DNA of 63,487 nt, counting the filler. It is 5 parts of 5 records of this genome, joined end to end, with 100 filler letters (N's around TTAATTAATTAA, not from the genome) between each part and the next. Parts side by side here need not be neighbours in the genome. Positions count along the whole stretch, not along the records: positions 48,672 to 58,081 come from SRR20825019_920; 4 more parts are not named here. One strand, 5' to 3'. Numbering within the stretch: position 1 is the stretch's first letter; each line of letters starts with the position of its first letter. The position numbers and the translations under genes were made by a program. Below are positions 1 to 63,487 of this stretch, piece after piece. The notes under the pieces were generated by a model. It worked only from the letters and a program-made list of their open reading frames with translations. It did not search any database and was not told the DNA's origin.

Positions 1-30
1 CATTCTTAAAGCATTCTTAAAGCATTCTTA
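1..30. repeat. Tandem repeat of the 11-bp unit CATTCTTAAAG (about 2.7 copies) at the window edge
   Basis: Read directly: cattcttaaag cattcttaaag cattctta; may continue upstream of the window. Confidence 0.8.
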
Positions 31-263
31 TACGAAAATAGCGTTAATAAAAAATTTTATCATTAAGCAAAACTTAAACAAGTGTTAAAATACAATATGA
101 TTTTATGATTACTGTTTTTATAATTATACAAATAATGTATATTTGAATTATTTACAATTTATACAAACTTAATAACATTGTAAGTAATAATTAATATTTT
201 TATTTTTTTTAAATTTTAAATAATTAAGAAATATTATTAATTAATAAATTCAGGTCTAAAAAT

Positions 264-2069
264 ATGTTAAACGATATAATAGATGATCTTGCATCAGATA
301 ATCTAGATATAACTAACAAATACGATTCATATAGTTATTTTATTAAGCTTTTAATAAACAAAAAACTTGATAATTTAGAGTACAAAGAACTTTTTATTAT
401 ATTAGAAAAATTGAATTTAGATATAGATACGATCTGTATCAAATCTATTGAAAACTGTCAAATTGATATAATAAAATATCTAATCGTTTACAAAACAAAT
501 ATAAATAATGAAAATTTTAATATTATTGAGGCTAATTTTTATCGATCTTTTACAAGAGCAGCCCGCCTTGGTGAAGTTAGTGTGATGAAATTCTTGTTAG
601 AAATTAGTTTGGAATCTTTATCTAATTCAAGAATTATTCATAATAATGACAATGAACCATTTATACAAGCAGCAAGAGCAGGTCAATTAAATTCTTTAGA
701 ATTTTTACTAGATCAAGTACAAGAAACTCAAGATAAAGAAAATATGATTCATGCAAATAATGATAAAGCATTTATATGTGCATCAGAGTCTGGACATATT
801 GAAATAATGAACTTCCTTATAGAATTAACTCAAGATAAAAATGTTCAAGATAAAATGATTCATTCTGAATGTGATTTATCATTTGTCTTAGCTTCTGGAA
901 AAGGACAAATTAGAAGTATGCAACATCTTGTAAGGTTAACACAAAATTTTCATATAAGGGATAGAATGATTCATACATCAAATAACAGAGCTTTTCAGTT
1001 AGCTTCTTTAAATGGCAAAATTGAAAGTTTAAAATATTTGATTGAATTAACTCCTAATCTCGAAGCAATATATAATATGATTCATACAAATAATGATTCT
1101 CCTTTTAGATCAGCTGCAAAGCACCAACATTTAGAAGTATTAAAATTTTTAGTTAATTTAACCCAAAACTCAATTTCTTTAAATAATATGATACATTCTA
1201 ATGATGATGAATCTTTTATAAAATCTATTAAAAACATAGAGATAACTAATTATTTAATTAATTTGACTCCTAACCATGAATTAAGAAATAAAATGATTCA
1301 CGCACAAGATGATTTAGCTTTTATATCTTCGATTAATAATATTGATATTCTTAAAATTCTAATAAATTTAACTCCTGAGCAAGAATTAAGAAATAAAATG
1401 ATTCATGCGCAAGATGACTGGCCATTTTGTAAAGCATCGAAATCAGGTAATTTACATGTTGTTCAATATTTAGCTGAATTAACTCAAGATATAGATCTAA
1501 GGAGTAAGATGATTCATGCACAAAAAGGAAGAGCATTCTATCTGGCATCAAGAGCAGGTCATATAGATATTATTAAGTATATAGTCAGTCTATCTATAGA
1601 TAAAGTAGATAGAGATAAATTGATACATTGTAATAATGATTATTCTTTTAAATGGTCTGTAAAGGAAAATCACTTAGAAATTGTAAAATATTTAATAATG
1701 CTTGATCCATTTTATAATTGGCCTGAAATAGTAAATAATCATTTTAAGTCAAAAATAATTCATTATAAAAATATTGACATAATGGCACTAAAAAACTTAG
1801 CTACTTCCTGCAAAAATATATTTTCAGAAAAATCTTTATCTAATGAAATTACTGATAATATTAGTCTATTGAATTTACCAATTGATATCTTATTAATGAT
1901 CGCACAAAAACTTTCTAAAGCTAATGAGTATTATTCTCATCTTGTAAACCCTGCTATAAAGGCTTTTACTTATGATCAAAATTCATACAAAGATGGTTTA
2001 GAAGGCTTTTTATATAGGTATGAATATTATTTAAAAGAGACAGGAGTTATTATATTTGATGAAGAATAA
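264..2069 (+). CDS. Ankyrin-repeat protein (about 11 units of 35-37 aa) with C-terminal F-box-like motif; candidate host-directed effector
   Basis: Repeats of MIHAxxDxAFxxAxxxGHLxIxxYLIxLT spaced 111 nt apart (two spaced 105 nt); SLLNLPIDILLMIAQKL at about 1863-1913 resembles the F-box start. Confidence 0.9.
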   Translation: MLNDIIDDLASDNLDITNKYDSYSYFIKLLINKKLDNLEYKELFIILEKLNLDIDTICIKSIENCQIDIIKYLIVYKTNINNENFNIIEANFYRSFTRAARLGEVSVMKFLLEISLESLSNSRIIHNNDNEPFIQAARAGQLNSLEFLLDQVQETQDKENMIHANNDKAFICASESGHIEIMNFLIELTQDKNVQDKMIHSECDLSFVLASGKGQIRSMQHLVRLTQNFHIRDRMIHTSNNRAFQLASLNGKIESLKYLIELTPNLEAIYNMIHTNNDSPFRSAAKHQHLEVLKFLVNLTQNSISLNNMIHSNDDESFIKSIKNIEITNYLINLTPNHELRNKMIHAQDDLAFISSINNIDILKILINLTPEQELRNKMIHAQDDWPFCKASKSGNLHVVQYLAELTQDIDLRSKMIHAQKGRAFYLASRAGHIDIIKYIVSLSIDKVDRDKLIHCNNDYSFKWSVKENHLEIVKYLIMLDPFYNWPEIVNNHFKSKIIHYKNIDIMALKNLATSCKNIFSEKSLSNEITDNISLLNLPIDILLMIAQKLSKANEYYSHLVNPAIKAFTYDQNSYKDGLEGFLYRYEYYLKETGVIIFDEE

Positions 2070-2153
2070 TTTATTTGTAATTATGTTAAACTTTATTTTC
2101 AATTAGCTAAAAATCCTTATAGTTTAATTTTATTGATTTAAAAAATATTGAAC

Positions 2154-2834
2154 TTATATTATCAAAGCTTTAAATATGTATCCTTTGATTTCACTTAATA
2201 TCTCTTTAAATGATTTATGTGATGTATCTATTTTAATTGCATCTTCATAATATAATAAAGGTGCATATTTTCTGTTAGAATCTTTTTCATCTCTTTGTAA
2301 AATAGATTTTTTTATATCTTCAATATTTAAATTATTTATTTTACTTTTTTTCAGCTGTTTAAATCTTCTTTGAGCTCTAACTTCAATATTAGCTTCCAAA
2401 TAAAATTTTATGTCAGCTTTTTTTGCTAATACACTTCCACCGTCCCTACCCTCTATTATAATTTTTGGATATTTATTTATAAAATCTTTTTGTAGTTTTA
2501 ATATAAAACTTCTAACAAATTGATATTGAGCAATATTAGAAGCATATAAACCAATTTCTTCGTTCATTAGAAATTTGAAATTATTATCTAAATATTCTAA
2601 ATTTTGATTATTATTTAAATATTCTTGTATTTTACTCTGATCAGTTGATATAATATTCTCAAGCTTTAAATCATAAGCGAGTTTTCTGAAATAAAAACTA
2701 GTATGTAATGTTAAAAGACCAAGTTTTTTTGAAAGTAATTTAGTAATTGTTGTTTTACCAGTTCCAGCGCCTCCATCTATTGTAATAATAAATTTATTTT
2801 TGCCTTTTATATAATTTAGAATATTTAAGTCCAT
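2154..2834 (-). CDS. cmk: Cytidylate kinase
   Basis: ITIDGGAGTGKTT P-loop, IIEGRDGG, RDEKDSNRKYAPL. Confidence 0.92.
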   Translation of the reverse strand: MDLNILNYIKGKNKFIITIDGGAGTGKTTITKLLSKKLGLLTLHTSFYFRKLAYDLKLENIISTDQSKIQEYLNNNQNLEYLDNNFKFLMNEEIGLYASNIAQYQFVRSFILKLQKDFINKYPKIIIEGRDGGSVLAKKADIKFYLEANIEVRAQRRFKQLKKSKINNLNIEDIKKSILQRDEKDSNRKYAPLLYYEDAIKIDTSHKSFKEILSEIKGYIFKALII

Positions 2835-3574
2835 TATTCTATTCTAAATGATTCACCCAAATATATATCCACTGCTTTCTTATTCTTAACAATCACATCA
2901 GGTGTACCCTCAACAAGTACTGTTCCGCTATAAACTATATAAGCTCTATCTACAATTTTAAGCATTTCACCCACATTATGGTCTGTTATTAAAATACCTA
3001 TATTTCTTTGCCTTAAATGCTCAATTAACTCTCTTATATCTGAAATAGCAATAGGATCTACTCCAACAAGAGGCTCATCAAATAAAATACATTCAGGATT
3101 TAATGCAACTATCCTAGCTATTTCTAACCTTCTTCTTTCACCAGCTGATAATGCAGTTGATGGTACATATTGAAGATGGGATATTTTAAACTCCTCAAGT
3201 AGATCTTCAACTTCACTTTCAATTCTGTGTTTTGATATATCTTTTCTGGTTTCAACAATTGATTCAATATTTTCAAACACATTTAATCCTTTAAAAATAG
3301 ATGATTCATGAGGTAGATAACTAAGCCCCATTCTTGCCCTTAAATACATAGGCATATGCGTAACATCTTTTCCTTTAATATATACTTTTCCAGCATCTGA
3401 CTTTATAAGACCAGCCATTATTGTAAAGCAAGTAGTTTTACCAGCTCCATTTGGCCCCAAAAGGCCAACAACTTCTCCTTTTTTTAAAGAAATAGAAACA
3501 TCCTTTACTATCAATTTATTATTATATGATTTTGATATATGTTTTGCTTCTAGAATATTTTCTTGGTTTTCCAT
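2834..3574 (-). CDS. lptB: LPS export ABC transporter ATPase
   Basis: GLLGPNGAGKTT, RARMGLSYLP, LSAGERRRLEIAR, DEP..GVDP, LITDHNV. Confidence 0.93.
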   Translation of the reverse strand: MENQENILEAKHISKSYNNKLIVKDVSISLKKGEVVGLLGPNGAGKTTCFTIMAGLIKSDAGKVYIKGKDVTHMPMYLRARMGLSYLPHESSIFKGLNVFENIESIVETRKDISKHRIESEVEDLLEEFKISHLQYVPSTALSAGERRRLEIARIVALNPECILFDEPLVGVDPIAISDIRELIEHLRQRNIGILITDHNVGEMLKIVDRAYIVYSGTVLVEGTPDVIVKNKKAVDIYLGESFRIE

Positions 3575-3604
3575 TTTATTTAAGTTTTAATATATAAATT
3601 TTAC

Positions 3605-4027
3605 TCATAAATATAATAACATTCTATTTCCTACTAATATATCTTTTTGAGATTTAATATTAATATTCCCCTTTAATTCAATATATTTAGATTTAAAATC
3701 TATAAAGCCAGAATCAGATATAATTAAAGAATCAATGCTATTTTTATCTACAAAAATTTTAAGTTTTCCTTTTATAACACAATTATTAATATTAAACTGA
3801 AATTTACTATCATTATTTTGAAAATTCACCTCAATTTCAGATGTAATTAGCTTTAATTGATTATATATTAACAACACATTACCTTTATATAAAGCTTTTT
3901 TAGATTTTACATCAATTACAAGTTGATCTGAAAAAATTTCTAAATCTTTGGAAATTGCATTAATAGGTAATAATATTAATATTAAAAGATTTATCTTAAT
4001 CAGATAATTTAAAAATGGTTTTGACAT
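3605..4027 (-). CDS. LptA/OstA-like periplasmic LPS transport protein (divergent)
   Basis: Signal peptide, beta-rich sequence (IFSDQL...ALYKGNV; IELKGNI), directly upstream of lptB. Confidence 0.6.
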   Translation of the reverse strand: MSKPFLNYLIKINLLILILLPINAISKDLEIFSDQLVIDVKSKKALYKGNVLLIYNQLKLITSEIEVNFQNNDSKFQFNINNCVIKGKLKIFVDKNSIDSLIISDSGFIDFKSKYIELKGNINIKSQKDILVGNRMLLYL

Positions 4028-4559
4028 TATTTGTTAAAGTAATTGTTGAAGTATTAATATTAAGTTTATCAGAACTTGCTTTAAAATCTTTAGTATAAAT
4101 TTCTATATTATTTCCAAATATAATTGAATCTTTAAAATCTATTAATCCATTAATAGCATTTATCTTTATATTTTTAATTTTCATTTTAATATCTGATATC
4201 TCAACTTTTTTCTTGATATTATTTAATGAGGCATGTTTAGTATAAATATATAAAATAAGGCCATTATCAATTTCTAAATTACCTTTAAGATTTCTTACTA
4301 AATAAATACCTTTTTCATACATTTTAGCTGATAATAGATAAAATTTATATGGAAGATTTTTTATAGATAATCCTTTAATTTCAAGTTCATCAATACTTAA
4401 TATGGGATTTTTTAATTCGTAATTATTTTCTATATTATTATTTAAAGTAGCATTAATATTATTTGTAAATAATATTAAATATAAAATTATAAAATTCTTA
4501 AAAATTAAATTTTTCAGTTTTGTTAAATGTAAAATTTTAGTGAGCAAATATATCTGCAT
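3996..4559 (-). CDS. LptC-like protein (divergent)
   Basis: N-terminal hydrophobic segment, beta-rich body, lptC position upstream of LptA-like and lptB; first ATG at 4559. Confidence 0.5.
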   Translation of the reverse strand: MQIYLLTKILHLTKLKNLIFKNFIILYLILFTNNINATLNNNIENNYELKNPILSIDELEIKGLSIKNLPYKFYLLSAKMYEKGIYLVRNLKGNLEIDNGLILYIYTKHASLNNIKKKVEISDIKMKIKNIKINAINGLIDFKDSIIFGNNIEIYTKDFKASSDKLNINTSTITLTNNVKTIFKLSD

Positions 4560-5160
4560 TTTCCCAGCCACTTATGTCAAGTAATACCCTTGTAGGAATA
4601 ACTTCAAAAACCTTTTCAGCAATTTCAAGCCTTCCTTCTCTTATAAGCATATATTTTAATTTTTTATATATCTCATGTAAGTATATCACATCATTACTTG
4701 CGTAATTAATCTGATCATCAGTAAATTCTTCCCTGCCCCAATCAGATGATTGCTGCTGTTTAGACATATTAATATTTAAAAATTCTCTACATAACTCTTT
4801 TAGGCTATGAGAATCAGTATAAGTTCTTACAAGCTTTGAAGCAATTCTTGTGCAAAATATGTTTTTTATATCATAACCAAGATTTTTTCTAATAATAGCT
4901 AAATCAAATCTTGCAAAATGAAAAATTTTTTTAATATCTGGATTTAATAAAATCTTACTTAGATTTGGCGAATTAAACTCATCTTTTTTGTATTTTATAA
5001 TACAAATTTTACCTTTAGAATCTGAAATTTGAATAGCGCAAAGCCTATCTCTATTAATATTAAGACCCATAGCTTCTGTGTCTATTGCTAAACTATCTGA
5101 ATTATAAAAACCTGGCTCTATATCTCCATAAAATAACTGAACTTTATTATTAATATTCAT
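4537..5160 (-). CDS. rnd: Ribonuclease D-like 3'-5' exonuclease (short alphaproteobacterial form)
   Basis: AIDTEAMGL, KIFHFARFD, SKQQQSSDWG, YASNDV DEDDy motifs. Confidence 0.88.
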   Translation of the reverse strand: MNINNKVQLFYGDIEPGFYNSDSLAIDTEAMGLNINRDRLCAIQISDSKGKICIIKYKKDEFNSPNLSKILLNPDIKKIFHFARFDLAIIRKNLGYDIKNIFCTRIASKLVRTYTDSHSLKELCREFLNINMSKQQQSSDWGREEFTDDQINYASNDVIYLHEIYKKLKYMLIREGRLEIAEKVFEVIPTRVLLDISGWENADIFAH

Positions 5161-5180
5161 ACTACTATAACTTTATTATA

Positions 5181-5501
5181 TTATTCTCCTTGTTGATTAA
5201 TTATCACCCGCTCTTTGGGTTTTGCTATATTAAGATTTTTTCTTGCACATTCATCTAACAGATCAATATCCAATTCCTCTGAACCAAGCAAATTTGACTT
5301 ATTTTTAAGAGTTAATTTTTCTTGTTGAATATCTTTAAGTTTTGAATTTTGTATATCAAGTTTATTATTTAAATCCATATAAGATATAACCCCCCTATTA
5401 CCAAATAAAATATGGTAAAAAAAATATGATAAAATTAACATAAAAAGCAATAAAAACTTATTGCCTGCTATAAAATTTTTTAAATTAAAAAAATATCTCA
5501 T
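5181..5501 (-). CDS. ftsB: Septum formation initiator, FtsB/DivIC family
   Basis: Single TM helix, GNRG, coiled coil, DLLDECARKNL..AKPKE. Confidence 0.75.
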   Translation of the reverse strand: MRYFFNLKNFIAGNKFLLLFMLILSYFFYHILFGNRGVISYMDLNNKLDIQNSKLKDIQQEKLTLKNKSNLLGSEELDIDLLDECARKNLNIAKPKERVIINQQGE

Positions 5502-6187
5502 AATATAAACCAGATTAATGGCGCTGTTAAAATTATACTATCAAATCTATCTAAAAAGCCCCCATGACCAGGAATAATATTACCAGTATCTTTTATATTA
5601 AATTTCCTTTTAAAATAAGATACAAGCAAATCACTAGCTTGAGCTATTATACCAAAAAACACTCCAAAACTAAAGTGGTATACGTAAAAGTATAATTTAA
5701 AACCAAAATATTGATCTTTTATAGCTTCAAATCCTTGATAATATTTAATCATCAAAAATGCAATACCACAAGCAGTTATACCAGAAATTAAACCGCTATA
5801 AGTTTTATTTGGGCTGATATTTGGAGCAAGCTTTATTCCTCCAAATAATTTACCACCAATCATAGCAAAACTATCAACTATCCATATGAGAATAAAATAT
5901 ACTAATAAGCTGTTAAATGCTTTTTTTTGATTGCTAATTATTAAACTGAAAATATAAAAAATAGAAGGAGCTAATAATAAATATCCGTATATTAAATATT
6001 TATTATCTCTTTTTACCATCAAAGCCCATTCAGATGCCATCATAAAAGCAATAAATGAAAAAACTACTAAAAATAATTTAGGATAATATAAAATACTTAA
6101 CATAAATATTAAGATTATAAATATCCCTGATATAAATCTTAAAAAAAGATTAGAATAATTGAAAGTTTTACTTTCTTTTTCTACCAT
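5498..6187 (-). CDS. cdsA: Phosphatidate cytidylyltransferase
   Basis: ISPNKTYSG, SYFKRKFNIKDTGNIIPGHGGFLDRFDS. Confidence 0.95.
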   Translation of the reverse strand: MVEKESKTFNYSNLFLRFISGIFIILIFMLSILYYPKLFLVVFSFIAFMMASEWALMVKRDNKYLIYGYLLLAPSIFYIFSLIISNQKKAFNSLLVYFILIWIVDSFAMIGGKLFGGIKLAPNISPNKTYSGLISGITACGIAFLMIKYYQGFEAIKDQYFGFKLYFYVYHFSFGVFFGIIAQASDLLVSYFKRKFNIKDTGNIIPGHGGFLDRFDSIILTAPLIWFIL

Positions 6188-6878
6188 AATTTCTAGTTCT
6201 TTTATTAAAATCTTCTATAGCAAGGTCTAAATCATCACTTGTAAATTCAGGCCATAATTTATCTGTAAAATAAATCTCAGAATATGCTAAATGCCATAAT
6301 AAAAAATTACTTAATCTTTTCTCTCCTCCAGTTCTAATCAAAAAGTCTATATCAGGTAAATTTTTATCATAAAAATAATTCTTCAAATTAATTTCATCTA
6401 AATTGTTAATATTTATTTTACTACTAAGTAATTTCTTACATGCATCAACTATTTCTTGTCTACCTCCATATCCAAAAGCAACATTCAGAATGAGTTTTTG
6501 ATTTTTACTAGTTATAGTTTCAATATTTTCAATTTTTTTTAAAGTTTTTGCTGGTAAATTATTATATCTACCAATAAATTTAAATTTAATATTATTTGAA
6601 ATGATATTATCTTTTTCACTTGTTAAATATAAGTCAAGAACATCTAAAATAATATCAATTTCTTCTTTAGGTCTTAACCAGTTTTCTGAAGAAAATGCAA
6701 AAATCGTTAGATATTTAATATTTTTTTCAAGAATATGATTTGTCATCAATTTTAATTTAGAAGCTCCTTCTATATATCCTTGTTTATTCGGCAAATTGTT
6801 TTTTTTAGCCCATCTGCTATTACCATCCATAATTATTGCAAGATGCTCTAATTTAGATTCATTAATTTTTTCAAGCAT
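6168..6878 (-). CDS. uppS: Undecaprenyl diphosphate synthase
   Basis: HLAIIMDGNSRWA, AFSSENWLRP, LIRTGGEKRLSNFLLW. Confidence 0.95.
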   Translation of the reverse strand: MLEKINESKLEHLAIIMDGNSRWAKKNNLPNKQGYIEGASKLKLMTNHILEKNIKYLTIFAFSSENWLRPKEEIDIILDVLDLYLTSEKDNIISNNIKFKFIGRYNNLPAKTLKKIENIETITSKNQKLILNVAFGYGGRQEIVDACKKLLSSKININNLDEINLKNYFYDKNLPDIDFLIRTGGEKRLSNFLLWHLAYSEIYFTDKLWPEFTSDDLDLAIEDFNKRTRNYGRKRK

Positions 6879-7088
6879 AAATTGTTTATGTGATTATTTT
6901 AGATATATCATTCTAAAAATTACAAATAAATATATCTTTAAAATCCCTACTCCAAATATAAGTTTTTATATATTTTATTTGGATAAATTTTAATAGAATA
7001 TTTTTATAGTATTAGTATATTATAAATGCATATTATATACATATTTATATCTATGTAAAATATTCAAAAAATATTAATAAATTATAAA

Positions 7089-7991
7089 ATGAAATTTAAA
7101 GGCAAATTTAAGGGGTTATTTACAGCTTTAATCACACCATTTAAGAACGGAGAAATAGATTTTAATTCTCTAGAACAACTTATTTTAAGACAAAAAGCAA
7201 ATCATGTTCAAGGAATAATTTTATGTGGCTCTACTGGTGAATCTATTAATCTATCTCATGAAGAAATACTTAAAATTACAGATTTTAGCTTGAGATTTTC
7301 TGAATCTAATTTTAAAGTGATATCAACAATTACAGAATCATCAACAAAAAGAGCAATAGATCTTACAAGTAAATTATCTAAATTTAATATAGATGGATTA
7401 TTAGTTACCCTCCCCTATTATAACAAACCTAATCAAAATGGAATTTATAACCATATAAAATCAATATCGGAGTCTTCTAATACTGACATAATAATTTACA
7501 CAGTTCCATCTAGAAATAATATTGATATTAATAATGATAATTTAGTCAAATTATCAAAAATAAGTAATATAGTCGGTATTAAAGATGCAAGCTCAGATAT
7601 TTTAAGGCCATTAAAAATCAAAGATAAAATTAAAGATGAATTTTCATACTTATCAGGTGATGATTATTCTAGTATTCATTATATTTTAAGCGGAGGAAAT
7701 GGTCTTATATCTGTTGCATCCAATATATTTCCAAATATAATTTCTAAGATTATAAATTTGTCAATTCAAGGTAAATATTTAGATTCTATAAAATTACATA
7801 AAGAATACTCTTATATTTATAATATATTAGCTCTAGAATCTAATCCTATAATTGTAAAATATTTAATGTACAAGCTTGGATTTTGTACAAATGAAATTAG
7901 AGAACCATTATGTATACCTTGTAAAGAATCAATTAAAATTATTGATTCAAATATTGAAAAAATTAAAAATATCCAAAAGGATGATAATTAA
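7089..7991 (+). CDS. dapA: 4-hydroxy-tetrahydrodipicolinate synthase
   Basis: TALITPF, GSTGES, PYYNKP, IVGIKDAS, SNPIIVK; dapA-smpB adjacency. Confidence 0.92.
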   Translation: MKFKGKFKGLFTALITPFKNGEIDFNSLEQLILRQKANHVQGIILCGSTGESINLSHEEILKITDFSLRFSESNFKVISTITESSTKRAIDLTSKLSKFNIDGLLVTLPYYNKPNQNGIYNHIKSISESSNTDIIIYTVPSRNNIDINNDNLVKLSKISNIVGIKDASSDILRPLKIKDKIKDEFSYLSGDDYSSIHYILSGGNGLISVASNIFPNIISKIINLSIQGKYLDSIKLHKEYSYIYNILALESNPIIVKYLMYKLGFCTNEIREPLCIPCKESIKIIDSNIEKIKNIQKDDN

Positions 7992-8024
7992 TAATTATTA
8001 AAAAATATATAATAAATATTTAAA

Positions 8025-8483
8025 ATGAATAGCGATAAAGTAAATATATCTGTTAACAAAAAGGCAAAATTTGATTATATTATTGAAGAAGTAATAGAAG
8101 CTGGGATTGCATTACTTGGACCTGAAGTAAAATCTTTAAGAATGAATTCATCCCCAATAGGTGATTCATATATATATATTCTAAAAAACGAAGCCTTTAT
8201 TACCAATTTAAATATTAAAGAATACGATAAAAAAGATGGTTTTAAAAAACATTCGAAGAGAAAAATAAAACTTCTTTTAAATAAGAAAGAAATAAATAAA
8301 CTTATAGGAAAAACTAAAATTAAAGGATACTCAATCATCCCTCTTTCAATTTATAATAACAGTAAGAATTTAATTAAAATGGAAATAGCCCTTGCAAAAG
8401 GTAAAAAAAATTATGATAAACGCCATTCGATAAAAGAAAAAGAATGGAACAGAAAAAAAGAGAGATTATATAAAGAACGCTAA
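8025..8483 (+). CDS. smpB: SsrA-binding protein
   Basis: NKKAKFDY, EAGIALLGPEVKSLR, GKKNYDKR. Confidence 0.95.
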   Translation: MNSDKVNISVNKKAKFDYIIEEVIEAGIALLGPEVKSLRMNSSPIGDSYIYILKNEAFITNLNIKEYDKKDGFKKHSKRKIKLLLNKKEINKLIGKTKIKGYSIIPLSIYNNSKNLIKMEIALAKGKKNYDKRHSIKEKEWNRKKERLYKER

Positions 8484-8549
8484 TATTTACTATTCTTATA
8501 GAATGTTATAATATTATAATAAGTTAAATAATTTTGTTGATAATATAAA

Positions 8550-9068
8550 ATGTATTCCAAATGCATGCAGTCTAAATGCAAAATTGATATTATTTTTGAT
8601 TCAATTAACTGGAAAAATGAAAAATCTATTACTAAGATTTTTATTAATAATTTATGTAATGATTTTATTAATTTTTTAGAATTAAAAAGTGATATTAAAT
8701 TTTCATTTTGTATCTTATTAACTAGTGATATTAAAATGAAAGAACTAAATAATAGTTTCAGAAAAATTAATAAAACAACTGATATACTTTCATTTCCAGA
8801 ATATAATAATGCATTAAAAGAATTTAAAAATTCTAAAAATATGAAGTTATTAGAAATTGGTGATATAGCAATTGGATATGATAAAATAAATAATGATGCA
8901 TTATTATATAAAAGAAGCTTTAAAAATCACTTTATTCATTTATTAATTCATAGCATACTTCATTTACTTGGATTTACTCATGATCATGAGGAAGATAGAG
9001 AAATCATGGAATCAATTGAAAAAAATTATATTAAAAAAAATTATTTATATGATCCATATTTTTATTAA
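8550..9068 (+). CDS. ybeY: rRNA maturation endoribonuclease YbeY
   Basis: TDILSFP, GDIAI, HSILHLLGFTHD metal motif. Confidence 0.92.
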   Translation: MYSKCMQSKCKIDIIFDSINWKNEKSITKIFINNLCNDFINFLELKSDIKFSFCILLTSDIKMKELNNSFRKINKTTDILSFPEYNNALKEFKNSKNMKLLEIGDIAIGYDKINNDALLYKRSFKNHFIHLLIHSILHLLGFTHDHEEDREIMESIEKNYIKKNYLYDPYFY

Positions 9069-9177
9069 GTATTTTAAAGTAAAAATAAAAAATATTACTT
9101 TAGATTTTTAGATTATTTATTGACTTATGTTATACTATATGGAATATTAAATATAGAATTAATATATTAAGGGCGAT

Positions 9178-10563
9178 ATGATTGAAGATTTAAAAAAATT
9201 AATTGGAAAGAAAGATTTTCTAACTGCATATAACAAAGTATTCAATGCTTTAGAATCTGATTCAGAAAATACTGAATTTGAAGCTTTTAAAAGCAATCTT
9301 AATGGAAACGAAAATAATAAATTAAAAGCAGAAAGAATAACATTAAATATTTATGCTTCAAATAAATATAATTCGATTGAAAATTGGTTTTTAGGCAAAA
9401 AATATGCTTACGTATTTATTCGTGAAAAGGCAAAAAAGTTTTTTTTAAAATCTATTGAACTAGATACAACGAACGCAAATCCTTATTCTAGTATGGGGAA
9501 TTTATTGTTACTTGAAAAAAAATTTGATGAAGCAAAAGAATATATTGATAAAGCGATTCAACTTAACCCAAGACATAAAGGTGCATATAATAACTTAGCA
9601 AGTTATTATGAGATATTAGAAAAAGAAGATAAAGCAGGTGAAGTTTATAAAAAAATTGTCCAAATAGATCCAAATGACTTTATGGCTATATTTAATTTGG
9701 CAGAATCTATGAATAATCAAGGTAAATTTGAAGAAGCAAGAGATTATTTTTTACAAGCATTAAAAATCGAGCCAGATGATGATGAAACTTATTATAATTT
9801 AGGTTTTGTATATAGAGATCTCAAAATGAGTAGAGAATCTATATTAAACTTTAAAAAAGCTTTTGAAATAAAACCAAGCTCTAATTATGCTTGTTTTTTA
9901 GCAGGTGCCTTATTAAAAGAAGGAGAAAATGAAGAAGCGCTTTTTTATGCAAATAAATCTGTGCAACTGAAATTTTATTATTCAGAAGGGTATTTAGTAA
10001 AAGGATTAATTCGTAAAAATTTAGGAGAGAAAGATAAAGCAATGGAAAGTTTAACAGATTCAGTTAAACAATGTTCCTACAATCCATTCACTTTTGTTAC
10101 AAGAGCTCAGTTATTCCTAGAAAATAATGAACCTAAAAAAGCTAGAGAAGATTTAATAAAAGCTTACAAATATTACAAAAAGAAAACATGGGACAATAAT
10201 ACACTATTTATTGATGATGATAATAAAGAGTTTGTACTCAAAACACTAGAAGAAAATCATGCATTGATAGGATTTACTGAAGAAGAAGTCAGTAAAAAAG
10301 ATTGGATTGAAAAAGGTCCTGAAGAGCCAGAAAGTAAAATAGAAATTAAATATTTTGATGATAACAAAAATAAATCTAAAGTAAAAGATGTAATAATGCA
10401 TTTATTTCATGAAGAAATGAGAGATATGAATTATTCTAATTGTGAATTTTCTAATACAAAATTTATAGAAAGAACTTTAAAAACAATACTTGATAAAATG
10501 GAAATCCTTGATACTTTAACTGTAGGTGATACAGCAATTAATGATGACTATTCTGATTATTAA
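9178..10563 (+). CDS. Tetratricopeptide-repeat protein with acidic C-terminus; candidate effector
   Basis: About 7 TPR units (e.g. AYNNLASYY...IVQIDP, TYYNLGFVY...FEIKP); sits between ybeY and corC-like. Confidence 0.85.
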   Translation: MIEDLKKLIGKKDFLTAYNKVFNALESDSENTEFEAFKSNLNGNENNKLKAERITLNIYASNKYNSIENWFLGKKYAYVFIREKAKKFFLKSIELDTTNANPYSSMGNLLLLEKKFDEAKEYIDKAIQLNPRHKGAYNNLASYYEILEKEDKAGEVYKKIVQIDPNDFMAIFNLAESMNNQGKFEEARDYFLQALKIEPDDDETYYNLGFVYRDLKMSRESILNFKKAFEIKPSSNYACFLAGALLKEGENEEALFYANKSVQLKFYYSEGYLVKGLIRKNLGEKDKAMESLTDSVKQCSYNPFTFVTRAQLFLENNEPKKAREDLIKAYKYYKKKTWDNNTLFIDDDNKEFVLKTLEENHALIGFTEEEVSKKDWIEKGPEEPESKIEIKYFDDNKNKSKVKDVIMHLFHEEMRDMNYSNCEFSNTKFIERTLKTILDKMEILDTLTVGDTAINDDYSDY

Positions 10564-10620
10564 TTGCTATTTTATAAAAAACTAGTTTTATTCATTTCAT
10601 AAACCTAAATTGCATAACTG

Positions 10621-10698
10621 TATCACAGTAAATCATTACAATTAAAATTATAAGGATATATTTATTAAATATCTTGATACATGGTTTTTACTGTGATA
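10621..10698. repeat. Intergenic inverted repeat with 12-bp perfect arms TATCACAGTAAA / TTTACTGTGATA
   Basis: Arms at 10621-10632 and 10687-10698; imperfect inner hairpin. Confidence 0.6.
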
Positions 10699-10733
10699 TC
10701 TTGAAATAATTATATGTATTGGTATTTTATTAA

Positions 10734-11597
10734 ATGAATGATGGTTCGGGCAGCCTTGTGCCTATATCTTTAAAACTTCTTAGAAGTAAATTATTACATT
10801 TTTCAAAAAATCTATTTGGATTAAAAATAAATAAAAAACATTTTATTGATCATTTAAAAAAACTTTTTAAAAATTATCATTTAAGTGGAACATTTAAAGA
10901 AAATCTCTTTATAGAGCTTGCATTATTTTGTGAAAAATATGCAATTGATATTATTGAGCCAATTGGAAATTTTTATAAAATAGATATAAACAATCTAAAA
11001 AAAATCAAAATTAATGAAATAATAAATTCTAAATGTGAATATATATTATTTTATAAAGAATCAAAGGATCAATTATATGGTTATGCTAAAGCATTAGATT
11101 TAATTAATATATTAAATAATTTTTCACTTAATAAATATAATATTAAAAATATTATAAATAAGCCTATTTTTTCTTCAATTAGTTCAAGTTTACTAGATAT
11201 TACAGAGGAGCTTCATAAAAATAATAGAGATTTATCTGTAATAGTTAATGAGTATGGAGAAAATATAGGAGTTATAACTTTAGATATTTTACTAAAACAG
11301 ATATTAAGTAACAAACTAAATAATAAATCAAGCTATAATAAAACTTGTTATTTTGATAATAACAACAACTTAATTGTTCAAGGAAAAACCAAAATTTCTT
11401 ATATTGAATCTATATTAAATATAAGCCTTAAAGACTTCACAAAAGAATATGATACTATAGGAGGAGTAATTACAAGCATTGCTGAAAAACTTCCTGTTAA
11501 AGGTGAAATAATAAGCCTAAAATCAAATTTAAAAGCTGAAATCTTATCTTCTACACCTAGGGTTATAAAAGAGATAAAGCTTATTTATTATAAATAG
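10734..11597 (+). CDS. CorC/HlyC (TlyC)-like CBS and transporter-associated-domain protein (divergent)
   Basis: VIVNEYGENIGVITLD, EYDTIGG..LPVKGE, PRVIKEI; usual ybeY neighbour. Confidence 0.75.
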   Translation: MNDGSGSLVPISLKLLRSKLLHFSKNLFGLKINKKHFIDHLKKLFKNYHLSGTFKENLFIELALFCEKYAIDIIEPIGNFYKIDINNLKKIKINEIINSKCEYILFYKESKDQLYGYAKALDLINILNNFSLNKYNIKNIINKPIFSSISSSLLDITEELHKNNRDLSVIVNEYGENIGVITLDILLKQILSNKLNNKSSYNKTCYFDNNNNLIVQGKTKISYIESILNISLKDFTKEYDTIGGVITSIAEKLPVKGEIISLKSNLKAEILSSTPRVIKEIKLIYYK

Positions 11598-11754
11598 GTT
11601 TAATAGTAAAAAGTATTTTAGCCATATTATTTATTTAGTCTATTCAGTGAAATTATTGTTAAATAAGAATATATTTCATTATATATAATTATTTTCTAAA
11701 TTTCTTATTTATAGAATTAAATGATTAAATAATATTTATAACTGTATTATCAAG

Positions 11755-12234
11755 CTATTGAGCAGTTTCATACTCTTCTCCCAATAAATAGGAATCCTCT
11801 AGTTGCCTCAATGACTCTTCAGTAAGCTTTGGCTTTAAATCTGGATGCTCTTCAGGGCTATGATAAAAATGCTCTTCATCAGATAAATCTATATCTGTTT
11901 CAGAATCATCACTATCTAGAAAGTATTTATCAAATACTTCCTGGATAGAGCCTTTTATTTCAAACATATCCTTGGAATCTTCAATAACTAATTTTAGATC
12001 ATACATCTTTTTGTTATATTCCAAACTTTGCTTTTCCTCATTAATATTATTTATGTAGTAACTGATTAACTTATCTAGTATAGAAAAATTAGAATGTTTT
12101 ATTGCTAATTTAAAATACAATCCCTCGTTATATAATAAATCAAGTCCTGGACTTAAAAGCATTTTATCCACACCTACTAAATTGTCACTTTTACAATAAG
12201 TAGAAATTTTTTTATAAATTTGTTCATCAATCAT
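11755..12234 (-). CDS. Hypothetical protein with one ankyrin-like unit and an acidic tail
   Basis: LLYNEGLYFKLAIKHSNFSILDKLI; DSDDSETDIDLSDEE; ends YLLGEEYETAQ. Confidence 0.65.
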   Translation of the reverse strand: MIDEQIYKKISTYCKSDNLVGVDKMLLSPGLDLLYNEGLYFKLAIKHSNFSILDKLISYYINNINEEKQSLEYNKKMYDLKLVIEDSKDMFEIKGSIQEVFDKYFLDSDDSETDIDLSDEEHFYHSPEEHPDLKPKLTEESLRQLEDSYLLGEEYETAQ

Positions 12235-12452
12235 AGTATTTACCTTAAAAATGAAAACTTAAGAGCAAACTTTCTCTTATTATGATATATATATAATAAT
12301 TTTGTTCTTTCATATACTCTTTATTTTATATATCTAAAAAATTGTTTATTAACTTTCTTTATCTTGCATCTCATTTTTAACTTTAGCTCAAAATGGGTAT
12401 AACTTATAAATCAATTTAAAAATAATTTATATATTTGAATTTAGTACATATA

Positions 12453-13196
12453 TTAAAAATAATTATCTCCAATTAATTCGTATATTACTTGAATATGCTT
12501 TCCAGTTTGGTCATTTAATATACAGGCATTATTAAAGTATTTTAAAGCTTCTTCATAATTATTATTAAGATTATCATTACAAAAATTGATTAAAAAACTA
12601 GTTTGAATAATATTTTGTTTTATTAAATTTGTATGCTTATTTATATAATTTTCTAATCGAGATTTAATAATTTGATCATTAGTTTGAGCTTCGATCGCTT
12701 CTTCTTTTATAGTACTTTCAAATAAAGTATTTATGTTTTCATGCTTTAAATTATCTTTATCTGGTACTTGGTATATTTTATTAAATACCTTATCATCAAT
12801 TATTAGTTGTTTAAATTTTTTATATTTTGCCTCTAAAGCATTACTAGTAACACAATTTTTGTAAGCATCCACATAAATTTTATGTGCGTAATCTAAATCA
12901 TTAGCCATTATCATGAATTGAGCAAAGTATATATAAATAGCAACTATTTTAGTACATTTTTTTGTTGCTTCTTCATAGACTCCCTTTAAACCATTTATGT
13001 CTCCAACTTTTAGTAAGCACCTTCCTAGTTCTATATATAAAATAGATGAAAATGGACATTTTTCTAAGCCTTCCTTGGCTATTTGAATTGCTTTTTGTAT
13101 TTCAGAATTAGTTCTTAGAAACCTAATGAAATCTTGGTAACCTTTCACAGAAAAAGGATTCGACTTAATATACTCCTGATATTCTTCACTTAGCAT
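12453..13196 (-). CDS. HAT/TPR-like helical-repeat protein
   Basis: Three ~34-aa units with HAT-like GLEKCP / ATKKCT / AYKNCV spacing; ends YELIGDNYF. Confidence 0.65.
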   Translation of the reverse strand: MLSEEYQEYIKSNPFSVKGYQDFIRFLRTNSEIQKAIQIAKEGLEKCPFSSILYIELGRCLLKVGDINGLKGVYEEATKKCTKIVAIYIYFAQFMIMANDLDYAHKIYVDAYKNCVTSNALEAKYKKFKQLIIDDKVFNKIYQVPDKDNLKHENINTLFESTIKEEAIEAQTNDQIIKSRLENYINKHTNLIKQNIIQTSFLINFCNDNLNNNYEEALKYFNNACILNDQTGKHIQVIYELIGDNYF

Positions 13197-14208
13197 TTTT
13201 ATAGATATTTAACATTTGTATATTGCAAAATTCAATTTATACATAACTGACTTATAAAATAGTTTCTCAATAATAGGTTGTAGCAGTTTTTAAAAAGTTT
13301 GTTAAAATAAAAATACTTCAGCCTTGTGCCTTTATACTAATACTTCTTGACTAAGTTTTTATAATGCTATTATAACAAAGATTAATTTAGAATAAAAGAT
13401 GTTTTAAAAATTTATGTTTACATAATAAATATAAGTATTATGTCAAATAATAATATTACTAGTCATAGGTCTATATAATTATCACTTTCAGAATTAATGA
13501 CAAAATTATAATATTTTTATTAATCCTCAAGTAAAGACAATATAAATTACTATAAATACTTTCTATAAATTAGCATACAATATTCTAGCCACATTTTTGT
13601 TAGTAAAGTAATTTCTATGATCATATCAACTTAATCATAGTCTTTACATCTAGTTAAGTTATAAAGAAATGCCATATAATATTTAGATTCAACAATGATA
13701 GAAATATGTCATTTAAAAACAAAATATTAAAGCAAAGTCATTGAAAAGAAAGCTAGCTTAAGTTAGAGCAGTGATACATTATATATGGAATCAAAATAAC
13801 ATATGATAATAAAAATATAGGTATAACATTTCTATTATTTATTTGTAATGATAGTATGTAGTAATTATTAAGGTTATTTCTTTTAATAATTTTAAAAGGC
13901 ATTATATTTTGATTTAGTTAATGAGTCTAAACTTGTATACAAATTTTAATCAGAGTGGTTTCTGAGAATTTGACTTGAATAAGAAAAAATATTAGAAATA
14001 CTTTATCAAAAAGGTAGATGAGATAAATATGATCTTAAGAGCTTTTAAACTTGAATTTAACACTTTAAATTACAGAATTTATCAGAACATACAGGGTAAA
14101 CACAAATGCATATTATTTGATACATATCTTATGATGTTTAAAAAGTTATATAGGTAAAAAATCTTTAAGAAAAAAACTAATTTTATGTTAAACCAAAGGT
14201 AGCTTAAA

Positions 14209-15984
14209 CTAAATTTTCGTTAAAACATAATCTAAGATTTTTGAAGCTATAGAAGTTGCCCTACCCCCACCAGCGCCAGCATTTTCTACAAATACCATTA
14301 AACTATATTTAGTATTAATATATGGTGCAAATCCGATAAAAATTGAATGATTTCTTTTATTTTTATCTGAAATTAAGTTTAAATCCTGATTAAAATTACT
14401 TTTTGAAACAACTTGCGCAGAACCTGTTTTACCAGACATCTTAAAATTATCATTTATAAGCCTATTTTTATAAGCAGTACCTGACTTTGAGTTAACCGCC
14501 ATATATAAGGATTCTCTTAATATATTAATAGAGTTATTTTTTAATAATATATCCTCTTGATGTAATTTTTCATTACTATTAACTAAAGGCTTTATGAGTT
14601 TACCTTTTGTAGCTATTACATTTATCATTTGTAATAACTTTATAGGAGTAGTTTGTAAAAATCCCTGCCCAATAGATAAATTTAAAGTATCCCCTATACT
14701 CCATCTTGTATTAAATTTTGATTTTTTCCAATTAGAATTAGGTATAAATCCTGACAGCTCTCCTGGTAAATCTATAAAAGATTTTTCATTTAATTTAAAT
14801 TTATATGCCATTTCAATAATAGCTTCATGGCCTATAATTTTTGCTAAATTAAAAATATATTCATTACATGATTTTTCTATTGCTTGTTTCATGTTTAATT
14901 GACCATGTCCATATCTATTCCAGCAATTAAACTGCTTTTTAAACATTGGCTTTCCAGAACAACTCATAACTAAACTTGGATCTATTCCTTTTTCAAGGGC
15001 AGCAAGAACTGTAATAATTTTAAATACAGAGCCAGATGGATAAAGACTATGAATAGCCCTGTTTATCATTGGATAGCTTAAATCATTTTTTAACTTCTCC
15101 CAATTTTTGTAATCAAGATTATTCTGAAATATATCAGGATTATAAGTTGGTTTTGATACCATAGATATTACTTTTCCTGAATATGATTCCATTAAAATTG
15201 CAGAGCCTTTATCATTTTCAAAAAGATCATCTATATATTTTTGTATATCAAGATTAATATTTAATTTTATATCTTGACCATTTTCTGGATTATCTTTTTT
15301 AATATCTCTTACATGATTTCCATATGCATTAACCTCCATATATTTATATCCAATCATGCCGCTTAAAATATTATCATATTGTTTTTCTAATCCACTTTTT
15401 CCTGAATTTGAATCTTGATCTACAATATTATAATTATTATTATTTTTAGTAACTTTTACCCTGCTTGTATAACCAGTTAGATGAGAAGTTATATAATTAA
15501 AAGGATATTTTCTAGAATAAGAAAAATCCACATAAATAGCAGGCATTTTGTCATGATATTCTTCTAGTAAAGATATTTCTTTAAAGCTAACATTATTAAG
15601 TAATGTTATTGGCTTTTTATTATTATGATTTTTTACTAAATTTAGAATCTTAATTTTATCATTTGATTTTATTTTTAGTATTTTAAAAAAATATTCTAAT
15701 GAATTTTTATAATTTATTGACGTTTTATCTATTAAAATTTTAAAACTAAGAATATTATCTGCAATTAATATATTGCTTGAATCATATATTACTCCTCTTT
15801 TTGGATATATAGGTATTAAATTTATTCTGTTTCTATCAGATAATAACTTATATTTATTATGTTTAAATAGCTGCAAGAATAAAGCTCTAGATATTAAGCA
15901 TCCAAAAAGTCCTATCTTAAAACTACCCAGTAAAAAAGATCTTCTATTTATATTTATTTTACTTAAAAAGTCGCCTTCAATCAT
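14209..15984 (-). CDS. mrdA: Penicillin-binding protein 2
   Basis: PKRGVIYD, YPSGSVFK (SxxK), SCN, KTG motifs; N-terminal TM. Confidence 0.93.
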   Translation of the reverse strand: MIEGDFLSKININRRSFLLGSFKIGLFGCLISRALFLQLFKHNKYKLLSDRNRINLIPIYPKRGVIYDSSNILIADNILSFKILIDKTSINYKNSLEYFFKILKIKSNDKIKILNLVKNHNNKKPITLLNNVSFKEISLLEEYHDKMPAIYVDFSYSRKYPFNYITSHLTGYTSRVKVTKNNNNYNIVDQDSNSGKSGLEKQYDNILSGMIGYKYMEVNAYGNHVRDIKKDNPENGQDIKLNINLDIQKYIDDLFENDKGSAILMESYSGKVISMVSKPTYNPDIFQNNLDYKNWEKLKNDLSYPMINRAIHSLYPSGSVFKIITVLAALEKGIDPSLVMSCSGKPMFKKQFNCWNRYGHGQLNMKQAIEKSCNEYIFNLAKIIGHEAIIEMAYKFKLNEKSFIDLPGELSGFIPNSNWKKSKFNTRWSIGDTLNLSIGQGFLQTTPIKLLQMINVIATKGKLIKPLVNSNEKLHQEDILLKNNSINILRESLYMAVNSKSGTAYKNRLINDNFKMSGKTGSAQVVSKSNFNQDLNLISDKNKRNHSIFIGFAPYINTKYSLMVFVENAGAGGGRATSIASKILDYVLTKI

Positions 15985-16005
15985 TATATTAAATATCTAA
16001 TTTAT

Positions 16006-16494
16006 TCAAATGCTAGTTAAGGGTTTTTGTCTAAATAACTCTTTAAGTGGAAATATTATAATACTAAGCAAAGATTCAATAATAATATTTGATATAATAT
16101 AATTCAAATTTAATTCATTATAATTAAAGAGGTAAATAGTAATATTTCTAATCGCAAGAAAAAATATACTAAATACTATGTATAAGTAAAAACTTTGATA
16201 CTTATTCAAAAGATCGTATATTTTGATATTAGATATAATTAACAACTTAAATAAGAAATAGCTAAGCAAGCTAGTCCATAATGGATAATTATTAATAATA
16301 TCAAAACTTAAACAATATAAAAATATTTTATAAATATTTTTATTAAATAATATCTGATTATAAAATATTATAATTTCAAATGGAATCTTATTTAATAAAT
16401 AATTATCAGTAATATTTACTATAAAAATACATATTAAAAATAAGAATAATTCTGTAAAATTATAAAATAAATTCTTTATACTAAATTTGAACAT
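16006..16494 (-). CDS. Multi-pass membrane protein, possibly a divergent MreD
   Basis: 162 aa, very hydrophobic, FDIINNYPLWTS resembles the MreD D..G.P.G region, immediately upstream of mrdA. Confidence 0.45.
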   Translation of the reverse strand: MFKFSIKNLFYNFTELFLFLICIFIVNITDNYLLNKIPFEIIIFYNQILFNKNIYKIFLYCLSFDIINNYPLWTSLLSYFLFKLLIISNIKIYDLLNKYQSFYLYIVFSIFFLAIRNITIYLFNYNELNLNYIISNIIIESLLSIIIFPLKELFRQKPLTSI

Positions 16495-16512
16495 TTGAGC
16501 TTATATATAATA

Positions 16513-17625
16513 TTATGATCTAAATTTTAAATAAGTTTTTTGGTGAACATTAACATTCATAATTAATCCAAATCCTATCATTATAGATGCAAGTATAGTT
16601 CTTCCGTAAGACATAAATGGAAGAGGTATCCCAACTACAGGTAAAATACCCATAACCATTGATATATTTATATAAACATGTAAGAAAAATTCTGAAATTA
16701 TCCCAACTACCATTAATTTACCAAATATACTTCTTGAATTTAAAGCTATAAAATATGATTTTATAATTACAAGCATATATAAAATCATAAGAATAATACA
16801 TCCAAACAAACCAAATTCTTCTGCAAAACCACTAAATATAAAATCTGTTTGATTTTCAGGTAAAAAATCTAGATTAATTTGAGATCCATTTAAAAAACCC
16901 TTACCAAATAAACCTCCAGAACCTATTGCTATCTTTGATTGGATAATATTATAGCCAGCACCTAGTGGATCAGTTTCTGGATTTAAAAATATCAAGATAC
17001 GTTTTTTTTGATAATTTTTTAATAGATTCCAAATAAAAGGCATTGCAGAAACTATAGATAAAGATGATATAAGAATGATTTTATAATTAATCCCAGCAGC
17101 TATTACTATAAATATTGCTATAAATAAAGTAATTAATCCAGTTCCTAAATCAGGCTGCTTTATAATTAGAAATATTGGTATTATAATTATACTTAAAGGT
17201 ATTATATATTTTTTAAAAAAAACACTATTTATATAGGACTGGTTATGATAATATTTTGATAAAAATAAAATCATAGCAATCTTAAATATCTCTGAAGGCT
17301 GCATTCCTATACCAATAATATTTATCCACCTTTTAGCTCCAAGTGCTTTAGATCCATATATTTCTACAAATATAACAAGTATTATTGATATAAGAAATAA
17401 TGGATAGCTTATTTTATAAATATTTTTAATATCTGAAATAGCTATTATAATTGCTATAATAAGAAGTAAAATAAAGCCAGTTAGCTGCTTGAATGAATAA
17501 GGATAGAAATTTCCTTTATTAGCTGAATAAAGAGAAATAACACCAATAATTTGAATAAGTATTAATAAAAAAATTAAGTCAAACGGCAAAAACTTAATTT
17601 TAAAAGGAGCTCTATTTAGATCCAT
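16513..17625 (-). CDS. rodA: Rod shape-determining SEDS protein RodA
   Basis: GAKRWI, QPSE, QPDLGT, DPLGAGYNIIQSKIAIGSGG, PENQTDF, GIPLPFMSYG. Confidence 0.95.
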   Translation of the reverse strand: MDLNRAPFKIKFLPFDLIFLLILIQIIGVISLYSANKGNFYPYSFKQLTGFILLLIIAIIIAISDIKNIYKISYPLFLISIILVIFVEIYGSKALGAKRWINIIGIGMQPSEIFKIAMILFLSKYYHNQSYINSVFFKKYIIPLSIIIIPIFLIIKQPDLGTGLITLFIAIFIVIAAGINYKIILISSLSIVSAMPFIWNLLKNYQKKRILIFLNPETDPLGAGYNIIQSKIAIGSGGLFGKGFLNGSQINLDFLPENQTDFIFSGFAEEFGLFGCIILMILYMLVIIKSYFIALNSRSIFGKLMVVGIISEFFLHVYINISMVMGILPVVGIPLPFMSYGRTILASIMIGFGLIMNVNVHQKTYLKFRS

Positions 17626-19327
17626 TTTTTATATCTTGACCTACTAATAACTCTGGACCAAATATTAACTGAACTATTGTACCCTTATCTATTTCACTTT
17701 TAATATTTAACCTGCCTCCTTGAGCTTCTATGAATATTTTTACTATAGGAAGACCAAGACCATATGAATTTATGTAATTATCATTTAGATCTTTTACAGT
17801 ACCTAGTTTATTAAGGGCTACATCTATATCTTCTTTACTAATACCAATACCTTTATCTTCTATTTCTATAAATAAATTAAAATTAACTAAACTACATCTA
17901 ACTTCAATTGACACTGAATCTTTTGAGTATTCTACTGAATTATTTAATATTTGGTTAATTACCTGAATCATTCTTTTAGAATCGCAATATAAATTTGGTA
18001 TATTGCTAGTAATTTTTTTAACTATTTTATTTTTAACTTCAGGATAATTTGTTTCAGTCAGTTTGATAGCTTTATTTATAATTAACGTGACATCATTTTG
18101 TTCTTTATCTAGTTTAAACCTTTCATGCTTAATACTATGCTCATTTAATATATCTGTAATGAAGTTTAAAATTTGATTAGCATTTTTATTTATTCCTTTT
18201 ACATATTCTTTATACCTTACTGGAAGTTTTCCAAAAACTTCTTTTATCATAACTTCTGAACCAGTTAAAATAAATCCTAGAGGAGATCTAATTTGATGTG
18301 CTGTATATACTAAAAATTCAGTTTTTGCATTTCTTGAATCATTAGCAATTTTATTTGCTGTTTTAGTTTTTTCAAGTAAATGCTTTTCTCTTTTATAAAT
18401 TAATATAGTTATAGATATAAAAAACACTCCTAAAACTATAATTTCTATAAATCTATTTAATAAGCTTTTGAAAAATTTTACATTAATTTCATCTTTATCC
18501 AAACTGATATATAGAAAAAATGGATGATTAGGTAATGGCTTTATTATGTAATTACTTCCTTTAGTAAAATTTAGTGAAACAATTTTACTAGGCATATCTT
18601 TAAAATCATTTACATGACTTAGGATTTTTTTTAGACCTTGGTCTTTTTCAAAAATTTCATAAAAAGAAGATCCAAGTACTGAACCATCATAACTTATTAA
18701 AGATATCTGCCTTACTATACTTTTTGAATTAAGATATACGCTCTTAAATATCTTAGCTGCATCAAAACTAATAACTAATGTACCGAGATATGTTCCTTTT
18801 GAATAAATATTCTTTAATGAATAAACTGTATTTTTAAATACCTTACCTTGTATTTTAAAATCATAATAAACATTTCTTTTTTCTTTATTAGCATTTATAA
18901 TTTTATTAAATTTGTTACTTTTATGCTTAACTACACCAAGATCCACAATTTTAGATAGGGATTTAGACGCATTACTATACCAATAAATATTTCTCATTTT
19001 TGTTATTGGCTGAGTAGATACAAATTCTTTTTTAAATATATCGCAATCACCAGAAAAATCGCATTTAGTTTGGCTTTTTAAAATCTCAGATGCCATCCAT
19101 TTCATGCTTATTTCAATTGATTTAAGTTCTCTTGTTACAAGATGAGAAGAAAAATTATAATGTGATTGCATTACCTCTATTAAATCATCTTGTTTATTTG
19201 AGTATGTCCTCACTATAAACATAACTATTAAAAAAATAATAAATATAGTTGTTCCTATTAAAACATTTAAAATATTTACCTCGTCATCTTGAGATAATTC
19301 TTTATATTCATTATTAGGCATATTCAC
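17612..19327 (-). CDS. Membrane sensor histidine kinase (PleC/DivJ-like architecture) with atypical H-box
   Basis: Two TM helices flanking a periplasmic region; KTEFLVYTAHQIRSPL, NQILNNSVEYS, IEDKGIGI, GLGLPIVK. Confidence 0.8.
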   Translation of the reverse strand: MNMPNNEYKELSQDDEVNILNVLIGTTIFIIFLIVMFIVRTYSNKQDDLIEVMQSHYNFSSHLVTRELKSIEISMKWMASEILKSQTKCDFSGDCDIFKKEFVSTQPITKMRNIYWYSNASKSLSKIVDLGVVKHKSNKFNKIINANKEKRNVYYDFKIQGKVFKNTVYSLKNIYSKGTYLGTLVISFDAAKIFKSVYLNSKSIVRQISLISYDGSVLGSSFYEIFEKDQGLKKILSHVNDFKDMPSKIVSLNFTKGSNYIIKPLPNHPFFLYISLDKDEINVKFFKSLLNRFIEIIVLGVFFISITILIYKREKHLLEKTKTANKIANDSRNAKTEFLVYTAHQIRSPLGFILTGSEVMIKEVFGKLPVRYKEYVKGINKNANQILNFITDILNEHSIKHERFKLDKEQNDVTLIINKAIKLTETNYPEVKNKIVKKITSNIPNLYCDSKRMIQVINQILNNSVEYSKDSVSIEVRCSLVNFNLFIEIEDKGIGISKEDIDVALNKLGTVKDLNDNYINSYGLGLPIVKIFIEAQGGRLNIKSEIDKGTIVQLIFGPELLVGQDIKNGSK

Positions 19328-19404
19328 TTAAAATTGATTTAAATTAAAATTTGTTCTATTAGTCTATTATAATAAAATTTATAAAAATTTAATAAAATAA
19401 TATT

Positions 19405-20907
19405 GTGTTACTTAAGATATATAATACAACTACAAAAAATAAGGAAGAGTTTATTCCTATTGATTCAAGAAATATAAAATTTTATGTATGCGGTCCTACT
19501 GTATATGACACACCTCACATAGGTAATGCAAGGTCATTAGTAGTTTATGACATATTATATAGAATATTATTAATTCTATATGGAAAAAAAGCTGTAAAAT
19601 ATGTTAGAAATATTACAGATATAGATGATAAAATAATAGAAAAAGCCTATAGAACTCAAAAAGATATCAAAGAAATTACTGATAAATATTATAAGGAATA
19701 TAAAAATGACTCTAAATATTTATTTTGTTTAGAGCCAGATGTTGAGCCTAAAGCTAGTAATCATATCAAAGATATGATTGAAATGATTCAAAATTTAATT
19801 AAAAATAAAAATGCTTATCTAAAAGATAATCATGTTTATTTCTCAGTAAAAACTCACAAATCATATTATAAATTATCAAATAGATCTAAAGACAAACTAA
19901 TAGAAGGCGCTAGAATTGAAGTAACATCAAGTAAGAAAGACCCTGAAGATTTTGTTTTATGGAAACCAGCATCAAAAAAAGATATTGATTCTGCTTTATA
20001 TGATAGTCCCTGGGGCAAAGGAAGACCTGGATGGCATATAGAATGTTCTGCTATGATTTATAAAGAACTTGGAAAAAATATTGATATTCATGGTGGAGGG
20101 ATTGATTTAATTTTTCCTCATCATACAAATGAAATAGCTCAGACTGAATGTGCATTTAATATAAGTAATTTTGTAAAATATTGGGTTCATAATGGATTTC
20201 TTACAGTAGATGGTAAAAAAATGAGTAAATCACTTAAAAATTTTATTACTATTAAAGAAATCAAAGATAAATATCCAGGTGAAGTAATAAGATATTTTTT
20301 AATTAATTCTCATTATAGAAAACCTCTTGATCATAATTCTAATGCAATTAATGAAGCTTTTATTAATGTTAAATATTTATATAGTAAATTTCTTGAATTA
20401 AACGAATACGAGTATAATAAAGTTTTAGAAAATTCTAAAATATATTCAAGTAAAGAGTTTCTTGAAAATAAGATAACTAATAAATTTTATGAGTCTTTTT
20501 ATAATGCTTTACTTGATGATATTAATACTAAAAAAGCATTAAAAATTTTAAGAGATATAGCTTCCCAGAATTTAAAAAATACTAAAAGTGAAGATAAGAT
20601 ATTAATATTTACTTTACTTAAATATTTATCTAACTTACTTGGATTATTAAATTATAGTTTACTTGAATATAAAAAGTTATTCGAAGTGAATTATAATAAT
20701 ACCAATAAAAATATAGAAACAAATATAACCAATTTGTCTGATTTAGAAATAAATAAATTAATTCAAGAAAGAGAAAGTTTTAAAAAACAAAAAAATTGGG
20801 ATAAAGCAGATAAAATTAGAGAATTTCTAGTAAATAATAATATTGAAGTTAAAGACAATAAGAACGGTACTTCTTCATGGATGAGAAAATTTAACAAGAA
20901 ATTGTAA
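19405..20907 (+). CDS. cysS: Cysteinyl-tRNA synthetase
   Basis: YVCGPTVYD.PHIGN, GRPGWHIECS, DIHGGGIDLIFPHH, KMSKS. Confidence 0.97.
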   Translation: MLLKIYNTTTKNKEEFIPIDSRNIKFYVCGPTVYDTPHIGNARSLVVYDILYRILLILYGKKAVKYVRNITDIDDKIIEKAYRTQKDIKEITDKYYKEYKNDSKYLFCLEPDVEPKASNHIKDMIEMIQNLIKNKNAYLKDNHVYFSVKTHKSYYKLSNRSKDKLIEGARIEVTSSKKDPEDFVLWKPASKKDIDSALYDSPWGKGRPGWHIECSAMIYKELGKNIDIHGGGIDLIFPHHTNEIAQTECAFNISNFVKYWVHNGFLTVDGKKMSKSLKNFITIKEIKDKYPGEVIRYFLINSHYRKPLDHNSNAINEAFINVKYLYSKFLELNEYEYNKVLENSKIYSSKEFLENKITNKFYESFYNALLDDINTKKALKILRDIASQNLKNTKSEDKILIFTLLKYLSNLLGLLNYSLLEYKKLFEVNYNNTNKNIETNITNLSDLEINKLIQERESFKKQKNWDKADKIREFLVNNNIEVKDNKNGTSSWMRKFNKKL

Positions 20908-20983
20908 GTAAAAAATTGTAACTTTTTTCCATACTTATTAAAGTTATTATAAACTAGAATTAATATATTTAATTTATACCTGA

Positions 20984-21012
20984 TTGACATTTACATGATA
21001 TAATTGTAATAA
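20984..21012 (+). promoter_or_regulatory. Possible sigma70 promoter for trcR
   Basis: TTGACA, 17 bp, TAATAA upstream of ATG 21038; the AT-rich background weakens the call. Confidence 0.35.
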
Positions 21013-21037
21013 ATACCTCAAATATAATCTAAATAAA

Positions 21038-21568
21038 ATGAATAGAAAAATATACCCTTTAATGCCAAAAGCTACTGCAGTTTGGTTAATAGACAATACA
21101 AAACTTACTTTTAAACAAATAGCAGATTTTTGTGGCATTCATGAACTTGAAATACAAAATATTGCAAATGGTGAATCTGCATTAAGCGTAGTTGCATCAG
21201 ACCCTATTTTAGCTGGACAAATAAGTAGAGATAAATTAACAAAATGTGAAAATGATCCAAGTCTTATGCTTGAATTAAATGATAGTTATGTAAGTGCTTT
21301 AACAAGTATAAAGCCTAATAAGAAAAAATATACACCTCTAGCTAGAAGACATGAAAAACCAGATGCAATATACTGGCTGATTAAGAATTATCCTGATGTT
21401 AAAGATTCTCAAATAGCAAAGCTTTTAGGAACTACTAAAAATACTATAACAACTATAAGAACTCATTCTCATTGGAATATGAAAAATCTTAGACCAAGAG
21501 ATCCTGTTATTCTTGGACTATGTACTCAAACTGAACTTAATAAATTAATTGAGAAGATTTCTGCTTAA
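21038..21568 (+). CDS. trcR: DUF1013 family cell-cycle transcription regulator TrcR
   Basis: PLMPKATAVWLIDNT.LTF.QIADFCG, KYTP..RR..KPDAI.WL, HWN...P.DPV.LGLC. Confidence 0.85.
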   Translation: MNRKIYPLMPKATAVWLIDNTKLTFKQIADFCGIHELEIQNIANGESALSVVASDPILAGQISRDKLTKCENDPSLMLELNDSYVSALTSIKPNKKKYTPLARRHEKPDAIYWLIKNYPDVKDSQIAKLLGTTKNTITTIRTHSHWNMKNLRPRDPVILGLCTQTELNKLIEKISA

Positions 21569-21836
21569 ATAAGTAAGTTTTTGAATGATTTACTTAATTA
21601 AATCATATTTTTTATTAAAATAATCAATTATATTTCTATTTTTGTAGATTATTATTTACTTTAAAGAAATAAATTATAATATCCAAATATATTATAATTT
21701 ATAACCTTTATATATATTAAGATTTATTTCTATAAATATATTTTAAAATAATATTTAAACATGATTATTTTTTTATCATTACTAAAAATATTGACTTTAA
21801 ATTATATAAAGAACTTTTAAAAGAATTTTCTAATAT

Positions 21837-24800
21837 ATGAGATATATTTTTTATTTTTTTTATAAAATATTACATATAACATTCATTACTTTTTCTTTTC
21901 TTAACTTTGAAGTTTTAAAAGCTAATATCTTTCATGAGATTACTGCATGTTTAGATGATCCATGTAATTGCCCTAGAACTTCTGTTACGGAAGTTAATAA
22001 TGGTGTTACAAATATGTATGACGGTAACAAAACCTGCCCGCCATGGAATAAATGGAGCGGAAGAGAAAATTGTTTACTAAAAAAACCTCCACCAGATAAA
22101 TTTGAGATGTTTTATAGTAATTTTTGTGCTGAAGCTTCACCTCTCAATAGTTATTTTAATCAAGTTATAAGAGTAAGACTACAAGCATGTAATGTTGCTT
22201 GCTGGAATAGAGTTGAAGATTTAAAATCTGATGGAGAATGTACTCTTTGGCCTGGACCTTATGCTGTACCTATGATTAGGGTTTGCGCAAGAATAGCGCA
22301 GCCTGAGCGAACTGAAACAAAATCTAATTTTGGAGAAAAAAAAGAAATTAAAATAAAGGCTGATCATGGATATACAGAGAATGTCCATCTTCAAGAAAAT
22401 GGTGATATAGTTTCAGACCCCAAGTTCAAACTTCATAATGGAACATATCAATCTATGACTTTACCAAAAATTTGTGCCTATGAAGATCCTTTTGCAGGTC
22501 AATTTATTGAAGGTACTCCAGATATATTTGATTATGACCCATACAGACAACCATTTCATTATACTGAAGGAGTGCATCCCATTATTACAGTAATTAAAGC
22601 CTTGATTGATCAAGGTATGAGTATAAGTGATATTCTTGCTGACGATATTATAGGAAAGGCTTTTTCATTGAGTAACATGTTATATGCTAAAATAGCAGTG
22701 TCATTTATTGCTAAAGGAGTTAATTTTTTAGGTGAAGAAGTATTTAAAAAAGCACTTGATAATATTGGTAAACTAAATGCATATGTTAAAAGTAGCCTTG
22801 GATGCGTTGAATTAAAATATGGCCCTCTCCCACCACCTTTTTGTAAAGATATTAAGACTTGCCTTGATAATATCACCCCTATACCTGAGATAGAAATGAT
22901 TTGTCCAACTATTTGGAATAATGAAAATAAAAAAAAGATACTATATCCACCAAAAGTAGATGGTAAACAAGAAAATACAGATGATATAGAAAGAAGTGAG
23001 AATAGCTGCATTTATGATAGTAGAGTTGAAAATTCATTTATTAATAATAGTTTTAGAGTAAGTTATGATATTCCAGTAAGTATATGTAGCCGTGATCAAA
23101 ATCCTGAATTAGATAACTGCGCTTTATTGTTAAAGCCATGCGATAATGAAACTGATACTTATTGCTCTAAAGTTGATTTTGAAAAACCAGTAACAATATG
23201 TAAAAATGATCAAAACCCTCAAAGTCATAATTGTATAGATTATGGCATGCATACTCAACAACCTGATATTATTCATAATATAATAAATGATTTAGTACCT
23301 TTATGTCCTGTAACTAAACATGGAATTTGTGCTTATGTAAGTATAAAACCATCAGATGATACATCAAAAGAATATAGAATAATTCATGGGTTTAAGATGA
23401 ATGGAGATAATAATCAATCATATCCTCTAAAATCCTATGATCCTTCTATCAATGTTTGCTCTTTAGATTCTAAAAAAAATATTTGTTCAGAAATTTATGG
23501 AATTAATATAGGAGATCATAAAAATATTACTTTTTTAACAAATGAAAGTTATAATTATGATCAAAATGATAACAGAGTAATTGAATCTAAAAAAGACTTT
23601 ATTCTTAAAGATCAAAATAAAGATTATAATTATAAATCTAAAATTATACTTAAAAATTGGTCTGGTACTAATCAGTCACTAGGTGAAATATGCATATATG
23701 ATAAAACTGAAAATAATTTATATGGTTGTATTAAAAGAGCACCCTCACCTAGACCTTTAATTAAAGAATGTTCTATTGAAAATGGATGCTCAAGCAATAT
23801 ATTAAACCCTTCAATGCTTGTAAGCATTCCAGGAGGCGAGAATAGTGTAACTAAATTAACATCGGTTAAAGACTATCAAATACATAATATAGCGGGGCTT
23901 GAATATAAAACTTATGCAACTGATAATGGTTTAACTAAGATGCCATTTCCTTTAGATAATCCTAGATCTATAGAGCCAAGTTCTTTACTTGGAATATATA
24001 AGCCTAAAATTGATAAATATAACTTTAAAAAAATTATTAAATCAAAAAAACAACTTACTTACCTTAATGGTTTAGAATATTCTAGAGGTATATATAGTAC
24101 AGGAGGACAAATTCAATGTATTGATAGCGAGATTGATTCAGGCTGCGAAAAAAATGAAAAATATTGCATTCTTTCAAAACTTGAAAATAGCGATATTGTA
24201 GATTGTAATTGGTTTAAAGAAAATATTTTAAATAAATTTGATGGAATTGGGCCATGTCTTGAAAATGAATTAAATCATAATCCAAAATCATTTAAAATAT
24301 TTTATGGAAAGGAAAAAAATCAATATATAAGTATATATACTCTTTCAAGTAATAATTATATTAAAAAATGCTATACTTATCCAAAAATGGGAACAAACTT
24401 AAATCAATATAATTCAACACTTTGTAGCGTAAGTAATAAAATTCAAGATAGAATTGACCCTCCGTATGATAGTAGTAATTTATATCTAACAGATGAGCAA
24501 TATTATAAAAGATCAGAAAAAATGATAAATGGTAGAGATAATTTTGATACTAGTAAATATGGAATTAGAAATAAAAACCATATAGAACTTGGACTATGTA
24601 CTTCTATACCAGAACCTAAATGTAAAGCTTCAAAATCTGATGGTCTTACTACTGAAACTAGTGAAGAAAGAGGTTTTGCTGAATGGGAAGAATCTTCATA
24701 CGGAAATAAAATTTCTGGAATTTGTCAAAAAGGATATTATCAATCAAGCAAAAAAAATCCTACAAGATATTGTTTACTAGATAAAAATACCGGAACAGCA

Positions 24801-25460
24801 AGTTTTGGAAAAGTAAAAGGAGCATGTAAATCTTTAGAAAATTCTTCTTGTCCTTCTATTAAGAAAAATCACATTTTATGGAAGAGTGTTTTATATGGAG
24901 AAAAATCAGCTCCAGTTTTAGATCAAGGTTTTATACTAAATAATAAAGATCAAGATATTAGTAGAAAATGTATATTTGATGATTCTAAATTAAAATTTAG
25001 ACTAGAAGATATTGATGAAGAAAAAATCAAAACAACTTATATAAACCCTCTTAAATTTAATATTTCATCTAAATATAAAGATCTTAAAAAATATATAATT
25101 AATAAAAAAAATGATCTAAATGAAATTATACTTATAGATACTAAAGATGATTTAATTAATAATTTTAGTTATGAAATAAATTTTTATCTTAAAAAATCTG
25201 ATTTAGATAATTTAAGTTTGATTATAGAACAAGTTCCTAGTAATAGTGATTTAATTATATATAATTCAGAAGATATAGATAAAAGATATCAAAGTTTATA
25301 TAAACAATTAAATAAACTAGATAAGCTTGAATTTTCTAAAAGCGATTTGAGATCATTATTTAAAGAAGGTGATAATAAAATTATCTTTAAAAGAAATATT
25401 AGTAAAGATAAATCAGATAGTAAAAACAAGTCTAAATTAAAATTAATATTTAAATATTAA
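21837..25460 (+). CDS. Large (1207 aa) cysteine-rich exported protein of unknown function
   Basis: N-terminal signal-like segment, many Cys, internal repeat PVxICxxDQNPxxxNC twice, two W-x5-G...R-x-C modules near the C-terminus. Confidence 0.8.
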   Translation: MRYIFYFFYKILHITFITFSFLNFEVLKANIFHEITACLDDPCNCPRTSVTEVNNGVTNMYDGNKTCPPWNKWSGRENCLLKKPPPDKFEMFYSNFCAEASPLNSYFNQVIRVRLQACNVACWNRVEDLKSDGECTLWPGPYAVPMIRVCARIAQPERTETKSNFGEKKEIKIKADHGYTENVHLQENGDIVSDPKFKLHNGTYQSMTLPKICAYEDPFAGQFIEGTPDIFDYDPYRQPFHYTEGVHPIITVIKALIDQGMSISDILADDIIGKAFSLSNMLYAKIAVSFIAKGVNFLGEEVFKKALDNIGKLNAYVKSSLGCVELKYGPLPPPFCKDIKTCLDNITPIPEIEMICPTIWNNENKKKILYPPKVDGKQENTDDIERSENSCIYDSRVENSFINNSFRVSYDIPVSICSRDQNPELDNCALLLKPCDNETDTYCSKVDFEKPVTICKNDQNPQSHNCIDYGMHTQQPDIIHNIINDLVPLCPVTKHGICAYVSIKPSDDTSKEYRIIHGFKMNGDNNQSYPLKSYDPSINVCSLDSKKNICSEIYGINIGDHKNITFLTNESYNYDQNDNRVIESKKDFILKDQNKDYNYKSKIILKNWSGTNQSLGEICIYDKTENNLYGCIKRAPSPRPLIKECSIENGCSSNILNPSMLVSIPGGENSVTKLTSVKDYQIHNIAGLEYKTYATDNGLTKMPFPLDNPRSIEPSSLLGIYKPKIDKYNFKKIIKSKKQLTYLNGLEYSRGIYSTGGQIQCIDSEIDSGCEKNEKYCILSKLENSDIVDCNWFKENILNKFDGIGPCLENELNHNPKSFKIFYGKEKNQYISIYTLSSNNYIKKCYTYPKMGTNLNQYNSTLCSVSNKIQDRIDPPYDSSNLYLTDEQYYKRSEKMINGRDNFDTSKYGIRNKNHIELGLCTSIPEPKCKASKSDGLTTETSEERGFAEWEESSYGNKISGICQKGYYQSSKKNPTRYCLLDKNTGTASFGKVKGACKSLENSSCPSIKKNHILWKSVLYGEKSAPVLDQGFILNNKDQDISRKCIFDDSKLKFRLEDIDEEKIKTTYINPLKFNISSKYKDLKKYIINKKNDLNEIILIDTKDDLINNFSYEINFYLKKSDLDNLSLIIEQVPSNSDLIIYNSEDIDKRYQSLYKQLNKLDKLEFSKSDLRSLFKEGDNKIIFKRNISKDKSDSKNKSKLKLIFKY

Positions 25461-25470
25461 AATAATTATA

Positions 25471-27270
25471 ATGAGTAATCCTGTATTTTATATTAAAGAT
25501 GCAAGTCTTTTTTTTGGTGAAAAAACAATATTTGAAGAGCTTGAATGCTATATTTATAAAGGTGATAAAATATGCTTGATTGGAAATAATGGAGCTGGAA
25601 AATCTAGTCTTTTAAAAGTTATTTCTGGTTTAAATGATGTAAGTAATGGTGATATTTTTATTAATAAAAATATCACTATTCATTATATGCATCAAGAAAT
25701 CATCAAATATGACGGAAAAGTAATTGATTATTTACTCAATGAATGTAATGCCATAGAATATGAAATTGAATATATTTCAGAAAAGTTAAATATTGATATT
25801 AATAAAAATATTAGTGAACTATCAGGCGGGCTTAAAAGGCGCGTTTTAATAGCTGAATCAATATTAAAAAAGCCTGATATTCTTTTATTAGATGAGCCAA
25901 CTAATCACCTGGATATTTTAACTATTGAATGGCTTGAAGGATATATAAATTCATATAATGGAGCAGTAATTTGTATAAGCCATGATAGAAAATTTTTAGA
26001 TAATATTTCAAATAAAACCTGGTGGATATATAAAAATAAAATTTATAAATCAAATACAGGTTATAAGAAATTTGATGAGTTTCAAGAGCAAATTTTTAAA
26101 GAAGAAGAAAATATAATACAAAAGTTAAATAAAAAATTATTACAGGAAAATGAATGGTTAAGTAAAGGAGTAACAGCTAGAAGAAAAAGAAATCAAAGAA
26201 GACTAAAAGATTTAATAAGCTTAAGAACTAAATTAAAAAATCAAAGTAAAAACTATTCAATAAAGCAATACTTTGATGATAGTGAAATAAAAAAATCAAA
26301 TTTTATAATTGAAACTAAAAATTTAAGCTTTGCTATTGATAATAAATATATTATTAAAGATTGCTCAATTAAGTTCAAAAAAAATGAAAAAATTGGAATT
26401 GTAGGGCCAAATGGATCAGGTAAAACAACACTTATAAAATTATTACTTAAAATATTACCTCAAACTTCAGGTTCAGTTAAATTAGCTAAACATTTAAATA
26501 TTACTTATTTTGATCAGGAAAGAACAGAGATTGATAGAAATATTTCTATCAGAAAATTTCTATCGCCTCAAGGTAATGATTATATAAATGTTAATTATAG
26601 TAATATGCATATAGGTTCATATTTAAAAAAAATGGGTTTTAATCCAAAAATCATTGATGACAAAGTATCAACTCTTTCTGGAGGAGAATCTAGTAGATTA
26701 CTTATGGCTTATAAATTAATAAAACCAGCTGATATATTAGTTCTTGATGAACCTACTAATGATTTAGATATAGATACTTTAGATTATTTACTTGATCTAA
26801 TAAATGATCATAAAGGTACAGTTTTTATTGTAAGTCATGATAGGGATTTTTTAGAAAATATTGTAACTAGAACATTAATAATTAAAAATAAAGAAGTAAT
26901 TGATATATTTGGTGGTTATGAAGATTATAAAATATATCTTAAAAATGATAATAACACTAAAACTGAAACAAATAAAAAAAATTTATCAGTAAATAACAAT
27001 AATAACTTAAAGGAAAATAATAATAAGAATAATAAGCTATCATATAAACATAAAAGATTACTTGACCTACTTCCTAAAGAAATAGAAGAATTAGAAAAAG
27101 AAATAGAATTACTGAATCAAGAATTATCTGAAAAAGACTTATTTAAAAAAAATAGAGAAAGATTTGATTTACTTTCTAAAAAACTAGAAAAAAAACAATT
27201 ATCACTTGACAATAAACTTGAAGAATGGTGTGATATTGAAGAATTACAGACTAAACTTAATAAAAATTAA
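25471..27270 (+). CDS. uup: ABC-F family ATPase, Uup-like
   Basis: Two ABC domains, no TM segments, GVTARRKRNQ linker, C-terminal KLSYK coiled coil. Confidence 0.85.
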   Translation: MSNPVFYIKDASLFFGEKTIFEELECYIYKGDKICLIGNNGAGKSSLLKVISGLNDVSNGDIFINKNITIHYMHQEIIKYDGKVIDYLLNECNAIEYEIEYISEKLNIDINKNISELSGGLKRRVLIAESILKKPDILLLDEPTNHLDILTIEWLEGYINSYNGAVICISHDRKFLDNISNKTWWIYKNKIYKSNTGYKKFDEFQEQIFKEEENIIQKLNKKLLQENEWLSKGVTARRKRNQRRLKDLISLRTKLKNQSKNYSIKQYFDDSEIKKSNFIIETKNLSFAIDNKYIIKDCSIKFKKNEKIGIVGPNGSGKTTLIKLLLKILPQTSGSVKLAKHLNITYFDQERTEIDRNISIRKFLSPQGNDYINVNYSNMHIGSYLKKMGFNPKIIDDKVSTLSGGESSRLLMAYKLIKPADILVLDEPTNDLDIDTLDYLLDLINDHKGTVFIVSHDRDFLENIVTRTLIIKNKEVIDIFGGYEDYKIYLKNDNNTKTETNKKNLSVNNNNNLKENNNKNNKLSYKHKRLLDLLPKEIEELEKEIELLNQELSEKDLFKKNRERFDLLSKKLEKKQLSLDNKLEEWCDIEELQTKLNKN

Positions 27271-27783
27271 CTATTCTTTTTATGGAAATCTTTTAATTTA
27301 ATAACATATATTTTAAATGGAATTAATAGAATAAAATTAGTTTAAGGAAAGGATATGTATGTTTTAAATACAAAGAAACATAAAATAATACATAATAGAA
27401 GAGCAAGTTAGATACATAAAATCCTTAAATAGATAGTCATAAAATGAATATATCAATGCAAGCATTTATAGGGAGAAGAAGGATAGCTTCCATAACTACT
27501 AAAAAATCTTACTTATGTAGCCTTAAAAGGGAATATGGATGATTACATAACAGAAAGAATCTCAGAAGAAAGTGTTAATAAATAAAATGGCACAAATAAA
27601 AAATAATGAAAACACATAAATGAACAAATAAAATAGGAGTGACACGGAATAGTTAATATTCCTTTGGGACTGAATTAATAATAATGATGCAAACAGTATT
27701 AACATCAGAGTGATAGTAATATACTTTTTATATAATAAAGTTTTAAGCTATATACGCGAATTTCGTTTAAGAGACATGCATTT

Positions 27784-27883
27784 NNNNNNNNNNNNNNNNN
27801 NNNNNNNNNNNNNNNNNNNNNNNNNNNTTAATTAATTAANNNNNNNNNNNNNNNNNNNNNNNNNNNNNNNNNNNNNNNNNNNN
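27784..27883. other. Artificial contig spacer (N44-TTAATTAATTAA-N44)
   Basis: Six-frame stop linker; base composition changes abruptly across it. Confidence 0.98.
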
Positions 27884-27884
27884 C

Positions 27885-28388
27885 AACTGGCTCGACATGG
27901 CCCGCGAGCGCATCCATTTTCAGGGACTGCCCGCGCGCATCTGCTGGGTTGGTCTCGGTGATCGTCACCGGCTTGGTCTTGCCTTCAATGAGATGGTGAA
28001 GAATGGCGAGTTGAAAGCCCCGATTGTTATCGGCCGCGACCATCTCGACAGTGGCTCGGTGGCCTCGCCCAACCGCGAAACCGAAGCCATGCAGGATGGC
28101 TCCGATGCCGTTTCCGACTGGCCGCTGCTCAATGCTCTGCTGAATACTGCGTCCGGTGCCACATGGGTGTCGCTGCACCATGGCGGCGGCGTCGGCATGG
28201 GCTTCTCGCAGCATGCCGGCATGGTGATCTGCTGCGATGGCACGGAAGATGCGGCGCGGCGTATTGGCCGTGTTCTGTGGAACGACCCGGCCACCGGCGT
28301 CATGCGCCATGCGGATGCCGGCTATGACATCGCCATTGAATGCGCCAAGGAAAACGGCCTGCGCCTGCCGGGCATTCTGGGGAGCTGA
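27885..28388 (+). CDS. hutU: Urocanate hydratase, C-terminal fragment (5' end cut by contig edge)
   Basis: [48 protein letters not shown]. Confidence 0.95.
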
Positions 28389-28448
28389 TCGCGAAACGGT
28401 CAGGTGTCTTTGACATTTTTATCCGGTCCGTGCATTGACGTGATCATG

Positions 28449-28478
28449 AAAGGCTGCGCCCTCTGCGCGGCCTTTTTT
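28449..28478 (+). terminator. Rho-independent terminator-like hairpin between hutU and the beta-lactamase gene
   Basis: aaaggctgcgc / gcgcggccttt stem followed by a T-run. Confidence 0.6.
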
Positions 28479-28503
28479 CGCAATGAATGCCGGGAGGATA
28501 CCG

Positions 28504-29310
28504 ATGCGTCAGTTTGCATTAATGCTCACGCTTTTCTTTGCCGCGGCATCTGCGTCATCGGCACGCGCTGCGAATATCTGCACGGTGGTTGCCGATGCGG
28601 CTACGGGTGCTGTGCTGGTGGAGGAGGGCGATTGCCGGACGCGCGTCACCCCGGCTTCCACCTTCAAGGTGCCTCTGGCGGTGATGGGCTTCGATGCCGG
28701 ATTTCTCAATGACGCGGACCATCCTGTTCTGGCCTATCACGACGGCGACCCGGACTGGGGCGGGGCGAATTGGCGGCGTGATACCGATCCCGCAGACTGG
28801 ATCCGCTATTCCGTTGTCTGGTATTCGCAGAGAATCACCCACGCATTGGGGTTCGAGGCGCTGACCGCTTATGCTGATGCCTTCGGTTACGGGAATGCCG
28901 ATTTTTCAGGCGACCCGGGTTTCGACAACGGGCTTGATCGCGCTTGGATCGCGTCTTCGCTGCAAGTCTCGCCGTATGAACAGGTTCGCTTTCTGCGCGC
29001 TTTGGTTCTCAATGCACTGCCTGTGCGTGATGATGCGATGTCGCATGCCCGTGAAATCGTTGAGGTGCGACAGGCCGATGGCTGGATGGTTCACGGAAAA
29101 ACCGGCGCGGCTTATCCTCGTCGCGCGGATCGCAGTTTCGATTATGCGCGCGCCTGGGGCTGGTATGTCGGCTGGGCGGAAAAGGATGGTCAGACATTGG
29201 TCTTCGCCCGACTGACACAGGCGCGTGAAAAAACAAAAGCGTCTCCCGGCGTTCTGGCACGTGATGTTTTTTTATCTGAGTGGCCTGAACTCGCCGGGCA
29301 GGGGGATTAA
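28504..29310 (+). CDS. blaOXA: Class D (OXA-type) serine beta-lactamase
   Basis: Signal peptide; PASTFK, YSVVW, YGN, WIASSL, KTG, GWYVGW motifs; GGGAGGA RBS before ATG 28504. Confidence 0.92.
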   Translation: MRQFALMLTLFFAAASASSARAANICTVVADAATGAVLVEEGDCRTRVTPASTFKVPLAVMGFDAGFLNDADHPVLAYHDGDPDWGGANWRRDTDPADWIRYSVVWYSQRITHALGFEALTAYADAFGYGNADFSGDPGFDNGLDRAWIASSLQVSPYEQVRFLRALVLNALPVRDDAMSHAREIVEVRQADGWMVHGKTGAAYPRRADRSFDYARAWGWYVGWAEKDGQTLVFARLTQAREKTKASPGVLARDVFLSEWPELAGQGD

Positions 29311-29351
29311 AGGGTTTTCGGCATCATGGATGCGGGTCGATCTGGATAATC

Positions 29352-29375
29352 GATATTTTGTCTAGACAAAATATC
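29352..29375. promoter_or_regulatory. Perfect 24-bp palindrome, putative HutC operator
   Basis: GATATTTTGTCTAGACAAAATATC; core TGTCTAGACA fits the HutC TGTmTAkACA-type box; hutC lies at the end of the downstream operon. Confidence 0.75.
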
Positions 29376-29450
29376 CGGTGACTGGCTAATATGCTTAGAA
29401 GAATGGCAATCAGCTGATCTGCTCAAAAAATAGCAAAGAGGGGTTCCAAC

Positions 29451-30404
29451 ATGAATATCAAATGGCTTGCAGCAACTGCACTCGTCGCCGCCACGGCTTT
29501 GGCTACCGGCGCTCAGGCGCAGGAAACCAAGGTTGCTGTCGGACTGTCCGGATGGACCGGTTTTGCGCCGCTGACGCTGGCCAAGGAGGCCGGAATTTTC
29601 GAAAAGAACGGGTTGGATGTGGATCTGATCAAGATTCCACAGGCAAGCCGTCATCTGGCGCTGGCCTCAGGCGATATCCAGTGTGCTGCTACCACGGTTG
29701 AAACCTGGATTGTCTGGGCAGCTGCCGGTGTTCCGACCACGCAGATTTTCCAGCTCGACAAGTCGCACGGTGCCGACGGTATGGTCGTGCGGAACGATAT
29801 TGGTTCGATTTCCGATCTGAAGGGCAAGACCGTTGCCGCTTCCGCCCCCGGCACCTCGCCCTACTTCTACCTCGCCTGGATGCTCAAGGAAAACGGTATG
29901 ACGATGGATGATGTCAAGGTCGTCAACCTTGAGCCGGGCCCGGCAGCGCAAGCCTTCATCGCCGGTCAAAACGATGCCGCCATGACCTATGAACCATATC
30001 TGTCTACGGTGCGTGAAGCACCCGATGCAGGCAAGATCATCGCAACCACGCTCGATTACCCGGCCGTCATGGACACGTTCGGCTGCACACCCGCTTTTCT
30101 GGAAGAAAACCCGGATGCTGCAAAGGCGCTGGCCGATTCCTACTATGAAGCGCTCGCAATGATCGCCGAAAACCCGGACGAAGCCTATGAGATCATGGGC
30201 GCGGATGTGAACCAGTCGGCAGAACAGTTTGCCGGGTCGGCGCAGTATCTTGAGTGGCAGGACCGTGACGCGGCCATCACCTTCTTCTCCGGTGAGTTCA
30301 ATGACTTTTCGGCGGATGCTGCCGAACTGCTGCAGAGCGCCGGTGTGATCCGTGAAATCCCGGATCTGACGACGCTGGCAGATCCATCCTATATCCAGCA
30401 GTAA
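29451..30404 (+). CDS. ABC transporter substrate-binding protein, NitT/TauT (SsuA-like) family
   Basis: Signal peptide, W.GFAPL, S.GADG, DLKGK, DAAMTYEPY. Confidence 0.88.
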   Translation: MNIKWLAATALVAATALATGAQAQETKVAVGLSGWTGFAPLTLAKEAGIFEKNGLDVDLIKIPQASRHLALASGDIQCAATTVETWIVWAAAGVPTTQIFQLDKSHGADGMVVRNDIGSISDLKGKTVAASAPGTSPYFYLAWMLKENGMTMDDVKVVNLEPGPAAQAFIAGQNDAAMTYEPYLSTVREAPDAGKIIATTLDYPAVMDTFGCTPAFLEENPDAAKALADSYYEALAMIAENPDEAYEIMGADVNQSAEQFAGSAQYLEWQDRDAAITFFSGEFNDFSADAAELLQSAGVIREIPDLTTLADPSYIQQ

Positions 30405-30415
30405 ATCGAAACAAA

Positions 30416-30448
30416 ACGGGGGCTGTCGGCAGGTGCGGCAGCCCCCGT
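30416..30448 (+). terminator. Intercistronic 13-bp stem-loop after the binding-protein gene (mRNA stabiliser or partial terminator)
   Basis: acgggggctgtcg-gcaggtg-cggcagcccccgt. Confidence 0.6.
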
Positions 30449-30469
30449 CTTCTTGCCCCGCATGGAAAC

Positions 30470-31246
30470 GTGATGAAGCCGCTTCAGCCTATCAGTTCTA
30501 AACTTCGAATTTCCCTCGGTATATTGTTCTTTGTGGTCTTCTTCGCCGGGTGGTCGTTTGCAACCTTCGGCGGCTTCGTCTCAAAGACGTTTCTGGCCGA
30601 TCCCATCACCATGCTCAAGGATGGCTGGTGGCTGCTTTCAGAGCGGCAGTTCCTCGGTGATATTGGCATCACCGTCTGGCGTGTTGTCGGCGGCTTTGTG
30701 CTGGCCTCGGCCATCGCGGTGCCGGTTGGTATCGCCATGGGTGCCTACAAGCCGATTGAGGCGCTTCTGGAGCCGTTCGTTTCGTTTGCGCGCTATCTTC
30801 CGGCCTCTGCCTTTGTGCCACTGCTCATTCTGTGGGCCGGAATCGGCGAAATGCAGAAATTGCTGGTCATTTTTATCGGTGCGGTTTTCCAGATCATTCT
30901 GATGGTCGCCGTCTATGTTGCCAACACGCGGCGTGATCTGGTGGAGGCAGCTTATACTCTGGGGGCATCGGATACGGGTATTGTTCGCCGTGTGCTGCTG
31001 CCAGCCAGTGCGCCGGATATCGCTGAAACGCTGCGCCTCGTGCTCGGTTGGGCCTGGACGTATGTGATTGTCGCCGAGCTGATTGGAGCATCGTCAGGCA
31101 TCGGCTATATGATCATCAATTCTCAGGCGTTGATGGCGACCGGGCAGATCATTTTCGGAATCATTGTCATCGGCGTGATCGGGTTGATCTCTGATCTCGC
31201 CTTCAAGCTTGCCAACCGCTATCTGTTTGCCTGGAGGTTCGCATGA
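30470..31246 (+). CDS. ABC transporter permease (NitT/TauT family)
   Basis: Multiple TM helices; EAA loop LVEAAYTLGAS; VAELIGASSGIG. Confidence 0.9.
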   Translation: MMKPLQPISSKLRISLGILFFVVFFAGWSFATFGGFVSKTFLADPITMLKDGWWLLSERQFLGDIGITVWRVVGGFVLASAIAVPVGIAMGAYKPIEALLEPFVSFARYLPASAFVPLLILWAGIGEMQKLLVIFIGAVFQIILMVAVYVANTRRDLVEAAYTLGASDTGIVRRVLLPASAPDIAETLRLVLGWAWTYVIVAELIGASSGIGYMIINSQALMATGQIIFGIIVIGVIGLISDLAFKLANRYLFAWRFA

Positions 31247-32034
31247 GCGCCCCGGAACTTCAAATCAAAGGGGTCTCGCGGATTTTTCCGGCGCGGCGCG
31301 GTGGTGCGCCCATCGAAGCGCTGGCACCGACCGACCTGACGCTTGAAAAAAACGATTTCGTCACAATTCTCGGGCCATCCGGGTGTGGGAAATCGACGCT
31401 TCTGCGCATCGTTGCAGGTCTCGACAAGCCGACCACGGGCTCTGTCCTTCTGGAGGGCAAGGCCATTGCAGGGCCGGGCGCCGACCGTGGAATGGTATTC
31501 CAGTCCTATACGCTTTTCCCTTGGCTGACGATCCGCGAAAATGTCGGATTTGGCCTGCGCGAGAAGGGGCTGAAAGCCTCCGAGATCAAGAGCACGGTTG
31601 ACCTTTACCTTGATCGTGTCGGCCTCACTGCCTTTGCCGACCACTGGCCCAAGCAGCTCTCCGGGGGGATGCAGCAACGCACGGCGATTGCACGCGCACT
31701 TGCCAATGACCCCAAAATCCTGCTGCTCGATGAACCCTTCGGCGCACTTGATAATCAGACACGGGGTTTGATGCAGGAGCTTCTGCTCGGTATATGGGAG
31801 CGTGAACGCAAAACGGTGATCTTCGTCACGCATGATATTGAGGAAGCCGTTTTTATGGCCTCCAGAGTGGTCACAATGTCGGCGCGTCCAGGCCGGATTT
31901 CATCCATCACACCGGTCGATTTCGCGCATCCGCGTGATTATCACCTGAAAGCCGATCCCGAGTTTGCGAAAATCCGGCTCAAGCTGACCGAGGAAATCCG
32001 TGCCGAGGTGATTGCCGCGGTCAGCCGCGGATAA
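31243..32034 (+). CDS. ABC transporter ATPase (NitT/TauT family)
   Basis: GPSGCGKST, LSGGMQQR, LLLDEPFGALD, VTHDIEEA; ATGA overlap with the permease. Confidence 0.92.
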   Translation: MSAPELQIKGVSRIFPARRGGAPIEALAPTDLTLEKNDFVTILGPSGCGKSTLLRIVAGLDKPTTGSVLLEGKAIAGPGADRGMVFQSYTLFPWLTIRENVGFGLREKGLKASEIKSTVDLYLDRVGLTAFADHWPKQLSGGMQQRTAIARALANDPKILLLDEPFGALDNQTRGLMQELLLGIWERERKTVIFVTHDIEEAVFMASRVVTMSARPGRISSITPVDFAHPRDYHLKADPEFAKIRLKLTEEIRAEVIAAVSRG

Positions 32035-32045
32035 GGGAGTGCAGC

Positions 32046-32795
32046 TTGGGGCACAGCAAGGTCAGAAAGATCAATAACCGGCCCATGGCCTTGCACGCCC
32101 GCATTCAGCATGATGTTGAAAGCCGGATATTGTCGGGTGAATGGCTGCCCGGCCACCGCATTCCCTTTGAGCATGAACTGACAGCCAAGTATCAATGTTC
32201 ACGTATGACTGTGAACAAGGCGCTTTCGGAGCTTGTGAAGAAGGGGTTGATCGAGCGAAGGCGAAAATCCGGCTCTTACGTTCGTCAACCGGAAGTACTC
32301 TCTGCCGTTCTTGATATTCATCAGCTGGAGCGGGAAGTGCGCGCGCTTGGACTGGATTATTCTTTCCGCCTTTTGCGGAGCGTTGAGCGTTCGGCAACGG
32401 AAGAAGACAGGCAGAGGCTGGCGCTCGATCATGAAGCACGGGTAATGCAGATTGAAAGCCTGCACATCGCAGGTCAGCGTCCGTTCTGTCTGGAAGACAG
32501 GCTGATCAATGTTGATGAGGTTCCAAAGGCAATCGAGGCGGATTTTTTGGTGACTCCACCGGGTTCGTGGCTTCTGGAACAGGTGCCGTGGAGTGCAGCC
32601 GAGCATCGCATCAATGCAACGGGAGCTGACCGGAACGAAGCCAGCATGCTCGATTTAAAGGAAGGTGCGCCGTGTCTGGTTATCGCCCGCCGAACATGGA
32701 ATGCGAGTGGTTCGGTTACGCAGGTAAAACTCACCTATCCCGGCGATATGCATACGCTTGTTGCACAATTCGCACCCGCAGGGCGTGCGCCCTGA
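32046..32795 (+). CDS. hutC: Histidine utilization repressor (GntR-UTRA)
   Basis: RIPFEHEL...CSRMTVNKAL HTH; PPGSWLLEQVPWSAAEHRI; RRTW; hut context. Start is TTG 32046 or ATG 32085. Confidence 0.9.
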   Translation: MGHSKVRKINNRPMALHARIQHDVESRILSGEWLPGHRIPFEHELTAKYQCSRMTVNKALSELVKKGLIERRRKSGSYVRQPEVLSAVLDIHQLEREVRALGLDYSFRLLRSVERSATEEDRQRLALDHEARVMQIESLHIAGQRPFCLEDRLINVDEVPKAIEADFLVTPPGSWLLEQVPWSAAEHRINATGADRNEASMLDLKEGAPCLVIARRTWNASGSVTQVKLTYPGDMHTLVAQFAPAGRAP

Positions 32796-32825
32796 TTTCT
32801 GACAGTGCATGACATTCCTGCAAAT

Positions 32826-32857
32826 AAAAAAGGCCGGTTGCTATGAACCGGCCTTTT
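32826..32857. terminator. Bidirectional terminator between convergent hutC and ctpA
   Basis: aaaaaa-ggccggtt-gctatg-aaccggcc-tttt. Confidence 0.8.
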
Positions 32858-32881
32858 CTGCATCGGATTATCTGTCTGTCT

Positions 32882-34276
32882 TCAGTTGGCCTCTTCCATG
32901 GCCTTTTCAGGCTCTTTGGTTGCCTGATCCGCGGCATGGGCCGCCTGCAACGCCTCAACAGCCTTGGCCGGATCAGCCGGAAATGCCTTGTTCTTTTCTG
33001 TACCCTCCAGAAGGCCGATGGCATATTGCAGCTGAACATCGTCTTCCGGTTCACGCGGAACATAGGCGACCGAACCGGAACCTTCCTCGGTTTCTTTTTC
33101 ACCCTCAATATGGCCACGCAGGTTGGACTCACCTTCCGGACGGACAATCCCTTCAAGATCTTCCGGCAGCTTCTGCTCGACGATGATATCCGGCTCGATA
33201 CCGGTGCCCTGAATCGAGATACCGGACGGCGTGTAATAAAGCGCCGTCGTAAGTCTCAGCGATCCCTGATCCCCCAGCGGAACGATCGTTTGTACAGACC
33301 CCTTGCCGAATGTGCGGGTACCGACCAACGTTGCACGCTTGAGATCGTGCAGTGCGCCTGCAACAATTTCGGAAGCCGAGGCTGAGCCGCCATTGACGAG
33401 AACCACAATCGGCTTGCCATTGGTCAGGTCGCCCGGACCGGCACTGAAGCGGCGTGTTTCCCGATCATCGCGGCCACGTGTCGAAACGACTTCACCCTCG
33501 TCAAGAAATGCATCGGACACGGATACGGCCTGATTGAGGAAGCCGCCTGGATTAAGCCGCAGATCAAGAATATAGCCTTTCAGCTTGTCTTCCGGCACTT
33601 CCGCCTGAATTTCCATGATGGCTTCTTCCAGGCTTTCGTCAAGCTTCTCATTCATGAATGTCGAGAGGCGGATATAGCCGATATCATCATTTTCTATGCG
33701 CCACTTGACCGACTGAACTTCAATGATACCACGTACGATCGTCATTTCGATCGGCTTGGTGACGCCATCGCGCAGAATGGTGATGTCAATCGGCTCGCCC
33801 ACCTCGCCGCGCATACGGTCAACTGCGTCGTTCAGCGTCATGCCGCGCACGCTTTCGCCGTCGATCTCAACGATCTTGTCGCCGGAAAGAACCCCGGCTT
33901 TGGCTGCCGGCGTGTCGTCAATCGGAGCGACGACCTTGACCGCTTCGTCTTCCATGGTCACTTCGATGCCCAGACCGCCAAACTCGCCTTTCGACTCGTC
34001 GCGCATTTCCATGGACTCTTCCGCCGTCATATAGCTTGAATGCGGATCGAGACCCTTCAACATGCCGTTGATGGCATCCTGGATCATTTTCTCCTCATCC
34101 GGCGGGGTTACATACTGGCTGCGAACACGCTCGAAAACGTCACCAAACAATGACATTTCGCGATAGGTTGAATCGTCGCCCGCCGCGCGCGCCGGTATAT
34201 CGGACGAGACCAGAAATCCGGTCGCCGAAGCGCCGATTACAACGCCTGCCAGTAATAGCGTAGCCCTACGTATCAT
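32882..34276 (-). CDS. ctpA: Carboxy-terminal processing protease, S41 family
   Basis: LDPHSSY, PDZ GEFGGLGIEV, DLRLNPGG, SASASEI, TFGKGSVQ; ATG 34276 preceded by an RBS. Confidence 0.92.
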   Translation of the reverse strand: MIRRATLLLAGVVIGASATGFLVSSDIPARAAGDDSTYREMSLFGDVFERVRSQYVTPPDEEKMIQDAINGMLKGLDPHSSYMTAEESMEMRDESKGEFGGLGIEVTMEDEAVKVVAPIDDTPAAKAGVLSGDKIVEIDGESVRGMTLNDAVDRMRGEVGEPIDITILRDGVTKPIEMTIVRGIIEVQSVKWRIENDDIGYIRLSTFMNEKLDESLEEAIMEIQAEVPEDKLKGYILDLRLNPGGFLNQAVSVSDAFLDEGEVVSTRGRDDRETRRFSAGPGDLTNGKPIVVLVNGGSASASEIVAGALHDLKRATLVGTRTFGKGSVQTIVPLGDQGSLRLTTALYYTPSGISIQGTGIEPDIIVEQKLPEDLEGIVRPEGESNLRGHIEGEKETEEGSGSVAYVPREPEDDVQLQYAIGLLEGTEKNKAFPADPAKAVEALQAAHAADQATKEPEKAMEEAN

Positions 34277-35678
34277 TACGTGCCTTTCCATCATCTTTTT
34301 TCGCCCACCAGGATTGAGAATCGACCGGTTTTTCATCTTGCCTGAACTCAATGTAGAGTGTTGGCTTGTCTGTTTCCAGCGCGATTGTTGCAGCGCTTGC
34401 AATGCGTGTCACGCCCATCTGCGCCAGAGGTTCGCCTGAAAAGACAAAATCGCCCTGACGCACTTTTAATCCGTCCATGCCGGTCATCACGATATGGTAG
34501 CCGTCTCCGACATTCAGGATGATCATCTCCCCGTAGCTTCTGAAGCGCCCGGCGTAAACCACTGTTCCGTCTGCGGGTGCGGTTACAAGCGCACCAGGTC
34601 TGGCGGCAATCGTAATGCCGGTGGCCGTGTGGCCAGTGCCATCGGGATCGCCGAAGCCGCGGAGAATCTCGCCTTCTACCGGAAGCGTCAGGCGTCCTTT
34701 AAGTTCAGAAAACGCATATGCGGGCGTAATGCGGTTTTTATCAGGCGTTTCGGACAAAGCCCGTTGTCGCGCACGCTCACGCTGTTCTTCTGTCATCTGG
34801 CGGCGCCTGTCGGCTTCCTGCTCTGCCAGAACTGCGGCGTTTCGCGCAGAGGTGATCTCGGTCTCCAGCGTACCGATCAGGCTGTTGAGATCTGTTGCTC
34901 TTGCGGCCATGGCCTCGGCCTGCTGCTGCTCCTCAGCCAACGCTTCTGCGTTTTGCGCACGCGTCTTGTTGTTCTCCGCCATCAGAAGGTCCATGCGCTT
35001 GTCCTCTTCGACCAGACCGTCCAGATCTGTCGCCAGCGCATCGCGCGTTTCTTCCTGAGCCAGTTTGACCGACTGGAGCTGTCGCAGATCTGCAAGCACT
35101 GTATTCAGCTTTTCGTGCAGTTCCGGGACTACGCCATCAAGAAGAATGGCGCTTCTTACTGAATCCAGTGCATCACCGGGGGCCACCAGAAGAGCAGGGG
35201 GCGGGTCGCGGCCCATGCGCTGCAGGGCTGCCAATACATCAGCGAAGATATCACGCTCCCGGTTCAGCCTCTCATGCAGCGTTTCTTCCTGCTCGGAAAG
35301 CTCTGCAATGCGGTTTTCGCTTGCCGCAATCTTTTCTTCCAGCGCGCGTCGGCGATTGGCCGAGTCTACGAGAGCTTGCTTAAGGCTGGCGGTATCGCCT
35401 TTGAGCTTTTCTATTTCACTTTGCAGCTGTTCGATCTTGTTCCGGGAAAGGGAGAGCGTGTTCTGCAGGCGGTCGAGTTCCACCTGCTTTTCTTCGCGTT
35501 CGCTGGCAAGTTTCTCGACCATAGCCTGAGAATCGAGCCTTGTGGCGGCAGTATCGGCGTTGCTGTCCTGCGCATGAACCGGTCCGCTGCCGCAGACCAC
35601 GAGGACGCACAGGCACACAAAGGCGCGCCGGAGCAATCCGGCCTTGAACCGAGCTTTGTCTGCTACACCGATCATCAT
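34266..35678 (-). CDS. envC: Murein hydrolase activator EnvC-like (coiled coil plus degenerate M23 domain)
   Basis: Signal peptide, long coiled coil, GITI..APADGTVVYAG.F.SYG, LYIEFR. Confidence 0.8.
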   Translation of the reverse strand: MMIGVADKARFKAGLLRRAFVCLCVLVVCGSGPVHAQDSNADTAATRLDSQAMVEKLASEREEKQVELDRLQNTLSLSRNKIEQLQSEIEKLKGDTASLKQALVDSANRRRALEEKIAASENRIAELSEQEETLHERLNRERDIFADVLAALQRMGRDPPPALLVAPGDALDSVRSAILLDGVVPELHEKLNTVLADLRQLQSVKLAQEETRDALATDLDGLVEEDKRMDLLMAENNKTRAQNAEALAEEQQQAEAMAARATDLNSLIGTLETEITSARNAAVLAEQEADRRRQMTEEQRERARQRALSETPDKNRITPAYAFSELKGRLTLPVEGEILRGFGDPDGTGHTATGITIAARPGALVTAPADGTVVYAGRFRSYGEMIILNVGDGYHIVMTGMDGLKVRQGDFVFSGEPLAQMGVTRIASAATIALETDKPTLYIEFRQDEKPVDSQSWWAKKDDGKARNDT

Positions 35679-35805
35679 CAGGCTTTGCCGTTTCAGTCTG
35701 CTCTTTGCGAAGACTTTGAGAATGAAGCCAGAAGATTAACGAAAGACAAAGGAGAAGGTAAGACACGAATGTTTCACCGTTCTTGATCCGTTATGCTTCG
35801 CTGCA

Positions 35806-36288
35806 TTACACGCGATGGTAGGGGTGTCCGGCCATCAGCGTCACGGCGCGGTAAAGCTGTTCCGCGAGAAGAATACGAACAATCTGATGCGGCCACGTCA
35901 TGCTACCGAAATTGACGGTCAGCTCGGCGCGTGTACGCAAAGCCGGATCGAGACCATCAGCACCGCCGATTGCAAAAATCATCTCGCGTTTGCCCTGATC
36001 CCGGAATTTCTCGATTGCACCGGAGAAACCGATGCTGTCCATGGACTTTCCGTGTTCATCCAGAAGCACCAGGACCGTATCGGCAGACAGCGTGTTTTCA
36101 AGCGCTGCCGCTTCTTCCAGTTTGCGGGTATCAGCATTACCTGCCCGGCTTTCGGCAATCTCGGTGACTTTGGAAAAATCAAGCCCCTGCGCTCGCCCGG
36201 ATTTCTTCAGTCGGTCGAGATAGCGCGCGACAAGCTCTTTCTCCGGCCCGGACTTCAGGCGCCCGACCGCAAAAATTCCGATCTTCAT
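35806..36288 (-). CDS. rlmH: 23S rRNA (pseudouridine1915-N3)-methyltransferase
   Basis: AVGRLK, LDE.GK, FAIGGADG, TWPHQIVRILLAEQLYRA, GHPYHR. Confidence 0.95.
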   Translation of the reverse strand: MKIGIFAVGRLKSGPEKELVARYLDRLKKSGRAQGLDFSKVTEIAESRAGNADTRKLEEAAALENTLSADTVLVLLDEHGKSMDSIGFSGAIEKFRDQGKREMIFAIGGADGLDPALRTRAELTVNFGSMTWPHQIVRILLAEQLYRAVTLMAGHPYHRV

Positions 36289-36414
36289 CAGTGTTTCTTC
36301 CGGTACTCTCTCATTTTCACGGTGAAAATGCACCGGAAACGACCGGTCACACAAGCCCTGCCGCATTCACAAAAAATGCGGAAGAGCTTAGCCAGCCGCT
36401 ACAACACCGTTATT

Positions 36415-36619
36415 TCAGTGCATCCGGCCTTCGTTGATTTCCGGCGCGGACCACATTTTCTCGATATTGTAAAAATCGCGGACCTCAGGTCGGAAAACAT
36501 GGATGATGACGTCGCCGGCGTCGATCAGAACCCAGTCGCCTGCGTCCTGGCCTTCAACACAGCACGAGCCAACGCCCGCATCCTTGAGATCCTTGACCAG
36601 ATGGTCGCAAATCGCCATG
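36415..36619 (-). CDS. rsfS: Ribosome silencing factor (5' end cut by contig edge)
   Basis: DWVLIDAGDVIIHVFRPEVRDFYNIEKMW; upstream of rlmH. Confidence 0.92.
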
Positions 36620-36719
36620 NNNNNNNNNNNNNNNNNNNNNNNNNNNNNNNNNNNNNNNNNNNNTTAATTAATTAANNNNNNNNNNNNNNNNNNNNNNNNN
36701 NNNNNNNNNNNNNNNNNNN
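36620..36719. other. Artificial contig spacer
   Basis: N44-TTAATTAATTAA-N44. Confidence 0.98.
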
Positions 36720-37318
36720 GCACCTTCCATAATTTCAGCATCTTTACCAATATAAATTGGTCCTTCGGAAGCATTTAGAGTACAAAACTCAAGGTTTGCT
36801 CCTTCCTCTATAAAAATATTTTCTGGGTTTTTTGTCCAAACTCCTTCAGGAATAGGCTGCGAATTTTTTCCTTTAGTTAGCATTTTAAAATCGCGATTTA
36901 TTGCTTCAGCATTCTTTGAGAAAATATCCCACGTATTTTCAATTCGAAACACATCATCACCTTCGTATTGAAAAACATCAAAAGCATCAAAATCAGGCTC
37001 CTGCCCCTCTAAAGAAAAAAAGGCTATTGCTTCGTCGTCTAAAAATATAGCTTGATTTTCATTTAAGCCTTTAATAAGATTCACTAAATTTTCTGAAGGT
37101 AGAAAAGAAGCATTAATCAAAATATTTTTCTCAAGCTCTAAAAATGGATATTTCTCTGAAAGATAATCTTCAGTAACTGTAGTGGTAGTAAAGCCTAAAA
37201 AATGTTCCCATTTTTCACGAATGGTCAAGATTCCTACACGAATATCTGCAACTGGACGTGTAAATGTAAATGGTAAAAGTTGGTTACGGACGATACCGTC
37301 AAAGAGGATATAGTTCAT
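36720..37318 (-). CDS. GlmU-family putative sugar nucleotidyltransferase (3' end cut by contig edge)
   Basis: LLPFTFTRPVADIRVGILTIREKW, start of hexapeptide region GPIYIGKDAEIMEG; Bacteroidota-type. Confidence 0.8.
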
Positions 37319-37429
37319 TTAGATTTTAGATTTATGATATACGATTTCTTAAAAAACCGAAACTATAGCTTATAAATAAAATTCAATATTAATCAAAATT
37401 CAGCAATCGACAATTGTTAATCTAAAAAC

Positions 37430-37457
37430 AAAAAGCCCTCGATTTCTCGAAGGCTTT
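37430..37457 (-). terminator. Terminator downstream of the L31 gene
   Basis: Minus strand aaagccttcga-gaaa-tcgagggc-ttttt. Confidence 0.7.
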
Positions 37458-37470
37458 AATTTTGTTATAA

Positions 37471-37492
37471 ACGCTGAGCGTAGTCGAAGTGT
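37471..37492. repeat. Single REP-like palindromic unit (GCTGAGCGTAGTCGAAG type)
   Basis: acgctgagcgtagtcgaagtgt resembles dispersed Bacteroidota intergenic repeats; only one copy seen here. Confidence 0.4.
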
Positions 37493-37504
37493 TGCAATTG
37501 AAGA

Positions 37505-37786
37505 TTACTCTTCAGTTTTAGCTTCTTTAGCAGCAGGTTTTTTAAACTTGTCGTATTTGTTTTTAAATTTGTCAATACGTCCTGCAGTATCGATAAGTTT
37601 TGCTTTTCCAGTGTAAAAAGGGTGTGAAGAACGTGAAATCTCCATCTTTACCAAAGGATACTCAACACCATCAACTTCAATAGTTTCTCTTGTATCTGCA
37701 GTTGACTTTGTAAGGAAAACATCTTCGTTACTCATGTCCTTAAAAGCAACTAATCTATAATTTTCTGGGTGGATACCTTTTTTCAT
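37505..37786 (-). CDS. rpmE2: 50S ribosomal protein L31 type B (Cys-free)
   Basis: [31 protein letters not shown]. Confidence 0.92.
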
Positions 37787-37980
37787 CTCTCTAACTAATT
37801 ATTATATTTTAAAAATGCACATTTCCGACCTTTCGGAATTGAGTTTGCAAATTTAAGTATTTATTAGAAATTAGCAACAAAATTATTCACTTTTTTAATT
37901 CATTGCAAAATTGCTCACAAATGTAACGTTTTGCTATCTTTGTTTACTAACAACCTGAACCAAAAAAACTATTTAAAAAA

Positions 37981-38511
37981 ATGGAAACTCAACCAACTTC
38001 AGTTAAAAAAATAGCGCTTAATTACGGGGTGCTTTTAGCATTACTATCTATTGTTTTGCAAGTTATTTCATATGTATTGGACGCACATATAGATCGCCCT
38101 TGGTGGTTAACTGTACTTCAATTAGTTATTTCTGTGGGTGTTATTACTTATGGAATAAAAGCTTATAAAGCTTCAAACGCAGGGTATTTAACATTAGGTC
38201 AGGCATTAAAAACTGGTTTAGCTATCAGTATTGTTGCAGGAATTATTGCTGTTATCTTCAACTATATATTTATGAATTATATAGATCCAAATTTTGTTCA
38301 AAATACATTAGATTTTTCAAGAGAACAAATGATTGAACAAAACCCGAACATGACTGAAGAGCAAATAAAAGTTGCAATGGATATGTCTGCTAAGTTTATG
38401 TCTCCTTTGATTATGTCAGCATTTGCATTGATAGCAACTTTGTTTTTTGGATTTATTATTTCCTTGTTTGCAGGATTAATTATGAAGAAAAACCCACCAC
38501 AACAAATTTAA
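37981..38511 (+). CDS. DUF4199-type membrane protein
   Basis: Four TM helices, ALNYG, YIDPNF; upstream of a GT2 gene. Confidence 0.7.
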   Translation: METQPTSVKKIALNYGVLLALLSIVLQVISYVLDAHIDRPWWLTVLQLVISVGVITYGIKAYKASNAGYLTLGQALKTGLAISIVAGIIAVIFNYIFMNYIDPNFVQNTLDFSREQMIEQNPNMTEEQIKVAMDMSAKFMSPLIMSAFALIATLFFGFIISLFAGLIMKKNPPQQI

Positions 38512-38517
38512 TCATTA

Positions 38518-39459
38518 ATGAATTTATCCATAGTCATACCTCTTCTAAACGAAGAAGAATCACTTAATGAACTTTACCGTTGGATTGCATCCGTGATGCA
38601 ATCCAACGGTTTTTTATACGAGCTGATATTTATTGACGATGGAAGTAATGATGACTCCTGGAAGATTATTGAATCTCTTTCTGAAAAAAATCAAGCCGTA
38701 AAAGGAATTCGGTTTCAGAAAAACTACGGAAAATCGCAAGCCTTACATGCTGGTTTTGCCATGGCAAATGGGGAGGTAATAATCACCATGGATGCCGATT
38801 TACAAGACAATCCGGAAGAAATACCTGAATTGTATAAAATGATTACCGAAGAAGGTTTCGATCTGGTTTCTGGTTGGAAAAAGAAACGATATGATTCGGT
38901 ACTTAGTAAAAACATGCCTTCCAAATTGTTTAATTACGCTGCACGAAAAACATCTGGCGTTAAGTTACACGACTTTAATTGCGGTTTAAAAGCATATAAA
39001 AAAGAGGTTGTAAAAAGCATTGAAGTTACGGGTGAAATGCACCGTTACATTCCTGTGTTGGCTAAAAATGCAGGTTTTAGCAAAATTTCTGAAAAAGCTG
39101 TTTTGCATCAAGCCAGAAAATATGGAACCACAAAATTTGGCGCAGAACGTTTTGTACGTGGTTTTTTAGACTTGATAACCATTTGGTTTTTATCTCGATT
39201 TGGAAAACGACCAATGCACTTATTTGGTGCTTGGGGAGCTTTAATGCTATTTATTGGTTTTTGCTTTGCGCTTTTTCTGGGTATCGACAAGCTTTTTATA
39301 AACCCAACCGGAAGACTTATTGCTGAGCGAACAGAGTTTTTTATCGCACTTACGGCAATGGTTTTAGGCACCCAGCTATTCCTTGCAGGATTTTTAGGCG
39401 AATTAATTCTGAGAAGTAAAAAAGATTCGCGTAACTACATAATTAAAGAGCAGATTTAA
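38518..39459 (+). CDS. Glycosyltransferase family 2 (ArnC/DPM1-like)
   Basis: SIVIP..NEE, IDDGS.D, TMDADLQD, two C-terminal TM helices. Confidence 0.9.
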   Translation: MNLSIVIPLLNEEESLNELYRWIASVMQSNGFLYELIFIDDGSNDDSWKIIESLSEKNQAVKGIRFQKNYGKSQALHAGFAMANGEVIITMDADLQDNPEEIPELYKMITEEGFDLVSGWKKKRYDSVLSKNMPSKLFNYAARKTSGVKLHDFNCGLKAYKKEVVKSIEVTGEMHRYIPVLAKNAGFSKISEKAVLHQARKYGTTKFGAERFVRGFLDLITIWFLSRFGKRPMHLFGAWGALMLFIGFCFALFLGIDKLFINPTGRLIAERTEFFIALTAMVLGTQLFLAGFLGELILRSKKDSRNYIIKEQI

Positions 39460-39594
39460 GCATTCAGACTGTTATAATTCTTGCTTAAATTCTCTTTAAA
39501 TACATAAAGTATATAAGGGTTCTCAAATTTATAAACTGGATTTTGCTCAATAGCACTTTATAAATTCCTATTTTTGCACCTTTAAATAAAGTGA

Positions 39595-41310
39595 ATGATT
39601 TACGTAGATCCAAAAATTTTAGCTCGCGTCAACCAATGGCTCACCCCCTTTTTCGATACTAAAACCCAACAAAATATAAAAGAAATGATTGCTAACGATC
39701 CTGAAGGATTGGAAGATAGCTTTTATAAAAATTTGGAGTTTGGTACCGGCGGAATGCGGGGCGTAATGGGACTTGGCGATAATCGCATTAATAAATATAC
39801 CTTAGGAAAAAACACCCAAGGACTTTCAAGTTACCTAATTAAACAATTTCCAAATCAAGAAATTAAAGTTGCAATTGCATTCGATTGTAGGCACAATAGT
39901 AAGGAGTTTGCAAAAGTAGTGGCAGACGTTTTTTCTGCAAACGGAATAAAAGTTTTTCTTTTTTCTGAATTGCGCCCTACGCCAGAGCTTTCTTTCGCCG
40001 TAAAACATTTAAATTGTCAAGCTGGAATCGTTTTAACAGCTTCTCATAATCCACCAGAATACAATGGCTACAAAGTATATTGGGAGGATGGCGGACAGTT
40101 AGTTCCACCACAAGATGGGGAAATAATTGCTGAGATAAATTCACTTAAATATGAAGACGTAAAATTTGAAGCAAACGAAAATTTGATTCAAATTATAGCT
40201 ACAGAAGTGGATGAAGCATTCGCAAAAGCTTCAGTTGAAAACGGAACTTTTAATACTTCACAAGAAGCAAAAGATAATATAAAAATTGCCTTTACGTCGC
40301 TTCACGGAACTTCAATTACAATGATACCAACGGTTTTAGAGTTGGCTGGTTATAAAAATGTTTCTATAGTTAAAAAACAAGCGGAGCCAAACGGTGATTT
40401 TCCTACAGTAAAATCTCCAAATCCGGAAGAGCCTGCTGCCTTAAAAATGGCTTTGGAGCTTGCTGAAAAAGAAAATGCAGATATTGTAATCGGTACCGAT
40501 CCAGATTGCGACAGATTAGGGATTGCAGTTAGAAATGATGAAAATAAGATGGTTTTGCTAAATGGAAATCAAACCATGGTTTTGATGACGCACTTTCTTT
40601 TAAAACAATGGCAAAACGCTGGAAAAATTAACGGAGAACAATTTGTGGCTTCTACAATTGTTTCTACACCCATGGTTGAAAAAATAGCTACTCATTTTAA
40701 TGTGAAATACATTGAAGGACTCACAGGTTTCAAATGGATTGCCAAAATGATAAAAGACTTCCCAGCACTTGATTTTATTGGTGGTGGTGAAGAAAGCTTT
40801 GGATATTTAGTAGGCGATTTTGTACGTGATAAAGATGCTGTTACCGCTGCCCTACTCGCTTGTGAAATTGCAGCACAAAAGAAAAGTGAAAACAGCAGTA
40901 TGTTTCAATACTTGAATACACTTTACAATCAATTTGGAAACTATCGTGAACATTTAATTTCAATTACTAAAAAAGGAAAACAAGGTGCTGAAGAAATTTC
41001 AACAATTATGAAAACCCTTCGTGAAAATCCTTTTAAAGAAATTGCAGGTAGCAAAGTGGTTCGAATGGACGATGTTTCAAAAAATGAAACAACAGATTTT
41101 GTAAAACAGGAAAAATTGTCATTATACCTGCCAAAATCCAATGTATTAATCTTTTATACGGAAGATGGCAGCAAAATTGCAGCACGACCAAGCGGTACAG
41201 AACCAAAAATAAAGTTCTACATTAGCGTAAATACTTCTGAAAAGGAAAATTTTGAAGAAATACTTCAGAAGAAAATAAATACTATTACCGCACAACTAAA
41301 TATTAGTTAA
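39595..41310 (+). CDS. pgm: Phosphoglucomutase/phosphomannomutase
   Basis: FGTGGMRG, TASHNP, DPDCDR, GGEES, RPSGTEPKIK. Confidence 0.9.
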   Translation: MIYVDPKILARVNQWLTPFFDTKTQQNIKEMIANDPEGLEDSFYKNLEFGTGGMRGVMGLGDNRINKYTLGKNTQGLSSYLIKQFPNQEIKVAIAFDCRHNSKEFAKVVADVFSANGIKVFLFSELRPTPELSFAVKHLNCQAGIVLTASHNPPEYNGYKVYWEDGGQLVPPQDGEIIAEINSLKYEDVKFEANENLIQIIATEVDEAFAKASVENGTFNTSQEAKDNIKIAFTSLHGTSITMIPTVLELAGYKNVSIVKKQAEPNGDFPTVKSPNPEEPAALKMALELAEKENADIVIGTDPDCDRLGIAVRNDENKMVLLNGNQTMVLMTHFLLKQWQNAGKINGEQFVASTIVSTPMVEKIATHFNVKYIEGLTGFKWIAKMIKDFPALDFIGGGEESFGYLVGDFVRDKDAVTAALLACEIAAQKKSENSSMFQYLNTLYNQFGNYREHLISITKKGKQGAEEISTIMKTLRENPFKEIAGSKVVRMDDVSKNETTDFVKQEKLSLYLPKSNVLIFYTEDGSKIAARPSGTEPKIKFYISVNTSEKENFEEILQKKINTITAQLNIS

Positions 41311-43136
41311 TGAATTATTTCAAAAAAATACTGCGTTACGCCTATCCATACAAGAGATATGCTTTTTTAAATATCTTTTTTAATGTGCTTTACGCATTAT
41401 TTGGTACACTTTCATTTGTAGCGTTGATTCCTGTTTTAGAAATTATTTTCAGTGATAATCGTACCCTTGAAACTAAACCCATTTATGAAGGGATTTCTAC
41501 AATAAAAGATTTTTCTCAAGAATACCTTAATTACTTTATTATTGACAACATCAATAAACACGGAGAGTTTAAGGTGCTTATGTACATGGTTGGTATTATA
41601 ATTTCTCTTTTTTTATTGAAAAATTTGAGTAATTATTTAGCAATGTTTTACTCCACTTTTCTTCGAAATGGAGTACTAAAAGATTTACGAAATGACCTTT
41701 ATAGCAAAGTAATTCAATTTCCATTAGCGTTCTATTCTGAAAAAAGAAAAGGAGATACCATTTCACGATTAAGTGGTGATGTGGATGAAGTAAAAAACTC
41801 CGTGCTTTCTGTATTAGAAATGATTGTTCGCGAGCCTTTAACGATTATTTTTTCATTGGCTACGATGCTTTTTATAAGTCCAAAGCTTACACTCTTTGTA
41901 TTTTTATTTCTTCCAATTTCAGGGTTTTTAATATCGAAAATTGGTAAGTCTCTTAAAAAAGGATCTTTAAAAGTACAGCAGGAACAAGGAACATTTCTTT
42001 CAATTCTGGAAGAAACTATGGGTGGATTACGAATTATAAAAGCGTTTCATGCTGAAGGTCTTTTTCAAAAGAAATTTGAAGATAGCAACCACCGTTTTTA
42101 TAAATATTCTAATTCGGTTCTTAACCGACAAAACCTAGCATCACCAGTTAGTGAGCTTTTAGGAATTATTACAATAGGAATTTTATTAGTTTATGGCGGC
42201 TATTTGGTTTTTGTTGATAAAACGCTAGAAGCCAGCTTCTTTATTGGCTATATTATGTTGGCATACAACATTCTAACACCTGCTAAGGCTATTGCAAAAG
42301 CAAGCTATTCTGTGAAACGCGCAGATGGTTCTGCACACCGTATTTTGGAGCTATTGGAAGCTAAAAATACAATTACTGATATTGAAAACCCAGTGCAGAA
42401 AGAAGGTTTTGATGGTACTATTTCCATCAAAAATATTTCGTTTAAATACGATGATCAATATGTATTGAAAGATTTTTCTTTGGAAATTCCAAAGGGAAAA
42501 ACGGTTGCACTTGTTGGTCAATCTGGTAGTGGAAAAAGTACAATAGCCAATTTACTAACACGATTTTACGATGTAAATAAAGGAAGCATTGAAATTGATG
42601 GTGTTGACATAAAAGATATTTCAAAAAAGTCATTACGGGGTTTAATGGGGATTGTTTCACAAGATTCCATTCTTTTTAATGACTCCGTAGCAAACAATTT
42701 AAAACTCGGTAAACCGAATGCTTCTGAAGCAGAATTAATGGAAGCTGCAGAAATAAGCAATTCATACGAGTTTATTAAAAATCTTCCCGATGGTTTTGAC
42801 ACCAACATTGGTGATGGAGGAGGAAAAATAAGTGGCGGACAAAAGCAGCGTTTAAGTATTGCGCGGGCTGTTTTGAAAAATCCGCCGATTATGATTTTGG
42901 ATGAAGCAACTTCTGCTTTAGACACTGAAAGTGAGCGTTTGGTGCAAGATGCCTTAGAAAAAATGATGAAAAACAGAACTTCCATCGTCATTGCGCATCG
43001 CCTTTCTACCATTCAAAATGCAGATAATATTGTGGTACTTTCCAAAGGAAAAATCGTAGAACAAGGTAAACACCAAGAACTTTTGGAGAAAAAAGGTGTT
43101 TATTACAGTTTGGTAGAAATGCAATCGCTTGCATAA
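41310..43136 (+). CDS. ABC exporter, fused TMD-NBD (MsbA-like)
   Basis: TM domain followed by GQSGSGKST, ISGGQKQR, LDEATSALD, IAHRLST. Confidence 0.9.
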   Translation: MNYFKKILRYAYPYKRYAFLNIFFNVLYALFGTLSFVALIPVLEIIFSDNRTLETKPIYEGISTIKDFSQEYLNYFIIDNINKHGEFKVLMYMVGIIISLFLLKNLSNYLAMFYSTFLRNGVLKDLRNDLYSKVIQFPLAFYSEKRKGDTISRLSGDVDEVKNSVLSVLEMIVREPLTIIFSLATMLFISPKLTLFVFLFLPISGFLISKIGKSLKKGSLKVQQEQGTFLSILEETMGGLRIIKAFHAEGLFQKKFEDSNHRFYKYSNSVLNRQNLASPVSELLGIITIGILLVYGGYLVFVDKTLEASFFIGYIMLAYNILTPAKAIAKASYSVKRADGSAHRILELLEAKNTITDIENPVQKEGFDGTISIKNISFKYDDQYVLKDFSLEIPKGKTVALVGQSGSGKSTIANLLTRFYDVNKGSIEIDGVDIKDISKKSLRGLMGIVSQDSILFNDSVANNLKLGKPNASEAELMEAAEISNSYEFIKNLPDGFDTNIGDGGGKISGGQKQRLSIARAVLKNPPIMILDEATSALDTESERLVQDALEKMMKNRTSIVIAHRLSTIQNADNIVVLSKGKIVEQGKHQELLEKKGVYYSLVEMQSLA

Positions 43137-43201
43137 ATCTGCGCGTTGCATTAAACCATTCTTTACTATCGTAGTCTTATTACTAAGTTGCGTACTTAAA
43201 A

Positions 43202-43756
43202 ATGGTTGAAGAAAAAGAATTGGTAGCGGCATTGCAAACTGAATCGGAAAAAGAATCCGCATTCAGAGAACTTGTTTCTCAATACAAGGAACGGCTTTAT
43301 TGGCAAATTCGAAATATGGTTTTAGACCATGCTGATGCTGATGATGTGCTTCAAAATACCTTTATAAAAATTTTCAGAAACATCAATTCCTTTAAAAGTG
43401 AAAGTAAGTTGCATACGTGGATGTACCGAATTGCAGCAAATGAATCCATCACTTTTATCAACAAAAAAGCAAAACGCAACAATGTTTCAATAGACAATGT
43501 AAAAGATAATGCGGTTCGGAAATTGGAGAGTGATGTTTATTTTGAAGGTGATACTATTCAGCTTCAATTTCAAAAAGCAATTGCAACTCTACCTGAAAGG
43601 CAAAGGTTAATTTTTACAATGAAATATTTTGAAGACCATACTTTCGAGGAACTTTCAGCCATATTGGAAACTTCTGTGGGCGGTTTAAAGAGCAGCTATC
43701 ACATTGCAGTAAAGAAAATTACAGAATATATAAAAACACAAGATGAAACTCTTTAA
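43202..43756 (+). CDS. ECF RNA polymerase sigma factor
   Basis: DADDVLQNTF, TWMYRIA.N, LPERQRLIF, SVGGLKSSYH. Confidence 0.9.
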   Translation: MVEEKELVAALQTESEKESAFRELVSQYKERLYWQIRNMVLDHADADDVLQNTFIKIFRNINSFKSESKLHTWMYRIAANESITFINKKAKRNNVSIDNVKDNAVRKLESDVYFEGDTIQLQFQKAIATLPERQRLIFTMKYFEDHTFEELSAILETSVGGLKSSYHIAVKKITEYIKTQDETL

Positions 43757-43774
43757 GAAATTTAGAGTCATAGT

Positions 43775-44281
43775 TTGGAAATGAAAAAACAGAAAAAAAA
43801 TACAGGTTTTATTACTCCCGAAAATTATTTCGAGAATTTTGATGCACAACTTTTTGGAAAAATCAAAGCGAATGACTTTCCAAAAACTACTGGTTTTAAA
43901 ACACCTGAAAATTATTTTGAAAGTTTAGAAGAAAATATTTTAAACACCATAAAAGCAGAAGAAAAACCTACGAAGGTTGTTTCATTATTTCCGAAGAAAT
44001 ATTTTGGCTATGCCGCCGCAATTGCTGCTAGTTTGGTTATTGGCTTTGTAACCTTTAACTCCACAAATACTACAAATACAAATCTTGACACCCTACAATT
44101 AGCTGCTATTGACACTTATATAGAAGAAGGTAATTTAAATCTTGACCTTTATGAGCTAACTACTTATATAGATGATGAAGATATTACAGACATAAACCTA
44201 AAAAGCCAACAATTTTCAGAAAGTACCTTGAAAAACTATCTCTTAGAAAATGTTGATGAAGAAACTTTAATAATCGAATAA
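43775..44281 (+). CDS. Putative anti-sigma factor (single TM)
   Basis: Downstream of the ECF gene; two TGFxTPENYFE repeats, then TM segment YAAAIAASLVIG. Confidence 0.65.
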   Translation: MEMKKQKKNTGFITPENYFENFDAQLFGKIKANDFPKTTGFKTPENYFESLEENILNTIKAEEKPTKVVSLFPKKYFGYAAAIAASLVIGFVTFNSTNTTNTNLDTLQLAAIDTYIEEGNLNLDLYELTTYIDDEDITDINLKSQQFSESTLKNYLLENVDEETLIIE

Positions 44282-44724
44282 TGAAAAAATTACTTTTTTT
44301 ACTTTTAGTATGTACCGTTGCGGCCCAAGCGCAGGATGGAAAGCATGAAAAGATTAAAGCACTCAAAACAGCTTATATAACTGAGAAGTTAGCATTAACA
44401 CCATCAGAAGCTGAAAAATTTTGGCCTATTTACAATGAATTTGACGAGAAATTTCATGAGTTACGAAAAAAAGAAAAAAGTGAAATTTTTTCTAAACTAC
44501 GTGCAGGTCTAGATAATCTAAGTGAAGCAGAAGCAAATACACTTATTGATAAAAGTTTTTCTATACAAACAGAAGAATTAGAATTACGTAAGCAAATGAT
44601 TAAAGCCCTAAGAAACGTATTATCTCCAAAAAAAATAATCATCCTTAAAAAAACGGAAGATGATTTTAAAAGGGAGCTTTTGGCACGATATAGGCAAAAC
44701 AAAAATGAAAAAGGAAATAAATAA
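44281..44724 (+). CDS. Periplasmic helical Spy/CpxP-like protein of the ECF operon
   Basis: Signal peptide; KTAYITEKLALTPSEAEKFWPIY. Confidence 0.65.
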   Translation: MKKLLFLLLVCTVAAQAQDGKHEKIKALKTAYITEKLALTPSEAEKFWPIYNEFDEKFHELRKKEKSEIFSKLRAGLDNLSEAEANTLIDKSFSIQTEELELRKQMIKALRNVLSPKKIIILKKTEDDFKRELLARYRQNKNEKGNK

Positions 44725-44750
44725 AAAAACCCCAAATTGGGGCTTTTTTT
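44723..44750. terminator. Bidirectional terminator
   Basis: A-run, ccccaa / ttgggg stem, T-run between convergent genes. Confidence 0.6.
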
Positions 44751-44769
44751 ATTTATAATCGGTTACTAA

Positions 44770-45615
44770 TTATTTAGCTCCCCATTCTTTTAAAGACTTT
44801 TCATTTAAAGCTACATAATCAGTATTTCCGGCTGTTTTAGCTAGTTCTAATGATTTTTTTGCAGCTTCTATAGCTCCTTTTTTATCACCAGCTTTAGCAT
44901 AAATCAATGATTTTTGACGTAGTTGCCAGAAAGCAGGTTCTTTGTTCATATCTATAGCTTTATCAATCCATGTTTTAGCTTGATTAATATCTTTACCAGA
45001 CTCTAAATAGTAAACAGCTGAAGCATAATAATCACCCGCACTTGGACCATTCATCGTTTTTTCTATTCCAGCAGTAACTGCTTTATCAGTAAAAAACTTA
45101 ATTGGCACGCCTACATAAGCTTTCTCCCACATCATACCTAACAAAACAGAATCATTAGTTAAATCATCAAGAGACATAGTAAAAGTTTCAATATCAATTG
45201 GTAACGGATATGCATCAACAGTTACTTTTGCAGCTACTTTAGATTCGTCCCAATTTTCTGGAGTACCCCAACTTGAAGCATCGCTATAAAAATATACTTC
45301 CCAACTAGAAGCGCTTGGTTTTGTATAAACTGCGTACGTACCTGCTTTTAGAGTTTTACCTCCAATTTCAACGCCATCGCTGAATGTAATTTTGGTACTT
45401 GCATTTGCGCCTGTCCGCCACATTTTATCATAAGGAACTAAACTTCCAAAAATTGTTCTACCCTTCATAGAAGGACGAGAATATTCAAGAGTAACATCTG
45501 TTAATCCTACTTTTTGCTCAATTTTTTGAAAAGGGCTTGCTTGAGGAGTTTGTACTTGAGCCTGAATACTAATTGTAAGCATTAAGGCAGAAAAAAGTAA
45601 AATAATTTTTTTCAT
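44770..45615 (-). CDS. DUF2911 family exported protein
   Basis: Signal peptide; PQASP, YSRP..KGR.IFG.LVPY..MWRTGAN; C-terminal TPR-like helices. Confidence 0.8.
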   Translation of the reverse strand: MKKIILLFSALMLTISIQAQVQTPQASPFQKIEQKVGLTDVTLEYSRPSMKGRTIFGSLVPYDKMWRTGANASTKITFSDGVEIGGKTLKAGTYAVYTKPSASSWEVYFYSDASSWGTPENWDESKVAAKVTVDAYPLPIDIETFTMSLDDLTNDSVLLGMMWEKAYVGVPIKFFTDKAVTAGIEKTMNGPSAGDYYASAVYYLESGKDINQAKTWIDKAIDMNKEPAFWQLRQKSLIYAKAGDKKGAIEAAKKSLELAKTAGNTDYVALNEKSLKEWGAK

Positions 45616-45950
45616 TGTAATGGATTTAAGGTGTGTATATTTCCTACGAAAATACAATAAGCGATATTTTTAATAGTTAAGAAAAGCTTAAATATGTTAA
45701 TAATATTAACCTTCCCTCTTCCTGAAAACCACAGCTATACGCAAAACATGCGATAATTGTTAATTTTTTGTTTAATCTTTTTTTGATTTATTAAAACAAA
45801 CTAATTTTAAAGGAAAAAGAAATGTTATGTTAAATTTATTAAGAAGAATACTCCGAATAAAATTTGAAAATAAAGCTATTGAAGCTAAAACCTATAGGCT
45901 ATTACGTATGAATAAGAAGCTTTCAATTAAGCAAAGCAAATAAAAATAGC

Positions 45951-47255
45951 TTGACAGAAAAAATTACTATTTTTTGGTTTCGAAGAGATTTAAGACTAAT
46001 TGATAATGTTGGATTATATAATGCGCTTCAAGGAAAACATCCTGTGATTCCTATATTTATTTTCGATACTGAAATAATTAACGAACTTCCAAAAAACGAC
46101 CTGCGTATTAGCTTTATTTTTGAAACCCTTCAAAAAATACGTACTGAATTAAAGAAGTATGGAAGCAGTATTGCTTTATATCACGGTAAACCCGAACAGG
46201 TATTCGAAGAAATTTTTTCTGAATTTAATATTCAAAATGTATTAACCAATCACGATTACGAACCCTATGCAAGAACGCGTGATAAAAATATTGAAAAACT
46301 ACTTTCACGAAAAAGCATTGGTTTTACTACTTTTAAAGACCAAGTAATTTTTGAAAAAAATGAAGTTGTAAAAGACAATGGCGACCCATACATTGTTTAC
46401 ACTCCCTATATGAAAGTATGGAAGAAAAAATTTATTTCAGAATATCAAGAAAAAAAAATCAACACTAAATCGCATTTTAATAATCTTTATAAAAATTTAA
46501 AACTTCCTAATCTTTCTCTAAATGATATTGGTTTCAAAAAATCAGGGATACCAATTCCTAATTTTGATGTTTCTTCAACAACAGTTAAAAATTATGTAGC
46601 CAAAAGAAATTTTCCTGCGGAAGATGCTACAAGTTATTTAGGAATACACCTTCGTTTTGGTACAGTGAGCATTCGAGAAATAATAAAAAAAGCAACTTTT
46701 GAAACTAATGAAGTATTTTGGCAAGAACTAATTTGGAGAGAGTTTTTTATGCAAATTCTTTGGCATTTCCCAGAAACAGTGAAGAATGCGTTTAAAAAGA
46801 AATACGACCGTATTAATTGGCGAAATAACGAAGAAGAATTCCAAATTTGGAAAGAAGGAAAAACAGGCTACCCACTTGTTGATGCTGGCATGCGTCAGTT
46901 AAACGAAACTGGATATATGCACAATAGAGTTCGAATGGTAGCGGCTAGTTTTTTATGCAAGCACCTTTTAATTGATTGGCGGTGGGGTGAGGCTTATTTT
47001 GCGGAAAAATTAGGCGATTATGAAATGTCCAGCAATGTTGGTAACTGGCAATGGGTGGCAGGAAGTGGTGTTGATGCAGCCCCCTATTTTCGAATTTTCA
47101 ATCCAACTACTCAAATTGAAAAATTTGATAAAGAATATAAGTACATTAAAAAATGGGTGCCTGAATTTGGAAGCAGCAGCTACCCAAATCAAATGGTAGC
47201 GCATAAAGAAGCCCGTGAACGCTGCCTAAATATTTACAAAGCTGCTTTATCCTGA
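45951..47255 (+). CDS. phr: Deoxyribodipyrimidine (CPD) photolyase
   Basis: WFRRDLR, LRFGTVS, ELIWREF, GKTGYPLVDAGMRQL, MHNRVRM, GNWQW, PYFRIFNP. Confidence 0.92.
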   Translation: MTEKITIFWFRRDLRLIDNVGLYNALQGKHPVIPIFIFDTEIINELPKNDLRISFIFETLQKIRTELKKYGSSIALYHGKPEQVFEEIFSEFNIQNVLTNHDYEPYARTRDKNIEKLLSRKSIGFTTFKDQVIFEKNEVVKDNGDPYIVYTPYMKVWKKKFISEYQEKKINTKSHFNNLYKNLKLPNLSLNDIGFKKSGIPIPNFDVSSTTVKNYVAKRNFPAEDATSYLGIHLRFGTVSIREIIKKATFETNEVFWQELIWREFFMQILWHFPETVKNAFKKKYDRINWRNNEEEFQIWKEGKTGYPLVDAGMRQLNETGYMHNRVRMVAASFLCKHLLIDWRWGEAYFAEKLGDYEMSSNVGNWQWVAGSGVDAAPYFRIFNPTTQIEKFDKEYKYIKKWVPEFGSSSYPNQMVAHKEARERCLNIYKAALS

Positions 47256-47377
47256 AAACCAAAAGTTCTTTTTAGTGTTGTTAAATAAAATGTAAATAAA
47301 GTGTAATTTTATTTTGTTCTACACAATTTTGCTACTCTTGCACAGTTAAAAGAAAGCATTACAATAAAACCAACACT

Positions 47378-47965
47378 ATGAAGAAAATTTTAATACTGAT
47401 CTTCCCGCTATTTCTATTTTCGCTGACCTTGACAGCACAAGACTCTATTCAAATTATTAAAAATTCCCTTAACGACCAAATAACTGAAACTATTGAGAAA
47501 AGCAATAGTTATCAAGATTATAAGGTTATTAAAAAAGTAAAGTTAGCCACTTTAAAAAAAAATATTTTAGATACAGTTGCATTGCTGGAAAAAAATATAA
47601 ATTCTCAAGAGGTAGAATTAGGTCATAGAAAAAGCGAAATAGATTCACTTAGAAAGAACTTAACTAATACAAAACAAAATCTTGCAACTTCAAAAGAAAA
47701 AGAAGATGGTATTCTCTTTTTTGGAACCTTAGTGTCAAAAATTACCTACAATACGATAATGTGGGGTATAATTATTATTTTATTAGTCATTACTGGCTTC
47801 TTATTCTACCGCTTTATAAACAGTCACAAAATTACAAACGAAGCCCAATTAAAAATGGCTGAGATGGAAATAGAATTAGAAGATTACCGTCGAAATAGCC
47901 TTGAACGTGAACAAAAATTACGTAGAAAGCTTCAAGATGAAATTAATAAAAATCGAAAAGGGTAA
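47378..47965 (+). CDS. Conserved exported coiled-coil membrane protein of unknown function
   Basis: Signal peptide, SNSYQDYKVIK, coiled coil, TM, LEREQKLRRKLQDE; no catalytic motif seen. Confidence 0.7.
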   Translation: MKKILILIFPLFLFSLTLTAQDSIQIIKNSLNDQITETIEKSNSYQDYKVIKKVKLATLKKNILDTVALLEKNINSQEVELGHRKSEIDSLRKNLTNTKQNLATSKEKEDGILFFGTLVSKITYNTIMWGIIIILLVITGFLFYRFINSHKITNEAQLKMAEMEIELEDYRRNSLEREQKLRRKLQDEINKNRKG

Positions 47966-47970
47966 ATTAA

Positions 47971-48571
47971 TTAGGGTTCTGTTCTAGTAATTTTTGCTCC
48001 AATTGCACGAAGTCTTTCGTCAATATTTTCATAACCACGATCAATCTGTTCAATATTATGGATTGTACTAACTCCTTGTGCTGAAAGTGCTGCAATCAAC
48101 AATGAAATTCCTGCACGTATATCTGGAGAAACCATTGTTGTAGCCTTTAGGTTTGACTGAAAGTTATGACCAATTACTGTAGCTCTATGTGGATCGCAAA
48201 GAATAATTTTCGCTCCCATATCAATCAATTTATCTACAAAGAACAGACGACTTTCAAACATTTTTTGGTGAATAAGCACACTTCCTTTTGCTTGAGTACA
48301 CACAACAAGTACAATACTTAAAAGGTCTGGAGTAAACCCTGGCCATGGTGCATCTGCAACTGTAAGTATCGATCCATCTATATAGCCCTGTATTTCGTAT
48401 TCCTTTTGTAACGGAATATGAATATCGTCGCCTTTTTTATTGAGCTTAATACCAAGTTTTCTAAAAGTATCTGGAATAATACCAAGGTTTTCCCAACTAA
48501 CATTTTTAATTGTTATTTCACTTTTAGTCATAGCCGCAAGACCAATCCAGCTACCAATTTCAATCATATCA
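47971..48571 (-). CDS. murA: UDP-N-acetylglucosamine 1-carboxyvinyltransferase, C-terminal part (5' end cut)
   Basis: DMIE, PWPGFTPD, MFESR, SPDIRAG, IDRGYE. Confidence 0.92.
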
Positions 48572-48671
48572 NNNNNNNNNNNNNNNNNNNNNNNNNNNNN
48601 NNNNNNNNNNNNNNNTTAATTAATTAANNNNNNNNNNNNNNNNNNNNNNNNNNNNNNNNNNNNNNNNNNNN
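48572..48671. other. Artificial contig spacer
   Basis: N44-TTAATTAATTAA-N44. Confidence 0.98.
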
Positions 48672-49179
48672 TCAGCAGGGGCCAACCGCTAGCCCGCATC
48701 AAACAAAGAAAGAGAAGTTTGGCAAATCGTGTGAGTCAAAAGGTAGAGGGTGGGCGGGACTGAAACCGAATGACCCCCGCGGGGGTCAGCCACCGTGGGC
48801 CCCGTGCTGTACCGTGTACGGTCGCTCCACCTTGCGGTCCGCTGCACACGTCATGGCGACCCTCCGGGTGGGCCTGGGCCTCACGCGAGTTGCCGGGGGG
48901 CCCGGCCGGGCCCACCCGGACCGGCGCGGCCGCGCTGGTTTTTGAAACCGTCAGTGACGTTCTTGTCCGATCGAATGAACCGTAAACTCCACTGGGGCCC
49001 GACCCCGCCCGGCAATGCCCGGCCTGATGATGAGCCGGAGCGGCCAACCCACTCACGGCGCGGCACCTTGAGTGCAAAGGGTTATGTATATGGGTGGCTG
49101 TCTGTGGTGTAAGCTGTGGCGTATCAGTCGGCAACTGGTTCCGCCCCAAGCCGCGAGTGTGCCCGCGGTGGAGGTTGTC

Positions 49180-49692
49180 ATGAAGGCCTTTCGTGGCGAT
49201 GGAAAGTATGAGGGCGACGGCGGCGAGGCGCTGGAGCGGTTGTGGAATGCATTCGACTGGAGAGAGATCAAGAACTGCCCCGGTCGTTATGTGACGTCGA
49301 ATAGCACTGTGGGGTTGTTGTCGACGGAGGCACTGTGCGCGGAGGTAGGGGCTTCGGCAGAGTTCCACAGCATCAACATCGAAGGCAAAGACTCGGTGGT
49401 CATCGCGCGGTTGGCAGGCGGTGGCGGGGTATTGACCTATATCAAGCCGCACCAGCCAGTCCGGTATGTCCACACGCTCAACACTGAAAGTGGCCTTCTG
49501 CGCAAGGTCCGGGCCCTTGGTACCAGTCCACGTGCCCTGCATCTCGATCGCCTCTCACACGTGATGCCACTGATGCTCATACTTGACCAGCTTAGCCACG
49601 CGGAGGTCAATGCCTCTGCTACCCTCCTCGTCCGCAGGCTGTTGGATGTTGACCGTTGCAGCATGGGAACAAGGAGAAAGGAGGAGCGGTAG
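49180..49692 (+). CDS. Eukaryotic hypothetical protein with WREIKNCPGRY / GGGVLTY / YVHTLNTESG motifs
   Basis: Globular-looking sequence, TATA-like element at about 49087; start could be 49084 or 49180. Confidence 0.6.
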   Translation: MKAFRGDGKYEGDGGEALERLWNAFDWREIKNCPGRYVTSNSTVGLLSTEALCAEVGASAEFHSINIEGKDSVVIARLAGGGGVLTYIKPHQPVRYVHTLNTESGLLRKVRALGTSPRALHLDRLSHVMPLMLILDQLSHAEVNASATLLVRRLLDVDRCSMGTRRKEER

Positions 49693-49786
49693 AGAGTGGA
49701 TCTTGTGAACGAGGAGCTGGTCCGATGGAGAAGCTGGCATGGCCTTGGGGGCAGTCAGTGGCGCGGCAACATCACTGTACAACTGT

Positions 49787-50185
49787 TTATTTGGAGGGCC
49801 ACGGAGTAGAAGTGGACACCCTCGACATGGTCTCCAAGTCCACCGGCACCGCAAAGGCTTCGGACGCTGGTCGCTTGGCCCCCCTGAGCATGCGTGCACA
49901 GCGGGCCTTGCGCACCATGCGCTGTATCGGGTCAGGGTGTATATAAAACCAGTCGCGGTCGTTCTGGTTGCGGTTCTGATTGTAGGCCGCTTCGCGCTCC
50001 GGCGTGATCAAGTTGTCCTGCACAAAGTCCTTCAGTGAACCATGGCGGTACTGCTTGAAGCGAGTGACGTCGTCCGGCGCTGCGATAGGAGACGCCCGGC
50101 GGCCGGGCGGCGGCGACTCAGCGCGAGGCCACCGGTCCGGGTACGGCGTACGGTACGGCACCGGCCCGCTGGCGCGGCGGGTCAT
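49787..50185 (-). CDS. Small hypothetical protein (132 aa, Pro/Arg-rich N-terminus)
   Basis: ATG start, GC3-biased codons, TATA-like element just upstream, AATAAA overlapping the stop. Confidence 0.45.
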   Translation of the reverse strand: MTRRASGPVPYRTPYPDRWPRAESPPPGRRASPIAAPDDVTRFKQYRHGSLKDFVQDNLITPEREAAYNQNRNQNDRDWFYIHPDPIQRMVRKARCARMLRGAKRPASEAFAVPVDLETMSRVSTSTPWPSK

Positions 50186-50288
50186 GCAAGATATAACACA
50201 TCGGTCTGATCATAACCACGGCAAGCAGGCACCTGCGTCCCACCGTCGCCGGACAATTACACCACTTTTTTCTTCCAACCGCAGTCTT

Positions 50289-51488
50289 CTAAGCCGGGAT
50301 CTCAACCTCGAATGCATCAGTCCACACAAACGGAAGTATTCTCCCAGCTTCGTCAAACTGCACTGGGGCCCAGTAGGTCGGATCCCTACCGAGCCGGTAG
50401 TTCGGCTGTCCACTAACCTCGCATGCCTCGTGCGGCGAGTTTCCACAAAGTGACTTGCACGAAGGGTTGTTCCCGGGTCCCTGAAGCCACAGGTTACCCA
50501 TCCACAACAGAGTCGGATCTCCGTTGGGTGTCGCGCTTGGAATGACGGAAATTGTGTAGCCCTGGGCAGGGACGGTAAAGTGGCCACTCCCGTAAGCATC
50601 GCCGCGGCAAATGGGCGCGCTGGGATCAGGGCAATTCGCGTCGGAGTTTGGTAGGGACTGCCGCACCCACGGCCCCATAATGCTCTTGGAAGTGAAAACG
50701 ACAAAGCCCGAACCCTCCCTGCAGGCACAGCAGCAGTTGCCATACGCCACATAATACACGCCTTTGCGCTTGAAGAGCACCGGACTCTCCACAAAATCGT
50801 CTGGGAAAAACCCGGTGACATTGACGTGGGTTGCCGTCAGGTAGTCTTCTGACAGCCGCTCGATCGAGACGAGGTGGTTCTGGGGCCGGTGACCATCGAC
50901 TAATCCTGCGAAGATAATGTATCCCTGGCCATCATCATCGATAAAGATATAGTTGCCATCAGTCTGGCCGCCGAGCCGGCTCGACTGCGGTTTCAGCACA
51001 CCGTCAGGATAGGAGAAATGGATGCCGTCGTCTGAGACTGCATTGCCCCACACTCCCATGCCAAACCACGCAACAAACCGATGGCGAGTCTCGTCGTATA
51101 CTACCCACGGGACCCACTGTATCCCTGTGCCCTGAGGGAAGATCAGACCCTCGTCCTTCCATGACAGCAGGTCAGTCGATGTGTATACACCCACAACAGG
51201 GGCCCCCTGACTCGCCCATGTCCCCTCATAGCCAGTCGCGTTCCCGTAACGCTCTCCATACCAGTAGTATGTTCCATTTACACACAAGATCCCGCCGCTG
51301 TGCGCATCAATGATATTTCCGTTGATATCAGTCCTGGGCTGATCGTTCCGGATAGTGACGGTGCGGGATCGGCCACCCGAACTAGTTGTCTCGAGTGTGT
51401 GGTGCAAGCTTGCCACAGGGTATCTGAGGTGGGCTTGCGCAGCGGCGAATACAACTAACACGGCGAAGGATACACCTCGACGCCACAT
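50289..51488 (-). CDS. Secreted glycoside hydrolase family 43 (GH43_24-like five-bladed propeller)
   Basis: Signal peptide MWRRGVSFAVLVVFAAAQA; GNIIDAHSGG, YYWYGE, YTSTDL.SW, FIDDDGQGY, ERLSEDY, ESPVLFKRKGVYY, GPW, PAQ. Confidence 0.85.
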   Translation of the reverse strand: MWRRGVSFAVLVVFAAAQAHLRYPVASLHHTLETTSSGGRSRTVTIRNDQPRTDINGNIIDAHSGGILCVNGTYYWYGERYGNATGYEGTWASQGAPVVGVYTSTDLLSWKDEGLIFPQGTGIQWVPWVVYDETRHRFVAWFGMGVWGNAVSDDGIHFSYPDGVLKPQSSRLGGQTDGNYIFIDDDGQGYIIFAGLVDGHRPQNHLVSIERLSEDYLTATHVNVTGFFPDDFVESPVLFKRKGVYYVAYGNCCCACREGSGFVVFTSKSIMGPWVRQSLPNSDANCPDPSAPICRGDAYGSGHFTVPAQGYTISVIPSATPNGDPTLLWMGNLWLQGPGNNPSCKSLCGNSPHEACEVSGQPNYRLGRDPTYWAPVQFDEAGRILPFVWTDAFEVEIPA

Positions 51489-52345
51489 TGTCAGCCCGCA
51501 GAGGTATTCGACAGCAGACCGACACTTCAACAGGATATATGTAGATGATGTGACTGATAGAGCGGCTGTCTGAGACCTGGCTGCAGTCAGTGAAGGGGAG
51601 TCCAAGCGGCGGGCCGGACCACGGTGGACCTTCCAAAACTCTCCCGCCTCGGACCTTGCACAGCTGGCGGGGTGTCACGTCCCCTGGCCAGCCGCCGGGT
51701 AAAAGATGACCCAGGCGAGCGCCCGGCGGGGACAGTGACCGGGGTGCCAGCGCCACACCCAGACCCGCGCGGACCGGGAGCCGGCCGGCACGCGGGGCCG
51801 CCCACCCCGCGCCGGCGCGCCGCCCCAGATTGATCGATGGGAAACAAAAGGTATCAGTATACATGGGTACTGTAATCGACCACCCTCAAGTTACCGTCGG
51901 ACGCCTCCTCCATCCTCAGCTGAGTAGGTTGCAGCCACCGTGCTACTACGGTGAGAGTGAACTCACTGGTACGGTAACGGGCCGGGGGCCCCCGCCCCCG
52001 CGCGCCCCGCCGGCAGTGAGGGCCGGACAGGCGGTTGCCGGCGTGCTCGGGGGCCCGGACGGGGACGGCGGACGCAGCGCCCCGCCCCGGCCTGGGCGCT
52101 CCCGCCGTGGTCCGGCCCCGCGGCCCCGGCCCGTCCGGCTCACTCCGGGGCTCTGCCTGCCGGGCTGCCGGGCAAGACTGGCAGCCTGCGCATTCATTGC
52201 GTTCTTCTTTTGCTAGGCAATTCACTGAGCCCGGCTCGGCCGGCCAGGGGGAGCACTGCCACGGTGGGGCCCTGCCCGGCCGGGGCGCCGCCAGGTGGCC
52301 GGGGACAGTAGCTGTATAAAGTTCTTGAGTTGCAACGTATCACGT

Positions 52346-55300
52346 ATGTCCGACGGCAAACAGATGGGGTTGCGGGGGTTTGCGGTGCTTGTCGTGCTCA
52401 GCTGGCTCTGCGCCTTGTGTCAGGCTGGGTGCAAGTCCAGTGTGGCACTGCGGGAGCCGGACCCGGCGGATCAGATGCTCGTAGTGGCCTTGGGGCCTGG
52501 GGTTAGTAAGGACGAACAGGAGGAGATTGTTCGCATGAGCAAGGACAACCCCGACTTGGCAGTACTCAAGGTAGCTGAGATAGGTAGATATGCGGCAGTG
52601 GGGGAGCTGCTGAATCGCTCTGGCTATGTCAAGTGTCCTGAGCAGGCTCTTTCTAAGGCCGTGACGGGGTGCTTGAGCCCTGCTGACGGCTCGACTGGAG
52701 TGCTCACTGCAGAGAGGTCCGTTGCTGCCAGTCCGGCACCTATGATGGATATACCACACTCAAGTGAGAGCACACTAGCGAAGGACTGTGTCGGGGAGGT
52801 GGTGGCGGGTGTTGCCAACAGAAGCTGTCTGGATAAGGTGTCCTCAAGTGTCCTGAAGTCGGTATGGCGATGGCGTGGGCTGGAGGAGGTGGCGGAGGCT
52901 ATTGACTTCCTCGTGGACTGCGGTGCGCTCAGTGACACGAACTATGTCGTCAGTAGTGTGCTCCGGGAGGAGCTACGTGAGACCGAACTGGACGACCGCA
53001 AGACAGCATTGTACGATAAGGTTCTCCAGCGGACGCAAGGTGCCTATGCCTCAACATTACCATTCTATTCGAGGATTATTGATCAGGGGGCTAGTGGCGA
53101 TACCAGGACACCCAGGCTGCTTACGTGGTTAATACAAGATCGAGGGTTCAAGGTCAAAACAACAAAGGAGGGGTCCATTTCTAGATACCTCAAAAGAGAG
53201 AGTCTTCTCTTCTCAAAGCAACAGACCCTTACCCGAGACAGCGTCTTTCTGCAAGTCCAATTAATTCTTTTGCTGGAAGAAGTCCACGATCACGCCTGGA
53301 GACAAGCGGCACGATGGAATCTGATCAATTGGCAGCCAGAGCCGCAGACGGTTCTGCTAGAGACGTGGGTGGAAGCCGGATTAACTGATCGGGGTGACGT
53401 TGTGCGTGTGATCGAGGACTACATGCACCTCACCTTGCCCTCTCTTCGTCCCGATACCATAGTGGCCGTGGTGAATACGTACATAGCGTCAGGCAATGCG
53501 AAGGCACTCGGTTATTTGGACTTCAAGTCCGTGTTGCCTGTTGTCCTGCCCGAGCTGGTGTCCTCCTGGCATATTCCGGAGGGGTTTGGTGAAGAGCTAC
53601 TTGAAATGGCGAAGATGAACGGGCTTGTCAATACCGCACGGCTCGCGTCGGCGTTGGGATCGCATCCGTCTGCTTCCGATTGGAGAGCTATCTATTCAAA
53701 GGACTCGAAAAAGATTGGCGGCCACCTTTCTTGGCACTACCTGGCGACATCCTTGGATGCAGGAGGCCACTCAATGGATTGGCGTAAGCATCTGAACGAG
53801 ATGGGCTGCGCTTCAGCGACTATGCTAGACCAGTAAGTGGATTGATTCGTTGCATGCTGGGTAATGGATGGGTTGGCTGACGTTGCATCCCTGCAGATCA
53901 AAGTGTGGAACATGCTGGGGTAAGTCGGGTTACTGTTAATTTGGGGAGGCGATCTCACGATGTTCGCTTAATTTGATTTTGTGTTTCTTTCTGTGAATAT
54001 TGTGTATATTGTGAATCGATGGCACTGACTTCTTGATTGTCACCTTGCAGCGAATGCGATATCAACGGTAATTGGGATGCGGATGTGCCTCAAGACCCTT
54101 GGGGCATTTGGTATGCAGCTCTCTGTCATGTCACTTGTGGAGGCCATCAAGTATCGAGCAGATCCACACTTACACAACCGTTACCAAAACTACAAGAGGA
54201 AGTCCCCAGCTGCCAACCTAGAGGTCTCGAATGGAGTGCGAATCATCGATTCCAAAGATCCAATGACTCGCCGACAGATTGTTGCAATGGACCCCCAGCT
54301 AGTAATGTCAAATTACAAAGACCACGGTGGATCCTCCTCGATGGTTCCGGAGTGGCTGACAGGGTTGGGGGGAGAGGGACTCCAACCACTTATGTGCAAT
54401 ACTGCCAAGTGCAAGACAATTGGAGATTCTACCACGCGTGCACTGGGCAGTTTCATGTTTGGATCTCTTCGCCATCCAAAGCTGAAGACCTCAAAGGAGG
54501 CGCATGACAGTCAGCGTAAAAAAGGGGTAAATTCCGCGCCAAAGGTTGACATTGACGATGTTAGACTGTCGCAACAGGACAGAGATCTGCACATGGCCAA
54601 GGTGGTATTAAGGCACTTCAAGGGTCATAAAAGGCTTCAAGCGCTGCGTGCGAACACGGGCGCTTTGATGCCCGCCACACGTGATGAGCTGCTGGAGGAC
54701 ATGGTTGTGTGTGACAAGAGCAGCGGGTATGGCATTCAGATCGACAAAAGGCAACCGAACACGATGAATGCCCATGGCGCATCAGTCCATCGCATTGAAA
54801 AGGAGCTCAACACACATGGACCATTGGTAGTGACGTTGAGGTGGGATTACGTCCTATTGCTGTTGAAAAAAGCACCGCGTGTCACTGCTCATGCCGATGC
54901 CGGATCGGCTGTTGAGGTAACATTAGTGGACAGAACTAGGGCTCCGAATCGGAACGAAGCAAGCTCAAGCAGGGATGCTTCACATGCGGTGGTGCTCATA
55001 GGGTATCAAAAGGCAGACCCTGTCGACTATTGGATCTTCCAGTGAGTATCGGCGTGATCATCCTCGTCTTGAAGGTCGTCCTGACATCTGTGGTGCAGGA
55101 ACTCATGGGGAACCGACTGGCATCAAGGACAGGAGGGATACTTCTACCTCCAGAAGGGTCCATTGAAAACACGACCGCCCACCCTCGATCCTGGTGTCCT
55201 CACTCGGGATTTTTTCGAAGCGGCTGATGGTGTTAGGACAATCGGGCCCAACATTGATGGCGGCACCTTAGGGCGCTGGATGAAGCTTAACCGGAAATGC

Positions 55301-55453
55301 CAACTGAGCCTCGGAGTAACGAGCTGTGGAGATGGTTATTGCGCAAATATTGCACGGGAAGTGCAGGTCACTGGAGATGTCGAGGGTGCAGACTATGCAT
55401 GCGTCTGTGCCACGAGTCCATTCACAGCACAGGCCACCACGTGCGCGCGATAG
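52346..55453 (+). CDS. Spliced, secreted papain-family (C1A) cysteine protease, about 951 aa; exons 52346-53832, 53897-53919, 54051-55041, 55099-55453
   Basis: Splicing gives a 2856-nt frame with DWR...DQSKCGTCWANA, SHAVVLIGY and YWIFQNSWGTDW..GQEGYF; signal peptide MGLRGFAVLVVLSWLCALCQA; TATAAA at 52315. Confidence 0.88.
53833..53896 (+). other. Spliceosomal intron 1 (64 nt)
   Basis: GTAAGT donor, CTGAC branch point at 53877, TGCAG acceptor. Confidence 0.88.
53920..54050 (+). other. Spliceosomal intron 2 (131 nt)
   Basis: GTAAGT donor, CTGAC at 54025, TTGCAG acceptor. Confidence 0.88.
55042..55098 (+). other. Spliceosomal intron 3 (57 nt, contains an in-frame TGA)
   Basis: GTGAGT donor, CTGAC at 55081, TGCAG acceptor; removal restores QNSWG. 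Confidence 0.9.
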
Positions 55454-55618
55454 GGCATTAGAATCTAAGCATATGAATGATTAAAAACAAATCCAGAACA
55501 TGTGTCGGAAGTTATATATTGTTTAGCCAAAGTCTATATTGGTACTGACTGCTGATTGAAGTGGTCAACATGAACCTTTATTGCTAGGAGCTCTCTTCTT
55601 CAAAGCCTATGATTATAC

Positions 55619-57355
55619 CTACAACAATATTTGCTCAAGAGTTTCAATGTATTTTTGAGCAGTTATTGGTGTGCCAGCAGATTTCAATACCGTCAAGATA
55701 TGAGCATCCATACCCAAAACTAGGTTCTCGTCCGAGGTTCCCTCACCGGTAGTATACCCATGCAACGTGAGACGGACCCCGTGTACACGGGCTGCCAGCA
55801 TCTGCAGGAGTGCCACCGCAAACTTATCGTTTCCAAAGGCCCCTGCTCCCAGCTTCCCGCTGTGGATATTTGTGAATCCATGCTTGGTTGCAAACTTGAA
55901 CCCAGCGCTTGCCGTGGCATAAAGGTCTGTCAGAGCTTGCATGCTAGTGGACGAAACGGCGTAAACCTTCGTGTCCTTCTGACTGTGGTCCATGAGATCT
56001 GGTGCTGCTATCGCAAGGGTGCTGTAGATCTGTTTCCCAGATGCCAATGCAGAAAAGAATGAAGTCGAACCTTTCGCCTGACGCCATTGAGCATAGCCGT
56101 GGCGGCCATACGTGTCCTTGTTCAGTTTAAGCACCCTCACAACATTCTCAATAATAACAGGCTTCGGTGTACCTCTGCCCGCCCCCTGTCCACCTTCCCT
56201 TGTGAGCAGCGAACACCAATACTTGCCATGCGATCCAAGATCCGACACAGACGCCACAGTAGACATGTCAACGCTCTCGCCAGATTTGGTGGTGTAGTGA
56301 TTCAGAGCAAGCTCGGCCAACTGCGGCGACTCCATAAACATCCGCTCCTCTTGAACATTGCCATGAGTGGCAAAACCTCCTCCGAGCCTCTTGTTTGCAA
56401 AGTCAACCCAGAGTGTTTTTGACATGTCTTTTCCTTCGAAAGAGTAGAAATCTTGCGTGAACCGGAACTCCTGGGCGGTGTCTGAGGGCGGAGAGAATGT
56501 TTCCTTCAGATAAGTACCACTGGTGATATATGTGGTCATATCGCTACCAGCCTGTTCCCATTTGAAGTCCGGCGGTGTTGTCGGGTAGGCCTCGTTGAAT
56601 TTCTTGATCGCCTCCTCGAATGCGGCCGCCTTGTCGTTGTAAAATGCCCTTTGATTCTCTTCCTCTTTGGTATTTGTCCCCGCGGCCTTCAGCAATTGGA
56701 TGACGTGTTTAAGCGCTTTGAAAGGGTCCGCACTGTTTGATTGCTGGGCTAGTTTGAACTCCGGACAGCGGAAACTCCAGTTGGTGTTGTCAATCTTGAA
56801 GTCATACGGGTTAGGAGACAGGTCCTGTCCCTCCCACTTGACGTACTCATTCGTGACTCTATTTCCTATCAAGCTCCACTTATTCTTATTGGCGTTCCAC
56901 CACTTCACAGCGGCCTCGTCGTCGTCGTACAGTGCTATCCCGTGTTGGCCGTTGCGTTGGTAACTGAACTCGAGATACTTAACCGCTGGGTTAACTATCG
57001 TGTAGCGCCAACTGCCAAAGGTGAGGCTTCCTTGGGAAGTATCCCAAGCCCACTGCTTGCTAAAGTGCTTTGAGGCCCATTCCTTCAGCTTGGGCGCCAA
57101 ATCTAGATTCTTCATCATGTTCCGGTGCGCCGCTCCGTCCTGGTACATCCACTCCTCGGTCCCGTCACTATATCCCTTAAAGACGGCATCCTTAAAGCCA
57201 GAAGGTGTGACGTCAGAGGCACTGTTACGGGCTATCTTGAATGTGACTTTAGCAATTAACCTCCTGTCCATGTGGTTGACATGGCCGGCGTTCACACACC
57301 ACACGGCAAGCACCAGGCCAATAAGAAGACCTGCGCCCTGACCTGGTAGAGCCAT
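55619..57355 (-). CDS. Signal-peptide protein (578 aa) with a C-terminal poly(ADP-ribose) glycohydrolase (PARG) catalytic domain
   Basis: MALPGQGAGLLIGLVLAVWCVNA; WVDFANKRLGGGFATHGNVQEE (GGG-x7-QEE); IHSGKLGAGAFGN; AATAAA about 37 nt after the stop. Confidence 0.82.
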   Translation of the reverse strand: MALPGQGAGLLIGLVLAVWCVNAGHVNHMDRRLIAKVTFKIARNSASDVTPSGFKDAVFKGYSDGTEEWMYQDGAAHRNMMKNLDLAPKLKEWASKHFSKQWAWDTSQGSLTFGSWRYTIVNPAVKYLEFSYQRNGQHGIALYDDDEAAVKWWNANKNKWSLIGNRVTNEYVKWEGQDLSPNPYDFKIDNTNWSFRCPEFKLAQQSNSADPFKALKHVIQLLKAAGTNTKEEENQRAFYNDKAAAFEEAIKKFNEAYPTTPPDFKWEQAGSDMTTYITSGTYLKETFSPPSDTAQEFRFTQDFYSFEGKDMSKTLWVDFANKRLGGGFATHGNVQEERMFMESPQLAELALNHYTTKSGESVDMSTVASVSDLGSHGKYWCSLLTREGGQGAGRGTPKPVIIENVVRVLKLNKDTYGRHGYAQWRQAKGSTSFFSALASGKQIYSTLAIAAPDLMDHSQKDTKVYAVSSTSMQALTDLYATASAGFKFATKHGFTNIHSGKLGAGAFGNDKFAVALLQMLAARVHGVRLTLHGYTTGEGTSDENLVLGMDAHILTVLKSAGTPITAQKYIETLEQILL

Positions 57356-57472
57356 CCTGACTTGAGGATGCCAGAACAGACTCGGTCGGCCATATATCAG
57401 GACGTGAGAAGGGCCTGACGAAACCGGTCCGGAGACAGGCCTGGCTTGCTGCCGGGCAAGCCATTCTCTACT

Positions 57473-57913
57473 CAACTTCAAGTTGAAGCCGCCGCGGCCG
57501 TGAAAGCGGTGGGGCAACCCTGGGTTGGGGAACTCGAGTCACTGCCAGTGGCTACCCGGACGGGCCGTTGCCGCAGTCGGGGAGTCTGGCGGGCCGGGGG
57601 ATCCCGCTGCACAGTGACGCCGTGTCAGTGGGGAGTCTTGGTTGGGCCCAACGCACTTGTGTGCTATGGAAATAACGAACCTGAGCCAGTGCAAGTACTG
57701 AGCCGCCGCCTTGCCGTTGGGCGACCCCGGAGTTGGGGTCCGGACCGCGGGTGGGGCACCGGTCGGCGGCCCTACGCAGTTCTATGCTCTAGACATAACG
57801 AAGTTCAATAAGTTTGAGCCAGTGTGAGCGGCCGTTGCAGTTGGGCGACCCTGCGGGTTGCGGGTCGCGGCTTGGTGGGGCACTGGTCGGCAACTTGCAC
57901 GCTTCTGTGCTCT
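57473..57913. repeat. Diverged ~125-bp repeat: two near-complete tandem copies plus partial copies
   Basis: Blocks ataacgaa, tgagccagtg, ttgc(c/a)gttgggcgaccc, gtggggcac(c/t)ggtcggc and ttct(a/g)tgctct recur at about 57670-57790 and 57795-57913; partial copy at about 57490-57530. Confidence 0.65.
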
Positions 57914-58081
57914 CATGAGTACGGCTTCATTCTGACAGAGCCTGGGATCAAACCGAAAAAACATTATCAAAACATTTTCATTACCCCCAAGTTTCAGGGC
58001 CGCGGCTGACAGTGGCCGCCGGACCGGCCGGCGCGCACGGCTGGACCTCCCCGCAGGCCGATAAATTGTTTCTTCTAGAAT

Positions 58082-58181
58082 NNNNNNNNNNNNNNNNNNN
58101 NNNNNNNNNNNNNNNNNNNNNNNNNTTAATTAATTAANNNNNNNNNNNNNNNNNNNNNNNNNNNNNNNNNNNNNNNNNNNN
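58082..58181. other. Artificial contig spacer
   Basis: N44-TTAATTAATTAA-N44. Confidence 0.98.
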
Positions 58182-58362
58182 ACCGGTGAGCTCTTACCTC
58201 ACCTTTTCACCGTTACTAGCAAAGCTAGCTGTATGTTTTCTGTGGCACTTTCCCTAGGCTTACACCCGCCGGGCATTACCCGGTACTATTTTACTATGGA
58301 GTCCGGACTTTCCTCAAAAATTACTAAAAATAGTAATTTTGCAGCAGTACAGTCACCGCATC
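58182..58362 (-). ncRNA. rnpB: RNase P RNA (type A), 5' portion; 3' part cut by contig edge
   Basis: Minus strand GAGGAAAGTCCGGACTCC, GGGTAATGCCC, AGGGAAAGTGCCACAGAAAA, GGTGAAAAGGTGAGGTAAGAGCTCACC; TTGACT-17-GATAAT promoter upstream. Confidence 0.95.
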
Positions 58363-58431
58363 CTAATTATCTATTAGAAAGTCAATTAAGTCAATGATAG
58401 TTAAAATAACTAATTTATACTTCAAAAAAAT

Positions 58432-59286
58432 TTATACTTTAAAAAATTGACTATTAAACTTCTTGTTAATTTCTATAAGAGATTTAGGGAATAGATCTAA
58501 ATTATATTGTTCATCATATGCATTTCCATAAATAATTCTACATTCTTTATAAGTTTTACATTTTAAACCAATAAGTATAGATTTAAGAATAACAAATAGT
58601 GCTAAATATATTGAGGTCTCTGGAGATGATAATCTGTGCTCTATCCTATAAGGTATTTTATCTGGAACTCTTATTGATGTAGTTCTATTATTTCTTCCAT
58701 AGCTTACAGAAGAAGGAGCATGAAACTTATAATTAAATCTCAATAAAGATTCATATGATGAACAAAATACCATAAAACTATTCATCATATTTGATAAAAT
58801 ATAGTAAGCTGCATTATCTAAAGCCTTTTTGTTATCAAATAAATTACCTTCCTTATTAATTATATTGATATGAATATGCATAGCGTTTCCATAATCACTT
58901 TCAAAAGGTTTTGGTGATAAATACGCTTCCCCTCCACTATTTAGTGCAGATAATTTTATTTTATTAATATAAAAATTTACTTTTTCTATAAAGTTATTTA
59001 TATAAGTTTTGATGTTAGTTGTATTGATCTTTAAATTAATATCAAGGATATTAACATCAATCTCAAATTGATTTTGTCCTTTTTCTTTTTTTATAGGAAT
59101 AGCTAGTTTCTTTTGAAACTCTTCAAAATTTACCTTACCCGACAAGTAAAATTCTATTTCAGCTCCAAGTACTGGAAAAAATCCTCTATGAGCAAATTCT
59201 TGTGCTAATTTTTCTATAGCATTGTTTTTTTTAAGATTGTTTTCTATTATAGTTAATCTATTTTGAATCTCATCTTCTATATGCAT
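58432..59286 (-). CDS. Glutamine synthetase-family protein, catalytic domain only
   Basis: GAEIEFY, EKGQNQFEI, PKPF..DYGNAMHIH, NNRTTSIRVP, RIEHR; about 284 aa with no N-terminal beta-grasp domain. Confidence 0.8.
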   Translation of the reverse strand: MHIEDEIQNRLTIIENNLKKNNAIEKLAQEFAHRGFFPVLGAEIEFYLSGKVNFEEFQKKLAIPIKKEKGQNQFEIDVNILDINLKINTTNIKTYINNFIEKVNFYINKIKLSALNSGGEAYLSPKPFESDYGNAMHIHINIINKEGNLFDNKKALDNAAYYILSNMMNSFMVFCSSYESLLRFNYKFHAPSSVSYGRNNRTTSIRVPDKIPYRIEHRLSSPETSIYLALFVILKSILIGLKCKTYKECRIIYGNAYDEQYNLDLFPKSLIEINKKFNSQFFKV

Positions 59287-59994
59287 CACTTAATCAAAAA
59301 TAAAGTTTATTATAATTTTTTTGATAAGTTATCAGGTCTTTCATTATGCTTCAATGATTATTCGTTTAATGATGATAATTATTTAAATTCTAGTAATCAA
59401 ATTAAAAATTATTTTGATGCAAAAAAAGTAATTACTATGAATCAAAAACATGAAACTAATATTATTCATGTAAATAATTATAACATAACTGAAAAAGAAG
59501 GTGATGCTATCATTACAGAACTTAAAGATATTGTGCTGATAGTAAAAACTGCTGATTGCGTACCTATTTTAATTTCAAATAAGCAAGGAAATATAATTTC
59601 CGCTATTCATGCAAGTTATAAGTCTGTTAAAAAAGATATCATTAATAAAGTTTCTCATGAGATTAAGAAGAAAGATCAAAGTAAATTATATGCATCTATT
59701 GGACCATCTATTAGACAAGATAGTTATGAAGTAGGTAAAGAAATTTATGATGAAGTTATTAGAGATAATAATTCTTATAAAAACTTCTTTATAGAAAAAT
59801 TAGGTTATAAATATATGTTTGATTTAAGTGGTTATGTTAAAAGTAAACTTTTACTTCAAGGAGTGCACATTATACATCAAAATACAAATGATACATATAA
59901 AAACCCAGGACAATATCCAAGCTATAGATATGCTTGCCATAATAACATAAAATTTCAAGGAAGAATTTTATCTGCAATAGTAATAAAAAGCTAA
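59281..59994 (+). CDS. pgeF: YfiH/PgeF family protein (purine nucleoside phosphorylase/laccase-like domain)
   Basis: NQKH, GDAIIT, KTADCVPIL, AIHASY, IGPSI...YEV, FDL, SYR. Confidence 0.88.
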   Translation: MHHLIKNKVYYNFFDKLSGLSLCFNDYSFNDDNYLNSSNQIKNYFDAKKVITMNQKHETNIIHVNNYNITEKEGDAIITELKDIVLIVKTADCVPILISNKQGNIISAIHASYKSVKKDIINKVSHEIKKKDQSKLYASIGPSIRQDSYEVGKEIYDEVIRDNNSYKNFFIEKLGYKYMFDLSGYVKSKLLLQGVHIIHQNTNDTYKNPGQYPSYRYACHNNIKFQGRILSAIVIKS

Positions 59995-59998
59995 ATTT

Positions 59999-60706
59999 AT
60001 GCAAAAATATTTTTTAAAATTATTTACTCCAAGAATATTTATAAACATATATAATTACTCATTATTGCCTTCTATGATTATAGGATCAATTTTATTTAGT
60101 GCTGGCCTATATTTTGCACTTTTTAATTCACCTTTAGATTATCAGCAAGGTGAATATGTAAGGATTATGTATGTTCATGTACCTTTTGCTCATTTGAGTA
60201 TGATTATATATTTAATTATTGGTTTACTTAGTATTATTGCTATTACTCATGAGGTGAAGCTTGCATATATTTATGCTGCATCTCTTGGAGAAATAGGAGT
60301 AATTTTTGCTTTTTTAACTTTAATTACAGGTATGATATGGGCAAAACCTATCTGGGGTACTTGGTGGGTATGGGATGCAAGACTTACATCAATGTTAATA
60401 TTATTTATGCAATATCTTGGATATGTCTCTATTACTAATTCAAATGAAATAATTAGTAAATCATATAAACCAGCCTCTGTTATAGCAATAATTGGTTTAA
60501 TAAATATACCAATTATAAAATTTTCTGTTAATATATGGGCAAGTTTGCACCAACCATCAAGTTTAATAAGGTATGGAGGTCCGTCTATTGATGGATCTAT
60601 GTTGCTTCCACTTTTTATAATGTTTTCTGGTTTTTGTTTTTATTCATTTGTCATTTTTTTGTTAAATACAAGAACCAGGCTTTATCAACTACAAAATAAG
60701 ATATGA
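59999..60706 (+). CDS. ccmC: Heme exporter protein C
   Basis: RIMYVHVP, WAKPIWGTWWVWDARLTS, LHQ. Confidence 0.95.
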   Translation: MQKYFLKLFTPRIFINIYNYSLLPSMIIGSILFSAGLYFALFNSPLDYQQGEYVRIMYVHVPFAHLSMIIYLIIGLLSIIAITHEVKLAYIYAASLGEIGVIFAFLTLITGMIWAKPIWGTWWVWDARLTSMLILFMQYLGYVSITNSNEIISKSYKPASVIAIIGLINIPIIKFSVNIWASLHQPSSLIRYGGPSIDGSMLLPLFIMFSGFCFYSFVIFLLNTRTRLYQLQNKI

Positions 60707-60709
60707 TTT

Positions 60710-61024
60710 ATGACTTACATAGTGACTGATGAATGTGTAAAGTGTAAATACACAGATTGTGTTGAAGTTTGTCCTGTGGATTGCTTCCATGAAGGAGAAA
60801 TGATGCTAGTTATTAATCCACAAGAATGTATAGATTGTGGAAATTGTGTAACAGAATGCCCAGTAGAAGCTATTAAACCAGAAGCAGCAGAGCTAGTAAC
60901 TTGGATAGAAAGAGCATCAAAATATTCTGCAATTTGGCCAAGAATTACAAACGCTAAAACTCCACTTATAGATGCAGACAAATACAAAGATGAGAAAAAT
61001 AAGTATGAAAAATACTGCACTTAG
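60710..61024 (+). CDS. fdxA: FdxA-type ferredoxin
   Basis: [30 protein letters not shown]. Confidence 0.92.
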
Positions 61025-62321
61025 CTTCGTAATTTGTCTAATTATCAATTCTATAAATTATTGCTTTGCATACAACTATATAAAAGACGCTCAAACAGAA
61101 GATTTTTTATATAGAGCAACCAAACCACTACTTGATAAAGTAAATTTAAAGAATGTAAAATTTTTCATTATTGATGATGATAATATTAATGCATTTACAG
61201 ATGGTAATAACATATATATTAACTCAGGTTTAATAGCTAGCCAGGATGATATTAATGTATTACTTGGTGTAATATCTCATGAAATTGGGCATATTGTTCT
61301 TAGGCATGTTGATGTGAGATGTGAAAAGATAGATAAAATTCAAAAAGCAATGATTGCAAATATGCTTATTGGGGCAGTATCTTTAGTAAATTTAACATAT
61401 AGTAGTTTAATTGTTAATGTACTTTCAAGTACATACACAGAAACAGGTATAGCAGATTTTTATAAACACTCTCAAGCTGATGAATCTAGTGCTGATATTT
61501 TTGCATGTAATATCATGAATAAACTAGGTCTTGATAGCCAAGGTCTTACTAAGTTATTTTACGATTTACATAAAAAAGATTACTGGCAAGATGAAGATAA
61601 TAAAATTTTATATTATAGAACTCATCCAAAACATAAACAAAGAATTTCCAAAATCAATAATTTTGATAAATCGAAAATTAAAATATTAAGTCCAACATGG
61701 CAAAAATTACAAGATGAGTATAAGATGATTTCTCTAAAGCTTTTATCATTAAGAGAATCCACAGATATAGTTTTTAAAAAAATTGACAAAGATAATAGCA
61801 AAGCCTCTATGCTAGCTAGAGCAATTTTATATACAAGGATAAGAGACTATAAAAATGCTATAAAAAATATAGACAATTTATTAGAATTAAACCCTAATAA
61901 TCCATATCTATATGAAGTAAAAGGCCAGATATTATTTGAACATGGTAAAAAAGAAGCATTAGAGTATTTTAATAAAGCAGTAATTCTTTCTAATGAAAAT
62001 AGTATTTTAAGATGTCAAAGAAGTATAATGACAATATATGCACTTGATAAGCTAGATAAGAGCCATTCATATATAGAAAGAGATTTAAGAGAATCTGTAG
62101 ATAAAAATTTATTAAACTTAAATGGTCATTATTTTTTGGGATTATATTATAGTAAAATAGGTAAACAAGCAGAGAGTAATTTAGAACTAGGTTATTATTA
62201 TCATAAATTGGGCATGAAATCTAAGGCCAAAATATTTATTAAGAATGCTTTAAATAAGCTTACAAAAAACACTCCCAAATGGCAGAAGGCACAAGATCTT
62301 TATTATTTAGTTGATAGGTAA
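61005..62321 (+). CDS. M48 metalloprotease with TPR domain (BepA/YfgC-like)
   Basis: Signal peptide from ATG 61005; INAF, HEIGH, E..AD, THP...R, C-terminal TPRs. Confidence 0.85.
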
Positions 62322-62921
62322 TTAAATTACTTTTTGCCTATATATATGATAATTTATATTAATTAACATAAATATGAATTTCTTTTAAATGAAATAAATC
62401 TTAGGATAAATTAGGTTTTTTAGAATTTATTTAACTTATATATCTTTTTAAACTGCTTAAATAATATGTATTAAAAAATTTATTAGGAATAGAAGTATTT
62501 ATTCTAAAAGCCAATTCTTGATCTAAAACTTTAGAACTTAGCTTCAACAATACTCTTCCTTATAACTATATTATCTAGCATATAAAATAAAATATCTCAA
62601 CTTTTACGCCTTTGGGTATAAATAATAATTGAGATAAATTGCTAAAACATCTATGTGTGTTCCTAGTAGTAATGATTTCAACTAAATTATTACTTATCAT
62701 TTGTAACTGAAAAGCAGCAAGTAAAAGATAACTACTCCTTCAAGTTGTTGATATTTTATAAAAGACTCTATTTTAATATGTTAATTATGACATATATTCA
62801 TCTTGGATGAATATATATAATACATAAAATAGCTAAATACACATTTACTGAAAATGTTGACTGGATTTATTGAACCTTCTATCTTATAAATTTAACTTTT
62901 AAATATGTGAGGTTAAGTTAA

Positions 62922-63487
62922 ATGGGTTTAAATTTTCAATATATCTCAGAATATATTTCTTTAAATACAAATAAGTTAAAAGATAAAGATAATGCATTTA
63001 TGTATCTTTATGAAATTCTAAGTGATAAAGAATCTATAATTGATCTAGATTATGATGAGTTTGTTTCGATCATAAATATGTTGGATCTGAGTTTAGATTT
63101 GATTTTTCAAAAGACTAAACTAGTTAAGGACCTTGATGTTATGAAATATTTTGAAGTTTTGCTAAAATCACAAAACCCAGAAAATTATCTAAAGATTTTA
63201 CATAGTCAAAATGACCATGCATGGATGATCAAGATTGCAGCATCAATTGGTAGAATAGATGCTATTGATTACTTATTAAACTTACTTCCGGATCAGGAAA
63301 CTCGTAATAAAATGATTCATGCCTACAACGACACCCCTTTTAGATCTGCAGCTAGAAATGGCCATACGGATGCACTAAAATATTTAGTAGAATTAGAAAA
63401 AGATCCAATAAAAATATGTAAAATGATTCATGCACTTGATGAAAGAGCATTCCGATATGCAGCTAAAAATGGTCATACAGAGACACT
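62922..63487 (+). CDS. Ankyrin-repeat protein, paralogue of 264-2069; runs off the window and is absent from the ORF track
   Basis: GAGGT RBS, ATG 62922, 188 open codons: MGLNFQYISEY...LDYDEFVSIINMLDL...RNKMIHAYNDTPFRSAARNGHTDALKYLVEL...KMIHALDERAFRYAAKNGH; same 111-nt period. Confidence 0.88.
   Translation, partial: MGLNFQYISEYISLNTNKLKDKDNAFMYLYEILSDKESIIDLDYDEFVSIINMLDLSLDLIFQKTKLVKDLDVMKYFEVLLKSQNPENYLKILHSQNDHAWMIKIAASIGRIDAIDYLLNLLPDQETRNKMIHAYNDTPFRSAARNGHTDALKYLVELEKDPIKICKMIHALDERAFRYAAKNGHTET

Follow-up and report, generated by a model that had tools for sequence, protein, structure and literature searches.

A window of 63,487 nucleotides (the whole stretch of DNA that was analysed, made up of 5 unrelated contigs with GC contents of 23, 57, 33, 55 and 26% and N44 spacers between them) contains a reading frame for which the original prediction had proposed a secreted PARG-like enzyme, and it raises the question whether an enzyme of this type could operate outside the cytoplasm of a eukaryote. 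Poly(ADP-ribose) is removed mainly by PARG, and to our knowledge the characterised canonical PARGs are nuclear, cytosolic or mitochondrial, every characterised form being intracellular. The prediction's remark that no secreted eukaryotic PARG had been characterised agrees with our literature search, which recovered neither a secreted nor a chlamydial PARG. The explanation towards which we lean, with rather more belief than doubt, is that the locus is a transcribed, intronless nuclear gene of a protist, encoding a catalytically intact PARG-type hydrolase of a divergent subfamily with a signal peptide that leads into the secretory pathway. The predicted elements (the ORF, the hydrophobic N-terminus, VDFANKRLGGG, QEE, LAIAAP and SGKLGAGAFGN) were all present where they had been placed, and the gene is laid out as follows:

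55619..57355, minus strand: PARG-like coding sequence, 578 aa plus the stop codon (55619-55621), with the ATG at 57355-57353.
57287..57355, minus strand: signal-peptide-like residues 1-23, with a hydrophobic core of 12-13 residues and V-x-A before Gly24 (from the sequence; putative cleavage).
56921..57286, minus strand: orphan Trp-rich region, residues 24-145, with no detectable relatives and no confident fold.
56486..56920, minus strand: helical region before the macrodomain core, residues 146-290, structurally aligned with the pre-core part of PARG catalytic domains.
55622..56485, minus strand: PARG-type macrodomain core, residues 291-578 (Pfam PF05028, AF2 model, Foldseek, VIA-align).
56345..56407, minus strand: PARG signature VDFAN...GGG-x7-QEE, residues 317-337, with predicted catalytic E336 and E337 (motif alignment to PDB PARGs).
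56213..56302, minus strand: insertion, residues 352-381, absent from 7 aligned relatives, with pLDDT <50 at 369-376.
56000..56017, minus strand: LAIAAP strand, residues 447-452 (from the sequence).
55829..55861, minus strand: Gly-rich loop SGKLGAGAFGN, residues 499-509, matching the GCGAFGGD loop of solved PARGs in alignment.

The assignment to the PARG family, for which an HMM search had been suggested as a check, held for profile, motifs and fold, well past what chance would produce. Pfam PF05028 (PARG_cat_C) was matched in two stretches, the score of 48.1 bits exceeding the cut-off of 26.3 (E 1.4e-12), and this cut-off was likewise passed by 59 of the 61 relatives that were scanned. VDFANKRLGGG (residues 317-327, 56375-56407) and QEE (residues 335-337, 56345-56353) are spaced by x7, and both E336 and E337 are kept in 109/109 aligned relatives, as is G326. 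The GxGxF diphosphate-binding loop of canonical PARG is found at residues 499-509, where G503 and G505 are kept in 110/110 rows and F507 in 105/110. A phmmer search of the PDB gave 16 rows at E <=1, the first 15 of which were PARG chains (best 8adj, E 1.6e-5, with both motifs aligned), and the subfamily profile reached the PDB PARGs with an E of 1.8e-25. The AF2 model had pLDDT block means of 75-95 over most of residues 291-578 (down to 54-58 at 361-380); the top rows retrieved with it by Foldseek were all PARGs (best E 2.8e-8), and VIA-align superposed it on Tetrahymena PARG with a Z of 17.5 (rmsd 3.3 over 269 residues), generic macrodomains being less alike (Z <=12.0). By sequence and model the protein is a PARG-type macrodomain hydrolase with intact catalytic motifs, and its activity is predicted by homology.

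The canonical eukaryotic PARGs (Tetrahymena 4epp/4l2h, human 4b1h, mouse 4na0 and Drosophila 8adj) share PF05028, VDFAN, GGG-x7-QEE and GxGxF with the query and are closest to it in structure (Z 17.5 for Tetrahymena, 13.3-14.6 for the animal chains), but the identity is only 15-19%, and the query adds an orphan N-region of 120 residues and a signal-like N-terminus. Scores to the PDB PARGs were 22-27 bits, against up to 115 bits within its own subfamily. The bacterial-type PARGs (PF10021/DUF2263; Thermomonospora curvata 3sig/3sih and Deinococcus radiodurans 5zdb) have the same macrodomain PARG fold (Z 13.1-15.2) and the same catalytic logic, although the query stays below the PF10021 cut-off (14.1 bits versus 23.5, E 0.063). 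In these bacterial-type enzymes a ribose cap restricts the activity to exo-activity (PMC8120803).

Upstream of the core, the Trp-rich stretch of about 270 aa that had been noted is present, with 11 Trp in the 267 residues 24-290. No relative covered residues 24-145, and no listed best stretch started before residue 157; Pfam returned only BigA_N (E 0.51) for the N-region (residues 24-235), the AF2 pLDDT was <50 over most of residues 24-145, and residues 24-235 folded alone gave an unusable model (pLDDT 36). The structural alignments to the PARG chains begin at residues 142-153, and the sequence relatives align from about residue 230. For PARG_cat_N (PF20811), the N-terminal accessory domain of canonical PARG, there was no Pfam match at E <=1, and a weak Atlas lead (0.75) to a PARG_cat_N cluster lies below the trust level. 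The insertion at residues 352-381 was also considered as a retained intron, which was ruled out as it lacks a GT..AG signal and the cDNA contig runs through it without a break.

By sequence comparison the protein belongs, as a divergent member, to a PARG_cat_C subfamily that is uncharacterised and the named members of which are bacterial and mostly Chlamydiota; the representative library carries no names, and the genome collection can yield prokaryotes only. The subfamily amounted to 261 representatives at E <=1e-3 among 1.84 billion proteins, and to 25 loci in the prokaryote-only genome collection, 12 of them titled Chlamydiota. The closest relatives (Protochlamydia phocaeensis P0001 and proteins of Chlamydiota, Planctomycetota, Verrucomicrobiota and Actinomycetota MAGs; identities of 31-44%, E as low as 2.5e-28) share R386, P397, P399, the AIAAP strand and D477 with the query and frequently have N-terminal signal or anchor segments, but they do not have query residues 24-230 or the insertion 352-381. 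The hypothetical protein P0001 was the only named protein match in word-seeded searches with the protein and with the alignment, and that single match reflects the limits of word seeding and not rarity. Metagenome contigs gave no relatives when searched with the protein itself and 28 loci when searched with a 3-row alignment (best 36-37% identity over the domain), none of them close and none with the N-region; no relatives were found among viral contigs, and no subfamily model in NCBIfam or PADLOC. In a FastTree phylogeny the query sits on a long branch (1.16) in no supported clade, with a chlamydial sequence as its nearest labelled neighbour, and given this placement the naming of a donor lineage was dropped. 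The original interpretation had overlooked this divergent subfamily with its bacterial named members, which means that the protein is no isolated oddity among canonical eukaryotic PARGs; its PARG type, its signal-peptide-shaped N-terminus and its eukaryotic contig stood.

Export looks like a trait of the subfamily, because N-terminal hydrophobic segments of a signal-like or membrane type occur in 69 of 158 members (30 signal-like and 60 TM-like, versus 6 and 15 in shuffles); some of the TM-like segments ahead of the domain are double. Sec- or Tat-like export signals were also found in loci titled Verrucomicrobiota, Actinomycetota and Alphaproteobacteria. This spread beyond the Chlamydiota, if one assumes that there is little poly(ADP-ribose) outside such cells, favours a reading in which the location is the same and the substrate is another one: mono-ADP-ribose on proteins, ADP-ribosylated nucleic acids or small conjugates. 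It is consistent with the distance of the subfamily from the assayed PARGs that the bit scores express, with the domain fusions of relatives to NADAR (one relative) and OGFr_N, of which the NADAR fusion points to ADP-ribose chemistry, and with the genomic neighbourhoods, as no conserved partner or PARP-like gene was found in the 89 ORFs around 15 bacterial loci (the PF05028 gene being shown in 13 of these, a wrong-frame ORF having been picked in L011 and L021). On the other side, all the PARG signature residues are kept, both glutamates included, and PARG chains outrank the generic macrodomains structurally. We regard a different substrate as possible, with the doubts prevailing; as to targeting, it overlaps with the secretory PARG that we prefer.

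Evidence on the location of the protein comes from its own N-terminus and from the genes beside it, which lie on the same contig:

48672..58081, no strand: contig carrying the PARG-like gene, 9410 bp, about 55% GC, with N spacers at both ends and spliceosomal introns present.
52352..55481, plus strand: neighbouring gene with 3 introns (53833-53896, 53919-54049 and 55042-55098) for a papain-like peptidase of 945 aa whose N-terminus is signal-like, from GT..AG joints and the spliced reading.
50289..51488, minus strand: neighbouring gene for a GH43 glycoside hydrolase (Pfam PF04616, E 5.6e-11) whose N-terminus is signal-like.

The signal-like N-terminus that had been predicted has the shape of a signal peptide, as in the two neighbouring hydrolases, which both begin with signal-like peptides. 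The hydrophobic stretch comprises residues 10-23 (57287-57328), its core (residues 10-21) fits the length of 7-15 residues within the first 30, and the Kyte-Doolittle 10-residue maximum is 2.91 at residue 9. The putative cleavage site has V21 (-3) and A23 (-1) ahead of G24, where the -3/-1 rule asks for small residues before the site. The charges do not follow the typical pattern of a basic n-region with no positive bias after the core: residues 1-9 contain no Arg or Lys, whereas the n-regions of both neighbours do carry a basic residue, and residues 24-38 are net positive (2 Arg, 1 Lys, 1 Asp). A basic n-region is common, not obligatory, in eukaryotic signal peptides, and by the positive-inside rule a positive flank after the core favours a cytosolic catalytic domain. 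Judged by its signal-like N-terminus and its often exported bacterial relatives, the protein may work outside the cytoplasm; given the flanking charges, a membrane anchor is also possible. No relatives with more than 44% identity, which would allow the conservation of the N-terminus to be checked, were found in the protein and metagenome searches.

If the segment is an uncleaved anchor, the catalytic domain would face the cytosol from the ER or another organelle and, at that membrane, erase ordinary intracellular ADP-ribosylation; the TM-anchored bacterial relatives may do likewise on the side of their vacuole that faces the host. Besides the uncharged n-region and the positive flank, this agrees with the TM-like segments before the domain in 60/158 relatives and with the AF2 model, which has one unbroken helix over residues 7-25. 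The strictly hydrophobic core, at 12-13 residues, nevertheless has the usual length of a cleaved signal and would make a short anchor, the V-x-A ahead of Gly24 conforms to the -3/-1 rule, and the similar N-termini of both neighbours belong to classic lumenal or secreted hydrolases; we consider an anchor unlikely. Much less probable still is that the signal peptide forms the first half of a bipartite leader, bound for a complex plastid or some other endomembrane-bounded organelle instead of the lysosome or the exterior: the 20 residues past the putative cleavage site are basic and Ser/Thr-rich, as such a leader would have them, but the data contain no sign of a plastid, the signal peptides of the neighbours are plain, and there is no aromatic residue at +1 of the cleavage site, where the rule for some algae asks for one.

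The contig at 48672-58081 is eukaryotic, because public cDNA-like contigs (runs X1 and X2) skip the 3 GT..AG introns of the adjacent peptidase gene; these runs are not recorded as RNA, and their cDNA nature is deduced from the spliced joints and from loose ends that we take to be adaptor-like. That the PARG-like gene is a bacterial contamination or an assembly chimera, the apparent signal peptide being a bacterial Sec signal, is scarcely credible: the window does mix contigs of several bacteria and the named relatives are bacterial, but the gene lies on the same contig at about 130 bp from the end of the convergent peptidase gene with its 3 spliced introns, its GC3 is native (0.59, versus 0.59 and 0.64 in the two neighbours), and it has a separate cDNA-like contig of its own:

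55610..57363, minus strand: cDNA-like contig (X1 record 3, 1757 nt) collinear with the gene, with 0 joints and 10 letter differences.

As this contig is collinear and unspliced over 55610-57363, the gene is expressed and intronless; further cDNA-like coverage is provided by X2 record 5 (55569-55719). No ATG comes earlier in the assembled transcript than the one at 57355 that had been predicted as the start; as far as contigs can tell, it is preceded by no joint and no upstream exon, nor is there an in-frame ATG upstream at 57356-57538. The cDNA contig of the neighbouring peptidase has a loose, adaptor-like end 12 nt ahead of its ATG, and therefore short leaders are normal here. A rare longer isoform of the PARG-like gene is conceivable, as contigs leave the 5' end unproven and the genomic one ends 726 bp upstream.

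In the favoured explanation, residues 1-23 would be a cleavable signal peptide that mediates entry into the ER, and the protein would then reach the endolysosomal or phagosomal lumen or the exterior, alongside the signal-bearing GH43 and papain-like hydrolases that are encoded nearby. There the macrodomain would bind ADP-ribose, and E336/E337, by homology, would hydrolyse O-glycosidic ADP-ribose bonds, either in poly(ADP-ribose) or in a terminal conjugate. The purpose could be the digestion or salvage of prey material, or the erasing of ADP-ribose marks set by others; the effector, counter-toxin and scavenger roles that had been proposed originally are hypothetical. The source of the gene was probably a PVC bacterium, Chlamydiota-like or other, and the transfer would be old enough for its codon composition to have become that of the host; this may be a bacterial gene that a protist has recruited. 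A PARG-type enzyme that a eukaryote expresses with a secretory leader, and whose bacterial relatives also have export or anchor signals, would point to lumenal, extracellular or host-facing turnover of ADP-ribose. More tentatively, and at a level of confidence where we would sooner doubt than assert, the subfamily as a whole could be an exported branch of the PARG family that works outside the cytoplasm of its producer. In Chlamydiota its members would be effectors, directed at the host or sited in the vacuole membrane, that remove ADP-ribosylation of the host; in other bacteria they would act in the periplasm or the medium, and in the protist, following transfer of the gene, in the secretory or phagolysosomal system. 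If such a branch exists, polymers or conjugates of ADP-ribose would be acted on in extracytoplasmic compartments, something undescribed for any PARG, and the environmental Chlamydiota would gain a class of candidate effectors that counter ADP-ribosylation in the host.

Some observations concern the contig and its genes in general. Between genome and cDNA contig, 7 of the 8 differing codons of the PARG-like gene change the residue; fast evolution of this gene was considered and dropped, since the neighbouring peptidase shows a comparable 10 of 15, and sequencing error may contribute to the differences. Rfam gave 0 matches at the gathering threshold within the window, and no tRNAs were found in it. 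The Peptidase_C1 match of the 945-aa neighbour is weak (Pfam, E 0.022, below the cut-off), and the GH43 neighbour has 112 relatives at E <=0.001 (best 58% identity), 7 of which come from EukProt transcriptomes.

The ORF at 55619-57355 (minus strand) starts at the ATG at 57355 and encodes 578 amino acids. All motifs on which the original prediction of a secreted PARG-like enzyme was based were recovered at the predicted positions when the coordinates were computed:

57287-57328, minus strand: hydrophobic stretch (residues 10-23)
56375-56407, minus strand: VDFANKRLGGG (residues 317-327)
56345-56353, minus strand: QEE (residues 335-337)
56000-56017, minus strand: LAIAAP (residues 447-452)
55829-55861, minus strand: SGKLGAGAFGN (residues 499-509)

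The predicted membership of the PARG family was borne out by the profile searches. The Pfam model PARG_cat_C (PF05028) matched at 48.1 bits (cut-off 26.3; E 1.4e-12) and the bacterial-type PARG model PF10021 at 14.1 bits, under its cut-off of 23.5. The phmmer search of the PDB (E ≤ 1) gave 16 rows, of which the first 15 were PARG chains and the last an unrelated spidroin, and both PARG motifs were aligned in the PARG matches. A profile made from an alignment of 110 subfamily sequences matched the PDB PARGs with E 1.8e-25 over ~250 positions; within the alignment E336 and E337 were kept in 109/109 aligned rows, and G503 and G505 in 110/110. The AlphaFold model built with the same alignment had block-mean pLDDT values of 75-95 over most of residues 291-578 (54-58 over 361-380) and was poor before residue 291. 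The top rows of Foldseek were all PARGs (best E 2.8e-8), and VIA-align superposed the model on the Tetrahymena PARG with Z 17.5 and rmsd 3.3 over 269 residues, as compared to Z 13.1-15.2 for bacterial-type PARGs and ≤ 12.0 for generic macrodomains. The aligned ranges began at model residues 142-153 for PARG chains and at 168-177 for a few bacterial-type chains. The Atlas value of residues 230-578 to PF05028 clusters was 0.96. As judged from sequence and model, the protein is a true PARG-type macrodomain with its predicted catalytic residues intact.

The N-terminal half is less conventional and includes 11 Trp among the 267 residues 24-290. Residues 24-145 had no relatives in the search of 1.84 billion representatives (best 150 of 261 matches), no Pfam match and no usable structure model. 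The model is helical over residues 146-290, which lie inside the span that was aligned to the PARG part preceding the macro core, and Pfam PARG_cat_N was not called on them. The insertion at residues 352-381 was unique to our protein among 8 aligned sequences; that it represents an intron was ruled out by the sequence and by cDNA-like contigs.

The full HMMER pass over the 1.84 billion representatives, a library that carries no names, yielded 261 matches at E ≤ 1e-3, 99 at ≤ 1e-10 and none at ≤ 1e-30; the best had E 2.5e-28 and 44% identity, and the best stretches (150 of 261 matches) all began at residue ≥ 157. PF05028 was passed by 59 of the 61 relatives that were scanned with Pfam out of 150 (P0002-P0050 without P0011, and 12 more distant ones, 11 of them long). 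The subfamily includes fusions of PARG_cat_C with NADAR (P0083), OGFr_N (P0132, P0144) and a long TPR array (P0106); in P0136 the PARG_cat_C match (97.7 bits) was split into two stretches. The sole named match of the word-seeded searches was a hypothetical protein of Protochlamydia phocaeensis, which shows 31% identity across the catalytic half and has a signal-like start of its own. A scan with a single peptide pattern of prokaryotes only, one genome per species, recovered 25 loci (phyla by record title): 12 in Chlamydiota, 3 in Planctomycetota, 2 in Verrucomicrobiota, 3 in Actinomycetota, 2 in Alphaproteobacteria and 3 in 'uncultured bacterium'; with one pattern, a prokaryote-only collection and a nameless library, these counts give no share of eukaryotic members. 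The N-terminal sequences of two of the loci, in MAGs titled Roseiarcus (L011) and Actinomycetota (L014) and thus of different phyla, are near-identical, which suggests recent transfer or a binning error. In the FastTree phylogeny (169 rows, 7 short rows dropped) our protein was found on a long branch and in no supported clade, the nearest rows being P0003, L001 (a Chlamydiota MAG locus with an ORF matching P0003) and P0002. Metagenome contigs contained no relative closer than ~37% identity over the domain, viral contigs contained no relative, and NCBIfam and PADLOC had no model for the subfamily. Across 15 bacterial loci no conserved neighbour was found; the gene lies amid housekeeping genes, and in some chlamydial loci it adjoins ankyrin, kinase, MYND or Fic genes.

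We then surveyed the N-termini of 176 sequences (our protein, 150 representatives and 25 loci, with a few loci duplicating a representative), 158 of which had the required ≥ 40 residues before the motif. A hydrophobic segment that was signal-like (30), TM-like (60) or in either class (69) preceded the motif in these 158, against 6 signal-like and 15 TM-like segments in shuffled upstream regions, so that export or anchoring looks like a habit of the subfamily and not a peculiarity of this gene. By eye, the starts included Sec, lipoprotein and twin-arginine types and long double hydrophobic stretches. Such double stretches are typical of chlamydial inclusion-membrane proteins. Our protein has a 12-13-residue hydrophobic core with V-x-A before Gly24, and similar starts are found in both adjacent genes, whose products (a GH43 glycoside hydrolase and a papain-like peptidase) are of kinds that typically act in a lumen or outside the cell. 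No basic residue occurs in the n-region of our protein, and its hydrophobic core is followed by a net-positive flank; both count against a cleaved signal and leave room for a membrane anchor with the catalytic domain facing the cytosol. The N-terminus could also be a bipartite organelle leader.

On the reading that we consider most likely, the N-terminus is a secretory leader that would take the protein into the ER and be cleaved after Ala23; the enzyme would then reach phagolysosomes or the medium alongside other hydrolases. E336 and E337 would hydrolyse ADP-ribose O-glycosidic bonds, the purpose being scavenging or the removal of ADP-ribose marks made by others. The assayed PARGs and this subfamily are well separated, and the substrate might be other than PAR. 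The gene may stem from an old transfer with a Chlamydiota-like or other PVC bacterium as donor, a direction that we propose.

The neighbouring genes and the contigs of X1 and X2, two public sequencing runs of one sample, were used to establish the origin and expression of the gene. The contigs were mapped onto 52000-58081, and the introns of the peptidase gene were predicted from sequence before the comparison. Exactly three GT..AG intervals were skipped: 53832>53897, 53918>54050 and 55041>55099. Loose ends on the contigs, one directly at 52352, are presumably template-switch and tagmentation adaptors; from these and the spliced joints we infer that the runs, which carry no RNA record, are cDNA. 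X1 record 3 (1757 nt) is collinear with 55610-57363, with zero joints and 10 letter differences, and X2 record 5 covers 55569-55719; no contig lies over 57364-58081. The PARG-like gene is thus expressed. Record 3 passes through the AG dinucleotides adjoining the ATG and ends 8 nt upstream of it, and 57356-57538 contains no in-frame ATG; within these data, where contigs are no proof of a 5' end, this favours the predicted start at 57355 over an upstream exon or other start. Most codons that differ between genomic and cDNA-like sequence change the residue (7/8 in the PARG-like gene; 10/15 in the peptidase, 52364-55444), which could be due to sequencing error or to weakly constrained divergence between strains; X1 and X2 may share their sample with the assembly and are not independent proof of sequence. 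Contamination is contradicted by the spliced neighbour and the collinear gene contig. The gene is also compositionally native to its contig (GC3 0.59; the peptidase has 0.59 and GH43 0.64). Upstream of it, 57711-57891 contains two pairs of 17-18-nt direct repeats, 124 nt apart per pair, in a 61% GC region without cDNA-like coverage.

With the three intervals spliced out, the peptidase gene (52352-55481, plus strand) encodes 945 aa that begin with a signal-like segment and contain the Cys motif of papain-type enzymes; the third splice junction restores an NSWG motif. Pfam matches Peptidase_C1 weakly (E 0.022). Some 480 aa before the catalytic Cys are unmatched, and a long insertion lies between the Cys motif and the His motif. 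The peptidase ATG is 12 nt downstream of the adaptor-like loose end, which suggests very short leaders in the source organism. GH43 (50289-51488, minus strand) has a signal-like start and 112 relatives among the matches listed at E ≤ 0.001 (best 58% identity), 7 of which come from EukProt protist transcriptomes, consistent with the contig being of protist origin. The interval 51700-52350 between these divergent genes reaches 79% GC (52000-52299), is met by a third X1 contig in short pieces only and may be a common promoter region.

The PARG family is known and the subfamily is covered by Pfam; what appears to be new to the literature is the expressed eukaryotic member with its putative secretory leader, together with the apparent tendency of the subfamily towards export. 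Titles and abstract beginnings contained no such enzyme in literature on i) PARG, Chlamydiae and macrodomains; ii) secreted PARG with a signal peptide; and iii) extracellular or periplasmic macrodomain hydrolases. The word PARG was absent among the matches listed for PARG/glycohydrolase with chlamydial genera, and no paper turned up that combines PARG with secretome, ADP-ribose and signal peptide. Passages of the reviews PMC8120803 and PMC4245714 that describe canonical and bacterial-type PARGs mention no PARG secretion and contain 'Chlamyd' only as Chlamydomonas.

The window joins five unrelated contigs, so that no feature may be read across a spacer (two 44-N runs flanking a 12-base linker):

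1-27783: contig 1, 23% GC
27784-27883: spacer
27884-36619: contig 2, 57% GC
36620-36719: spacer
36720-48571: contig 3, 33% GC
48572-48671: spacer
48672-58081: contig 4, 55% GC, 9410 bp, carrying the PARG-like gene
58082-58181: spacer
58182-63487: contig 5, 26% GC

Contig 4 is eukaryotic and at least two of the five (contigs 1 and 2) are bacterial, contig 2 with ordinary bacterial genes. The end of contig 5 (58182-58330, minus strand), where Rfam gave nothing at the gathering threshold, looks like a bacterial RNase P RNA of which the contig end leaves the 5' half. Contig 1 encodes ankyrin-repeat (264-2069) and TPR (9178-10563) proteins, PBP2, a histidine kinase and an ABC-F ATPase, a gene set reminiscent of an intracellular symbiont; contig 1 shares its assembly with the protist contig.
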